A program made the position numbers and the translations under genes. The notes below the pieces were generated by a model. It saw only the letters and a list, made by a program, of their open reading frames with translations. It did not search any database and was not told where the DNA came from. A stretch of DNA of 64,000 nucleotides from positions 16,722 through 80,721 of the IMG/VR virus record IMGVR_UViG_3300037962_000450. One strand, written 5' to 3'. Below, in pieces: positions 1-64,000 of the stretch. Origin of the DNA: a virus. Lineage: Duplodnaviria; Caudoviricetes. Position 1 is the stretch's first letter. Every line of letters starts with the position of its first letter.

Positions 1-311
1 TTGCAAAAGGTCAATTCATTCTTATAAAGCCTGTCCTCGTCCACATCGTATTCGATGCTTTCGTTGGCTTCCCATTGTTGGCGATACTTCTCGCATCGCT
101 CTGCTTTCGCAGCCTTGTCAAGCTGGTGTTGACTTGGTTGCGTTGCTTCGCTGTGCATCGCCTCAAGTTCTGCGAGGGTACGCACACCGTCACGATTGTT
201 GCGGTATTCTTCCGGCAACAGGTGGTTCGGGACTTCGATACACTCCATGACCGCATCACGGAGTTCTGCGAGGAGTTTGCCGCCAACAGTGTTTGAAAAT
301 TCGTAACTCAT
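1..311 (-). CDS. Early hypothetical protein, partial (MSYEFSNTVGGKLLAELRDAV..., runs off the left edge)
   Basis: ATG at 311 follows RBS GAAAGGGAAA and promoter 352-380; the frame is open to the window edge. Not in the ORF track. Confidence 0.75.
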   Translation of the reverse strand, partial: MSYEFSNTVGGKLLAELRDAVMECIEVPNHLLPEEYRNNRDGVRTLAELEAMHSEATQPSQHQLDKAAKAERCEKYRQQWEANESIEYDVDEDRLYKNELTFC

Positions 312-351
312 AGTAGTTTCCCTTTCGTGGAATTGTCTTTCGTATGATTCT

Positions 352-380
352 ATTTTACCATACGCTGGTATATATGTCAA
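352..380 (-). promoter_or_regulatory. Early sigma70-type promoter
   Basis: TTGACA(380-375)-17 bp-TAAAAT(357-352), with TG extended -10. Confidence 0.85.
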
Positions 381-389
381 GCGAAATCG

Positions 390-500
390 TTATTTTTTCT
401 GAAGTTTTTTCAGCCGGTTGTGGTCTTGAATCTCGCTGTAAGCAGTCAAGAACAGGGGCGATAGAATCCAAGTCAGAATGAGAGCAGTTGTAATATCCAT
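390..500 (-). CDS. 36-aa single-TM membrane peptide (MDITTALILTWILSPLFLTAYSEIQDHNRLKKLQKK)
   Basis: Own promoter (526-554) and RBS GAAAGGAAAATC; hydrophobic N-terminus and basic tail. Confidence 0.7.
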   Translation of the reverse strand: MDITTALILTWILSPLFLTAYSEIQDHNRLKKLQKK

Positions 501-525
501 GATTTTCCTTTCGTGTTATGCCACC

Positions 526-554
526 ATTATACCATAATTATCGGCATTTGTCAA
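526..554 (-). promoter_or_regulatory. Early sigma70-type promoter
   Basis: Perfect TTGACA-17-TATAAT with TG extended -10. Confidence 0.9.
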
Positions 555-630
555 GGGGTGTCTCCACATTTTCTCGAAAAAAAATCAAAAAAATCCCCGC
601 CGTTTTTTGCCTGCCCCCCAGCGGGGTGGA

Positions 631-897
631 TCAGAATTCGTTATGCAGGTCACAGTCCCACACGTACATGTCGGCAGGCTCATCGTAGGCATCCTCCCAC
701 ATCTCACCGTTGTACGGATCATCGTCGTCGTACAGGTTGTCGGAACGCATCCCTTCCTCCCACGCGATGGCTTCCTCTGTCCACTCGTACTGTTCGGCCT
801 CCCATTCGGCCTGTGCCGCAAGAAGCTCCTCACGAGCTTCATACTGAGCGCATTCGGACAGTTCAACAGAAGTGATTTTTTCAAAGTGGTTACTCAT
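631..897 (-). CDS. Highly acidic early protein (DNA-mimic candidate)
   Basis: 88 aa with 28 D/E versus 3 K/R, W/Y-rich; RBS GAAAGGAAA and promoter 936-964. Confidence 0.75.
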   Translation of the reverse strand: MSNHFEKITSVELSECAQYEAREELLAAQAEWEAEQYEWTEEAIAWEEGMRSDNLYDDDDPYNGEMWEDAYDEPADMYVWDCDLHNEF

Positions 898-935
898 AGC
901 AATTTCCTTTCGAGGAGTGAACTTGTTATGCCTAC

Positions 936-964
936 ATTATAACATAAAGCAGGCCGGTTGTCAA
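936..964 (-). promoter_or_regulatory. Early sigma70-type promoter
   Basis: Perfect TTGACA-17-TATAAT with TG extended -10. Confidence 0.9.
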
Positions 965-993
965 GGGGAAAATTGGATTTTCTTGAAAGTTTT

Positions 994-1068
994 TTATTGG
1001 GCGTTCATAACCTCCGCACCAACAAGACCAATCAAACAAGCACCAATCAATAAAAATAAGAATGTCAT
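994..1068 (-). CDS. 24-aa hydrophobic peptide (MTFLFLLIGACLIGLVGAEVMNAQ)
   Basis: RBS GAAAGGAG 6-7 nt upstream and own promoter 1083-1111. Confidence 0.65.
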   Translation of the reverse strand: MTFLFLLIGACLIGLVGAEVMNAQ

Positions 1069-1082
1069 ATCTAACTCCTTTC

Positions 1083-1111
1083 ATTCTATTATATATTATC
1101 GGCACTGTCAA
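1083..1111 (-). promoter_or_regulatory. Early sigma70-type promoter
   Basis: TTGACA-17-TAGAAT; the spacer carries TGCCGATA as in other array promoters. Confidence 0.75.
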
Positions 1112-1224
1112 TAGCAAACCTTAACACAAAACTGAAAAAAACACAAAAAAAATCGAAAAACGCCGGGCCGTTTTTTGGCCTGTTTCCGAATGTCTGCCCG
1201 CCGTCCATCCGGCTGGATTGGCTA

Positions 1225-1338
1225 TTACAAACCGGCAAGAAGCCAACCGAATACAAAAGCAACCACGCACAGAATAACAGCCTTCCTTCCATCTGTAGGT
1301 TTCCAAGGGTCTCCGAACTCAACGTATGGCTCTACCAT
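1225..1338 (-). CDS. 37-aa single-TM peptide (MVEPYVEFGDPWKPTDGRKAVILCVVAFVFGWLLAGL)
   Basis: RBS GAAAGGAG; overlaps the stop of the upstream peptide; C-terminal TM helix. Confidence 0.65.
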   Translation of the reverse strand: MVEPYVEFGDPWKPTDGRKAVILCVVAFVFGWLLAGL

Positions 1339-1451
1339 TGCGGCTCCTTTCGTAATGTGTAAATAATATAACCAAGTGCAGCAGCCGACAAGAGCAGCCA
1401 CCACGGTGACATATCATCACCAACAATCCAATGGAAAATATTCTCAGGCAT
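1332..1451 (-). CDS. 39-aa single-TM peptide (MPENIFHWIVGDDMSPWWLLLSAAALGYIIYTLRKEPQW)
   Basis: Start overlaps the stop of 1444-1671; central TM segment followed by basic residues. Confidence 0.55.
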   Translation of the reverse strand: MPENIFHWIVGDDMSPWWLLLSAAALGYIIYTLRKEPQW

Positions 1452-1671
1452 GTGATCGCAATCCTACAAGGTAATCGGCTTCAATCCTACACAGATCAGC
1501 GGGATACGATCCCATCTCATACGTGTCCGCTTCCACTACTAGAATCAAAGGTGACTCATCTTGATCGCATGATTCTATTTCTGGGTGATCGAGAATAAAC
1601 CACGCAGCCGCCTGAAAAAGCGATTCCGCATTGTACCATTCTGTAATTCCACAGTATTGACATCTAAACAT
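1444..1671 (-). CDS. Early hypothetical protein (N-terminal CxxC)
   Basis: ORF track; RBS GAAAAGGAAAA directly upstream. Confidence 0.6.
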   Translation of the reverse strand: MFRCQYCGITEWYNAESLFQAAAWFILDHPEIESCDQDESPLILVVEADTYEMGSYPADLCRIEADYLVGLRSHA

Positions 1672-1750
1672 TTGTTTTCCTTTTCGATTCTTCTGTTTTC
1701 AATTCTCTGTGCCTCTCTTGCGAGTTGCATTATATGGCAGCGTCTCATTC

Positions 1751-2002
1751 TCATACTTCATCCTCCCACAGGGTAAAGCAACCTCTAGCCTCACCAGCCG
1801 ATAGCACTTGATAGCACACGCCTGTGTCACTGATAGATATACTAAACAAACGCTCATCACCCTGAAACAGGTCGATAGTACGCAAACCCTTTTTGGGTAT
1901 CGTGTCTAGCTCGAAGGTACACGTTCCTTCTTCGTGATTAGTAACAGCGCCAACATTCTCATAACTAACGTGGTTCGTTGGGTAGTTTCTAGTTTTGCTC
2001 AT
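1751..2002 (-). CDS. Early hypothetical protein
   Basis: ORF track; RBS GAAAGGAAA and promoter 2030-2057. Confidence 0.75.
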   Translation of the reverse strand: MSKTRNYPTNHVSYENVGAVTNHEEGTCTFELDTIPKKGLRTIDLFQGDERLFSISISDTGVCYQVLSAGEARGCFTLWEDEV

Positions 2003-2029
2003 TTTATTTCCTTTCGTTCTATACTATAT

Positions 2030-2057
2030 ATTTTACAATACGATTGCCGAATGTCAA
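2030..2057 (-). promoter_or_regulatory. Early sigma70-type promoter (16-bp spacer variant)
   Basis: TTGACA-16-TAAAAT; 21 bp (2040-2060) are identical to 4177-4197. Confidence 0.75.
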
Positions 2058-2060
2058 GCC

Positions 2061-2330
2061 CTACCCGCTAGAATCTACATCGTAGGTAATACCACACTCT
2101 TTACAAGTGTGATTGTGGTAACAGTTACCCTTGCGGATAACTATCATGTCATAACGCCGAGTCATCTCTTGGCGTTTTCTTGGTGTGCTACCAATGCACT
2201 TACCATTGTCATCATACTTATACTCCATGTAGCACATGGTTGTTTCGTACTCAGTACCACACTCAGCAAGGTGCTTAGTGTATTCTTTTGGTTGGGTCTT
2301 CCAACCGTTTGCAGTTCCTAGTTGAATCAT
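2061..2330 (-). CDS. Early hypothetical protein with Cys/His cluster (possible Zn-binding)
   Basis: ORF track; RBS GAAAGGAAAG; C-terminal CYHNHTCKEC. Confidence 0.7.
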   Translation of the reverse strand: MIQLGTANGWKTQPKEYTKHLAECGTEYETTMCYMEYKYDDNGKCIGSTPRKRQEMTRRYDMIVIRKGNCYHNHTCKECGITYDVDSSG

Positions 2331-2445
2331 AATCTTTCCTTTCGATTAACTTCTTATCTATATATATTATCGGCACTTGCCGGTTGAGAGTTTAACCTTT
2401 TCTCTCATTTTCTTATAATATATTATACCATACCCCTGTGACACG

Positions 2446-2658
2446 TTAGGTCACTGGAACGTACTTTCCGACAATTTTTCTCCACTTTCTCATAACATAA
2501 TCATATTTGCCCTGACATTCAACGGTTCCCATAGATGAGCCGGTTGAGCCAACCCAAGTGGTAATGGCATACTTGCCGGTTCGGTTGCATCGCACCATGT
2601 AACGCATTCCGGTTGGCGTTTCCTTGGTCAGTCTGATTTCATAAGCTACGTAATTCAT
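2446..2658 (-). CDS. Early hypothetical basic protein
   Basis: ORF track; RBS GAAAGGAAA and promoter 2687-2715. Confidence 0.75.
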   Translation of the reverse strand: MNYVAYEIRLTKETPTGMRYMVRCNRTGKYAITTWVGSTGSSMGTVECQGKYDYVMRKWRKIVGKYVPVT

Positions 2659-2686
2659 TTCATTTCCTTTCGATTAAGATAACCCC

Positions 2687-2715
2687 ATTATAACATATAT
2701 CGACCAGTTTGTCAA
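2687..2715 (-). promoter_or_regulatory. Early sigma70-type promoter
   Basis: Perfect TTGACA-17-TATAAT with TG extended -10. Confidence 0.9.
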
Positions 2716-2816
2716 GTAAAATCCAGTCTAATCTCTCATTTTGTGGAAAATAAACAAAGTTTTCTCTTACTGAGACTGAATCTCAAAAGCTAAAAATGCC
2801 CGGCCTTTTTTGTCGC

Positions 2817-2945
2817 TCACTTCTTTCCCTTCTTGTTGCTAGAGAGGCAGGGGATACAGATTCCTTTGTCAATAGGAATCATCATAACCTTGCCGCATTT
2901 CTTACAAGGAAGATTGTTTGAGACTTTGATAACTTTCGGATTCAT
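2817..2945 (-). CDS. Possible small Zn-finger protein (CxxC...CxxC)
   Basis: LPCKKCGK...GICIPCLS; start uncertain, overlaps the upstream ORF. Confidence 0.35.
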   Translation of the reverse strand: MNPKVIKVSNNLPCKKCGKVMMIPIDKGICIPCLSSNKKGKK

Positions 2946-3069
2946 ATTTCGCAAGTTCCTTTTCTGCATTCTGTTTGAGTTCAAGCCATTCGGCGTAGTT
3001 GATGAAATATCCATCGTTGGCAATCTGACACAGCTCAACGTGCAATTCGTATTTCTCGAAGTCGGTCAT
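2902..3069 (-). CDS. Early hypothetical protein (MTDFEKYELHVELCQ...)
   Basis: ATGA overlap with the stop of 3066-3215; the track start at 3138 is probably too long. Confidence 0.6.
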   Translation of the reverse strand: MTDFEKYELHVELCQIANDGYFINYAEWLELKQNAEKELAKYESESYQSLKQSSL

Positions 3070-3215
3070 TTGCACATTCCTTTCGCTCTCTCTGTACACT
3101 CTTTGAGCCAACCGCGATTGCTCGCGTTGCCCGTCCAAACCTGCACGACTTCACCGGCAGAATTGAAAACGCGGACTGCCCAGTGCCGACTGTAGTGTTG
3201 AACCTGAAACGTCAT
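3066..3215 (-). CDS. Early hypothetical protein (MTFQVQHYSRHW...)
   Basis: GGAGG RBS 7-8 nt upstream of ATG 3215; promoter 3254-3282. Confidence 0.65.
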   Translation of the reverse strand: MTFQVQHYSRHWAVRVFNSAGEVVQVWTGNASNRGWLKECTERAKGMCK

Positions 3216-3253
3216 TCTGAAACCTCCAAAAGTGATTGACTTGTGATACGGGT

Positions 3254-3282
3254 ATTGTATCATATATATCGACACATTGCAA
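3254..3282 (-). promoter_or_regulatory. Early sigma70-type promoter
   Basis: TTGCAA-17-TACAAT with a CGATA spacer motif. Confidence 0.65.
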
Positions 3283-3387
3283 GCCCAGCAGCCAGTTATT
3301 TAGGGAAAGTTCTCAAAAAAAAAGAAAAACGCGGGGCGTTTTTTGCCCGCCTTCCCCCCTGTGTCCCTGCGCCCTGTAAGGGATTGG

Positions 3388-3642
3388 TTAGGCTAGTACA
3401 TCATCAGCCCACGCCCAGCCAATCGGCGGCATCAGGTCGTGTAGTTGTGTGGTGTAGCTGATAGCGTAGGCGTCTATGTCTGACTGTGCTATGCTACCAT
3501 ACTCTACCACATCACCACATACTAACGCCCAACCTATACCATTCTCATCGGGTAGCTCTGTGATGTAGTACTCCCACATGTTGCTAAGCATTACATGGGC
3601 TACTACGTTCAGCCTCTGATCGTTTCGTGTGATTGGTCTCAT
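3388..3642 (-). CDS. Early protein, possibly DUF2958-like
   Basis: RBS AGGAG before ATG 3642; WEYYITELPDENGIGWALVCGDVVEYGSI resembles my recollection of the DUF2958 core (W..TE.D....FGL.D....ELGYV). Confidence 0.55.
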   Translation of the reverse strand: MRPITRNDQRLNVVAHVMLSNMWEYYITELPDENGIGWALVCGDVVEYGSIAQSDIDAYAISYTTQLHDLMPPIGWAWADDVLA

Positions 3643-3700
3643 GGTGTACTCTCCTGTGTACTGTGTTGTGTGTGCTTGTAGGGGATTGGTTGGGGTGAGA

Positions 3701-3868
3701 CTATGCCGCTTCCATGCTATACTCATAGTCTGCATGTATTAGCTCATTGCTATAGAATACAGGTATCCCATCAATCTGCAATTCGTAGTGTTCACAGTGT
3801 AGGTTATGCACTAACTCAATCAGTGTACTGTCAACCCACATTGATTTGATAATTACAAAGTCGTTCAT
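3701..3868 (-). CDS. 55-aa early hypothetical protein (MNDFVIIKSMWVDSTL...)
   Basis: ATGA overlap with the stop of 3865-4143; fills the gap; below the track cutoff. Confidence 0.55.
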   Translation of the reverse strand: MNDFVIIKSMWVDSTLIELVHNLHCEHYELQIDGIPVFYSNELIHADYEYSMEAA

Positions 3869-4143
3869 GATGGCATTACTCCTTCAAGAATTCCACCCTG
3901 AGCCGAAATCTCAGCCAGCACAACCTCAACCGGCACGTATGGGTAAACGGTCTCTGTATAAAGCTCAGTACCGCACAACTCTGCGAACTCTCGCAGCTCT
4001 TTAGTTTTGGGTGTAGTGCTAGGGAAACCACACTCAACCGTTAACAGCCTGCCACCCTCGCGCCGAGAGTATGCACCACTGTGAGCCTGCACGCTGATGC
4101 TGAACCCACTCTGGCAGGTAATTCTAGGATTGAACTCGATCAT
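3865..4143 (-). CDS. Conserved phage hypothetical protein (GFSISVQA...VECGFPS...TVYPYVP)
   Basis: ORF track; RBS GAAAGGAAAA; promoter 4167-4194; motif pattern recalled from widespread small phage proteins of unknown function. Confidence 0.75.
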   Translation of the reverse strand: MIEFNPRITCQSGFSISVQAHSGAYSRREGGRLLTVECGFPSTTPKTKELREFAELCGTELYTETVYPYVPVEVVLAEISAQGGILEGVMPS

Positions 4144-4166
4144 AATTTTTCCTTTCGTTTCTATCT

Positions 4167-4194
4167 ATTATACTAAACGATTGCCGAATGTCAA
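4167..4194 (-). promoter_or_regulatory. Early sigma70-type promoter (16-bp spacer variant)
   Basis: TTGACA-16-TATAAT. Confidence 0.8.
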
Positions 4195-4196
4195 GC

Positions 4197-4505
4197 CTAG
4201 CTTGCCACCCATTCGTGCAATGACGCTTCATCCCACTTGCGCGGGAAGCCGGAAGCATCGCAGTCGCTAGGGCAACCGCACTGAATCCACACCTTAGCGG
4301 AGTTGAGCAACTCACTCAACTTAGCATATGGTGAGTAGTTGAATACCATAGCGTTACCGATTGGATCAATAACGTAGGCGATCAACTTAACGAGGACAAC
4401 GTTGCCCTCTGGATCAAGTTCGCTGATCTTGTCAACCCAAAGGCTATGATCCTCAAGCCCGTAGTTCTCAGCATTAAAAATGTTTTTAACAGCTTCAGTT
4501 TTCAT
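4197..4505 (-). CDS. Early hypothetical protein
   Basis: ORF track; RBS GAAAGGAAAA; promoter 4536-4564. Confidence 0.8.
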   Translation of the reverse strand: MKTEAVKNIFNAENYGLEDHSLWVDKISELDPEGNVVLVKLIAYVIDPIGNAMVFNYSPYAKLSELLNSAKVWIQCGCPSDCDASGFPRKWDEASLHEWVAS

Positions 4506-4535
4506 CTTAGTTTTCCTTTCGATTAAGATGCTTTC

Positions 4536-4564
4536 ATTATACTATATATATCGGCATTTGTCAA
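4536..4564 (-). promoter_or_regulatory. Early sigma70-type promoter
   Basis: Perfect TTGACA-17-TATAAT; 21 bp (4549-4569) are identical to 539-559. Confidence 0.9.
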
Positions 4565-4577
4565 GGGGTATCTTGAA

Positions 4578-4685
4578 TTATTTTCCAAGAATATTAAAAT
4601 AAATTATGTGTGCCCCTAGTGAAGCGAATGCCATAAGCACGCCAGCCGATACGATGATCTTGGATAAAATTTCAATTTGTTGCAT
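4578..4685 (-). CDS. 35-aa single-TM peptide (MQQIEILSKIIVSAGVLMAFASLGAHIIYFNILGK)
   Basis: RBS GAAAGGA and promoter 4720-4748; first gene of the early array. Confidence 0.65.
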   Translation of the reverse strand: MQQIEILSKIIVSAGVLMAFASLGAHIIYFNILGK

Positions 4686-4719
4686 TTGTCTTAATCCTTT
4701 CGTTGATTGTTATACTAGT

Positions 4720-4748
4720 AGTATATCATATATATCGTCATTTGTCAA
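4720..4748 (-). promoter_or_regulatory. Early sigma70-type promoter (first of the array)
   Basis: TTGACA-17-TATACT. Confidence 0.8.
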
Positions 4749-5016
4749 GGGCAATCTTGAGTTTTTTTGAAAAAAACCCGAAAAAAAACGGCCAGTCAAT
4801 TTTCTTGTGTCGCCCTGTGTCACGCGAAAAGTGCTATAGGGGTGGTTTTATCTTCAGAAATCACTTGACTCTCCAAAGCTAAAAAGTTAGGGGTGGTTCA
4901 GACAAAATTAGCCAGCTTTTCTGTTTATGTATTACCTAAACCTCCCCAATCGGCCCCATGTTTCTGCCGAGTAATTTGCCAGATTTTGGTATTGTTATGT
5001 TTTTGTTGCTTTTTCA

Positions 5017-5025
5017 GTGTATAAT
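5017..5025 (+). promoter_or_regulatory. Putative late promoter GTGTATAAT
   Basis: Motif recurs before six rightward operon starts, usually after a T-rich tract, with no -35 hexamer. Confidence 0.65.
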
Positions 5026-5063
5026 ATTCTAGATAAATCATTCCAATTAAAAAGGAAATCAAT

Positions 5064-5243
5064 ATGACTGATTGTGACAAATCTGATTGTGGCTGCAAGG
5101 GAAAGAAAGTAGAATCAACCTTAGAGGTTAAAGCTACCGCGTCTCTCCACGAAGAGATCGTAGGTGATATGAGTATGGAAGACGCTCCGCTAGAGGAACT
5201 TCTTGCTGAACAGGAGTCTAAGGATGCACGAGAAGAAGGCTAA
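5064..5243 (+). CDS. 59-aa acidic protein with an N-terminal Cys cluster (MTDCDKSDCGCKGK...)
   Basis: RBS AAAGGAAA; follows the motif at 5017; below the track cutoff. Confidence 0.6.
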   Translation: MTDCDKSDCGCKGKKVESTLEVKATASLHEEIVGDMSMEDAPLEELLAEQESKDAREEG

Positions 5244-6051
5244 GTACCGTATTGGTGCTATGGAAGTAGGGTGGACAGATAAGGATGTAATCGGAGGCCC
5301 CATAGAACTGCTAGGCCCCGAGGCAATACCAGACGTTCATAATCTGAAAATGATCACCGGCGTGGAAACCGCCGTAGATAGGTCGGGCTTCTGTAAGGAG
5401 AAGTGTGGTTTTGAAAAGATTGTGGGCTTCGATCACTATTTCTATTACCAGATAGAAGATTGGCACGACAAACACACGGTAGTCTCTGAACGAGGTCTAG
5501 GCTATATAGAGGAGAAGGACGGTAAGACGTTCTTAATAAGACACAACCCCGTCGCCTACAGAGACCAAAACGGTGTTCAGTATCCTTTACCAAAAGGAAT
5601 GTATGCCGATCTAGGTGGAGGCGCGTATATACTAGCTTATACCATCCCGCCGCCCACATATATTGAAGCTCTCGCCATTCCTCACTCGCTGATAGCGTCT
5701 ACATCTGAGGGAAACCCAACACCCGTAGAACTTGAGCCAAACACACTCTTAGGAAGAATGGATAATGTAGTACAAGCAATCGACTCTGATGAGTTGATGA
5801 GAATAGTTGGAGACAAAGTAGTTGACCCACTGATTAATTCACAAAAACAACTCGACTTAAAGGCAAGACACTTAAGGCTAACCAGAAAAAATTCCTCCGT
5901 AGCCTCGCCAATAGTTAGGTTATTACCACAAGAAGTAGATGACAAAACGCCACGCCAAAGAGGTAGTATCATTTTCAACTCACAGACTAACCGCTTACAG
6001 TGTTATGACGGAGAGAAATGGAGAACCATAGCGTGGGAAGAGGAGGAATAA
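5224..6051 (+). CDS. Hypothetical, probably virion-associated protein
   Basis: ATG 5224 preferred over TTG 5203; C-terminal GSIIFNSQTNRLQCYDGEKW resembles a beta-motif common in phage fibre proteins. Confidence 0.7.
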   Translation: MHEKKAKYRIGAMEVGWTDKDVIGGPIELLGPEAIPDVHNLKMITGVETAVDRSGFCKEKCGFEKIVGFDHYFYYQIEDWHDKHTVVSERGLGYIEEKDGKTFLIRHNPVAYRDQNGVQYPLPKGMYADLGGGAYILAYTIPPPTYIEALAIPHSLIASTSEGNPTPVELEPNTLLGRMDNVVQAIDSDELMRIVGDKVVDPLINSQKQLDLKARHLRLTRKNSSVASPIVRLLPQEVDDKTPRQRGSIIFNSQTNRLQCYDGEKWRTIAWEEEE

Positions 6052-6052
6052 T

Positions 6053-6547
6053 ATGCACGTCCCACCAAATATGACAGAGGAACAAACTTTAGCAGAGATC
6101 ACAAAGGTTATTGACAGAATCGCCCCAAGATATACTTTTTACGGGTACGAACTGGATGATATCAAACAAGAGTCTTTTATTATTTGCGCAGATGCATTAC
6201 CTCGTTACGACGCAACTCGCCCTCTTGAAAACTTCTTAGCCGTGCATCTCTCTAACCGTCTCAAAAACTTTGTCAGAGACAACCACTTCATTAAAGGTGA
6301 GGATGAAAAGAAGAAGATTGTCATGCCCGGCCAATTGGTTAATGAACAAACTATATTAGACGATAGAGAAGAAAAAGACAACATTTTAGATTACTCAGAG
6401 ATGACTTCTGCGGTAGATCGCAAATTACCAGCAGAATATAGATCAGATTACTTAAAGATAATAAATGATGTATATGTACCTAAGAAAAGAAAAGAAGAAG
6501 TACTAGGTCTTATACATGAAATACTAGAGGAAGGTGGACATGCGTAA
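6053..6547 (+). CDS. Truncated sigma70-family factor (region 2-like; region 4 HTH degenerate)
   Basis: LDDIKQESFIICADALPRYDATRPLENFLAVHLSNRLKNFVRD parallels sigma region 2 (EDL.QE...L..A...FD......F.TY......I...R). Confidence 0.7.
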   Translation: MHVPPNMTEEQTLAEITKVIDRIAPRYTFYGYELDDIKQESFIICADALPRYDATRPLENFLAVHLSNRLKNFVRDNHFIKGEDEKKKIVMPGQLVNEQTILDDREEKDNILDYSEMTSAVDRKLPAEYRSDYLKIINDVYVPKKRKEEVLGLIHEILEEGGHA

Positions 6548-7325
6548 AGGAAGGCTCTCAAAGCCCGAAACGAAGTTTATCACTGATAATGCCGACACCA
6601 TGACGGTAGAAGAGATAGCACAGGAGTTAGACCGTGACCCCTCATCTATCGAAACGTTCATAAAAAGAAAACTCCGCCTAGGGTTGTCAGCAGAAGAGGA
6701 AGTAGCTTACACCTTAGAGGAGCGACCATACTGGTCCGAATTGAAGCAACAGTTCACAGGAGACGAGCTGGAGCTTGTAAAATATCACTGGGGCAGAATT
6801 ATCTCACAGTTCAAGGATGACGTATTCCCCACAGAAGAATTGCAGGTGGTAGATGTAATCAAGCTTGAGATACTTATGAATAGGGGCTTGAAGCAGAATA
6901 AGGAAAACATAGACCAGATAGGGGTCTTTGAAAAACTTATTCAAGAGGAACGGGCAATGGACCCTGACCAGCAGGACAGAGATTATATACTAAACTTGGA
7001 GCGTCAGACCGCGACTTTACGTGCAGCACAGGAGTCACTCAACAGAGATTACAGAGACCTTCAAACAAAGAAGAACTCCATGTTGAAAGAGATGAAAGCT
7101 ACTCGTGAACAAAGGATCAGGAGATTAGAGGATTCGAGACAGTCTTTTACTGGTTGGATAGCACATCTGATTCAAAATCCAGAGATAATGAAACAATATG
7201 GTTTAGAGATGGAAAAGATGAGACTTGCGATGGAAGGGGAAAAGCAAAGACTCTCTGAATACCATAAATACGATGACGGAATCGTAGACCAACCCTTCTT
7301 GACACCCGACACTGTAAAGGACTAA
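6540..7325 (+). CDS. HTH/coiled-coil protein, probable terminase small subunit
   Basis: N-terminal HTH (TVEEIAQELDRDPSSIETFI), long coiled coil, and position upstream of TerL. Confidence 0.5.
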   Translation: MRKGRLSKPETKFITDNADTMTVEEIAQELDRDPSSIETFIKRKLRLGLSAEEEVAYTLEERPYWSELKQQFTGDELELVKYHWGRIISQFKDDVFPTEELQVVDVIKLEILMNRGLKQNKENIDQIGVFEKLIQEERAMDPDQQDRDYILNLERQTATLRAAQESLNRDYRDLQTKKNSMLKEMKATREQRIRRLEDSRQSFTGWIAHLIQNPEIMKQYGLEMEKMRLAMEGEKQRLSEYHKYDDGIVDQPFLTPDTVKD

Positions 7326-7340
7326 TCGGAAAGGATAATA

Positions 7341-8342
7341 ATGAAAAAGGCTATAATTTTTGGAGTAACGGGGCAGGATGGAAGCCACCTCCTCGACCTA
7401 CTACTATCGAAGGGCTATGAAGTGATAGGCGTAGCCAGAAGATGCAGTGTAGACACTAGCGAGAGAATAAAGAATCGTTTAGAATGTCCACACTTCAATC
7501 TGGTGCATGGGGATATAACAGATGCGAGCAGCGTGATGAATATCCTTAGAAATAACGAGGATGTAGATGAAATCTATAATCTAGCAGCGCAATCGCATGT
7601 TGGTGTATCTTTTAAACAACCCGGACTCACATGGGATATAACAGGCAAGGGCTGCTTTAACATCTTACAAAGCATCGTCGATCTTGGTATGTTCGGGTCT
7701 AGGTTCTATCAAGCGTCGTCCAGCGAAATGTTTGGCGACTCCTACGACATAGATAAAGATGGGGAAAAGGTACAGAACGAGAACACCAAGTTTTTACCAC
7801 AGTCTCCATACGCCATTGCTAAATGTGCTGCGCATTATGCCGTAAGACTTTTTAGAGAAGCTTATGGTCTGCATGCCAGTGCTGGAATACTATTTAACCA
7901 CGAGGGAGAAAGAAGGGGCGAGACTTTCGTCACCCGAAAGATAACCAAGTGGATAGGTGATTGGCATAAGACTGGCTACGACAAAAATTTTCCGAAACTC
8001 CGTTTAGGTAACTTAGAAGCGTTCCGGGATTGGGGATATGCCGGAGACTATGTTAGGGCTATGTGGTTAATGCTACAGCAAGAGCAGCCTGACGACTATG
8101 TAATATGCACAGGTAAAACTCATACAATCAGGGAATTCTTAGATTGCGCGTTTGGTCATATAGGTATCGAAGACTGGGAAGAACATGTTGTTATAGACCC
8201 GGAATTCTACAGACCTGCGGAAGTTGACTACCTACGAGGTGATTGTTCAAAAGCTAAGGAAAAACTGGAATGGGAACCAGAGTGCAACCTAGAGGATCTT
8301 GTAAAGATCATGGTGGAGCACGATGTAAATGCTAATATATAA
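7341..8342 (+). CDS. gmd: GDP-mannose 4,6-dehydratase
   Basis: GVTGQDGS nucleotide-binding motif, NLAAQSHV, YQASSSEMFG, PQSPYAIAK (YxxxK), GILFNHE..RRGETFVTRKIT, RDWGYAGDYV, RPAEVDYLRGD. Confidence 0.95.
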   Translation: MKKAIIFGVTGQDGSHLLDLLLSKGYEVIGVARRCSVDTSERIKNRLECPHFNLVHGDITDASSVMNILRNNEDVDEIYNLAAQSHVGVSFKQPGLTWDITGKGCFNILQSIVDLGMFGSRFYQASSSEMFGDSYDIDKDGEKVQNENTKFLPQSPYAIAKCAAHYAVRLFREAYGLHASAGILFNHEGERRGETFVTRKITKWIGDWHKTGYDKNFPKLRLGNLEAFRDWGYAGDYVRAMWLMLQQEQPDDYVICTGKTHTIREFLDCAFGHIGIEDWEEHVVIDPEFYRPAEVDYLRGDCSKAKEKLEWEPECNLEDLVKIMVEHDVNANI

Positions 8343-8577
8343 AGTTTATCTCGACCTCTCTTTAGTTATTAGCAGACTGAGAGAGTTCCAATTGATGGAA
8401 TACAATTCAGCTTTTCCTATTGTATTTATGGAAGCTAGCAATCCAGACGATGCTTGCTTTAAAGCTGTTTACACACTTATTCAGATGATATTAAAACAAA
8501 GCAATACCGTTGAGACTAGAATATTGTGTAGGAGTATCAAAAGAGACATCAGAGTAATAAAGGCTTTATGCAGATGA
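8329..8577 (+). CDS. Hypothetical protein
   Basis: Overlaps both neighbours on the same strand (coupled operon). Confidence 0.6.
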   Translation: MLIYKVYLDLSLVISRLREFQLMEYNSAFPIVFMEASNPDDACFKAVYTLIQMILKQSNTVETRILCRSIKRDIRVIKALCR

Positions 8578-8849
8578 GAAGAAACTATCAAGACCCTACA
8601 TACAAGGCTTGGAGAAGTAAGGTATACAGGAGAGATAAGTTTAAGTGCCAGATGCCCGGATGCAAGTCTAAGTATCAGATTCAGGCACATCATATAAAGA
8701 AATGGTCAGAAGCTTCTACCTTGAGGTACGATGTAAACAATGGTATAACATTGTGCCGTAATTGCCACGACTCTATTAATGGTATGGAGTCGCACTATGA
8801 AGTATTATTCAACGATATAGTGAGTGCAAAAAATGGGAAATTACACTAA
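8568..8849 (+). CDS. HNH endonuclease (terminase-associated type)
   Basis: WRSKVYRRDKFKCQMPGC...AHHIKKW...NGITLCRNCH, a small Zn-binding HNH. Confidence 0.9.
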   Translation: MQMRRNYQDPTYKAWRSKVYRRDKFKCQMPGCKSKYQIQAHHIKKWSEASTLRYDVNNGITLCRNCHDSINGMESHYEVLFNDIVSAKNGKLH

Positions 8850-9336
8850 GGCTCCAGATTTTTATGTAATCAAAGATACCAGAGAACAGGAAGGGTACTA
8901 CTTCAGTGCTTACGGAAGCTGTTTGGGAATGGTGGAGCAAAAACTAGATACAGGAGACTATGCAATACAAGGACTCGAAGACAAGTGTTGCATAGAAAGG
9001 AAGGGGTGTATAGAAGAACTAGCTATCAACCTAGGAAAAACTAAGCACGCCTTTTTAAATGAAATAGAGAGAATGAAGTCATTCCCACACAAGTTTATTA
9101 TTTTAGAGTTTGAGCTTTCAGATCTAGTCAATTTTCCTGAAAACAGCAGGATACCAGAAAAGAATAAGGCAAAACTGAAGATTACTGGAAAATACATGCT
9201 TAAATGCTTAATGGAATTTCAACTTTACGATGACGTACATGTATTGTTTTGTGGTAACAAACGGAACGGATTCCTAACTGTAAGCAGTATCCTCAAGAGA
9301 ATAAATGAAATGTACACAGTGGGAAGGAAGAAATAA
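8833..9336 (+). CDS. ERCC4/XPF-domain nuclease
   Basis: VIKDTREQ...LDTGDYAI...CIERKGCIEELA matches the ERCC4 GDxnERKx3D/E signature. Confidence 0.85.
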   Translation: MGNYTKAPDFYVIKDTREQEGYYFSAYGSCLGMVEQKLDTGDYAIQGLEDKCCIERKGCIEELAINLGKTKHAFLNEIERMKSFPHKFIILEFELSDLVNFPENSRIPEKNKAKLKITGKYMLKCLMEFQLYDDVHVLFCGNKRNGFLTVSSILKRINEMYTVGRKK

Positions 9337-9980
9337 TGTCAGATCAATCAGGAGACATACATTCGTATGGTCTTGATGTAAAAAACAGAGAAGTATATCT
9401 ACACGGATACCACGGTTCTTTTGACGAAGATCCCGGTGTAGAATATAGGATGGCTACTAACTTTATTAAAAACATAAGGTTGATAGACACTGCGGGAAAA
9501 GATCCAATACTAATACACATGCATAGCATTGGTGGAAATTGGAATGATGGCATGGCGATATACGATGCTATCAAGGCATGCACATCATATACGACCATCC
9601 TTGTCTATGGACAGGCCGAATCTATGAGTGGCATTGTATTGCAAGCTGCCGACAAAAGGGTTATGATGCCTAACGCATATTTTATGTGTCACTTTGGTTC
9701 AAGTGGATATGAAGGACATTACCTAAATGTCAGGTCAGGCGTCAAGTTTGAAGAAAAGCTTATTAGTGATATGTTAGACATTTATACATCGAGGTGTAAG
9801 TCTGGCAAATTTTTCAAGGAGCATTATAACCCAACCAATGAGAGTAAAGTCAAGAACTATATAAACACAAAAATGAAATCAGGAGACTGGTATCTCAATA
9901 GTCACGAATCGGTTTACTATGGCTTTGCCGACAGCGTACTGATGACCAGAAAAAATAGGAATATTAGCAGTCTAAAATAA
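9336..9980 (+). CDS. clpP: ClpP-like serine protease
   Basis: IHMHSIGG...GMAIYDAI, AESMS (catalytic Ser), KRVMMPNAYFMCH (His), DWYL...SVYYGFADSV (Asp). Confidence 0.85.
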   Translation: MSDQSGDIHSYGLDVKNREVYLHGYHGSFDEDPGVEYRMATNFIKNIRLIDTAGKDPILIHMHSIGGNWNDGMAIYDAIKACTSYTTILVYGQAESMSGIVLQAADKRVMMPNAYFMCHFGSSGYEGHYLNVRSGVKFEEKLISDMLDIYTSRCKSGKFFKEHYNPTNESKVKNYINTKMKSGDWYLNSHESVYYGFADSVLMTRKNRNISSLK

Positions 9981-11986
9981 TGTCAGAGAAAAAATTAAAA
10001 CAGATCAATGAAGCTTGGTTAGGTTTAGAGTTTCCAGAATCTCAGAAAATTTTCAACCCAGCAACACTCTTAAATTCCAAAGAGGAAGATTATCACCTTC
10101 GCCTCTCTTGGCTGATGACACAGCCCGAATACCTATCCTTTTTATGTAAGCATATACTAAACATCCAACTACTACCTTCTCAGGCTTTGATGCTTAATGA
10201 GATGTGGAGTAGAAAGTTTCCGATCCTTATTGCTAGTCGTGGTTTCGGTAAGTCCTTCATGCTTTCGCTTTACTCTATTCTTAGAGCACTCTTGCTCCCA
10301 AAGAGAAAAGTAGTCATCGTAGGTGCGGCTTTCAGACAGTCTAAGATTCTCTTTGAATATATGGAAACTATATGGAGAAATTCTCCAATACTCAGGGATA
10401 TTTGCAGCGACACAAGTGGACCCAGAAGAGATGTTGACAGGTGCGTCTTAAGACTAAACGAAAGTACAGTCACATGCCTACCATTAGGTGACGGCCAAAA
10501 GATTCGTGGTCAACGTGCAAACGATATTATCTCTGACGAATTTGCGTCAATACCAAGAGATATCTTTGAAACAGTCGTTGCTGGTTTTGCCGCCGTATCA
10601 GCAGACCCAATCGACAACGTAAGAAGACTAGCATCAGAAAAGAAAGCTAAAGAGCTTGGCATTAAGATTGAAGAAAAACAAGAGGCTGTATCTGCAAACA
10701 AAGACAACCAAATCATCATCTCCGGTACAGCCTACTACGACTTCAACCATTTTGCCGAGTACTGGAAAAAGTGGAAGTCAATAATAAAAAGTCAAGGCAG
10801 ACCCTCAAGACTTAGGGAAGTATTTGGTGGGGAAGATCCTCCGCCAGATTTTGACTGGACACAGTATTCCATAATACGGATACCATACGAACTCCTACCA
10901 GAAGGGTTTATGGATGCATCTCAAGTTGCTAGATCTAAGGCTACAGTACATACAGGCATTTACCAAATGGAATTTGGGGCATGCTTTACTAGAGACTCAC
11001 AGGGTTTCTTTAAGAGATCGCTGATAGAATCCTGCGTTATCACTAAAGACAATATAATAAAAGATCACAAAGGGGAAGAAATAAACTTTGAGGCAGTCCT
11101 CATAGGAGACCCAAAGAAGAGGTATGTATTTGGTGTTGACCCCGCATCCGAAGTCGATAACTTTAGCATAGTCGTTTTAGAGTTATGCGGCAACCACAGG
11201 AAGATAGTTCACTGCTGGACTACCACCAGATCAGAACACAGAGAAAAAGTAAAGAAAGGTTATTCTGCCGAGACTGACTTCTATGCATATTGTGCTAGAA
11301 AAATCAGAGACCTAATGAGGCAATTCCCTTGTATACATATAGCTATGGATGCTCAGGGTGGCGGCATAGCTGTCATGGAATCCCTACACGACAAAGACAA
11401 AATAAAAGAGGGCGAAATAGCAATATGGCCAGTAATTGACGAAGATAAACCAAAAGACACTGACGACGAAAGAGGGTTGCATATATTGGAGATGTGCCAG
11501 TTTGCCAAGTATGACTGGCTAGCGGAATCTAATCACAGCCTAAGAAAAGACTTTGAGGATAAAGTTTTAATATTTCCATTCTTCGATTCAATTACCCTTG
11601 GTTTATCAAATTCAGAAGATGCTCTTAAAAACAGAATGTTTGACACTCTAGAAGATTGCGTTATGGATATTGAAGAACTAAAGGATGAGTTAGCAATGAT
11701 TCAGATGACACAAACGCCAAGCGGCAGAGATAAATGGGATACTCCTGAAGTTATTACCGGCCCCGGTAAAAAAAGCAAGATGAGAAAAGATAGGTACTCC
11801 GCACTGCTAATGGCTAACATGGCCGGTAGAATCATCCAGAGAACCCCCACCCCAGAAGAGTACGGCTTCTATGGAGGCTTCGCTTATGCCGGAGGTGAAA
11901 ACTATGCCAAAGACAAAAAAACGCAAAACAAAAATATGTACTCAGGTCCGAGCTGGTTCGTTGACAACATCAATGACGTGTACTAA
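9980..11986 (+). CDS. terL: Terminase large subunit
   Basis: Walker A SRGFGKS, IRGQRANDIISDEF Walker B, RNase H-like nuclease FGVDPASEVDNFSIVV. Confidence 0.92.
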   Translation: MSEKKLKQINEAWLGLEFPESQKIFNPATLLNSKEEDYHLRLSWLMTQPEYLSFLCKHILNIQLLPSQALMLNEMWSRKFPILIASRGFGKSFMLSLYSILRALLLPKRKVVIVGAAFRQSKILFEYMETIWRNSPILRDICSDTSGPRRDVDRCVLRLNESTVTCLPLGDGQKIRGQRANDIISDEFASIPRDIFETVVAGFAAVSADPIDNVRRLASEKKAKELGIKIEEKQEAVSANKDNQIIISGTAYYDFNHFAEYWKKWKSIIKSQGRPSRLREVFGGEDPPPDFDWTQYSIIRIPYELLPEGFMDASQVARSKATVHTGIYQMEFGACFTRDSQGFFKRSLIESCVITKDNIIKDHKGEEINFEAVLIGDPKKRYVFGVDPASEVDNFSIVVLELCGNHRKIVHCWTTTRSEHREKVKKGYSAETDFYAYCARKIRDLMRQFPCIHIAMDAQGGGIAVMESLHDKDKIKEGEIAIWPVIDEDKPKDTDDERGLHILEMCQFAKYDWLAESNHSLRKDFEDKVLIFPFFDSITLGLSNSEDALKNRMFDTLEDCVMDIEELKDELAMIQMTQTPSGRDKWDTPEVITGPGKKSKMRKDRYSALLMANMAGRIIQRTPTPEEYGFYGGFAYAGGENYAKDKKTQNKNMYSGPSWFVDNINDVY

Positions 11987-11989
11987 TTT

Positions 11990-11998
11990 GTGTATAAT
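11990..11998 (+). promoter_or_regulatory. Putative late promoter GTGTATAAT (portal)
   Basis: Intergenic, about 50 bp before the portal ATG. Confidence 0.6.
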
Positions 11999-12046
11999 CT
12001 AATAACAATCCAATTACATTCCAAATGCTCAGTATGGTGATAAAAA

Positions 12047-14155
12047 ATGACTGAAAATAATGACTTCATAACTTGGTCCGATGGCGATGAAAGAGGTAAG
12101 GCGGAAGCCTTTTCTCAGTTTTCAGATGTGAGTGATGCATACTCAGGGATTGGTAAAAGCCACGCATCCCACAGGGACTTTACAGACATTGAAACAAATA
12201 TATCTGTCAGGAGCGGCTTTGGGTATCCAGACTACTACGCCTTCAGATCACACGAACAGATCCCACAGAGACAGAAGCGTATCATCAAGATGTGCATGAA
12301 CGCCTATGATAAAGTCGGGATTATCAGAAATGTAATAGACCTAATGGGAGACTTTGGACAGCAAGGAATCAACCTAGTACACCAGAACAAAAGTGTAGAA
12401 AAGTTCTACCGCAACTGGTTTAAGAAAGTCAACGGCAAGGAGAGGTCTGAGAGATTTCTTAACATATTATACAGGACAGGTAATGTTATAATTTATAAGT
12501 CATTTGCAAACATGACTCCTGAACTAATCAAGTTCATGAAGACTGTAGCAAACGATATCAAAGTCGAGACTCCAGACATCGAAAACAATGTTATCCCTTG
12601 GAGATACAACTTCTTCAACCCAATGAGCGTCAACCTAAAAGATGGCGGTTTATCTCTATTCCTTGGCAAGAAAAACCTAACCATATCTTCATCAAGTCTG
12701 CTAGACAAATTCAAAGACAATAGCATTCCCCCACATGTACTAGACACGCTACCTCCAAAGATAAAGCGGAGTATCGAGAGGGGCGAGAAAGAAATCCCAT
12801 TAGACCCAGATAGGGTTTCCACGTTTTATTACAAGAAAGACGACTGGAGTCAGTGGGCGAATCCCATGATCTACGCTATACTTGACGACGTTATGATGCT
12901 TGAGAAAATGAGGCTAGCAGATTTGTCAGCATTAGACGGCGCTATCTCCAATATAAGACTGTGGACTATTGGTAACTTAGACCATAAGATTCTCCCTAAT
13001 AAATCGGCAATCAATAAGCTTAGAGAGATACTTTCTAATAATGTTGGGGGCGGTACGATGGAACTTGTTTGGGGGCCTGAACTTAGCTTTACTGAATCGA
13101 GCAGTGACGTTTATAAGTTCCTAGGTTCTGAAAAATATCAAGCAGTTCTAAATAGTATATATGCTGGACTTGGAGTTCCTCCTACGCTCACAGGTATGGC
13201 CGGTCAAAGCGGAGGTTTTACTAATAACTTTATATCTCTCAAGACCTTAGTGGAAAGACTACAGTATGGAAGAGATATGCTTATCAAGTTCTGGCAACAC
13301 GAGGTTGAGCTTGTTAGAAGAGCCATGGGCTTTAGATACCCTGCTCAAATCCACTTTGATCAAATGTCACTATCAGACGAGGCTGCTGAAAAGAATCTTC
13401 TAATACAATTAGCAGATAGGGATATTATCAGCCACGAAACAGTACTTGAAAGATTTAAGGAAATACCAACAATCGAAAAAATTAGACTCAAGAGAGAATT
13501 ACAGGACAGGGAAAGAGAAAGCTCCCCAGATAAGGCTGGACCATTCCACAACGCCCAGCATCAAAATGATCTGGAAAAGATTGCACTACAACAAGGTGTA
13601 GTAACTCCAGAAGACGTTGGTCTTGAGAGCAGTCTCGACTCAAAGGATATGATAGATAGGAAGTTTCCTAAGCCTCAACCGGCTGGGCCAAGCGGACCAT
13701 CAGGGCCTCCAAAGAAAAAGAAATCAGAGAAGCCAGACGGTGGAAGGCCTAGGTTTTCAACAGACAAAGACCCTCGAAAGAAGAGGGTTGACAAGCCTAG
13801 ATCTAAACCCGGCCTTGCTGAACTGATTGCATGGAGTCAAAACTCTTTAGGCGAGATCTCAGATATCGTAAACGAGGCGTTCCTGAGCGTCAAAGGAAAG
13901 AAGAACCTAAGACAGCTAACTAAGTCTGACGTAGCTGAATTAGAAAACCTAAAGCTTGACGTGCTTACAAATTCCGACGTTAACTCTGAGATAACGCCTG
14001 ACATTGTATACCAAAGCATGGCAAGCAACCTACGAATGCCCCAAGACTTCAAGGAATTACTTGAGATCTCAGGCGTGAATACGGACAATATGAGCATTGA
14101 TTCCTACAGACAACACGTCATAGGGGTGTTTGTGGAATACAAACTAAGTAGGTGA
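12047..14155 (+). CDS. Portal protein
   Basis: Directly after TerL and before the protease; portal-like helical content; Pro/Lys-rich low-complexity segment followed by an extra C-terminal domain. Confidence 0.75.
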   Translation: MTENNDFITWSDGDERGKAEAFSQFSDVSDAYSGIGKSHASHRDFTDIETNISVRSGFGYPDYYAFRSHEQIPQRQKRIIKMCMNAYDKVGIIRNVIDLMGDFGQQGINLVHQNKSVEKFYRNWFKKVNGKERSERFLNILYRTGNVIIYKSFANMTPELIKFMKTVANDIKVETPDIENNVIPWRYNFFNPMSVNLKDGGLSLFLGKKNLTISSSSLLDKFKDNSIPPHVLDTLPPKIKRSIERGEKEIPLDPDRVSTFYYKKDDWSQWANPMIYAILDDVMMLEKMRLADLSALDGAISNIRLWTIGNLDHKILPNKSAINKLREILSNNVGGGTMELVWGPELSFTESSSDVYKFLGSEKYQAVLNSIYAGLGVPPTLTGMAGQSGGFTNNFISLKTLVERLQYGRDMLIKFWQHEVELVRRAMGFRYPAQIHFDQMSLSDEAAEKNLLIQLADRDIISHETVLERFKEIPTIEKIRLKRELQDRERESSPDKAGPFHNAQHQNDLEKIALQQGVVTPEDVGLESSLDSKDMIDRKFPKPQPAGPSGPSGPPKKKKSEKPDGGRPRFSTDKDPRKKRVDKPRSKPGLAELIAWSQNSLGEISDIVNEAFLSVKGKKNLRQLTKSDVAELENLKLDVLTNSDVNSEITPDIVYQSMASNLRMPQDFKELLEISGVNTDNMSIDSYRQHVIGVFVEYKLSR

Positions 14156-14187
14156 AAATCCGTAGTTTACAATAATTTAAACAAGTT

Positions 14188-14196
14188 GTGTATATA
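14188..14196 (+). promoter_or_regulatory. Putative late promoter GTGTATATA (head operon)
   Basis: Intergenic, 17 bp before ATG 14213. Confidence 0.55.
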
Positions 14197-14212
14197 TTTT
14201 TAGAGGTTTCCC

Positions 14213-15709
14213 ATGAGCGAAATAAACATATACAAGCAAGAAATAGCCGATGGTCTTTCTGAGGCCATCGCTGCACAGAATTCAATTGCGTACTGTTCTC
14301 CAGCCACGATCTCGAAAGAGGAACGTGTCGATTCAGAACTACCTAATATATCAAGCCCGGACATAGACAAGCTTCTAGCTAATAGCAACCCGGACCAGAT
14401 AGATTTGTATTATCTAGAGTCAGTTCTGGTTTCAACTGGATGGAACAAGAATGATGATGTATTTCAGCCCGGAATTACTTGGGCGGCTAGAACTACACCA
14501 GAAGATAAACAATTTAACTTTATGCACGACGAGAACGATATCATCGGGCATATAACGAGTAGTTACGTTATTGATAGAAACGGAAACAAAGTATCGGCTG
14601 ATGCCGAGTGCCCAGAAAGCTTTGATATTATTACTGAAGCGGTTTTATACAATAGCTGGACGGGACCAGAGAATAGAGAAAGGATGCAGCAAATAATTGC
14701 TGAAATAGAGGACGGGAAATGGTTCGTATCCATGGAGTGCCTTTTTGCAGGTTTTGATTATGCCCTTGTTGACCCCAAAGGGGAATCAAAATTACTAGAG
14801 AGAAACGAGTCATCGGCGTTTCTTACTAAGCATCTAAGGTCTTACGGAGGAACCGGAGAGTACGAAGGATACAAAATAGGTAGAGCTTTACGGAATATTT
14901 CTTTTTCTGGGAAAGGTTTAGTTTCTAAGCCAGCAAACCCAAGAAGCATTATTCTTAACTCCAGTAAAGCATTCCTAGTAGATGATGAGAATAAACTTAC
15001 TGAGTTTTCAATAGGAGACAAAGAAATGTCCGACAATCAGAATCTGTTAGAGAAGCAGGTTGCCGACCTTCAGGCTGAGCTTAAAGCTGCTATAGCTCAA
15101 AACGAAGCCATGAAGAAAGATATCGAAGAAGCAAAAGATAAAGAATTTGCATCTACGATCCAAGCTTTTGAAGGCGATATCGCTGACAAGGCTGAGGCTA
15201 TCACTGCTCTTGAAGAAGCTTCGCAAGCTTCACAAACAAAGATCGCTGAGCTGGAAGAAGCTCTAGCACAAAAAGACGAAGAATTAGCAGAAGCTCACAA
15301 AACCCTAGAAGACTGGAAACAAAAAGAACGTCAACAAAAACGTTTGGCCAGCCTTGTAGACGCAGGTTTTGATGCAGAAGAAGCTGAAGAATCTCTTGCT
15401 CTTTACGATGCTCTTGAAGACGAAGCATTTGATGCTATCGTTGCCAAGTGGTACGACAAGAAAAAGAAAAAGGAAGACGAAGAAAAGAAGGATGCTGAAG
15501 CAGAAGCAGAAGTGGAAGTGGAAGCAGAAGCATCTGAAACTTCAGAAGCTGATGAATCAGAAGAAGCTGAAGCTACGGAAGAAATGTTTGACGAAGTAGA
15601 ATCTTCAGAAGCAACACTAGTTGAAGCTGAAGAAGACGATCTACAAGACACCAGAGCTAGTCTAGCTGAGTGGCTTTCCGAAAACGTTTTGAGAACAAAC
15701 ACTAAGTAA
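14213..15709 (+). CDS. Prohead protease-scaffold fusion
   Basis: N-terminal WNKNDDVF...FMHDENDIIGHI...VSMEC...FSGKGLVSKPANPRS protease-like domain; C-terminal acidic coiled-coil scaffold; sits between portal and capsid genes. Confidence 0.75.
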   Translation: MSEINIYKQEIADGLSEAIAAQNSIAYCSPATISKEERVDSELPNISSPDIDKLLANSNPDQIDLYYLESVLVSTGWNKNDDVFQPGITWAARTTPEDKQFNFMHDENDIIGHITSSYVIDRNGNKVSADAECPESFDIITEAVLYNSWTGPENRERMQQIIAEIEDGKWFVSMECLFAGFDYALVDPKGESKLLERNESSAFLTKHLRSYGGTGEYEGYKIGRALRNISFSGKGLVSKPANPRSIILNSSKAFLVDDENKLTEFSIGDKEMSDNQNLLEKQVADLQAELKAAIAQNEAMKKDIEEAKDKEFASTIQAFEGDIADKAEAITALEEASQASQTKIAELEEALAQKDEELAEAHKTLEDWKQKERQQKRLASLVDAGFDAEEAEESLALYDALEDEAFDAIVAKWYDKKKKKEDEEKKDAEAEAEVEVEAEASETSEADESEEAEATEEMFDEVESSEATLVEAEEDDLQDTRASLAEWLSENVLRTNTK

Positions 15710-15732
15710 AACTCTATAAAGGAGATCTAAAA

Positions 15733-16221
15733 ATGGCTCTTAAAGCAGATAGAAATGAACTCCAGACTGACATTAGCTTCTTCTACGATGCCGCTGCTGC
15801 AACTCGTGGTGGAGTAGTTTGTCATGATGGTACTACCGCATCTGGTGCAGCTATGGACCAAGGTGTGAACAAAGTTCGCTACCAAGCGACAGTTACTACA
15901 GACCACGTTCCAGTAGGCATTTTGCTTAACGACGTAGTTAACAAAGACTTAACAAGAACCCACCTAAACCACTTCAAAGATGAAGTTCAGCTAGGTGGAA
16001 AAGTTACAGTTCTCCGTAAGGGTTGGGTTGTAACCAATATGCTTTCCGGCACACCTGCTGCTGGTAATGTAGCATTTGTTACTGACAATGGTAACATCGC
16101 CGCTGCATCTAATATTGGTGCATCTGGTAGCCTTGCTATTGGACGATTCTTGACCGGTAAGGACGAGGATGGTTACGCAAAGGTTGAAGTGAACCTACCT
16201 AACTTCGGACAAGATTCCTAA
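15733..16221 (+). CDS. Capsid decoration/cement protein
   Basis: 162 aa immediately before the MCP; PVGILLNDVV...GGKVTVLRKGWVVTN is typical of beta-tulip head-stabilising proteins. Confidence 0.7.
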   Translation: MALKADRNELQTDISFFYDAAAATRGGVVCHDGTTASGAAMDQGVNKVRYQATVTTDHVPVGILLNDVVNKDLTRTHLNHFKDEVQLGGKVTVLRKGWVVTNMLSGTPAAGNVAFVTDNGNIAAASNIGASGSLAIGRFLTGKDEDGYAKVEVNLPNFGQDS

Positions 16222-16248
16222 GCCAACCTAAATAAAGGAGATCAAATA

Positions 16249-17256
16249 ATGACTACTTTTAATAGACCTAGCGAAGATCATCTTGCCCTGCTTCGCAAAA
16301 CAGGAGATACCGACGTTAATGTCGCAGTTGCCGCTCAGCGGGAATTTGCTAAAGCGTTGGAGCTTCCATTAAGAAAGGGCGTACTTGTTGGTAATATCCT
16401 TGGCGACATTTTTGAAACCATTAATGTTGAACCGGGAAGTACCACTGAATTTCCGTTAGACCTGATTTCTCCGGGTATGGAAGGCGACCATGTTGCTTAC
16501 ACCAACCCCGGACACGGTAGAATTCCAGAACGAGCAGTCGAGAGTGACTACGTGACTATTCCTACGTATAGCATCACGTCCTCAATCGACTACCTCTTGC
16601 GATACGCTAGAGAAGCTCGCTGGGATATCGTATCACGAGCTATGCAAGTGATGGAAGCTGGATTCGTCAAGAAAATGAATGACGATGGCTGGCACACACT
16701 TCTTGCTGCTGGTGTTGACCGTAACATCTTGGTCTACGATGGCGATGCAACTGCCGGTATGTTTACGAAGAGACTTGTCTCTTTGATGCAGACTGTCATG
16801 CGTCGTAACTCTGGCGGTAACAGTGCTTCAGTTGGCCGTGGTCGTCTAACTGACTTGTACGTTAGCCCAGAAGCTCTTGAAGATGTTCGTAACTGGGGTA
16901 TGGATCAGGTGGACGAAGTAACCCGCCGTGAAATCTACACCGCTGATGCAGAGGGTGCCCCAATCACCCGTATCTTTGGTGTTAACCTCCACTCCCTTGA
17001 TGAGCTTGGCGAAGGCCAAGAGTATCAGAGCTTCTTCACCAATGAGCTTGGTGGTGCAGTCCAATCCGCAGACTCTGAGCTTGTCGTTGGACTAGACCTG
17101 TCAAACCGCGACAGCTTTGTCATGCCTGTCAAGCAGCAGCTAGAAGTCTTTGAAGATCCTACTCTTCATCGTCAACAGCGCGCTGGCTTCTACGGCTGGG
17201 CAGAGATTGGTTTTGGTGTACTTGACAACAGAAGGGTTATCCTAGGCTCCTTCTAG
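16249..17256 (+). CDS. Major capsid protein (HK97 fold)
   Basis: Position, size, strong RBS, followed by a terminator; C-terminal GFYGWAEIGFGVLDNRRV is typical of the HK97 P-domain. Confidence 0.85.
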   Translation: MTTFNRPSEDHLALLRKTGDTDVNVAVAAQREFAKALELPLRKGVLVGNILGDIFETINVEPGSTTEFPLDLISPGMEGDHVAYTNPGHGRIPERAVESDYVTIPTYSITSSIDYLLRYAREARWDIVSRAMQVMEAGFVKKMNDDGWHTLLAAGVDRNILVYDGDATAGMFTKRLVSLMQTVMRRNSGGNSASVGRGRLTDLYVSPEALEDVRNWGMDQVDEVTRREIYTADAEGAPITRIFGVNLHSLDELGEGQEYQSFFTNELGGAVQSADSELVVGLDLSNRDSFVMPVKQQLEVFEDPTLHRQQRAGFYGWAEIGFGVLDNRRVILGSF

Positions 17257-17291
17257 GCCTAAAAGTACACTTTTTTAACTGCGCCCATGTT

Positions 17292-17328
17292 GAGCCGCCC
17301 CCAAATAAACGGGGGTGGCTCTTTTTTT
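17292..17328 (+). terminator. Rho-independent terminator after the MCP
   Basis: 11-bp stem GAGCCGCCCCC/GGGGGTGGCTC, 8-nt loop, then T7. Confidence 0.9.
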
Positions 17329-17330
17329 AT

Positions 17331-17339
17331 GTGTATATA
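17331..17339 (+). promoter_or_regulatory. Putative late promoter GTGTATATA (fibre operon)
   Basis: Immediately after the MCP terminator, re-initiating transcription before 17384. Confidence 0.6.
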
Positions 17340-17383
17340 CTAATAGAACATGTTCTTTTAGGACGAATTTATAGGAGATTAAA

Positions 17384-17899
17384 ATGGCTAACGCACTCTC
17401 TGATTATTTAGAATCAGGCCTACTAAACTACCTTTTTAGAGGGTATAGCTTTCCAAAACCTGAAAATATCTCTATTGCCTTGACCAGTGGAGTGCCACAA
17501 GACGCACATACAGGAGCTGGGCAACTTTACACAGGAGTAACAAACTCCCTTCCTGAACTATGTAGCGGTATTGATTATCTAGGCAAACCTACCCTAGGCG
17601 CTCAATCTTCAGGCACTGGATATTCCAGAGTAACACTAGGAGCACCATCAAACGAGAGGTGGTCGTATGTATCAGATGACTGGGACGCGGGAAGTGGTGT
17701 CATCAGAAATAGTGGGCAAATTGTTTTCAACACAGCCCTTACAGACTGGGGATGGGTGTCAGGTGTAGCCTTAGTAGATAACTCCACGATTGGAACTGGA
17801 AATCTATTAATGTGGGCGGAACTGGACAATCCAAGACTAATTTACACAGGAGACAACGTTAAGTTTGATGTTGGTACCTTAGAAATTAGCTTCAAATAA
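17384..17899 (+). CDS. Small virion fibre-associated structural protein
   Basis: SDYLE..LLN.LFRG...GYSRV...N...I.F..A..DWG.V...AL.D....GNLL pattern of a widespread phage tail/fibre-associated family. Confidence 0.7.
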   Translation: MANALSDYLESGLLNYLFRGYSFPKPENISIALTSGVPQDAHTGAGQLYTGVTNSLPELCSGIDYLGKPTLGAQSSGTGYSRVTLGAPSNERWSYVSDDWDAGSGVIRNSGQIVFNTALTDWGWVSGVALVDNSTIGTGNLLMWAELDNPRLIYTGDNVKFDVGTLEISFK

Positions 17900-17914
17900 A
17901 CAAGGTAGTCTCCG

Positions 17915-20900
17915 ATGATTCTGAATAAGCTAAAGCTTGTAGAAAATATAACAAGAGATATAGTCGATAACTCAACCGGCTTAGTATCTCCGCGAGATGT
18001 CAGGCAAAACATGCTTGACCTCGCTGATTCTGTACACTTACTTACCGCCGACCACAACCTATTTTCTAAAAACTTTGGTACGGTAGACACCAGAACAACA
18101 CGGGCTGGCGATAAAGCTATTGGCAAGCTAGACTTGCCCGGATACAAAAGTATCGACAATACCGCCTTTGGCTATTCAGCCCTTATGGATATTTATACCG
18201 GGGCTAGAAACACAGCCGTTGGTTCACACGCACTAGGCTGTGCGCTATACGGGCACGACAACATTGGTATTGGTAACAGCGCTGTTGCAGGCGCTGTTTT
18301 TGGTTCTGGTAATGTAGGGGTTGGTAACTTCAGTTTGCATAGAGTTAAGGAAGGAAACCTTAACATTGCAATTGGTCACGGAGCTGGCTACTATATAAAC
18401 CCAAATGACAGCTACAAGTTCTACCTCGGAAGTCACGACGTAAACAGTCAGTCTGTATGTGACAACCCTCTTGGTTCAGGACTGATACCCCTTCTTCACG
18501 GCGACTTGATCAGGCTGAAATTAGGGGTTGCTGTAAGCGGTCTAGACGACTACGGCAAGCTACAGGTTGGTGGAGATATAACACCTTCTGGTAGTGACCA
18601 GTTCAATTTGGGTCACTCAGACAGGCGGTGGAGACATATCCTAGCATCCCGATCACTTAACTATCCTTCCGGCAACGACTTCACTATCTCTAGATCAACA
18701 TCTGCCGGAAACAAAGATGTGCTATTCTTAGGAAGCGGCGGAGCCATAGGCGTTGGCAATAATACGCCATCTGGAAATCACGGCATCATTACTTCCAGTG
18801 GAAGCATTGTCCCCTTATGGAATGATAACTTTCAGCTTGGACACCCAGACCTAAGATGGGGAGCTGGCTTCTTTAAATCCCTCCACGTCAGTGGCGCTTT
18901 AGATGTAACTGAATATAACTACAAAGAAATCAATAGTTGTATATACGAATGTAAGACTCTTTATTTAGCGTCAAGTGGAGATCCGTGCTATTCAGGTGGT
19001 CCACCATGCGGATATCTCACAGACCAAGAGCTTGAAGGTGGAGGGTTAGTACTACAATCTAGCGGAACAGATGGTTCCGAGCAAGGGTTCTTCAGGAGAA
19101 ACTACGAGTGGGTTTACAGATCTCCAGACCCAACCCTGAAATGTTTAGAGACCGACTCCCCTTATTCCAGATCATCTTGGAATAGTAACATTAGCATTCA
19201 TGTTGCTTCAGGTTCACACGTAAGAACTGACAGGGTGACGGGATATGACACACTAGCCCTCATTAACCAAAACGGTTGTTACGGCTGGTTCATCCAGAGA
19301 GATGATGATATCATTAGGACTGGCGATCTTGGCCAGAATGAGATACAGAAGATTACAATCAACGCTACAGGTGGCACGTTTACGCTAACATATAGTGGGC
19401 AAACTACATCTGCTATCGCTTTTGACGCCTCTTCATCTGACGTACAGTCAGCACTGGAAGCCCTGTCAAACCTAGAAGTGGGTGATATTGCAGTTACCGG
19501 AAATAACGGCGGTCCTTGGACTGTTACGTTTACTGGGACATTAGCGAAAACTAACGTTGCTCAGATTACCTGCAATGGTTCAAACCTAACTTTGGGCGGC
19601 ACGGTAAACGAAAGCTCCAGAACATTCTTCGCTCATAGATACCTCTCGCAAAGAGTTAACAGTTTACAGTCTGTTTTCTTGTCCCACCGAACCGACTACT
19701 TCTATATCCGCAAAAACAGTTCCGCCACCCAAGGAGCCTTTAAACTTCGCATTAAAAGAGAAGATACCGGTGCTATATTCACAACTGAGCCAATCCCGTT
19801 TGATGCTACAAGAGTAGACGTTGCTGACGCTATTAATGATGCCGTAAAAGCGCAGGGCATAACAGGGGTTACGGTACTTTCTAGCTACGCATACGATTCC
19901 CACGAAGGCCAAATTGCAGGCGGAAGATATGACAGCATATCAGAGCTACTTAACAAAAGCCGCCAAACTTACAGATTTGATCCAACCGGCAAAGTGATGG
20001 TGGTGGGAGAACAAACCTCTTACCGGTACTCATGGTTCTTCATAGTAAGTGGTCGCCCAGATCGAGCAGCGATAAGCGGCAACAAAAACCCAAAAATCAG
20101 CCTTCATCGGGACGACGTTGGTGCGCAAAACTTTCACAGCGAGGGTATGGACGGATCTCAATCGTTCTACTACATTAAGTACGCAGAGACCCACAAGACC
20201 CAGACCGACCTTGTTCATTACGCCGGTAATGGACAATATGATAATGATGCCGAGCCATCTGATGTAGGACTTAAGGTTGTGTGGCGTCAGCCAATAACCG
20301 GTGGGGCCACCAAAGAGGTTGAGTTCTTCACAAGCGATACAGTGGCTATCGCCCAGCCTAAATTTGACGCCGTATTTGGGGCTGGAGCAGTTGAGATATC
20401 ATCCAATGGTGCAGGTACGGCCCACCACACAATTGGCTACTGGCCCGAAGGATCTGCCGCTGACGATTTTGCTCAAGCCGGTTGGTTTATTAAGTATAAA
20501 AGCGCTGAACTTTTAGCAGAAGATATAACACCGTATATTATATATGCCGACAGGAAAGAGTACAGCCGCAATGTCCGTAGTATTCCAACTCGCGACGGTA
20601 GCACGTTAGACACTAGCGCATCCTATCTTCCATATCTATCCGTTTATCTATACCGTTCCGAAGGTGAAGGGCCTACCATCGCTACGGGAACATGCTCTAC
20701 CGAAACAATGCAAGAAGGGATGGCTGACATATCAGCGATCACTAAAGTTGATAACGTTGTCTACCTAACCAAAGAAGACCATATCACACCAAACCCAATT
20801 AGCCCCGAAGGTAAGATTGGTAATGTCACAGACGTAAACTTTATTGCGTCAGGTGTTGATAGAGATTATCACGTCAGCTATTCCCACCTAAACTCTGGTG

Positions 20901-23290
20901 TTACAGTTGGTCAGCGCCTTGTCACCAGAACAATGGCCAAACGGACAGATTCAGCTATTCCTCCAAGAGAGAAGGTTACTGGATTTAGCATTGACTATAT
21001 AGACGAGAAAGATGAAGTTGGTTACACTGGCCAACGTCAAGATCGCCTAGTGGTTGCCGCATACGACGACACCGTAGACCCACTTAACGCGATGACGATC
21101 ATGAGGTCTGACAGTCCGGGATTGGTTGGTATTAGCGATATCGAAAACGCTGCCCATGTTATCCTCCCCGAGACTATCTTTAATATTCAGAGCACGGGTG
21201 AAACCATAGCTCGCAATACCACTTGGGGCACAACGGAGAAGACCTCTCTCCAGCTACTTGGGGCGCAGAACAATCCGCTTGACACGGAGTCGGAAGGTGT
21301 TGAACTTGAATACACCGTAACAAACAGAAGAGCCGACATGTCCCTATGGGATGATGGCGGAAGCAAGGTTGTCATTTCACTCGACAATAACAACAAGTTT
21401 GTCGGCATTCATAAGCTTGATCCTAACGAAATGCTAACTCTAGGCAGCGGTCTTGATGGAAGCGATCCTGCCATCAGCATGAGAGAAAGATCTGAAAAAC
21501 CTAGCTCCACAGCAGATTACGGAAAGATCTACATAAAGCCAAAGAGTATCACCAACCAGACGCAATCAGCATATCTACTTGACGATGCGGGTAATGAATT
21601 TGACCTTACCCTTAACAAGTACGACATGAACGACGCGAGAGCCGTCTATACAGACGATTGGTGCAATACGCTTGCCGGTAAACTCTCCAATAAAGACAGA
21701 AGCACAATCAGCTCCTCAGAACAGTCCAATACTGGGTACGGTTGCCACGCGCTTTATGACATCAATGGCGGTGATAACAATGTAGCTATCGGCGCTTATG
21801 CGGGAGATGAAATAACTACCGGCTCACGTAACATTACTATTGGCGACAATTCAGCAACCTCACTTAAGACGGGCAATGACAACATTATCATTGGACGTTT
21901 GGCTGGCGAGAACTCTCCGCAGAATATGAGTAACAACATATTCATAGGAAACGATATTGGTAAGAACCTATCAAGCCCAAGCGACTATAAACTATTAATT
22001 GGGCACTCAGACAAAGTTCTCCTCAAGGGTGTCATGGGTCCGCAAGACAGTGATAAGGTTCTTGAAATTGAAAATGGTAGATTCAGAGTTTCTTCCGCTG
22101 ACGACTACATCGAAGTTAGACAGCAGAACGGCATCTTTGCTTCGGAAACCGCTACTGTTCTCGACGTTGTTGACACTAACCATGACCATGCGCAGGGTGG
22201 CATTGGCTTTAACTTTACAGGCCTAGAAAATGGTGTTATTCAAAACACACATACACTCCTGAAACTCAGAAGCCACAAAACAAAGAGCTACAACTGTGGC
22301 CTCTGGCCGTCAGAGGATGAAAGAGATCCATATGCAGAGCTAGATGGAGACCTGTATTTAGGAGGATCTATTAACTTCTGTGACGGAACCAGCATGGCAA
22401 GTACCAGCGGCATAGTTATTATTGCCGGTACTGGAATAAGCGAGCAGCTTAATACCACCCTAAACAACATGGAGTTCCACCTCAACATAGAAGAGTTGCA
22501 GTCTGGCATTAAATCACCACTGTTAGACCAAGCTGTTCCAAGCAACCTTAACTCATATGTTGCGGTTAGCACAAGTGGCGTTGTAGGTAAGATGAACTTA
22601 CAGACACTAGGCAACTACCTACAAGAGAACACTGCATATATACAAGACTGTCACAACCACATTTTCAGCAACACAACAAATGTAGATAAGACTGTTAATT
22701 GCAGAAACTTCTACGCTGGATACAAAGCTGGAAATCTATCCACAGGCTGGACAGACTCTAACTTCATCGGAACAGAAGCCGGAGCTGGAGCTACAATTAC
22801 ATACAACGAGGCAACCAACTGGTCCTCTACATTTATAGGATACAGAGCCGGATACAACGCTGCTAACGTTGACCATTCTGTATTCATAGGGTCTCAAGCT
22901 GGTCTTGACGCAGACAATGCAAGATACTCAGTATTCATTGGAGACTCTGCTGGAGACAGGTCTTACAGTAATAGGTCTGTGGGTATTGGAGACAACGCAC
23001 TACAGGGAGTAACGGGTACTAATAATATTGAAATCACTGCTGGCGTTGGAGGCTCAAACAGAGTAATGTCAGATGGCTCCACCCACGATATGAAGATTGC
23101 TATCGGTAACTGTCTTGCCGGAGACATGTCCAATAGAAGAATGTCAATAGGATTCCCGAACTTAAACCCAGATGCAGTTCTTGAAGTTAGAGCTAATGGA
23201 ACTGAAACCAGACTACAGGAGTGGAAAAACAACGCCGGTACAGTAGTAGCCTACGTGGACAACAATGGTAACTTTGTTAAGGTGACATAA
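17915..23290 (+). CDS. 1791-aa fibre/adhesin-like virion protein
   Basis: YadA-head-like NTAxGxxAL repeats at three places; I.P..D.F.LG....RW motifs; GGTFTLTYSGQTT.AIAFDA...DVQSALEAL domain. Confidence 0.75.
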   Translation: MILNKLKLVENITRDIVDNSTGLVSPRDVRQNMLDLADSVHLLTADHNLFSKNFGTVDTRTTRAGDKAIGKLDLPGYKSIDNTAFGYSALMDIYTGARNTAVGSHALGCALYGHDNIGIGNSAVAGAVFGSGNVGVGNFSLHRVKEGNLNIAIGHGAGYYINPNDSYKFYLGSHDVNSQSVCDNPLGSGLIPLLHGDLIRLKLGVAVSGLDDYGKLQVGGDITPSGSDQFNLGHSDRRWRHILASRSLNYPSGNDFTISRSTSAGNKDVLFLGSGGAIGVGNNTPSGNHGIITSSGSIVPLWNDNFQLGHPDLRWGAGFFKSLHVSGALDVTEYNYKEINSCIYECKTLYLASSGDPCYSGGPPCGYLTDQELEGGGLVLQSSGTDGSEQGFFRRNYEWVYRSPDPTLKCLETDSPYSRSSWNSNISIHVASGSHVRTDRVTGYDTLALINQNGCYGWFIQRDDDIIRTGDLGQNEIQKITINATGGTFTLTYSGQTTSAIAFDASSSDVQSALEALSNLEVGDIAVTGNNGGPWTVTFTGTLAKTNVAQITCNGSNLTLGGTVNESSRTFFAHRYLSQRVNSLQSVFLSHRTDYFYIRKNSSATQGAFKLRIKREDTGAIFTTEPIPFDATRVDVADAINDAVKAQGITGVTVLSSYAYDSHEGQIAGGRYDSISELLNKSRQTYRFDPTGKVMVVGEQTSYRYSWFFIVSGRPDRAAISGNKNPKISLHRDDVGAQNFHSEGMDGSQSFYYIKYAETHKTQTDLVHYAGNGQYDNDAEPSDVGLKVVWRQPITGGATKEVEFFTSDTVAIAQPKFDAVFGAGAVEISSNGAGTAHHTIGYWPEGSAADDFAQAGWFIKYKSAELLAEDITPYIIYADRKEYSRNVRSIPTRDGSTLDTSASYLPYLSVYLYRSEGEGPTIATGTCSTETMQEGMADISAITKVDNVVYLTKEDHITPNPISPEGKIGNVTDVNFIASGVDRDYHVSYSHLNSGVTVGQRLVTRTMAKRTDSAIPPREKVTGFSIDYIDEKDEVGYTGQRQDRLVVAAYDDTVDPLNAMTIMRSDSPGLVGISDIENAAHVILPETIFNIQSTGETIARNTTWGTTEKTSLQLLGAQNNPLDTESEGVELEYTVTNRRADMSLWDDGGSKVVISLDNNNKFVGIHKLDPNEMLTLGSGLDGSDPAISMRERSEKPSSTADYGKIYIKPKSITNQTQSAYLLDDAGNEFDLTLNKYDMNDARAVYTDDWCNTLAGKLSNKDRSTISSSEQSNTGYGCHALYDINGGDNNVAIGAYAGDEITTGSRNITIGDNSATSLKTGNDNIIIGRLAGENSPQNMSNNIFIGNDIGKNLSSPSDYKLLIGHSDKVLLKGVMGPQDSDKVLEIENGRFRVSSADDYIEVRQQNGIFASETATVLDVVDTNHDHAQGGIGFNFTGLENGVIQNTHTLLKLRSHKTKSYNCGLWPSEDERDPYAELDGDLYLGGSINFCDGTSMASTSGIVIIAGTGISEQLNTTLNNMEFHLNIEELQSGIKSPLLDQAVPSNLNSYVAVSTSGVVGKMNLQTLGNYLQENTAYIQDCHNHIFSNTTNVDKTVNCRNFYAGYKAGNLSTGWTDSNFIGTEAGAGATITYNEATNWSSTFIGYRAGYNAANVDHSVFIGSQAGLDADNARYSVFIGDSAGDRSYSNRSVGIGDNALQGVTGTNNIEITAGVGGSNRVMSDGSTHDMKIAIGNCLAGDMSNRRMSIGFPNLNPDAVLEVRANGTETRLQEWKNNAGTVVAYVDNNGNFVKVT

Positions 23291-24255
23291 TGGCGTTTGT
23301 CATAGCAGACAGAGTAAAGGAGACTAGTACTACTGCTGGAGCTGACACCATAACTCTGGGAGCCGGAGACTTTGGTGGCTATCAAACCTTCAACCAAGGT
23401 ATTGGCGATGGCAATAATACTTACTATGCAATAGAAAACAATTTAAAGTGGGAAGTTGGAATAGGAACCTACAGCTCAAGCTTAAACACACTGTCAAGAG
23501 ACACCGTTTTAGCTAGCAGCGAGGGGGGATCTAAGGTTGCACTAGATGGAGTGTCCTTAGTTCTTTCCACCTCCCCCGCAAGCAAGTCGGTACTACTAAA
23601 TAAAGACGATTACATAACCAGTTTTTCACCGTCCTACTTAGGAATCCAATACCCAGATGGAACTGTACAGACTACCGCCCCTCAACCAAGCGGTTATCTT
23701 GCGGCACCACCAAACGGAAGGACACCACTAACTTTAACCCGAACCAATGCGGGTTCACTACTAGACACATATATAGACAACAGCTACGACAGAACTGTTA
23801 GTCTGCATATAAATAACAGTCCGGTATCCAACCCCACTTGGAAGCTGGGCATGAAGGACTCACCATCCTCATATTCCGAAGCACCTAGTTACGGATATGC
23901 TTATGGAAAAAACGGTTCTGCTGGAATGCAGGCAACAACATCAACAGGCTTTGTCATACACGATGCAAACGGCTTTTGGGTTAGACATTTAAATGTTGAT
24001 GCACTAAACGTTTCGTCCTCAACCACACAACCAACAGTTTCAGTAAGAAGCGCGATATTACAATCATCAAACCTGCAAGAATGGCAGGGTCATGATTCAG
24101 TATCACTACTATCTGTGAACACTAAAGGTGCCCTAGTTTTTAACAAGAAGATTTCAGATAATGACGCCCCAAATAGCTCATTGTTTTACAGTTCAACTCA
24201 AAACAAACTTGTATTCAAGGACAGTTCTGGAGACATTAACCCACTGTACAGTTAA
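23290..24255 (+). CDS. Fibre-like virion protein
   Basis: N-terminal ADRVKETSTT...YYAI...WEVGIGTY anchor domain, shared with 27627; C-terminal LQEW motif, shared with 17915. Confidence 0.7.
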   Translation: MAFVIADRVKETSTTAGADTITLGAGDFGGYQTFNQGIGDGNNTYYAIENNLKWEVGIGTYSSSLNTLSRDTVLASSEGGSKVALDGVSLVLSTSPASKSVLLNKDDYITSFSPSYLGIQYPDGTVQTTAPQPSGYLAAPPNGRTPLTLTRTNAGSLLDTYIDNSYDRTVSLHINNSPVSNPTWKLGMKDSPSSYSEAPSYGYAYGKNGSAGMQATTSTGFVIHDANGFWVRHLNVDALNVSSSTTQPTVSVRSAILQSSNLQEWQGHDSVSLLSVNTKGALVFNKKISDNDAPNSSLFYSSTQNKLVFKDSSGDINPLYS

Positions 24256-24292
24256 CCCCCTTATTTATTGATAAAATATTTTACTATTTTTA

Positions 24293-24301
24293 GTGTATAA
24301 T
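24293..24301 (+). promoter_or_regulatory. Putative late promoter GTGTATAAT
   Basis: Intergenic, after a T-tract, about 40 bp before ATG 24344. Confidence 0.6.
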
Positions 24302-24343
24302 ATCACAGGAAAGAACTATACCAGAGGCATTTAGGAGACAATA

Positions 24344-24706
24344 ATGGCAATTTTCCAATTAGAAATAGACGACGCTGACGTAGATCGAGTATTAACAGCA
24401 GTATCTCACAACTACGGTTGGCAGAGTCTTGTACCTAATCCTGACTACGTAATGCAGGAAGTTGTAGATGAAAACGGAGATCCAGTGTTGGATGAGAACG
24501 GTGAACCAACATACGCCGCGCCAGTAGATGAAAACGGAGATCCGCTACCAAGAGAGATTGACAACCCGGAAACCATGGGTGATTTCACACATAGAATAGT
24601 AAGACAGTTTCTAGCTGAGCATGTTAGAACTTATGAAATTCAACAGGCCAGAAGCGCTGCTATTGACGGCCTAAACACAGATGTCACCATTGGAGACCCT
24701 ACTTAA
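24344..24706 (+). CDS. Small acidic protein with DENG(D/E)P repeats
   Basis: RBS AGGAG; three DENG(D/E)P motifs; a 20-bp DNA repeat GTAGATGAAAACGGAGATCC occurs twice. Confidence 0.75.
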   Translation: MAIFQLEIDDADVDRVLTAVSHNYGWQSLVPNPDYVMQEVVDENGDPVLDENGEPTYAAPVDENGDPLPREIDNPETMGDFTHRIVRQFLAEHVRTYEIQQARSAAIDGLNTDVTIGDPT

Positions 24707-25689
24707 TGTTTGGGACTTTTTCATTTTCTGATAGCACTTTTGCTGAGTCTAAACTAAAAAATAGAAACAACCTAGAATATAGTATAGATTTAGGGGTTCA
24801 GACTATAGACAAAAAAGCTGTCAACTTGTGTGCGAGTACGATCAGAGCTATGACCATAGGTACCCAACATGATAAGGACATGGCTATAGACGTTCAATAC
24901 GACACAGTTATGAATATAGATACCCAATACGGCATAGAACTACTAGGAACACCACGCGAGGTTGGTTACTACAATGACGAGATAGCCTACCTAAACCCGT
25001 GGTACCGTTGGACATTTAACAACACACTGGATGATAGTGGATACGGAACAAGCAACACCCCTAGAAATGGAACAGGTTATGGAACCATAGCTTACACCTC
25101 CGGTGGTGGAATTATCCCTTCCATGCCTTGGGAGTCTATCGACCTTAACCCAGACGACGAAGTAAGGATATCAGACTCTCCAAATATAAACACTGGAACT
25201 GGATACACATTTGAAAAACGCTCAATATCTGTTTGGGCAGAATTTGATTCTGTTTCTGGAACTGACGGGAATGGGCGAGTTATTTGGGAACAGGGTGGAG
25301 GAAGCAACTGGTGGTCTATTTATCTATATGATTCAAACTTATATACATGCATTGGGGAGTCGAATAAGCAGAAAGGATATTGTTCATCGCCAGTTTCCGC
25401 TTCAACTTTATACCTAATTACTGTAACTATTGATTTATCACTAGAATCAAATCAAATGAAATTATATATTAATGGCTCCCTTGTAAGTGAAACTACTACA
25501 TCGGCAGGCTCAAGCCTTTCTTCTCACAGCGGTAACATCGCGTGGGGAGGGCCAAACTCAAGTCCAAGAAATCATTTAAACCAAAGTATTACAGCTAACG
25601 TTGACGCGAGATTAGCAGATGGGTGTTATTGGTATGAACGAGCATTGACACCTAGAGAAATTTCAAACATTTGGTCAACAGGTAATTAA
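24706..25689 (+). CDS. LamG/concanavalin A-like lectin-domain virion protein
   Basis: RWTFNN...ISVWAEF...YLITVT...MKLYINGSLV...WYERALTPREI LamG pattern; N-terminal MFGTFSFSDSTFAE. Confidence 0.8.
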   Translation: MFGTFSFSDSTFAESKLKNRNNLEYSIDLGVQTIDKKAVNLCASTIRAMTIGTQHDKDMAIDVQYDTVMNIDTQYGIELLGTPREVGYYNDEIAYLNPWYRWTFNNTLDDSGYGTSNTPRNGTGYGTIAYTSGGGIIPSMPWESIDLNPDDEVRISDSPNINTGTGYTFEKRSISVWAEFDSVSGTDGNGRVIWEQGGGSNWWSIYLYDSNLYTCIGESNKQKGYCSSPVSASTLYLITVTIDLSLESNQMKLYINGSLVSETTTSAGSSLSSHSGNIAWGGPNSSPRNHLNQSITANVDARLADGCYWYERALTPREISNIWSTGN

Positions 25690-25775
25690 CAAAGTGGGAG
25701 TATGGCATGGTTGTCACATTTATTTTGTCTATTACAACCCAACGGGAAGTACCATTCATTTTATAGGTTTTAATA

Positions 25776-26090
25776 ATGGCCAGTGAAATACATGTAAATG
25801 ACGTAGGCACTAGATTTCTAGTAACCGTAAAAGACGGAACCTCAACAGTAGATGTTTCGCCAGCAGGAGCTACAGGAGTCTTGACTTTCAAAAAGCCTGA
25901 CGACACAACAATCGCCAGAACAGCATCCACCTTAACCGATGGTAGCGCTGTTTCTGGGGTTATGTACTACGATACAATAGCGGGAGATTTAAACCAAGCC
26001 GGTCTCTGGAAAATTCAGGGAAAAGTTACCATCAGTAGTGGAACATTTTACACGGACATCCAAGGCTTTAACGTTCACTGTAACCTATAA
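25776..26090 (+). CDS. BppU N-terminal-like Ig domain protein
   Basis: NDVGTRFLVTVKD...LTFKKPD...G.MYY....GDLNQAGLWKIQGKV pattern. Confidence 0.65.
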   Translation: MASEIHVNDVGTRFLVTVKDGTSTVDVSPAGATGVLTFKKPDDTTIARTASTLTDGSAVSGVMYYDTIAGDLNQAGLWKIQGKVTISSGTFYTDIQGFNVHCNL

Positions 26091-26101
26091 GGAGTCACAA
26101 A

Positions 26102-26611
26102 ATGTCTTGGCAAGGTCAAATATCCACAATGGTAAGATATTTAGTAGACGACATAGACCCTACTAACTATAAATATGCAAACAAGAGAGTTGAGACCACC
26201 ATCTTAGTGGCCGCTCAATTCGTCACACTACAAACAGATTTTAATAACACCTATACGATTAATGTAGAGCAATGCACTCTATCGCCAGATCCAACCGACA
26301 GCGATACAAAAGATAATGCCTTTATAAACCTAACTGCTTTAAAGGCTGCTTGTATTATGCTTGGTAGTGAGGTAAGGAGTGAATCGGGGAACGCCATTTC
26401 AATTAAGGACGGCCCCTCAGCTATTGACCTCAGAGGCGTTGCCTCTACATTAGTCACCTTATACCAAGACTTGTGTAAAAAGTACGATCAAATGTTACTA
26501 GATTACCGCGCCGGTAGCAGCGTGGCTGGACAGGCTATTCTCGGCCCATACAGTCCCGGTTCTGATTTAGTGTCTCGCGGGAACTTGGGTCACAGAGACG
26601 GATATTTATAA
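26102..26611 (+). CDS. Head-tail adaptor (neck) protein
   Basis: Helical, VRYLVDDIDP.NY.Y start, size and position typical of gp15/gp6-like adaptors. Confidence 0.55.
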   Translation: MSWQGQISTMVRYLVDDIDPTNYKYANKRVETTILVAAQFVTLQTDFNNTYTINVEQCTLSPDPTDSDTKDNAFINLTALKAACIMLGSEVRSESGNAISIKDGPSAIDLRGVASTLVTLYQDLCKKYDQMLLDYRAGSSVAGQAILGPYSPGSDLVSRGNLGHRDGYL

Positions 26612-26630
26612 GATTTAAAGGAGCAGACAA

Positions 26631-27608
26631 ATGGCTATCAGAGATAAAGATACTATCAAAAACAGTATCATTGCTGACATACCAGATAACAACGCTGGTT
26701 TAATTTCAGCTCAAGATATTAGAGATAATATGGTTGACACCGTTGATTCCATTAACACTATAGTTGCTAGTGGGGATGTGGACTCGACATATCCGTTTAG
26801 CGGAAGTAACGTCAGAGCTAAAAAGAATGATGCTGGACAGTTTGGTGTTTTCATCCCAGAGTCAGGAGTTCAGTTCCAAGACGGGAAGACCCAAATATAC
26901 GCATATGAGGGGCCTGAAGGAATTGACCATACAAAGCTGGCCAATTTAACAGCAGATTCCCACCCGCAATATTTAAACGTAACTGGAGTTGCCGCCGCAT
27001 CATATATGCAGGGTGGACTACCTCTAGATACCCACTGGATTGGTGTTTCTGGATACGACGACAGAGGCATCAGATTCAAAAAAATTAACGAAGTAAGGGA
27101 TGATGTACATGTTGGAACTTCCGGTAATGTGCTATTCACGACTGACGGTTCTAGAGCAGATACCTTCAAGGGTGCTGCAAAAGCTTGGATCGTATTTAAG
27201 GGTAGTGGAACAGTTGGAGAAACCGCCGGAGCCGCAACTCCGGGATACCAGACTCCGGTAGTCTACTCATCGTATAACGTCTCTGGAATTAACTACATAG
27301 CGAGGGGACAGTACAAGATAACGTTTGCCTCTGGTACATTCCAAAACAATTATTACGCCGCAGTAGGAAACAGCAACGCGATTGCTTCTTCCACGGCCTA
27401 CGCCTCACACGCTGCGACGGATTTTGATGTAAACACTGTAGGTATTGTTTCCAGAATCGGGGACGACGCTTCCTCGTTAAGAAGCTGTACGTTTTACGTT
27501 AAGAGTGATGACAACGAATACGTTGATGCGGCACTTAACGATCTCGTAATTTATGGACTAGGATCAGGAACGACACCAGACTCAACACCTACCATTAATC
27601 CATCTTAG
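26631..27608 (+). CDS. Fibre-like virion protein
   Basis: N-terminal DNNAGLISAQDIRDNM is paralogous to 17915; C-terminal AKAWIVFKG...SSYNVSGI...GQYKITF fibre-tip motif. Confidence 0.7.
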   Translation: MAIRDKDTIKNSIIADIPDNNAGLISAQDIRDNMVDTVDSINTIVASGDVDSTYPFSGSNVRAKKNDAGQFGVFIPESGVQFQDGKTQIYAYEGPEGIDHTKLANLTADSHPQYLNVTGVAAASYMQGGLPLDTHWIGVSGYDDRGIRFKKINEVRDDVHVGTSGNVLFTTDGSRADTFKGAAKAWIVFKGSGTVGETAGAATPGYQTPVVYSSYNVSGINYIARGQYKITFASGTFQNNYYAAVGNSNAIASSTAYASHAATDFDVNTVGIVSRIGDDASSLRSCTFYVKSDDNEYVDAALNDLVIYGLGSGTTPDSTPTINPS

Positions 27609-27626
27609 TTTATAAGGGATAGATAA

Positions 27627-30600
27627 ATGCCTTCAAAAATAGTAGTCCTATCAGATAGGATAAAAGAGCTAAGCCAAACTACAGGCACCACTAATATGCA
27701 CTTAGAAGGTGCAGCTAATGGCTTTAGCGCCTTTAGGGACTTCTATAGTCATGGCGACTTGGTGTATTACGCTGTAACTGACGGAACCTACTACGAGGTA
27801 GGCTCTGGTGAAGTACAGTTATCACCCACAGTTTCCAATGACCAGATATCCCGCTTCCCCTTTAGAGCTAAAGGTCCGGGAGTTACGGTCCAGACAGATA
27901 AAGTTTCTTGGCCCATAGGCGTCAAAGAAGTCTATGTAACCTACCCAGCCCCGAAATCTGTTTATACAGCATTTGGTTTATCCCCTGATTACAATATGCC
28001 CGCAGAAAGCGGTTTCGCCTTCTGGTCCTCATCTAATATCCTTAACTATGATTCTAATATCTTATGGGACTCGGGCAATGCCCGCATGGGCATAAGCACA
28101 ATTTCGCCTGACCACGCAATTCATGTGGGTGGTAACACGGCGTATTCTATAGTAAAGGCTTCTGGTTTTGTTGCCAGCGAGTCAGGACTCTTCTTTCCTG
28201 AAGGCAATGGTGGAACGGCGTCTTACAGTGGTGGTCGCCAACTAGAACACTTTGTCAGAAACAAGCTTGATGACACAGCCTTGAGCGAAGGTAAAATTGG
28301 AGCTTCAACAGGATCTTCCGCAGTCATACAACTTAGCGGTGTAGTAGATCAATATATACTACTTAAGCAGCAATCTAAAGGAGCCTTTCTTTCTGGCCCA
28401 CCTAACGGTTGTGGTGTCGATTGCTCCCCGGATTACCCAACCTTTAGAGCTATTACTGTAGAAGATATCCCAAGTTTATCTAGCCTTTACCTAGACAGAA
28501 TAGGCACACCCGCTTCCGGGAATGTAGCATTCTGGAAACAAGACGATCCGACTCAAGACCCAAGGGTTGGTTACGACTCAAATCTATTCTTTGACGATAC
28601 AAACAACAGACTTGGAGTAAATACAGGTACTCCTGCCTACAGACTGCATGTAGATGGAAACGCCGGGATTACTAGCGATGTGTCCATAGGTGGTAATATT
28701 GTCGTCAGTGGAAACCTAGACATTAAAGGCGACACAACATATGTCAACAGTACGGTTGTAACCATTGCTGACAAGGTTATTGAATTAGCATCAATGAGCG
28801 GTAATGCTATCGCTACAGACGCCCAGCTCGAAGCTGCTGGAGGGGCCGGAATATCTGTCCAGTCAAGCGATTCAGACAAGTCAATCCTCTGGAGATCCAA
28901 CTGTGACGCTTGGCAATTCAAGAGTAACACTGGCGGAGGAATTTACTACAACGCTATTGATGTCAGTGGCGTTGTTTTTGGTGGCGACTGCACAAACGTA
29001 ATTAGCGGCTCATATCAAGCCGGTAGCGGACTCTCCTTACACAGTGGGAGAGAGTTTAATATTGGCAACATGTTCAGCATAGGAACAAACCCTTCCCAGA
29101 GTGTACATCAAGCTGATACAATTTGGGTAAGCGGAGTTTCTGGCGTTGCAACAACAATAAATAAGGTTGGCGCTAACCATGTGGTATGGGTAGATCCCAC
29201 AGAACTATCTGGAATACTTAGCGGAGGATCAGCCTCCAGTCTGCTGGACGTTTCCGGTATTCTAGATAACTACATCGACAAAGTTTCTGGAGAGTATACA
29301 CAGGCCTCTGGTGCATTAAACAATCAATTTGTTTCAGGTTCCGGCGCACTGAATAATCAATTTGTTTCAGGTTCCGGCGCATTGAACAACCAGTTTGTTT
29401 CAGGTTCTGGAGCGCTGAATAATCAATTTGTTTCAGGTTCTGGAGCGCTAGACAATTATATTGACTTCGTTTCCGGCGAACTGAATACTATATCAGGTGT
29501 TCTAGATAATTATATTGATAAAGTATCGGGTGAATACGCATCAGCTTCTGGAGCGCTTAATAATAAAATTGATGCCAGCATAGGAACTGTGTCTGTAGGT
29601 GAACTCGGTACAACCACACACCACGCAGGAGTGTCGGGGCTTTGGTTCACTAATGGCAAAGTCGATATGGTAGACTCAAACAGGATGGCAAAAATTACCA
29701 TAGACGCAGATGCCGCTGGAGCCTTAGACGACCTAAGTGACGTTACTATAACAAGCGCCGCAGACAAACACATCCTGCAATACAGCTCCACTTCATCCAA
29801 ATTCGTGAATGTCCTCTCCCCTTCCGGTGCTCTAAACAATGATATAGAGACTGTTTCTGGGGCCTTGGTTAACTTTGTGAATACTGAGCACGCATCAGGC
29901 GTGAGTATGTCTGGGGTTAACTGGGGAGTTGCCGCATTCGCTTCGGGCCAAGTACTATCAGTATCTGGTTCACTGCAAAACAGTATAAACACAAACGCTA
30001 CTGACATTACAACAGCGTCTGGAGCATTGGCGGGGCTTATAAATACAGAACACGCTTCAGGCGTTTCCATGTCTGGAGCCTTAGATAATTACATAGACTT
30101 TGTTTCTGGAGAACTTAATTCCGCATCTGGCTCCCTCAGCAATGCCATCTCAGCATCCTTCCAAATCAAGGTTAGTGAATTTGATGGTAGCGTAGCTCCT
30201 GATGGAGACTCATCACTAGAGTCAGTCTCTGGACTTTACTTTACTAACGGGGCTGTAACCAAAAAAGATTCTGGAAAGATAGCGGAGATAAACCTATCTG
30301 CCGGAGCTGCCGGAGACCTAAATGGTCTAACAGACACAAACATAACATCTGTTGCAGACAAACAAATCCTTAGATATGACTCTGGCACATCCAAATGGAT
30401 AAACGACACCTCTCCATCTGGAAGCTTGAAAAATGCTATTGATGTAAATGCCACAGATATCGACACCGCTTCTGGAGCCTTGGTTGATCTAATAAACACT
30501 GAGCACGCTTCAGGTGTTTCTATGTCTGGCGTTAACTGGGGCGTGGCAGCTTTTGCTTCTGGCCAAGTTCTGTCAGCATCAGGTTCATTGCAGAACTCAA

Positions 30601-33587
30601 TAAACACAAACGCCTCTGCCATAACCGCCAACACAGATCTAATAAACGCATCAGGAGCATCCATTTCTGGTTGGGCTAACAGTCGTTATGACACTAACGC
30701 TACTACGTTCCACGCTTCTGGCCACGCAATCTCTGGTTGGGCTGGATCATTATTCAAGACTGCGGGTAGTGGTTTACGCTTAGATGGAACTGACCTAGTA
30801 CTCCAAGACCCGGATGCAGACTATGACGCCATCACCTCATCCACAGCAGTAGGCTCGGATCAGATTCTCGTATGGGACGATAGTGACTCACGCTGGAAGC
30901 ACATGTCCCTTACTGAGATGAATGCTGAGATGCTTGACTCGGCTTATGTCTCTGAGGCGGTTGTAGATCCGGGTACTGACTATGTTCTCTTCTTAGACGG
31001 TGGAGGAACAGGAGCAGTTAAGAAAGAGAGTTGGGTTGACTTTGCCAACTTGATTGCTGGCGATAATATAGACACAGACGACGACGGCGTGCTTGACGGA
31101 AATGCCGGAGGTGTCGGTGGAGATGTAAACCAAAACGCCTTCTCTTATATCAAGATTAACGATAATGCAGACATTGGTACTGGCCCCCAAGTTGAAGCAG
31201 ACTCAACCACAGACGCGGTGGACTTCATAGCTGGAGAAGGTGTAACAATCACGTCATCTAATACTCCTGATTCTGTGACTTGGGCGGCTCCAAATATTGC
31301 TTTAGCTTCTGGAGCACTGGTTGGCCTAATAAATATCGAAAACGCTTCAGGTGTTTCAATGTCTGGAGCCTTGAACAACCAGTTTGTCTCCGGGTCTGGA
31401 GCGCTTGATAACTATATAGACTTTGTTTCAGGTGAATTCGTCTCTGGCTCTGGGGCAAATACCAACGCTATCACGTCGAATACGGGCTTGATCAATACTA
31501 ACATCTCCAACATTGCTGCAAATGCTACGACTTTCCACGCATCTGGACATGCAATATCTGGCTGGGCTGGGAGTATTGTTGCTACCAATACTGCCAGTAT
31601 AGCTACCAATGCTACTGCTATTACCAACAACACCGCACTTATCCACGCATCTGGAAACGCAATATCTGGAGTTCTCGATAATTATATTGACAAAGTTTCT
31701 GGTGAATATGTACATGCCTCTGGAGCTTTAAATAATAGAATCACTAGCGCCTCTGGAGCCTTGAACAATCAGTTCATCTCTGGTTCTGGCGCTTTGAACA
31801 ATAGAATCACCAGCGCTTCTGGCGCTTTGAACAATAGAATCACCAGCGCTTCTGGAGCCTTGAACAACCAGTTTGTCTCCGGCTCTGGAGCTTTGAATAA
31901 CAGGATTTCCAACCTGTCCGCTGATTCTGGTGTTATTCGGGTTGACGATGAGTTTAGACTTAATCCTAATCTATTAACTTCTGGTAATGGCACATTCCTT
32001 GCTATTGGCACGCAAAACGCTAATAGCTGGAATCATACAAATGTCGGAGCAGATACTGCCCTGATCGGCACTAGTGCTGGCAAGGATAGTACATATCTTT
32101 ATCAGGCTGTTGGATTAGGGTCTGGAAGCCTTTACCAATCTAATACGCTAAGAGATAGTCTTGGCATAGGAACTGAGGCCGGTAGAGACAGCAGCGGCGT
32201 TTTGTCAACTGTTTCCATAGGCTATCACGCTGGGCACCTCGCTTCTGGAACTCAACACCTAGCAGGAAATATCCTTAGATACGCCGATGAGATTAACGGC
32301 GATGTTGTTAGCGCGCTTTCCACACATACCGCAGCACCAACAACCGCCTCATCAAGCCTACACAGAAATTCAGTGTTTATTGGACGCAGAACTGGGGAGG
32401 CCAGTGAAAACTCACGAGCTGGTATAGGAATAGGAAAGTTAGCGCTTGGTTATACACGCTACTCGGCAGATGTGATTGCCATTGGCGCGTATGCTGGAGC
32501 CGAGAGAACTATTGTAGAAACTGGTGTTTTTATTGGTAAATACGCAGGAAGCTTTCTTGACGACACCAACAATCCTCATCAACACACAGGTCAAACATAT
32601 GCGGGTGGTATTGGCCAAGTATTTATTGGTCCACTGGCGGGAAGATTTAATGCCGGAAGCGCCAACCTTTCGCTTATAGCAAATCAGACCTATGGGGATT
32701 TAGTTAACTCTGTCCATGCAACCACCGGCCCCAATAATTTTGCCACCAATGGCCCACTTAAAACCACCTACAAAACCAACATCGCCAACATGATCTACGG
32801 AGATCACGACCAAGGGGCCGGGGGAAGCAGCACGCCTAAACGTTTAATGATAGGAAAGATTTCAACCTCTGAAAGTACGAGTGATAGCGCATTTGCTCTT
32901 CATGACCTAAACGCAACACTTAGGGTGATACCGGCAGCGGTTGATATGAATACGTTGAGGGTTGATTACTTCAATGCCACAGAACCTCCGACCTGTGGAG
33001 CTACCACATCTTCTTCCGCTGCCCATACAAACGCTATATCTATGGCAGATACTGGCGGATCAGCTAGAATGGTTACACAGACAAACACAGACGACACTGT
33101 TTTTGATTCGACCTCGAATGAATACACGGGTGGGGGTCATGGCGCTACAACAGACGCGCAATGGGGCGGAAAATTCTACAACACCTCTTCTGATGGAACA
33201 ATGGCCGTAATTGGTCGTAACGGATTCCCAATAATCCCATCCTTCAAGAAAACACTTCATGACAGTTGGGTAAATGACGAAGCATCCGGTTACGGATACG
33301 CTGGGCACAGAGAACAAGCTATGCTTTGGTTTGAGAAAAAATACAACCCTTATGACTATGAAATAGGAACGATGATATTTGCCCAGTTCCATCATGGTCC
33401 AACTAACGAGGTGTGGCCTTACCTGTTAATCCTAGGTTTAGACAACGGGGGCAGCCCCGTGAAAAAATGGAGGTTTATACCTATGTGGGACGAACATGTT
33501 ATCGAAGGTAAAGCCGGGAACGGCTCATACCTCACCAGAGACAAAATGTATGGATTCCCAACAAAAGCATACTTCGCCAACATTTAA
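27627..33587 (+). CDS. 1986-aa repeat-rich fibre protein with a Ser-Gly-rich coiled-coil stalk
   Basis: SDRIKE anchor domain, 11-aa SGALNN repeats, duplicated blocks, YadA-like repeats near the C-terminus. Confidence 0.8.
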   Translation: MPSKIVVLSDRIKELSQTTGTTNMHLEGAANGFSAFRDFYSHGDLVYYAVTDGTYYEVGSGEVQLSPTVSNDQISRFPFRAKGPGVTVQTDKVSWPIGVKEVYVTYPAPKSVYTAFGLSPDYNMPAESGFAFWSSSNILNYDSNILWDSGNARMGISTISPDHAIHVGGNTAYSIVKASGFVASESGLFFPEGNGGTASYSGGRQLEHFVRNKLDDTALSEGKIGASTGSSAVIQLSGVVDQYILLKQQSKGAFLSGPPNGCGVDCSPDYPTFRAITVEDIPSLSSLYLDRIGTPASGNVAFWKQDDPTQDPRVGYDSNLFFDDTNNRLGVNTGTPAYRLHVDGNAGITSDVSIGGNIVVSGNLDIKGDTTYVNSTVVTIADKVIELASMSGNAIATDAQLEAAGGAGISVQSSDSDKSILWRSNCDAWQFKSNTGGGIYYNAIDVSGVVFGGDCTNVISGSYQAGSGLSLHSGREFNIGNMFSIGTNPSQSVHQADTIWVSGVSGVATTINKVGANHVVWVDPTELSGILSGGSASSLLDVSGILDNYIDKVSGEYTQASGALNNQFVSGSGALNNQFVSGSGALNNQFVSGSGALNNQFVSGSGALDNYIDFVSGELNTISGVLDNYIDKVSGEYASASGALNNKIDASIGTVSVGELGTTTHHAGVSGLWFTNGKVDMVDSNRMAKITIDADAAGALDDLSDVTITSAADKHILQYSSTSSKFVNVLSPSGALNNDIETVSGALVNFVNTEHASGVSMSGVNWGVAAFASGQVLSVSGSLQNSINTNATDITTASGALAGLINTEHASGVSMSGALDNYIDFVSGELNSASGSLSNAISASFQIKVSEFDGSVAPDGDSSLESVSGLYFTNGAVTKKDSGKIAEINLSAGAAGDLNGLTDTNITSVADKQILRYDSGTSKWINDTSPSGSLKNAIDVNATDIDTASGALVDLINTEHASGVSMSGVNWGVAAFASGQVLSASGSLQNSINTNASAITANTDLINASGASISGWANSRYDTNATTFHASGHAISGWAGSLFKTAGSGLRLDGTDLVLQDPDADYDAITSSTAVGSDQILVWDDSDSRWKHMSLTEMNAEMLDSAYVSEAVVDPGTDYVLFLDGGGTGAVKKESWVDFANLIAGDNIDTDDDGVLDGNAGGVGGDVNQNAFSYIKINDNADIGTGPQVEADSTTDAVDFIAGEGVTITSSNTPDSVTWAAPNIALASGALVGLINIENASGVSMSGALNNQFVSGSGALDNYIDFVSGEFVSGSGANTNAITSNTGLINTNISNIAANATTFHASGHAISGWAGSIVATNTASIATNATAITNNTALIHASGNAISGVLDNYIDKVSGEYVHASGALNNRITSASGALNNQFISGSGALNNRITSASGALNNRITSASGALNNQFVSGSGALNNRISNLSADSGVIRVDDEFRLNPNLLTSGNGTFLAIGTQNANSWNHTNVGADTALIGTSAGKDSTYLYQAVGLGSGSLYQSNTLRDSLGIGTEAGRDSSGVLSTVSIGYHAGHLASGTQHLAGNILRYADEINGDVVSALSTHTAAPTTASSSLHRNSVFIGRRTGEASENSRAGIGIGKLALGYTRYSADVIAIGAYAGAERTIVETGVFIGKYAGSFLDDTNNPHQHTGQTYAGGIGQVFIGPLAGRFNAGSANLSLIANQTYGDLVNSVHATTGPNNFATNGPLKTTYKTNIANMIYGDHDQGAGGSSTPKRLMIGKISTSESTSDSAFALHDLNATLRVIPAAVDMNTLRVDYFNATEPPTCGATTSSSAAHTNAISMADTGGSARMVTQTNTDDTVFDSTSNEYTGGGHGATTDAQWGGKFYNTSSDGTMAVIGRNGFPIIPSFKKTLHDSWVNDEASGYGYAGHREQAMLWFEKKYNPYDYEIGTMIFAQFHHGPTNEVWPYLLILGLDNGGSPVKKWRFIPMWDEHVIEGKAGNGSYLTRDKMYGFPTKAYFANI
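29307..29450 (+). repeat. 33-bp coding tandem repeat x4 (SGALNNQFVSG)
   Basis: Four in-frame units with synonymous differences only. Confidence 0.9.
31719..31910 (+). repeat. 33-bp coding tandem repeat x5-6 (SGALNNRITSA / SGALNNQF(I/V)SG)
   Basis: Two 11-aa unit types alternate in frame. Confidence 0.9.
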
Positions 33588-33648
33588 TAATCAATCTGGA
33601 TAGTATTTAAGAATAGTAGTAATTTAACTTTTTTTGGAGATAGAAACA

Positions 33649-33852
33649 ATGCCTATCGACGTAGCCTATAGTGCTTCAGGCACTTCTGCGGTGCAGCACA
33701 ACGGGTATGTTATAGTATCAGTTCAAAAGACTGGTAACTATAAAGCCCTAGCACCTCAAGTAAATGCTTACTTACCGTCAGGAACTCTGCACAGTAAGTA
33801 CACAAATCGCTTCGACGACACTAGGTATTACAGCGGTGACAGCGCCAGTTAG
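33649..33852 (+). CDS. 67-aa hypothetical virion protein
   Basis: RBS GGAGA before ATG 33649 (track start TTG 33634); three SG dipeptides. Confidence 0.6.
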   Translation: MPIDVAYSASGTSAVQHNGYVIVSVQKTGNYKALAPQVNAYLPSGTLHSKYTNRFDDTRYYSGDSAS

Positions 33853-33860
33853 GAAAAGTC

Positions 33861-34337
33861 ATGCCTGTTAATATACCACAAAGTGTTTTCGACAAGTACT
33901 TTGATGTGATTGATTCCACATTCGATATTTTTGGAGTCACATGTCAACTTGTTTACGTGGACTTAAAGGAGGTTAATCAAGATCCTGATAATAATATTCC
34001 AGACCACAACTCTGTGAATATACACCGCAGGCATGATGATCAATTTGACAGGGAGAACAAAACCTATATAGAGGTGGAGACAACTGTAGATATTAAACTA
34101 AAAGTTTATTGGGATAACAAGTCGTTTATTAAAGTAGGAAATATAGCGATTCCTGATAATTCAATACAAACAATTGGGATGATGAAAGATTTACCCCAGA
34201 TACTAAGAGCTAAGTATCTCATAGTTCATAAGGGGATTAAAGATTATAAGACAATGAGGTTTGAGCGGGAAGGGGAACACTTTCCTATGGGACTCAAGCA
34301 AGACAGGTACTTTGGTTGTTTTTGGAAGAGGGTGTAA
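33861..34337 (+). CDS. Head-closure (stopper) protein
   Basis: Beta-rich, size and neck-module position. Confidence 0.5.
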   Translation: MPVNIPQSVFDKYFDVIDSTFDIFGVTCQLVYVDLKEVNQDPDNNIPDHNSVNIHRRHDDQFDRENKTYIEVETTVDIKLKVYWDNKSFIKVGNIAIPDNSIQTIGMMKDLPQILRAKYLIVHKGIKDYKTMRFEREGEHFPMGLKQDRYFGCFWKRV

Positions 34338-34960
34338 TGTCCCTATCAGTAAGACTATCAGACCCAATAAGGGTTATAGAAGAACGGGCTAATGTGGCTA
34401 TAGCTAGCCATATGAACGGCAGCGTTCAGAAGAAGAAAAGCTCCATAAGGAAAGCCATTAGAAAGCTTGCTGAGATTTGGATATTGGAACAACCTGAAAT
34501 TATAGCGCTCAAAAACAATGAGTTAGCTGCGCAATTAGGACTACCATTTGGTTCTGCCGACAGCGCCGTAGACTCCATAGTATTAGCGATACGAAATTCA
34601 GTTGACTTCGAGATTAAAAAGTTTGATAAGCGGCTGAAGGGGGGTGTTACACTGAAGTTTCAACCAAGCAATTTTGCAAATCTATTTTCGTTGGCTCAGG
34701 GGCATGTAAAGCTACCTGAAAGTGGAGACCTCCACTGGTTGAGATGGCTGCTTGAAAGTGGAAATAGAACTATTGTAGTGAACTATCACTTTGTGCCGGG
34801 AACCAAGGGTAGATCCCGTGGTGGAGTCATGGGTTCTGGTGGAGCTTGGAGAGTTCCCCCACAGTATGCCGGGACGTTAGAAGACAACTTTGTTACAAGA
34901 GCTTTCTCCGGCAGGGAAAAAGATATAGAAAAACTAATGAACAATATTCTTACTGGCTAG
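34337..34960 (+). CDS. Neck/tail-completion protein
   Basis: TAATG coupling; located between closure and terminator genes; basic/Gly-rich C-terminus. Confidence 0.45.
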   Translation: MSLSVRLSDPIRVIEERANVAIASHMNGSVQKKKSSIRKAIRKLAEIWILEQPEIIALKNNELAAQLGLPFGSADSAVDSIVLAIRNSVDFEIKKFDKRLKGGVTLKFQPSNFANLFSLAQGHVKLPESGDLHWLRWLLESGNRTIVVNYHFVPGTKGRSRGGVMGSGGAWRVPPQYAGTLEDNFVTRAFSGREKDIEKLMNNILTG

Positions 34961-34968
34961 GTTATAAC

Positions 34969-35943
34969 ATGGCTGACAACTTCAACCTAAAAGGGTTTGA
35001 CAACCTATTTGCAACCCAGCTTAGCAATGAATTACAAGACAATCTGGTCGAGTGGTTCGACTGGGCGTTATTACAAAAGGGAAACTACTTCAATGTATCT
35101 TTGGGCGAAACTTCTCCCAGAGGTTATGATTACAGCAAGTTACGGCTTTCATCCGATGACCGTCGTACAGCGGGAACGACTTGGGAAGGATTTAAAGGAA
35201 ACTGGGTATGGCAAAGCGGGGTCAGTTTTAGCCCATCCCCAATTGTTGGCGACAATAACACTTTACCCGGAATATCTGGGGTGTATGTAAATGACACATT
35301 TCACCCATCCACCGGTACTGGTGCTTATTCTCACTACGTAGACTATTACGACGGCAAAATTGTATTTGACTCTCCCATACCAACGGGAAGTAAGGTACAG
35401 GCTGAGTATAGTTATAAGTGGATAAACGTTGTGTATGCCAACGAGGTACCTTGGATAAGAGATCTTCAATATAGAACTTACGACATGAATGGAGAATTCT
35501 TCAATTCAGGAAAAGGAGAGCAAGATCAACCTCCAGACTCACGATTACAACTACCAGCAATAGCTGTTGAGGTTGTGCCAAGAAGAACAATGAGGGGGTA
35601 CCAACTTGGTGGTGGACAATGGGTCAACACAGACATTTTATTCCACTGCATAGCTGAGGATGATAGAACTAGGAATAAACTAGTAGATATAGTCTCACTC
35701 CAAAACGATAAAACTATATATATGTTTGAGAGTGACAACATGGCTGCTAGCGGTCATATGCCACTAAATTACAGGGGGACACCAGTATCTGGAGCCATGA
35801 GGTATCCAGATTTAGTGAATTCCCACTACGGAGGTGCCATAAGACTTACAAATTCATCCGTACAAGGGATGGATATGATAAATAGTAACTTATACGCCGG
35901 TATCGTGAAATTGACAACACAAGTCATTCATACGGATATTTAG
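34969..35943 (+). CDS. Tail terminator protein with N-terminal extension
   Basis: C-terminal LPAIAVEV...GYQLGGG...DILFHCIAED...RNKLVDIV terminator pattern; real start ATG 34969 (track start 34846 overlaps the upstream gene). Confidence 0.6.
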   Translation: MADNFNLKGFDNLFATQLSNELQDNLVEWFDWALLQKGNYFNVSLGETSPRGYDYSKLRLSSDDRRTAGTTWEGFKGNWVWQSGVSFSPSPIVGDNNTLPGISGVYVNDTFHPSTGTGAYSHYVDYYDGKIVFDSPIPTGSKVQAEYSYKWINVVYANEVPWIRDLQYRTYDMNGEFFNSGKGEQDQPPDSRLQLPAIAVEVVPRRTMRGYQLGGGQWVNTDILFHCIAEDDRTRNKLVDIVSLQNDKTIYMFESDNMAASGHMPLNYRGTPVSGAMRYPDLVNSHYGGAIRLTNSSVQGMDMINSNLYAGIVKLTTQVIHTDI

Positions 35944-35948
35944 GTTTT

Positions 35949-35957
35949 GTGTATAAT
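35949..35957 (+). promoter_or_regulatory. Putative late promoter GTGTATAAT (tail tube)
   Basis: Intergenic after a T-tract, 40 bp before ATG 35997. Confidence 0.65.
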
Positions 35958-35996
35958 AAAATAGAGATTTTCTAACTTTCTACAGGAGAGATAATA

Positions 35997-37211
35997 ATGG
36001 CTGCTAATAATAGAATTTTCTATGCCTGCCAAATGGTTGGGATGGCCGAAATGGGCGTTCTTGACTCCAGCGTCGTAGATGTAGCTGGCGCTGCTGGAAC
36101 TAAAAAGATGCGAGTCGCTCACGGTGTCCAGAGTGTAGGCATAACAACAAACTTTAATCTAGAGCAGGCTTTCGAGCTTGGTCAGATTCAGATCTACGAG
36201 AACATCGAAGGTCTTCCAGATGTGGAAGTAACCATGGAAAAGGTTCTTGATGGATATGAACTTTTATACCACCTAGCTTCACCAGCCCCAGAATCAGTAG
36301 GTTTGGTAGGTCGGTCAAAAGAAAGATGTGACCTTAGTCTTGGTATCTTTAGCGATGCCTATGACTCTGTTACAGATAGTGGGCAATCCACTGGAACTTT
36401 TGCGAGTGATCACTACGGAAAACCCCCAGTAGAGGTCTTCTGCTCTGGTATGTATCTTGGATCTATCAGTTACACGATTCCAGTTGATGGAAACGCCACT
36501 GAATCCGTCACACTTGTTGGTAACAACAAAGAATGGATCGTTGACCAAAGTAAGATGCATATCACATCAAGTGGAGAAAAATTTGGTACGCAGGAGGGCT
36601 TCTCGGCAACTACAGACGCTTCCGAACCAAGAGCACTTACACAGGCTAGTGGTGGTATTCAAAGACGTGAAAACGTTCTGCTTTCCAGATGTATCTTCCC
36701 AAGTAAGATTTACGGCATGAACGGAGCGCTACCCGGTAACGCTTGGAACTCCACAACTCAGTCACCAAGAGTTCACATTCAGAATGTTTCGATTTCAACT
36801 GACTTCTCTCGTGAAGACATCTTGGAACTTGGTCGTAAGACTCCTTACTACCGTGCTCCCGGTTTCCCAATTGAAGTTACTTGTGATATCGAAGCAATTG
36901 CGATTTCTGGTGACTTTATCGGAGCTTACGAAGGTGGTGATCCCGAATTCTTTACCACTGGAAACAAAGCTTCTGGTGACAACACTGGTGAAGAAGGAAT
37001 CAAGATCATCCTTCAGGATGGTACCTGCTTTAACCTAGGCTCTGGAAACAGACTGTCATCCGTAAGTTACGGTGGTGGTGACGCAACTGGTGGTAATGTA
37101 AGTATTTCTTACAGCTATACTAACTTTAACGAGCTATTCGTTGGTCACAAATACGATCCTGCTCGTGATACCAAGTATACCGACGCGCAAAAAGCTGACA
37201 CCAATCATTAG
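35997..37211 (+). CDS. Major tail tube protein with two tandem tube domains
   Basis: QSVGITTNFNLEQAFELG vs QNVSISTDFSREDILELG, and LGSISY..DGNATESVT vs LSSVSY..GGNVSISYS; strong RBS AGGAG. Confidence 0.8.
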   Translation: MAANNRIFYACQMVGMAEMGVLDSSVVDVAGAAGTKKMRVAHGVQSVGITTNFNLEQAFELGQIQIYENIEGLPDVEVTMEKVLDGYELLYHLASPAPESVGLVGRSKERCDLSLGIFSDAYDSVTDSGQSTGTFASDHYGKPPVEVFCSGMYLGSISYTIPVDGNATESVTLVGNNKEWIVDQSKMHITSSGEKFGTQEGFSATTDASEPRALTQASGGIQRRENVLLSRCIFPSKIYGMNGALPGNAWNSTTQSPRVHIQNVSISTDFSREDILELGRKTPYYRAPGFPIEVTCDIEAIAISGDFIGAYEGGDPEFFTTGNKASGDNTGEEGIKIILQDGTCFNLGSGNRLSSVSYGGGDATGGNVSISYSYTNFNELFVGHKYDPARDTKYTDAQKADTNH

Positions 37212-37234
37212 GCGACAACTTCTCGCCAAGGATA

Positions 37235-37295
37235 AGCTATGTAGTTTGCGATAGCAACTATTAAGGATAGTATACAGCGAGTGTACTGCATAGCT
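37235..37295 (+). other. Putative structured RNA element (multibranch junction) after the tail tube gene
   Basis: Closing stem 37235-43/37287-95 encloses abutting hairpins 37244-58, 37259-69 and 37270-86. Confidence 0.45.
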
Positions 37296-37346
37296 AGGAA
37301 GGATTTATTGTAATGATACATTGTGCTCCCGTCATGAGGTTTTCCG

Positions 37347-38390
37347 ATGAAACAACATGAACGGGAGTACTTTATATCTTGTGTTAGGTCTGGGATATTC
37401 TTTTTGAGGTACAGGGGTCTGACCTTAAAAGTACATAGTCCTACAATAGAACAGGATATAGAGGCCTGCCGAGTATACAACGACGCCTATGATGAAGCCT
37501 ATTTAGATGAAGTCATGGACGAAGGAGAAATGTTCGAGTGGATGGAGTACAAAGGTTTATGGACTGAAGAAGACGAAAGCCGTGTAGAAGGTTTAGAAAA
37601 AGACATTGAAAAATGTAAGGTTGAAATCTACAGAGCCAGAAACAATAGTGCCCAAAGAGAACATATAAGAAAGTATATTCGTGCAGGGGAAGAGCAAGAG
37701 TTAGAGATGATGCTGAAGAAGAATCAGTATCGTGCCAACACCTGTGAAGGTATGGCGGAACAAGCTAAGTGGGAATACATAATCAAGAACTGTACAACTC
37801 TCAACGGGGAGCTTTACAATTTTCAAGACGCCTCTCTTGACTATGTGCTTTCCTGCTTTAGATCATCAATACTTAGCGAAGGTGAAATACGAGAACTGGC
37901 TAGGAGTGAACCTTGGAAGAGCTTGTGGGTTGTCTCAGATAAGGCTAGGAGTTCTCTATTTTACAACAACGACAGAGAACTCACTTTAGACCAGAAGAAC
38001 CTAATCATATGGTCTAAGATGTATGATAATATTCAAGAATCTTTAGAGTGTCCTAACGACGACGTGATTGACGATAACGACATGCTTGATGGATGGTTTA
38101 TTATTCAACGTAAGAAGAGAGAAAAAGAGAAGGCTGAAGCAGAATTCGAGAGTGGCACCAAAAACGAAAAGATAAAGAACTCTCCCGAGATCTTTGTCAT
38201 GACTACAAAGGAAGATAAATCCCGTGTCGAGAACATGAATGATATTGGCGGAAGGATGACCATTAAGCAGAGAGAGGCTGCAATGCGTCAGAATGAAAGC
38301 GGTGTCACTACCCAAAACGAGTTCTTAGATGAAAAGCTTAAGCTTCAAAGGGCCGCAAACAGACAATATAAAGGGAAATTTGGAGGATAA
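37347..38390 (+). CDS. Tail assembly chaperone (paralogue 1, with C-terminal extension)
   Basis: Between tube and TMP; aligns by eye with 38767 (MEYKGLW...NTCEGMAEQAKWEYIIKNCT). Confidence 0.6.
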   Translation: MKQHEREYFISCVRSGIFFLRYRGLTLKVHSPTIEQDIEACRVYNDAYDEAYLDEVMDEGEMFEWMEYKGLWTEEDESRVEGLEKDIEKCKVEIYRARNNSAQREHIRKYIRAGEEQELEMMLKKNQYRANTCEGMAEQAKWEYIIKNCTTLNGELYNFQDASLDYVLSCFRSSILSEGEIRELARSEPWKSLWVVSDKARSSLFYNNDRELTLDQKNLIIWSKMYDNIQESLECPNDDVIDDNDMLDGWFIIQRKKREKEKAEAEFESGTKNEKIKNSPEIFVMTTKEDKSRVENMNDIGGRMTIKQREAAMRQNESGVTTQNEFLDEKLKLQRAANRQYKGKFGG

Positions 38391-38393
38391 GAG

Positions 38394-38774
38394 ATGGACA
38401 AGAACTATGCAGACCTGATAAGAAGCAGGTCCGATTACAAACAAAAGAGAACTGACAAGTTTAAAGCCGACTCTAAAGACAGGCTTTCCAAGATAATGAA
38501 GAAGAAGATAGAGACTACCATGATTGGTGCTCTATCTACTATAGAAGAAAACTTCGGATTTTTATGGACAAACGAGGATGGTTCTCCTTTAACAGAAGAA
38601 CAAACTATAATGAAGGACTTATACCAAAAGGTTAGGTCTGAAATTTTAGATAAGGGAAATAACCAAGCAAGGAATACTGATGCTGAGTTAGCTCAGTATG
38701 AAGTTGAGTGGTTAAAGTATTCTATGGAATTACCAGTTATCGCAAAAGAACGCGAGGAGGGACAAGATGGCTAA
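38394..38774 (+). CDS. Hypothetical tail-assembly region protein
   Basis: RBS GGAGG; helical and charged; lies between the two chaperone paralogues. Confidence 0.65.
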   Translation: MDKNYADLIRSRSDYKQKRTDKFKADSKDRLSKIMKKKIETTMIGALSTIEENFGFLWTNEDGSPLTEEQTIMKDLYQKVRSEILDKGNNQARNTDAELAQYEVEWLKYSMELPVIAKEREEGQDG

Positions 38775-39666
38775 AAAAGAAACTCAAAAAGTTATAGAGA
38801 TTGTACTGGACGACAGCAACCCAGATCAGAAGACAAAGGTTCTTGTTAAAAAACCTAGCAATAGGGTTCAGTCAGAAGCTGCTAGAATTGGTGCATTAGT
38901 TTGGACAAAATGCATCAAGGACGGCGTTATGACTAAGCAGGAGCTAGATGCCTTTATGAAAGAAAAAGGTATCTGGGGGGACGATAAAGAGAAGAGAAAA
39001 GAGCAGATTGCTCAGGAGCTTAGCGCCCTTGAAAAGAGGCTCTACCTTGGTGATAAAGATGGAAACGTCAAGAGGGGCGGAAGAAAGAAGAGAATGAAAC
39101 TTTCTGAAGCTAAAACTATTGCCTTAGAGATGAGAACCAAGAGAGCTGAACTTAGAGACCTGCTCGCTGAAAAAATCACGCTGGAAACCAATACAGCCGA
39201 AAGCCTGTCAGAGAATGCTAAGTTTGATTACATTGTAGCAAACTGCACATTCACGGAAGATGGGACTAGAAAAATCTATGCCAGTATAGAGGACTACGAA
39301 AAAAGAGCTGAAGACCCAATCGCGTTCAATGCCGCCGCAACACTAGCGGAAATGATGTATTCAGTAAATAAGGATTTTGAAGCCAAGCTTCCTGAAAACA
39401 AGTTCTTATCAAGATTTAAACTTGTTAATGAAGATCTTAGCTTGGTAAATAAGGAAGGCCAAACGGTTGATACCAAAGGCAATATAATTAACGATCTAGG
39501 CCACTACCTAGACGCCGAAGGCAATAGAATTGATTTAAACGGAAACCCTCTCGACCAAGACGGTAACTATGAGTTTGCGATTCAATTCGACGACGATTTA
39601 GGCGTTGAAGAAGAGGCCGCAGAAAAAGCGGAAAAAGTAGAAGAAACAGAAGATACGGAAAGCTAA
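38767..39666 (+). CDS. Tail assembly chaperone (paralogue 2)
   Basis: MKEKGIW...NTAESLSENAKFDYIVANCT; immediately before the TMP. Confidence 0.6.
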   Translation: MAKKETQKVIEIVLDDSNPDQKTKVLVKKPSNRVQSEAARIGALVWTKCIKDGVMTKQELDAFMKEKGIWGDDKEKRKEQIAQELSALEKRLYLGDKDGNVKRGGRKKRMKLSEAKTIALEMRTKRAELRDLLAEKITLETNTAESLSENAKFDYIVANCTFTEDGTRKIYASIEDYEKRAEDPIAFNAAATLAEMMYSVNKDFEAKLPENKFLSRFKLVNEDLSLVNKEGQTVDTKGNIINDLGHYLDAEGNRIDLNGNPLDQDGNYEFAIQFDDDLGVEEEAAEKAEKVEETEDTES

Positions 39667-39705
39667 TTGGATAGTGTAGTCACATCTTATTAGAAAAGGC
39701 TACCT

Positions 39706-42700
39706 ATGTCAAGGTTTGTACTTACAGCACAACTACAACTTCAAGCCCCACGGAACGTCGGTTCTGTTGTGAGGCAAATGCAATCTCAGCTTAGCGATAT
39801 TAAAGTTAAGGTGAGCTTGGATGGAGCTTCACGCACATCATCAGATCTAAACAAGATCAACAAAGATGTTAAGAAAGTCACCGATTCTGCCAGCAGAATG
39901 GGTAAGGCTTTCGCCGTTTCCGTTAAGAGGTTTGCAGCATTTTCAATTGCCACTAGAACAGTTAGTTTATTTACTAACGTTATAGGCGGTGCTGTAGAAG
40001 AAGCTATAAATTTTGAAAGACAATTAGTTAAAGTATCTCAAGTTACTGGAAAATCTCTATCCCAGTTAAAGGATCTTACTAGGGAGATCACAAGACTCTC
40101 CACTTCTCTAGGTGTGAGTTCTAGGTCTTTGATTGAAGTTTCTAGGACACTATCTCAAGCCGGTCTTGATGCTCAACAAACCAAGGTCGCCCTAGAAGCC
40201 CTAGCTAAGACATCCCTCGCCCCAACGTTTGAAGATATCACAGAGACAGCAGAGGGCGCTGTCGCTATCTTCAATCAGTTCGGACAGGGAGCTGAAGCTT
40301 TAGAGAAGCAGCTTGGCGCTATCAATGCTGTTGCCGGAAGATTCGCTGTTGAAGCCGGTGACTTAATATCTACCATCAGGCGTACCGGTGGTGTCTTTAA
40401 AGCCGCAGGTGGTAATCTCAATGAGCTGATTGCTCTATTCACATCTGTAAGAGCCACCACGCGAGAGGCTGCTGAAAGTATTGCTACCGGTCTCCGTACT
40501 ATCTTCACTAGAATACAGAGGCCTTCTACCATTAAGTTCCTAAGAGAGCTTGGTGTTGAACTTTTAAACGCAGAAGGTAAATTCGTTGGCCCGTTTGAAG
40601 CGGTTAAAAGATTAAGCGAGGCTCTTAGCGATATTCAGCCCGGAGATATCAGGTTTGTGCAGATAGCTGAACAGCTTGGTGGTTTCCGTCAAATCGGTAA
40701 AGTGATTCCTATGATACAGCAGTTTGCTGTAGCTCAGGAAGCGTTGAAGGTTGCCATGGATGGGCAGGACTCCTTAGCTCAGGATGCCATAAGCGCCCAG
40801 CAAGCGTTGGCAGTCAGGATAACTAAAGTTAAGGAGGAATTCTTAGCATTAGTAAGGGCGGTGAGTGAGAGTGCAACCTTCCAGCTCATGGCCAATACAG
40901 CCCTATCTCTAGCGTCTGCCCTGATTAAGATTGCCGACGCGCTCAAGCCTCTACTTCCTATGCTTACGCTCATGGCGGGCATAAAGATATTTAGTGGGCT
41001 AAAGAGTTTTGCCGGTGGTATAATGGGCAGAGGCGCTGCTACTCCACAAAAGTTTGCAACCGGCGGTGTGGTTCCGGGCAGTGGTAATAGAGATACCGTT
41101 CCCGCCATGTTAACCCCCGGCGAGTTTGTTATCAGAAAGTCTAGCGTAAAGAAAATCGGCGCAGACAATCTACAGAGAATGAATGATGGTGGAGTGGTTC
41201 TTAAAGGTACGTTAGCAGACGAATCTATGGGTATATTTGCCCTCACAAGAAACAGAAAAGATACGGAAGGAGATCTTTCCGTTAAAGACGATTGGGGTTC
41301 GTTCTCTATTACCAATAAGAAGGGCGGCATAACAGCGCTTAACTCCAACTTTAGTCTTGGCCTGTCAAACACTGGCGATAAATTTGCGGCTTTTAAGAAT
41401 CTTAACGGCGATGAACAACAGCGAGTATTAGGGCAAACAAAGGCTGGCCGAAAACTTCTTAAAACGCTTAACGACGGTTACCCGACCATGAATGCCGACA
41501 GCGCAGTCATAGGTACGGCGTCGAAGAGGGCATTTGGAGATGACGCCGAAGGTCGTGAGACTGCGCAACGTAGCGTAACGGCTGCTCTCCAAGACGTCCA
41601 AGTTCCCGGTTCTGACATACCTGCCTCAGCTATGTTAAGCATATCGGGAACGCAGAAGCAAATGCTGATTGGGCAGGCTCCCAATGACCCTAGTGACAGT
41701 TCGGGCTTGGTTGAAGCTGTTAGACAGCAGGTATATGCAAAATCTTCAGAAAAGCTAAAGGAAGCAGTTACAGAGTTAATTGATTCAGATTCTGGTACTA
41801 TTGCGAAATTAAAAGCTGGCGTAAAGCCAACTATAACATTTAACCAAGGGGCTTTTGATAAACACATAAGCTCCCTCATAAAAAACGAAAAAGGTGCTTA
41901 CTCACAGGCTGTTAAGGGTATAGCCGGTTTCGTGCAGGAGGGATTGATAGCTGGCGTAACCGGGGCAACGCTTGGTGGCGGGGGGACATCTTTTGACTTC
42001 CCGGATGTGTCAGCTCAGCAATCCCAATTATCGTCTCTCTACGGTGGCGACTTCTCAAACATGGAGAGTGGTGACGCAAAACCAACGGCTGCGCTTGACG
42101 AATTTAGAGCAAACGCAAAGAAACTAGCGGACTCAATTGCAAGCAATACCGATAACCGGTTTACAGAAAAAAGTAAACTTCTGGCTCGTGTAGAAAGAAT
42201 GGCTACCGGTGGAGCTGTTTCAGATACAGTTCCCGCTCTCCTCACACCCGGAGAGTTTGTTGTTAACAGAAGTTCTGCTCGGAGGATTGGCTACGGTAAT
42301 CTCCATAGAATGAACACTAAGGGAGTTCAAGGGTTTGCTTCCGGTGGAATAGTTGGAGGCCCAAGAACATTTGCTAATGGTGGTAGTGTTGCTACTCAAA
42401 ACGCCACTCTTAGAACCGAAGAACTACAGATGTTTATGATGCAGATTGGCGCAGCAGCGATTGCAGCTTCGACGGCGGCAGAGGCTATAGCATCCCACGC
42501 AGCAGAGAGCGACGAAAGCGCTGAGATGATAAGGGAGTTAGGTACCCGTGCATCGGCAGCTATTTCTACATTTGGAGCAATTAGTGTTGGGCTTGACCAG
42601 TGGCAAAACAAGATGGCTGCGGCTGGAGATGTTGCTCTAGAATCCGGTGAGGCGTGGGCAATAGCCGCACAAGCCGCAGGAAAAAGCGTAGAAGAAATAG

Positions 42701-45700
42701 GCTCGATGGCTAAGCGGGGCGGGGCGACTGACAAGGAACGGGACGCCAGAGCGCAATTAGCCCATTTAGGTGGAAAAAAGGCTGATGAGCAAATAGCCAA
42801 GAGGGGGCAAAAGAAATTTGACAAGCTCAGCAGACAGGACGAAAAGCTTGGTACACAAGAAGACGAAAAAAAAGCACAGGTACAAAAACGAGAGAAACAG
42901 ATTGGAAAGATTGAGGGGAAGATAAAAAAGAAGAGACAACGACGTAATGAAAACGAAGGCCGAAGAGAGGAGCTTCGTGTTGCAAAGGTACCTTTAAAGC
43001 AAGAACTAGACGAAAGGGAAGCAAAGGCAACACAACTAGACAAGGAAATTACGGGTACGCGACACGAAATCAAAGGTAGGACTCAAGCCAAGGAAAAGGC
43101 TGATCAAACCGTGGCGGACACATTCCAGAGAGGTCAGGAGATTGCTACTGAGCTGGAAGATCGCGACAAGAAAACAGAGGGCTTAGAAAAATCAAGAGTC
43201 AAAAAAGAAAAAGAAGTAGATAGAAACAGACAGGGTGTGACTCGGGCTGTTGAAGCTACACAGACTGCTAGGGAAGAGTTCCAACTAGACAGAGAACAAA
43301 GTAAACACATAAAAATGTCAGCCCCGCCGATGGCTAACGTTGGAGGACAATTCCGATCCAGAACTCCAGAAGAGCAGTCAGAGCTAGATGATGCAAAGGG
43401 AAGGCTGGAAAGACTACAACAAGGTCTACCGGCAGATGGGGGTGCTGTTGGCGGTGGTGGCACCGTTGCTCAGATGCAGGTTCAGGCTCAGCAGGTAATC
43501 ATACAGGCCCAGTCTGTTACGATGACAGAGGGTGATGTCAATGTTCCTGTAGTGAAAGACGAAAAGGCAATTGCTGCTGCTGAAGCTGATGTCGCATCCC
43601 TTAGCGGCCCAAGAAGACACGAAGCCGGTGCTGTTAGTACAACTAAAACGAGGGATCTAAACAAGGGAGAAATAGAAGCGCTGGGTGTGCAGCATGAAAA
43701 GGTTAAGACGCTCAAGCAGAATATTGCGTCAGGCGGTCCACTACTACCTTCTACCCCGGAAGAAGAAGCGGCTGTATCTGGCAAAGTTGCTGACGAACAA
43801 GCTGCCGTTGACGCTCTAGCAAAAAGCCGCCAACAACTTAATAGTATTATAGAACAGCAAGCTCAGACTCAAGAAGAGATACGACAGTTGAGCCTAGAAG
43901 GTCTAGAAGTTACCGAGGCCAATAGAGAAGCCCATCACGAGTCTTGGAAGCAGGCTGTTGCACTTAAAGATGCTAAGTCAGAACTTTTACATCTCACCAA
44001 CGAGGAAAAATTAAACAATGAACAGATCCATGATCTTACCGGTCAAATAGCAGAGATAGATGGGGAACGCAGGCAGCTTATCTCTGAAAGCATGAAGCTG
44101 ACTTCTGAGATGAAAGACCTAAGAGAAGAAGAAGCCTTTGCTGCAAAAGAGGTTGAAGAAATCAACAAACAAATTCTAGAGATTGAAAAACAGAGAAAAG
44201 CTGTCCAAGACCAAATGGAAGGAGGGCCTGAAGGTCAGGCGATACAGCATCGGGCATCAATGGTTGCCAGCGCCGCCAGTGCAGCGGTGGGGGGTGGCGA
44301 TGCAGGTGATGCAGCGGCTGAAAAGGTGACTTCTGGTATGGAACGCATTAAGGCCGCTTCTGATGGTCTTGCGGATCAATTCGGTTCTCAAGAGAAATTC
44401 CTCAAAGCCTACTCAACTGAGCTTTCGAGAGGAGTCCCAGCAGGAAAAGCTTTCAACAGGGCTATGAGTCAGGCCGGTGTGAGCGCAAGCGGTACTGCCA
44501 AGAAGACTGGCAAGCTTCGTTCTGCAATGTCTCAAGCAGCAAGTAAGATTAGAGGAGCTGGAGGCAAAATCTCTGGTGCTTTCTCTAAGTTAAATGCTAA
44601 GATGGCCGGTATGGGCAAGGCGGTTGGCGCTGTAATGGCTGTGGGTCAGCAGGCTGTTGCGTTTGTACAAGACTTACAGCAGAAACAGTTCGACAAAGCG
44701 CTGGAACAAGGCGACACAGCTACCGCTGAGGGCATGATTGGCGATATGGGTAAGATGGATATGGTTGGGGGAGCCATGAGCGGTGCTATGGCTGGCGCAG
44801 CCATGGGAGCTATGTTCGGCCCACTCGGAGCAGCTATTGGTGGACTAGTAGGTCTCTTAGGAGGTCTTGCTATGGCTTTCTTAGGCTTCGAGGCTAAATT
44901 TAAAGAGAGAGAAAAGAAGGTAGCCGCCGTAGAGATGAAGAAGGCGAAAGAGGCTACCGGTAAAGCGATGACAGATATATCTGAGAAGGGGCTAACGTCT
45001 AGTTCTGTGAAGGATGCTACAGCCGCCATTGACGCTCAGGGCGCTGCAATGAACAAGAAGTCCAAGCTGGACGGAAAGATGTTGCACTCAGATGAAGAAC
45101 GTAAGAAGATGGGTGAAGAAATTGCCGCCCAAGAGTTACAGCTAGCAAGCGCTATAGGTTCCAGAGCAACTTCTGAGAAAGAACTCGAAGAAGCCATGGA
45201 AGGACTGCTTAATAATACGACAGGTAACGCCAAGGCTGAGATGGATGCGGCACGATCTGCATTTGCTGTAGCTCAAGCAAACAGGGCGCTAGCAAAGGCA
45301 AACGCTGACCTACTTAAGATTACCTCTGCATTCAATGCCGCAACCAACGCTGTGAGTAATTTTGTCAAAGGTTTGGAAACTGGAACTAATAGATTTGATA
45401 GCATAGTTACAGACCTAGAAGAATCCCAGAAGAATATCGCTCTTGGTAAGGGTGGTGTTCAGGCTGTCGATAAAGCTAGAAGCGCAACAATGGAAGGTCT
45501 TAAAAGAGCAGGTCTTGATGAAACATCAGAGCTTGGCAAGTCTGTTGCCAGATCGTTTGACCAGCAAGAAAAAGCCGCAGAGTTCATGGCTAATATGCCT
45601 CGCAAACTAGACTCAATGAACTTTACTCAGGGAGACGATGCCGCTACAGTAAGAGATAAGCTGAGATCAGAGCTTATCACAGCCGACATGTCTGGCCCAA

Positions 45701-47316
45701 TGAAAGATATCGTTGAAGGCCAGCTAGCTAAGCTTACCGACAAGCAGCTACAAGCCGTTGCAAGCGGCGAGATGGATATCTCTGAATTGCTGCAAGGCAT
45801 GGGTAAAGACATTAGCAAGCTTGGTGCAGGAGCATTGGCAGCAGCTAAAGCCATGCAAGCTCATGAGCAGGCAATGATAGGCCTTACGCAGAAGAGAATA
45901 GCAGCCGAGAAAAATCTTATCAGCGCACAGATGCAGGCTGTAGATGTCTTTATGGAAGCAGCCGACATACTTGCTCAGGTTGGTGGAGAAGCCGTTACTC
46001 CAGAAATGCGAACACAGGCAACCCTTGAAAAAGCAAACATAGCTGGAAGGGGCTTAGGTTTATCAGACCTTAAAACCGGAAGCGCCGAAGAGCTTCGCCA
46101 AAGAACTAATGAGATTATGCAGGAGTTTGGCAAGCAGGAAATTAAAGGCAGAACTCCGGGAGAATTTGCGGGAGCAGAGGGACTTGACGCAGACAAGCGT
46201 GCCGAACTACAAAAAGCAATGCAAGATCAGATTGCTCTCCACAGAGATCTCATCAAGAACAAGATGGAAGAACTCAAGATTCTTGAGAAAAAGAATGCCC
46301 TCGAAAAAGAATCTCTAGAAGCCGCCCTCAAGGGTGACATGGAAACATTCCTTAAGAAGCAGGCCGCTGCCGGAGCTACCGCAGCAGCAGCAACTGGCGA
46401 TCAAAGGCTAATGAGAATGTTCGGCGCAGACGCTGTTGGCGAAGCGTTTAGCAATGTCCAGAAAATGCAGCAGGAAGGCGTGCAAGACGTAGAGGGCATG
46501 AATATAGATCAAGTCAAGGCTACCTTGGCGGCAACAGGTCTGGCAATGAGAGGCCTTGGCGATGATCCTAGAATGACAGACCTTCTTGCTGGTCAGATGC
46601 CTGAGCAGGAAAGGTTGAAGGGTGAAATCGGAGAGCTGGCTATGGGTATGTCCGATACAGCCCAAGCCGCAACAGAGCTTGCCGAGATGCAGGTTCAGAC
46701 TGCAAACATGAACATCGCTCAAGCAAACCTCACCTTCCAGAAAACCTTAGAGCACGGAGATGCCCAGTTCAGAAGATGGGGAGGTCCAATATATGCCAAC
46801 AGAGGAATGTTTATTCCTAGGGGAACAGATACTGTTCCGGCAATGCTTACACCGGGAGAATTCGTTGTAAGAAAGGAAAGCGTCAACAGGGGTAATAACC
46901 TGCAAATGCTGAAAGCCATTAATCAAGGTTCTTATACAGCAGGGTTCAGCGGGGCTGTTCAAGGCGTTCAAAGGCTGGCACGCGGAGGTAGAGTACAGTA
47001 TCTTCAGGAAGGCGGCGTTGCTGCTGCCGCAGGAGCAGGTGTCGGGATAGACCCAGCACTTGTCAGTCAATTAGCGGCAAGTCTGGATAGATTCAATTCT
47101 GAACTTTCGTCCAATATAGCTTCCCTGCAAAACATGAAGTTCCAGATCAAACTTGATACTACAAACCTGAACGTAAACCTAAACGGAACAAGCTTCCTCG
47201 CCCAACTCAAAGACAGCTTAAAGCAGGAATTGCTGGCAGAAGTTGGAAACAGGATAAAAGATCTCAAGTTCAACAACGCTGGAGAACCTCAAACCAGCAG
47301 CAGTGTACTAGGATAG
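39706..47316 (+). CDS. Tape measure protein (2536 aa)
   Basis: TP901-like TMP core (FERQLVKVSQVTG...INAVAGRFAV...GLRTIFTRI), Ala/Glu/Lys-rich helices, three DTVPA(M/L)LTPGEFV modules. Confidence 0.92.
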   Translation: MSRFVLTAQLQLQAPRNVGSVVRQMQSQLSDIKVKVSLDGASRTSSDLNKINKDVKKVTDSASRMGKAFAVSVKRFAAFSIATRTVSLFTNVIGGAVEEAINFERQLVKVSQVTGKSLSQLKDLTREITRLSTSLGVSSRSLIEVSRTLSQAGLDAQQTKVALEALAKTSLAPTFEDITETAEGAVAIFNQFGQGAEALEKQLGAINAVAGRFAVEAGDLISTIRRTGGVFKAAGGNLNELIALFTSVRATTREAAESIATGLRTIFTRIQRPSTIKFLRELGVELLNAEGKFVGPFEAVKRLSEALSDIQPGDIRFVQIAEQLGGFRQIGKVIPMIQQFAVAQEALKVAMDGQDSLAQDAISAQQALAVRITKVKEEFLALVRAVSESATFQLMANTALSLASALIKIADALKPLLPMLTLMAGIKIFSGLKSFAGGIMGRGAATPQKFATGGVVPGSGNRDTVPAMLTPGEFVIRKSSVKKIGADNLQRMNDGGVVLKGTLADESMGIFALTRNRKDTEGDLSVKDDWGSFSITNKKGGITALNSNFSLGLSNTGDKFAAFKNLNGDEQQRVLGQTKAGRKLLKTLNDGYPTMNADSAVIGTASKRAFGDDAEGRETAQRSVTAALQDVQVPGSDIPASAMLSISGTQKQMLIGQAPNDPSDSSGLVEAVRQQVYAKSSEKLKEAVTELIDSDSGTIAKLKAGVKPTITFNQGAFDKHISSLIKNEKGAYSQAVKGIAGFVQEGLIAGVTGATLGGGGTSFDFPDVSAQQSQLSSLYGGDFSNMESGDAKPTAALDEFRANAKKLADSIASNTDNRFTEKSKLLARVERMATGGAVSDTVPALLTPGEFVVNRSSARRIGYGNLHRMNTKGVQGFASGGIVGGPRTFANGGSVATQNATLRTEELQMFMMQIGAAAIAASTAAEAIASHAAESDESAEMIRELGTRASAAISTFGAISVGLDQWQNKMAAAGDVALESGEAWAIAAQAAGKSVEEIGSMAKRGGATDKERDARAQLAHLGGKKADEQIAKRGQKKFDKLSRQDEKLGTQEDEKKAQVQKREKQIGKIEGKIKKKRQRRNENEGRREELRVAKVPLKQELDEREAKATQLDKEITGTRHEIKGRTQAKEKADQTVADTFQRGQEIATELEDRDKKTEGLEKSRVKKEKEVDRNRQGVTRAVEATQTAREEFQLDREQSKHIKMSAPPMANVGGQFRSRTPEEQSELDDAKGRLERLQQGLPADGGAVGGGGTVAQMQVQAQQVIIQAQSVTMTEGDVNVPVVKDEKAIAAAEADVASLSGPRRHEAGAVSTTKTRDLNKGEIEALGVQHEKVKTLKQNIASGGPLLPSTPEEEAAVSGKVADEQAAVDALAKSRQQLNSIIEQQAQTQEEIRQLSLEGLEVTEANREAHHESWKQAVALKDAKSELLHLTNEEKLNNEQIHDLTGQIAEIDGERRQLISESMKLTSEMKDLREEEAFAAKEVEEINKQILEIEKQRKAVQDQMEGGPEGQAIQHRASMVASAASAAVGGGDAGDAAAEKVTSGMERIKAASDGLADQFGSQEKFLKAYSTELSRGVPAGKAFNRAMSQAGVSASGTAKKTGKLRSAMSQAASKIRGAGGKISGAFSKLNAKMAGMGKAVGAVMAVGQQAVAFVQDLQQKQFDKALEQGDTATAEGMIGDMGKMDMVGGAMSGAMAGAAMGAMFGPLGAAIGGLVGLLGGLAMAFLGFEAKFKEREKKVAAVEMKKAKEATGKAMTDISEKGLTSSSVKDATAAIDAQGAAMNKKSKLDGKMLHSDEERKKMGEEIAAQELQLASAIGSRATSEKELEEAMEGLLNNTTGNAKAEMDAARSAFAVAQANRALAKANADLLKITSAFNAATNAVSNFVKGLETGTNRFDSIVTDLEESQKNIALGKGGVQAVDKARSATMEGLKRAGLDETSELGKSVARSFDQQEKAAEFMANMPRKLDSMNFTQGDDAATVRDKLRSELITADMSGPMKDIVEGQLAKLTDKQLQAVASGEMDISELLQGMGKDISKLGAGALAAAKAMQAHEQAMIGLTQKRIAAEKNLISAQMQAVDVFMEAADILAQVGGEAVTPEMRTQATLEKANIAGRGLGLSDLKTGSAEELRQRTNEIMQEFGKQEIKGRTPGEFAGAEGLDADKRAELQKAMQDQIALHRDLIKNKMEELKILEKKNALEKESLEAALKGDMETFLKKQAAAGATAAAATGDQRLMRMFGADAVGEAFSNVQKMQQEGVQDVEGMNIDQVKATLAATGLAMRGLGDDPRMTDLLAGQMPEQERLKGEIGELAMGMSDTAQAATELAEMQVQTANMNIAQANLTFQKTLEHGDAQFRRWGGPIYANRGMFIPRGTDTVPAMLTPGEFVVRKESVNRGNNLQMLKAINQGSYTAGFSGAVQGVQRLARGGRVQYLQEGGVAAAAGAGVGIDPALVSQLAASLDRFNSELSSNIASLQNMKFQIKLDTTNLNVNLNGTSFLAQLKDSLKQELLAEVGNRIKDLKFNNAGEPQTSSSVLG

Positions 47317-47326
47317 GGGTAGGATA

Positions 47327-50300
47327 ATGTCGATAGAGTGTCTTTGCGTAAAGCGCGGTAAGGCTTCTATAACCTCACACGGTGGGGTTATTAAGGCTAA
47401 GATATCCTGTGCCCCTGCATGCGTCACCGGCAAGATGAAAGGCTCCGCCTCTATCAAGGCTGGCAATCGCAGAGAAAGAAATGGCTCTGCTAAGATTACA
47501 GCCGAAGCCACAATTACTGGTGGTCAGGGTGTAGAATCCTACAAGATACCAAGAACAGAGAAGCCTAGAATTGGACTACAAGCTTGGCTTGGTGGAAGGT
47601 GGACTCCTCCAGATATCGACTCAGACCAATGGACGCCTCCCCAGTTTAAGCAAATCTACGGTCAAGATTTTGTACACCTAGGTAAAAAGCTTAACCATGT
47701 CGGAGAGGGAGTCTTGACTCCGGGCCTTAACGTTATATATGGCCTTAAAAGAAATATCAGCGCTGGAACAACTCTACGTTCTCCCTACACAGATAAGTTT
47801 GCTGGAGATTTCAGCGACTTTGGCTGTGCCCATAAGCTGTACCCCATAAAGGATATAGATAATAGCTGGGATGGCGGATACATCGTTGATGAAACCAACG
47901 ATAGCGGAAACCTCTATCAAAGCGTAAATGAGGGTTTGTTTACCGGTAGCTATCATACAAACTTCGGGCAAAGCTTAAGGCTTTCAGATGACCGCAATAC
48001 ATTCATTCAGCCTTCAGCGGTATACACTGATGGCACCTTTAGATATAAGTTTGAAGTTACCAACCCTTCACACACAGCCAAGGATAGCAGGCTGTACCTA
48101 AGAGCCTCAGCCCCAAGACACAATTACTCCTCAGACACTCCTCCTAGGTATAAGATACAGGACATCAAGTTTGAAGATCCGTCAGGAAACTTGATAATCA
48201 AATATGAGGATATCATTCTTAGGGGTGACTCGGACTATAGTAGCTATAAGTATGTGAACTTTGCTACATACGGATCAAAACCTCAGAAGAACAACCTCCT
48301 CCTCCACACTTGGCAGTCTGGCTATCCTTATATGGAAGAGGGTTCTGGTTATACCGTCAGTTTTGAGATAGATGTTGAGTGTCTGGACGATCCATTTGAC
48401 CCCGGTTTTGGTATAGGTTTTCAGGAGAGCTGTGAACTTCTTGACGCTGAAGTTCCTCATTCCGATAATGATTATCTAGCCCTTGATGGTTCTCCTCTAG
48501 CAACCCAAACTCAGCGGCTATCGTATCTAAACCCCACGAACACTATAAGAATCTCAGCCATAGAAATCTGTAATAGTGGAGGGTTTGAGACTCTCAGGGA
48601 AAATTACCTACCAATACACTTTGGCGTTCAAGCTAGCGGAAGAAGAATTGAACAATGCATACTTCCAAAGCTGATGCCAACATATGGATACGGAGCAGAT
48701 AGTATCTATCCAGCAGCCAGTAGCGTATGGAGAGATGCTAACGGAACTCTAACAAATCAAAGCGGTGTAGGCGCGGGCCACCTCACATCTCTCGTAGCGA
48801 ATGAAAGTAGAATCCATGCTATAACAATGGACTCTACTAGCCCAGTAGCAGATTCAGGGAAGTTGTTCCTTGAATTTAGATCTACGCCTCCCAAACAAAC
48901 TACTGACTGGAGGGGTGGAGACTTTGATATAGGTTATCTAACCAATGACTTTAATGTAGCAAGACAGACCACCTTTACGCCGGAAGACCACACGTTTGAG
49001 GTCGATGAAATACGACTAGACATCCTAGCTAAAAAGAAAGTTGGCAGTCGAGATTATGCTTTGGATGTTGTCGGATGGAGTGACGACAAGCTCTTAAACG
49101 TTACATCTAGCGTTGGAGGATTCTTGCAGAACAGGTCTGGTGGTAACAACTTTGATCCCATCTCTTCAGGCTTTAATGTCACGGATGAGTTAGCCCTTGG
49201 TGGCGAAGCCTTGTCCGACAAGCATCAATACTACAAGACTAGTGGAACCAACAATGACGGCGGAGACCACTACATCTTAACAAACACGCCTCTCGTGACA
49301 AGTACCGCCTTCCAATGGTACGAAATACCGTTAAAAATATACGAAGACACGGTAGAGGTTGGAAAGTCCCCAGCCTACAACCAAAGCTCATTTTTTGAAA
49401 AATTGTTCCTAGACATATTTCCATTTCCTAGCGGTGCTACTATTGCCGCCGCCAAGCTTTGCGTTAAGTATAAGCCTCAGAACAGTATCAATCTGCATAC
49501 CCTCGGGTATGAGAAGATGCATAGAATAAATAATATAAGGGCCGAATCTAAAATACGCCCATCTGTCAGATCTTCTACGGATGATATCCTAAACGCCGGT
49601 TCCGGGTTATCCAGCCTGTCGGCCATATCTAACATACCCCATGCCTACAAAACTCCTGACGACATAAAGTCTAACTACTCTAGGAGATGGAGGGGTATTG
49701 AGGGAATAGTTCAGGGTCCGTTTGACCCAGATGAATTCAACTTTGGATTTAATAACCCGCTTCTTGACTACCCGTTCTTATCGGGATTCTACAACTTCTC
49801 AAACAATAGCTATGATCTAGGCATAGCTATAAACTCTGTACCGCTAGGTTCTGGTTTCGGCAACACCAGCGGTATTATGAATACAACCTATGACGAATAT
49901 TTATTCCAAAATATAGGCTGGAGATTCAATGATAGCGGAATATTCTCTCAGCAGTTACCCGGACTTAGTAGCTCCTACAGAACCACAGACTGGACATCTC
50001 TAAGTAATGGTTCGTTTGACTTTACGGCAGATCCTCTTTACGGGAATATTGCAGACGCCTTTGATAGAGCCATCAGAGTCTCAGGAAGCAACTCGTATGT
50101 AGACTTTGGTCACATAGATACAACTAGCGGTTTTTCAATATACACAAGATTCACACCAGACGCAAACGTTAGCGGAGTAGGGTACAACCTCTTTGAGTCT
50201 GGAGTTATATTCTCCAAGTGGGATGCGTCTAAAGACTTAGACTTCGCTCTTGGTTATGAAGGCGGATATCTATGTGGATACGCTAAGGATATAGATGACA

Positions 50301-53300
50301 ATATAATTAAGGTTAAGGATACTATAAAATATAGTGCTTACCAGTACCCGCTGTCAGTCATTCTAACATACAATGACCACCAGTCAAGCGGTCTTAAATT
50401 ATATACTGACAACGAAATACACTCAGGAGTATTTAATACTAAAAGAGCTGAATCTAGCGCATTCTATAAAAAATCAGGCGACAGCAAGCTGATTCTAGGT
50501 AACTCGTTTGGTTCCGGTGTCGGCATGAATATGTTTGTGACAGAATTTGGAATCGGAACGTGGCATGATTCTGAAGCCGGTTCTGGTTGTCATATAGTCG
50601 AATCCTCCCCAGACCTCACTGTCAAAGAAGTCACAGCGGATAATTTCCTCAGAGGTAACAGGGTTAAATTCTGGGCTTCAGGAGAACCAGCCTCCAACGA
50701 TAGATACGGTCTGTGGGACTACGTAAATGAAGATACCCTAGACTGGGATCTTGGAGCGTTTAAGGTCTGTGAGTTCAGTCCAGACTTTGACTTCTTTACT
50801 AAGAGGGTCGGAAGAGACCTTATCTCAACAAGGCTCATTCACGACGGATCGGGGTATACACAGAGGGTTAACCTCACTGTTCCTGCTTCTGTCAATCATT
50901 CAGGTCTGGCATACCACACTCAGATAGAAAATGACTTCTTAAGATTTAATCTTTCAGACGCATCCGACAACTTCTATACCGCCAATCACCCAAGAATTAC
51001 CAAAGACTTACCTCGTGGCTATAAGTTTGCGGACAGAGCATTCGTTGTCGAGACAATTCTGGAACACGAGACTCAAGACTTAATTTCTTGGCCGGATGGT
51101 AACTTAGGTCCGAAGCTGATAGTTAGCCTGTACACAAAGAACCAAGAGCCAGTTTCCTACCCGACAGAAAACTGGGGTCTTATCAATAGGGATATACATT
51201 ATCTCAAACCTTCTGGTTGCTGGAGGAGGATTGATAGCACGTTTACTTACGATAACTTCTTTGATGAATCTGAGGCTTGGGCGCTATTCCCATATGAAAG
51301 AAGGTTAACAGAGTTCAATAAGAAGTACTACTCGCAAGATGTCAATGATATGTTCTTGCAGTACGACTTGGTGTATCCTTCAGGAAGCGCGTTTGATTCT
51401 AGGATTAACATCCACAGCGCTCACGTAAGACTGGAAGATGCTTTTGTTAGTCCGACTCAAATGTCAGGAGAGGTTCCGTTAACTGTAAGTGGAGAACTAA
51501 GGCCTAGAGAAGTTCTTCCGATGCACTCTATCTCCATATGCCAGATAAGCAACAGGGAGTCAGGAGTTAGCGTTTGTGAAGATATACTTAGAGGATCAAT
51601 ACCAAGCGGTTTGTGTCTGTACACAGAAGGGCCGTTTTATGTAGATAATCTAACCACATCTAGTGGTATGGTTATGTATACCTCTGGAAATATTTGGAGT
51701 AGCGGAAACTCATCCTTGGCTCTATTGGCTTCTGGAAAATCTTTAGGGTCAGTAGGCGGAGCCGGATCGGATGGCGGCATTGATGATGATTTTGTAGGCC
51801 TTAATCTTTACGTTAGCGGAATGTTAAAAACTAATGAGCAGCTACCGCTATCTCTCCTGAATGACCAGACAACAATAACTTACCCCTACCCAACCCTAAA
51901 CCTAAACACACATGCGTCTCAAGAATCACGAAGAGGATCTTTTGGTTACGTTCCTCTATACCTCAAACAGCACGAAGACATCAAAGAGACTTCCAGCGGA
52001 ACTAATCTTAACTTGTTCACCTCCGCTATTGGTATCACATCACAAGGATTCTCTCAAGGTTTTATAGGCCTAATAACAGCAGCCCCCCAGACAGTATCTG
52101 GAACAGCGCTTAATCTAACTCTATACAACCAAGTCAATCTGATTCCAAATGTAAGTAGTGGTAACTTTAGCCTACATACCACAACTCATGGGGCTGGCAA
52201 TACAGCCGAGCTAATGAGATGGAGTAAGTACAACTATGGTCATGAAATAACCATAGACGACAATAGCTTTGCCACACTGGATGCTGATGATGAAATTAGG
52301 GGCGTTGATTTAATTTGTTCAGCAGCCTGTGACGCAAGCGGCACACCAAACAAGTGTAACGAGAAAGAGATCTTCACACACAACGTCGTCTGGAGGGATA
52401 GTAACTGTGTAGACGGAGGTATCTTTAGACCAAGAGCAACTTACACAAACCTGAGCACACAAGGGTTTAATACAGACGTTGGATATAGCGGCCACTTCTA
52501 CGGAATCAGAAAATACACAAACCTAGCTCCAAACTCTCCATATTACCTTACCATGAAGGGTACTACGGGAAGCACAAAGACTATCCCTGTAGGAAGAGAT
52601 TTTGAAGAGTGGGAATATGGATCGGTAGATGATGTTCAATTCTCAGGCAATAAGTTTATCGCAGACTACCCATACATGAGTGGGCAAAAATCCTTAACCG
52701 CCCCGTCAGGCAGAACTTCTGGCGATTGGTACGGCAAGTCAGTTGCACTAACATCAGACATAATGGTAGTTGGAGCACCGCTACACGAATTTGACGAGAT
52801 GGGCGGAACCACCTACTTCGACTCTGGCAACAACAGGCTAGAATGGATAGGCGCAAGCGGTCTGTACGAAGCTGGAGCAATGTTCCTGTACAGAAGAGGT
52901 GAACAGCCACAATCTCCCAACATGCACCCAAGCGGACACAAAGCTCCATGGACACTGGAATCCAAGATCGTGCTTCCGTCAGCATACAGAGGCGATTGGT
53001 TCCATACACACCCGGATGTTTTCTCGGTTGGTGGGATGCCCGCTCTACCTGTAAGGCAGTGGCACATAGGGCAAGAAGGCAGAAGGTTGGGTCACTCTAT
53101 TGGAGTTGGATCAACATCCAACAACCCATCCCTAGGGGAAGATAAAAGGGAGATTGTTGTAGCAGGTGCTCCTAGAGGTCATTGGGACAGAAAGTTTGAC
53201 AACGTTGTTACTACGCCAATTAAGATTGCGGTAATGGTTTTCTCAGACGAGTTTGTATATAACGAGAAGAAAGCCGCTACTATCCTAGCAAAGCAGAACA

Positions 53301-56300
53301 AGCTTAACGAAATCTTTAAGTACTACTCCGCCGATCCAAGAAGCCTAGAAATAAATGTTCTTATATACGAGCCGACAGGGGTTGCGTCTCCAAATTCAGA
53401 TATAACCACCAAAACTGCACCTTGGATACACCACGACCAAATTCCAAGAAACACGTATTCTCACGGGGTGGTGAACAACACACTTTCCGTACAAAGCGGA
53501 ATTACAGAGCTGTTCCACAGAGCTTTCCCATATGATGCATCACTACCACTTAATGGTCTGCCACCTATTGTTGGCTTCTATGTTGATGATAGCAGATCTT
53601 TAGGCCGGGAGGAAGTGGAACCCGCAATAGACAACTTCGTTAATTACTATAAATGGTATAGCCATGCTAGTGGTGTACAAGATGTTTACGGAACAGTAGA
53701 TTCTGGTCATATATACGAATATAAACCAAGCAGAGGGGCTGCTGAAGATTGGCTGTGGATGTCAAACACATTGGTGGACAACCTTCTTGATAGCGGAAGA
53801 CTGATCGAAGACAACGGGTTAAGGTTTATTACAAGTGGCGTAGGACCAGAGTTCCAAAATCCAAACCTCACAGAATTCAACAGACCTCCCGCTAGTGGTG
53901 GTAGAGCGTATATCTTTGAAAAAGAAAGCGGCGTATGGAATCTTATCCAAGAGATATCTAGGAAGCAACTGGTTAAAGAGCTTGATATCGGCGGTGGTAC
54001 CACTGGTGAAGGAGATCCTTTCTACGATGATGCAGCGCACTACGAATATGATTCCTTTGGACATGCGGTTGCTATCAGTGAGAATACTGAAGTCATATCA
54101 ATAGGTTCTCCATATAGCAATGAGGCTTGTGTTGTATTTGAACACGACCCAAGTGAGAAAGATAGACTTTACAGGCACTTGCCCCTATGGTTGAGATTTA
54201 AAAAATCCACTGATACCCACTATGAGACCATATATAGTAGGTGGGAAGTATACCAAAGAAGCCTTGGTGATACAGAAGCATCAAAGAAAATCTATCTCGA
54301 ATTAACGCCAAGTGACAAGTTCACACTTAGAAGCGACCCTGTGTACTGGGATAGTATCAAAAGTGACCCAATTAGAGAGTACAGAAAGGTATATCAGTAT
54401 AATTACTCAAACATAGGGCACCGAGGTACTTGGCAGTTTATTCCTAGTATCTACGCCCCAACATCAAGACTGGGTTGGAGTACCGCCGTAAGCGAAGATG
54501 GAGACACTGTAATATTTGGCGCTCCTACAGACAGCTTTAATGAGTTTGATGACACAAACGTTTACTATAAACCAAACAACACTTGGGCTTCCTATGTGAA
54601 CGCTGGAGCGGTGAGAGTGTTTGAGTCTAGAAAATACCATCCACACTCCGGTGTCGTAGAGTTTTACAAGTTTGGAAATCTTGATGAGAGCCGAAGAGCT
54701 ATTGCAGATAGAGGTGAAGATTACAGCGACATCAAGCACACCTTTGAAACCCAAGGCATTCCGTTCAGGAGAACCGGCTTCTCAGAAGTAGAGATACCAA
54801 AGAGTGCTGGGTTGGCATTTATTATAACGCCGGAGATAGATGCTGCTAGCGATGAAGTTATAGAGAACATTAAAGATTGGCTCGCTCTGGGAGACAGGAC
54901 GCTTGTTCTAGTAGGCAATGACCCGGAATGGGAAGGTAATGGAGCTTACAAGCAGTCTAATGAAGTAGTGAACAAAATCCTATCCAAGCTATCTTCTAGA
55001 ATGAGAATACATCCGGCAAGAAATGAATTCGAGTCATTGCCCGGATGCGCCCCTTCAGGCAAGCCTAATATACTTCCTTCGTTCAGACCTACCGGGGGTA
55101 GGCTGACAAGTGTCAAGACTCCTAAAATGTTTGGTAAGGGCGTGGGTGATATACGCATGCACATCCCAACATGGTCAAAATTAAATTCCCCTTGTGATGA
55201 TCTCAATGACAAGTGCGAGCTTCCTCTTGACAGGTATGGAGACCTCAGAGCTGAATGGCAAAGCGAATGTACAACCAACACTCCGAAATGTGACAGGAGT
55301 GTCAAATATAAAACTAACTGGCCTCTGCATTTTGGTACAGTTCCTTGGCCTTGCGACACCCAATGTACCCCTGACCCAAGAGCAATGATAGGTCCAAACG
55401 AAGAGCCTAAACCTCTCCTCGTTGCTGCGGAAGAGGTTCCAGAGAAGGTTACTATATATCCAGCTTGGGAAGAGTGCTGGACGGAAACTATATACTGTAG
55501 AAAGTGGGTTAATGACGCGCCCCTAGTCACTTGGAAATTTGGAGACCCAGTAGGCGATGTCCAATTTGCTTGGAGTGAGAAAGATACTAACTATACATCA
55601 TCTGACAGAGCTAAGTACATAGATCCGCCTGAGTACGAAGATAGAGACGGACTCATAATGGCAGAAGCCTCGTCTAAAGACGACGATCCGCCTATTAGGT
55701 CGCAAGAAGATGTGTATCCAGATTCAACTATCGTGGCAAAAGAAGACTGGGCTGGAAACAATACATCTAAAGTTGTAATGATTGCAGGAGTAACATCCGA
55801 GTCAGAAGGAAACTTGATACAGGGTTCCTATGACTACAACATATCCTTCTATCTAAACTTGGTAGGGAAAGGCTGTAATTCAGTACATCTTAAAAAGGGA
55901 AGTATTGTCCAACTGGGAGGTTGGACTAAGAGGTCTAGCTTCAGGGACGCTTACAAAGCCTCCTGCTTGGGATCATACACAACCAGTGACGGAAAAGAAA
56001 GTAATGGCATATTCAGGCAATACGGAAATGTGCTCATTGAAAACTTCATGGTTGAGGAGACAGAAAGAGAAGGAAAGGGCATTGACGACGTTCACAATGT
56101 ATGTTGGATAGCTAATGCAAAAGATATTCCATCCGTAGAAGATATTAAAGATATCAAGGAGTGGATGGATAAAGGTAATAAAACACTGGTCATTACTTAT
56201 GCAAATTCTATGCCTTGTGGTGTGTCTGATGAAGCTTGCCCAGACCCGGAAACAGCCGTAGATTTGGATTATGTTCCGCCTAGCCAAAAATACGCTAGGG

Positions 56301-64000: not shown

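Follow-up and report, generated by a model that had tools for sequence, protein, structure and literature searches.

The window analysed here, a stretch of 64,000 nucleotides, is taken from a viral record of 80.7 kb that is estimated to be ~48% complete, and contains at 47327..59482 on the + strand an open and intact reading frame of 4,051 aa, as the initial annotation had proposed; all features described below lie on this strand. The upstream tape-measure gene (2,536 aa) ends 10 nt before the start of the giant gene, and the TAA stop of the giant gene shares nucleotides with the start ATG of the 611-aa gene that follows. The order g347-g299-tape measure-giant-g611 is kept in ~75 of 79 related loci, and the giant gene thus occupies the place directly downstream of the tape measure that is typical of siphovirus tail-tip genes (Dit, Tal, central fibre). 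Several other giant reading frames (1,791 and 1,986 aa) sit in the same structural module, and the terminase of the record shares just 26% identity with Basilisk-type terminases of Bacillus phages. PHROGs returned 0 families at E <= 0.01 for the giant protein and none for five neighbouring genes, Pfam gave no match in nine neighbouring genes, and sequence homology of the giant protein to Dit or Tal (gp27-like) was found neither in PHROG nor in a PDB sequence search with the profile of its N-terminal module. Since the giant protein has no PHROG match and this N-module no Pfam or PDB match, we infer location in the virion from gene order alone.

The protein consists of two modules, the N-module (aa 150-1400; 47774..51526), which has 52% mean identity among relatives, and a C-module whose framework is a set of seven FG-GAP blades. 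The N-module gave no Pfam, PHROG or PDB sequence match; a language-model lead only, to a ConA/Laminin_G_3-like lectin, was recorded for it. It is closed by an array of short Ser-Gly/Leu repeats (aa 1401-1640; 51527..52246) homologous to the C-terminal repeats of the protein (hhalign 97%, E 2.5e-11), such that both modules terminate in the same type of array. A conserved Cys junction follows (aa 1641-1700; 52247..52426), in which C1668 and C1694 are invariant and which is the split point in those relatives that encode the N-module and C-module as two coupled genes, with ATGA-coupled ORFs. The end of the C-module (58997..59479) comprises a small beta region that is conserved (aa 3891-3960) and the C-terminal Ser-Gly/Leu repeats, which run to a conserved ...RIRGK.

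The seven blades described in the initial annotation, spread over ~6.2 kb (FG motifs at nt 52727-58754 plus one blade), were all found. Segment 1 of the putative propeller (52637..54676) comprises blades 1-4, with FG motifs at aa 1801, 1920, 2243 and 2381, and segment 2 (57962..58996) holds blades 5-7, with FG motifs at aa 3562, 3684 and 3810. Pfam FG-GAP_2 (PF14312) matches five stretches of the protein with 84.8 bits against a cut-off of 23, five FG-GAP_2 matches were likewise obtained in the genome-level search, and all seven blades are mutually related at profile level (best hhalign E per blade 1e-13 to 1e-8), with a few pairs involving blade 4 being weak. Blade 2 is interrupted by an insertion of ~210 aa (aa 1976-2185; nt 53252-53881), and the interval that runs from blade 3 to blade 4 is likewise longer than a single blade. 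We considered a cryptic eighth blade in aa 1975-2240, where only a beta3-beta4-like piece (aa 2192-2211) was matched (E 2.4e-5); this piece is read as the rest of blade 2. The blades are split 4+3, and the FG-to-FG distance of 1,181 aa between blades 4 and 5 implies an insert of ~1,100 aa, the size that had been claimed for it.

The first domain within this insert is a GIFT/GATase1-like domain, hereafter the outer copy, that is broken into two pieces ~770 aa apart in the AlphaFold model (model 1). Its N-terminal half (aa 2441-2575; 54647..55051) carries the motif IITPEIDAASDEV...TLVLVG, with the alpha-beta motif first noted near 54820 located at aa 2499 (nt 54821) and with C2574 at its end, and its C-terminal half (aa 3331-3405; 57317..57541) carries PVVAAEE...NIVLISDSS...C3375...NRDFIYSLY. 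Model 1 has a mean pLDDT of 80, the regions forming the two outer halves being mostly at ~80-97, and here as elsewhere domain packing was read from the alignment ranges and secondary structure of AlphaFold models. The best match is the GIFT domain of IFT52 (5fmr_A; VIA-align Z 16.0, rmsd 3.2 A, 202 of 242 residues aligned over model residues 1..964), followed by ThuA, STM1381, OST48 and GH42 mid-domains at Z 10-13, and the predicted structure of the outer copy has the three-layer alpha-beta fold of the GIFT/GATase1-like class. PDB sequence-profile searches with the insert returned nothing usable. The proposed DUF4350/GldG-like class is borne out by fold for the outer copy, while DUF4350 itself remains below the Pfam gathering threshold (18.5 bits against 30.4; E 0.0026; aa 2473-2565).

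The second, inner alpha-beta domain (aa 2811-3065; 55757..56521), which holds C2850 and C3040 and includes the motif reported near 56105, located at aa 2927 (nt 56105), is GIFT-like in permuted order: the strand-helix unit KVVMIAG...NISFYLNLV comes first and is followed by WIANAKD...KTLVITY. When the insert and the whole protein were each compared with themselves by BLASTP, no internal repeat was detected, and the relationship between the two alpha-beta copies, as claimed from the sequence, is visible only by profile comparison, where hhalign joins them at 94-96% probability (E 1.2e-7 with 58 sequences, 1.7e-9 with 232 sequences; controls E >= 0.18). The permuted C-unit of the inner copy gives a weak sequence match (E 0.005-0.01). 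Inner segments of relatives have weak Pfam matches to DUF4350, ABC_transp_aux and IFT52_GIFT, with a best E of 9.5e-4; the inner copy of this protein has no GIFT-type match in Pfam, and no GATase1 or GIFT structure was among the best 50 matches of its model (model 2; Foldseek and VIA-align, Z below 7.8). Model 2 (pLDDT 87.5, pTM 0.69) folds the inner unit confidently without the outer halves. In this model the inner domain itself interrupts a CBM-like jelly-roll, with the first strands at aa 2736-2810 (55532..55756) and the remainder at aa 3066-3244 (56522..57058). CBM61, CBM35, CBM36 and C. difficile RBD1 match model 2 with VIA-align Z 9-9.7 over model residues ~8..508, a range that covers both sides of the inner domain; whole CBMs are aligned over 118-135 residues, with Z of ~9.5 being modestly over the aligner background of 7-8 and with no membership by sequence.

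Between the outer N-terminal half and the jelly-roll lie a Cys-rich segment (aa 2576-2699; 55052..55423; conserved C2623, C2630, C2648 and C2676) and the ascending stalk arm A (aa 2700-2735; 55424..55531), with VPEKVTIYPAWEEC..C and the cysteines C2717 and C2724. The descending arm B (aa 3245-3282; 57059..57172), with C..CKIHPEKREVIPA and the cysteines C3259 and C3265, follows the jelly-roll. The bracket strands themselves lie at aa 2704-2724 and 3259-3277, and their four cysteines (C2717, C2724, C3259, C3265) are lineage-specific, with 2-5% of relatives having them at the exact columns. The number of cysteines in arm A equals that in arm B in all 232 sequences, and the arm cysteines have changed at least 26 times on the tree, with agreement in 19 of 19 independent pairs (p 3.8e-6). 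The earlier suggestion that the bracket strands are disulfide-paired arms agrees well with this pattern. C2574 and C3375 are both present in 140 sequences, both absent from 89 and mismatched in 3 (~10 of 11 independent pairs agree; p ~0.002), and pairing between them is well supported by co-variation; the pairing of C2850 with C3040 is suggestive (both in 134, neither in 97, mismatch in 1; 5 of 5 independent pairs agree). A further Cys pair, joining the propeller segments (near aa 2206 and 3558; phi 0.95), was given no weight because it has undergone just 2-3 changes on the tree.

The co-varying pairs are concentric, 2574-3375 enclosing the arm A-arm B pairs, which enclose 2850-3040. Cys co-variation is a line of evidence for nesting that is independent of AlphaFold, and together with the AlphaFold models it supports alpha-beta units that are nested rather than side by side, in keeping with the Russian-doll insertions originally described. 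Our initial hypothesis was that the two GIFT-like units are plain side-by-side tandem domains, each formed by an N-half and the next C-unit with neither nesting nor permutation, and the order N-half, C-unit, N-half, C-unit is indeed co-linear with a plain tandem duplication. However, the IFT52 alignment takes its 202 residues from across positions 1..964 of the model, the inner unit folds confidently on its own, and cross pairs of cysteines, which served as controls, were without association. The alignment range and the concentric co-variation led us to drop the tandem arrangement, which we now regard as highly improbable. In a nested topology the inner copy must be circularly permuted, with its C-terminal strand-helix unit first; the permutation that had been read from the sequence is therefore required by topology, with weak support from sequence (E 0.005).

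The insert was also thought to be poor in Ser-Gly and to be a recently acquired module. The flanks are rich in this dipeptide, with 80 observed in the rest of the protein and 27.9 expected, but the insert (aa 2441-3540) is not poor in it: 9 were observed against 6.9 expected from composition, so that the insert contains about as many as expected, and enrichment in the flanks is ~3-fold. This difference, and the far lower conservation of the inner insert parts than of the flanks, would be in agreement with an older propeller protein having recently gained the nested module. Against this, all relatives with sufficient sequence for a judgement, to as low as ~25% identity, have the whole insert at the same site, and no orthologue without it was found among them. 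It is covered in the best 120 homologues, save one that ends inside it, and is present in ~235 IMG/VR locus fetches (overlapping contig sets obtained with the N-module, the insert and blades 5-7 as seeds), in which blades 4 and 5 always lie 2.9-3.6 kb apart. An insert profile matched 188 representatives among 1.84 billion proteins; among the matches listed all are family-sized (full-length or split C-module) or fragments, the full-length ones matching the profile end to end, and no homologue of the module was found outside the giant-protein family in this collection. GC content is flat along the giant gene, and the two halves of the outer GIFT domain, together with blade 4, rank with the best-conserved segments of the protein. 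Recent acquisition is thus contradicted, and we consider it to have almost no likelihood; as judged from these comparisons, the nest appears ancient and universal among the family members examined.

Relatives come from metagenomes, Tara Oceans viral-fraction samples among them. The lineage is abundant in ocean viromes, with hundreds of variants and contigs of up to ~180 kb, yet cultured phages of the collection searched hold no homologue, with no match to the giant gene in 50,697 GenBank phage records (megablast, tblastn). No description of the giant-protein family was found in the literature or phage records searched. Across the family the propeller and outer GIFT domain have 49-72% identity and the inner jelly-roll and alpha-beta unit 24-31%, and this faster evolution of the innermost parts is as expected of a host-binding tip. 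Longer relatives carry additional adhesin-type domains, namely Calx-beta, cadherin-like and RCC1-type.

It is probable that the gene encodes a giant distal tail protein of widespread uncultured marine phages, with a nested-domain head between blades 4 and 5. In the proposed architecture, the connection between these blades would contain the outer GIFT domain (GldG/IFT52-type, GATase1-like) in two halves as a first level; a Cys-rich piece and a two-armed stalk, disulfide-stapled in some lineages and with two such Cys pairs here, would form the second; the CBM-like jelly-roll, itself discontinuous, the third; and the circularly permuted inner GIFT-like alpha-beta domain the fourth. The putative propeller may serve as a rigid platform that shows a fast-evolving lectin-like head, which at the tail tip would bind a glycan on the surface of the host, comparable to the display of the I-domain by integrin alpha chains. 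A role as a tail-tip multi-adhesin is plausible only, given the conserved position after the tape measure and the lectin-like predicted folds. The protein could alternatively be some other part of the virion, or one that is ejected, for example a baseplate scaffold or ejection protein, a proposal compatible with the lack of homology to Dit, Tal, gpJ or any PHROG, with the N-module having no recognised fold and with the other giant reading frames of the structural module. The conserved place between the tape measure and the downstream tail genes speaks against this, and repeatedly gained disulfides and lectin-type folds suit an exposed extracellular part, as the variability gradient suits host recognition and as adhesin-type domains have been added in longer relatives; we therefore view a location away from the receptor-binding tip as unlikely.

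Several known systems provide context for the head. For GIFT domains (GldG, IFT52, OST48/Wbp1), a sugar-binding role has been put forward (Beatson and Ponting 2004, as cited in PMC7226087). The fold of the outer domain is like that of the GIFT family (Pfam DUF4350, ABC_transp_aux, IFT52_GIFT), with weak sub-cut-off sequence matches for both copies, but in comparison with known GIFT domains the outer copy is broken by ~770 aa and the inner copy is permuted and without a structural match. The known domains occur in an ABC-transporter partner or in IFT or OST subunits, and here the domain is found in a phage protein encoded after the tape measure. A predicted jelly-roll CBM-like domain inserted in a structural tail protein encoded after the tape measure would be a likeness to CBM-decorated receptor-binding and distal tail proteins of phages. 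In lactococcal phages, the 'evolved' Dit and Tal proteins contain inserted CBMs. At fold level (Foldseek E 1e-4 to 1e-2) the jelly-roll resembles the CBM-like domains of Streptococcus phage O1205 ORF45, of the RBP of Bacillus phage pW4 and of a tail fibre from a Cellulophaga phage, and it matches CBM6, 35, 36 and 61 at Z ~9, again modestly above the aligner background of 7-8. The decorated tail proteins share no sequence homology with the giant protein, which is 4-10 times larger, and unlike other phage CBM-like domains its jelly-roll is split by another domain and lies inside a GIFT domain inside a putative propeller.

These likenesses could also be taken to indicate that the nest is a glycan-degrading or -modifying enzyme, for example a capsule-clearing depolymerase, rather than a lectin head. 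GATase1-like folds include hydrolases, GH42 and GH5 enzymes are among the structural matches at Z ~10, CBMs usually accompany glycoside hydrolases, and the matches to the jelly-roll include an enzyme domain from a tailspike (CBA120 TSP4). However, Pfam and PDB sequence searches identified no catalytic family, and the top-ranking structures (IFT52, OST48, STM1381) belong to GIFT or ThuA-like proteins without catalytic activity, such that we assign an enzymatic nest a low probability and favour a lectin-like head.

Integrin alpha chains with an alphaI (vWA) domain have, like the giant protein, seven FG-GAP repeats and an alpha-beta ligand-binding-type domain looped from a connection of the propeller, which acts as a display platform. 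The site of insertion is between blades 2 and 3 in integrins and between blades 4 and 5 in the giant protein, where a second insertion lies inside blade 2, and the inserted fold is a vWA domain with a MIDAS site in the former and a GIFT/GATase1-like, four-level nest in the latter. The giant protein has no integrin thigh or calf domains, membrane anchor or beta-subunit partner, contains no D.[DN].[DN]G motif corresponding to the calcium hairpins (DxDxDG) of integrins anywhere in its sequence, and has no vWA or integrin Pfam match at E <= 1. The likeness to integrins is one of design by analogy, not family membership.

Circular permutation by duplication followed by truncation is a model derived from DNA methyltransferases and swaposins. 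The order N-C-N-C with a permuted middle C+N domain corresponds to the intermediate that this model postulates; unlike in the model, nothing is truncated here, the outer N...C halves still fold canonically around the permuted domain, and a stalk and jelly-roll are intercalated. The two GIFT copies may represent the two halves and the middle of an old tandem duplication, in which the outer halves would fold together and the middle, a C-unit plus an N-unit, would fold as the permuted copy. We tentatively suggest, as a possibility that falls short of being probable, that the insert preserves an intermediate stage on the way from duplication to circular permutation, in which a tandem GIFT pair folded concentrically, with stalk and jelly-roll intercalated and the whole stabilised by disulfides that came and went as matched pairs on at least 26 occasions, and which forms a glycan-recognition head on an integrin-like propeller of globally distributed uncultured marine phages.

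If this is correct, the protein would be an unusually clear natural case of multi-level nesting, with the canonical and permuted products of one duplication in a single chain, and it would make specific disulfide predictions that are directly testable. It would also mean that the integrin principle of a propeller displaying an inserted binding domain has been reached independently in phage tails, and that the fastest-evolving, innermost module would be the place in which to seek host-range determinants of these phages.

The giant, encoded by ORF 47327..59482 (+) as 4,051 codons without interruption, is a conserved protein of the tail module with seven FG-GAP blades. It follows, after a 10-nt gap, a 2,536-aa ORF matching seven tape-measure PHROGs, and its stop codon is overlapped by the start of a 611-aa gene; the order 347-aa gene, 299-aa gene, tape measure, giant, 611-aa gene is kept in approximately 75 of 79 loci. 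The large terminase lies at 9980-11986 with head genes next, and the source IMG/VR viral record is 80.7 kb, with an estimated completeness of about 48%. Three further giant ORFs are present in the structural module, at 17915-23290 (1,791 aa), 27627-33587 (1,986 aa) and 39706-47316 (the 2,536-aa tape measure), and no sheath gene was recognised there. By the rule of thumb of about 0.15 nm of tail per residue, this tape measure would imply a tail several hundred nm long.

FG...GAP motifs in the giant begin at aa 1801, 1920, 2243, 2381, 3562, 3684 and 3810, Pfam FG-GAP_2 reaches 84.8 bits (cut-off 23), and the seven blade family profiles match one another with a best E per blade of 1e-13 to 1e-8, a few pairings of blade 4 with other blades being weak. 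The distances between successive FG motifs (119, 323, 138, 1181, 122 and 126 aa) show that roughly 1,100 aa have been inserted after blade 4 and before blade 5, in agreement with the initial annotation of seven blades so separated, and that blade 2 also contains an insertion of about 210 aa. This second insertion (53252-53881) lies between the GAP strand and GGRAYIFEKESGVWNLIQEI and is moderately conserved (40%); the only blade-like sequence found in its region is aa 2192-2211, resembling the beta3-beta4 part (E 2.4e-5). In one clade of 51 sequences, a cysteine at aa 2206 (53942-53944, strand FNC(V/I)QEI) accompanies one at aa 3558 (57998-58000, SGC(P/L)GD just before blade 5), with phi 0.95. 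As there are only 2-3 tree changes, this may reflect shared ancestry; if real, the pair would tie both segments of the putative propeller at an unexpected place.

The insert between blades 4 and 5 is ancient. A word-indexed search gave 303 relative proteins of 2,228-7,090 aa, the best 120 of which share 38-94% identity and for the most part measure 3,700-5,400 aa, from metagenomes that include Tara Oceans viral-fraction samples, on contigs of up to 180 kb. We found no homologue in 50,697 GenBank phage records by megablast and tblastn, and no published description of the family in the literature searched. Among these best 120 homologues, BLAST covered aa 2480-3540 fully in all but one, which ends within the insert. 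IMG/VR loci gathered from three seeds, the insert (75 loci), the N-module, aa 150-1400 (80), and blades 5-7 (80), on largely overlapping contigs, all carry the insert except where a contig end truncates it, and in every case 2.9-3.6 kb separates blade 4 from the downstream blade 5. Searched exhaustively with HMMER, a set of 1.84 billion representatives yielded only 188 proteins matching the insert profile; those listed are all family-sized (full-length or split C-module) or fragments, full-length ones cover the profile end to end, and none of them has the insert on its own or in another position. In these searches no homologue with enough sequence to judge lacked the insert, and GC content is flat along the gene, which together contradict the earlier proposal that the nested module was recently acquired.

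The two alpha-beta motifs of the insert, at ~54820 and ~56105 as first annotated, are related: the outer N-half (aa ~2471-2560) matches inner aa ~2894-3005 with hhalign E of 1.2e-7 (58 sequences) and 1.7e-9 (232), against controls of at least 0.18. For the outer C-unit (aa 3335-3366, PVVAAEE...NIVLIS), the region matching best is aa 2795-2820 (STIVAKE...KVVMIA), ahead of the inner N-half, so that along the chain the units run N, C', N', C. This would fit the permuted order proposed for the inner copy, with its VAKE...KVVMIAG part first; the C-unit match is weak (E 0.005-0.01, controls 0.055-0.6). Inner segments of relatives weakly match DUF4350 (5/58), ABC_transp_aux, DUF4159 and IFT52_GIFT. 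This order does not by itself separate tandem from nested arrangements.

Cysteine co-variation in 232 non-identical insert sequences, on a tree made without the tested columns, provides an independent test of this distinction. Stalk arms A (aa 2700-2735) and B (aa 3245-3282) have equal cysteine counts in 232/232 sequences (0/0 in 144, 1/1 in 63, 2/2 in 24, 3/3 in one), with at least 26 tree changes and agreement in 19/19 independent pairs (p 3.8e-6). C2574, at the end of the outer N-half, and C3375, in the outer C-half, are both present in 140 sequences and both absent in 89, with 3 mismatches (17-19 tree changes, ~10/11 independent pairs agreeing, p about 0.002). C2850, after the permuted C-unit helix, and C3040, at the inner domain end, are both present in 134 and both absent in 97, with one mismatch (5-6 changes, 5/5 pairs, p 0.06). 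Cross pairs such as 2574 with 2850 showed no association in the 232 sequences. The three pairs are concentric, as nested topology predicts and side-by-side tandem domains do not. The suggested disulfide-stapled stalk is supported, and its four cysteines as first described are one lineage's form of a disulfide gained and lost many times. Nearby, C2623, C2630, C2648 and C2676 (55193-55357, aa 2623-2677) and C3290 and C3328 occur in at least 90% of relatives, and the neighbouring variable Cys sites 2648-2651 and 2674-2677 co-vary (phi 0.88), which hints at an additional group of disulfides where the stalk begins.

Structural models, with domain packing deduced from alignment ranges and DSSP strings, are consistent with this nesting. 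For aa 2441-3560 (58-sequence alignment, pLDDT 80), the top match after re-aligning Foldseek hits was the IFT52 GIFT domain (Z 16.0, rmsd 3.2 A, 202/242 residues), spanning model residues 1 to 964; ThuA-like, STM1381, OST48 and GH42 mid-domains matched over the same range (Z 10-13). As the N-half alone supplies at most 125 residues, the IFT52 match must include the C-half (model 895-964), and the outer domain is discontinuous, with a GIFT fold yet a sequence under Pfam thresholds. By the models and by statistically supported co-variation together, the outer GIFT halves and the stalk arms pair in three dimensions. Across residues 303..804 of this model, jelly-roll matches were to CBM61, CBM35, CBM36, the Eph ligand-binding domain and Cry toxin domains. 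A second model, of aa 2736-3290, was confident in the absence of the outer halves (pLDDT 87.5, pTM 0.69); a Foldseek-independent search gave only CBM-type matches, of modest likeness (Z 9-9.7), over residues 8..508, which flank the inner alpha-beta unit on both sides, and Foldseek was concordant. Structure searches with this model gave no GATase1-type match for the inner unit among the top 50 hits, and against viral models the jelly-roll resembles portions of phage receptor-binding proteins. The models support jelly-roll and inner unit forming one self-contained inner module, for which the C2850-C3040 co-variation is suggestive. Both GIFT copies may have arisen from one tandem duplication, the middle of which would have turned into the permuted domain.

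Split genes in relatives indicate that the giant consists of two modules. In one clade it is encoded as two ORFs with an ATGA overlap, cut at query aa ~1670, the N-protein ending ...ICYGDC(Q/K)* and the C-protein starting M..C.E; a second clade (loci L052, L053, L064) is cut near query aa 1370-1540. The ATGA cut (L026:7700-7745, also L027, L028, L034, L036, L056 and L070; query equivalent 52328-52370) sits within a conserved Cys motif (...ICYGDCQ* / M..KC.E...C.DGG), and the flanking cysteines may therefore form a site holding the two chains together. N- and C-modules share a terminal Ser-Gly/Leu short-repeat array of SGLxLYTSG-like units (51527-52246 and 59207-59479; hhalign 97%, E 2.5e-11), and the last residues of the protein, ...LNLRIRGK, hardly vary; such elements could serve in docking or oligomerisation. 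The flanks are SG-rich as first noted, with 80 Ser-Gly dipeptides outside the insert (expected 27.9), but the insert is not SG-poor (9, expected 6.9).

Mean identity to the query is 72% in blade 4, 60% in the outer GIFT N-half, 52% in the N-module, 50% in blades 5-7, 49% in the outer GIFT C-half and 24-31% in the arms, jelly-roll and inner alpha-beta unit. The innermost parts of the insert are thus the fastest-evolving, and presumably the most distal. Family members of 4,800-5,600 aa (for example proteins P0054, P0072, P0085, P0102 and P0115) carry extra N-terminal RCC1-type, Calx-beta, cadherin-like, Big_9 and Laminin_G_3 domains (precomputed Pfam), with extensions of ~860-1,000 aa in loci L007, L011, L014, L068 and L074; this end of the protein is thus variable and decorated with adhesin-type domains. 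Any resemblance to integrins would be an analogy of design only: unlike integrins, the giant has no DxDxDG loops and no vWA match in Pfam (E <= 1), and its insertion site is elsewhere. Sugar binding has been proposed for GIFT domains (PMC7226087, citing Beatson and Ponting 2004). The putative propeller may serve as a platform from which a variable lectin-like head would bind host glycan at the tail tip.
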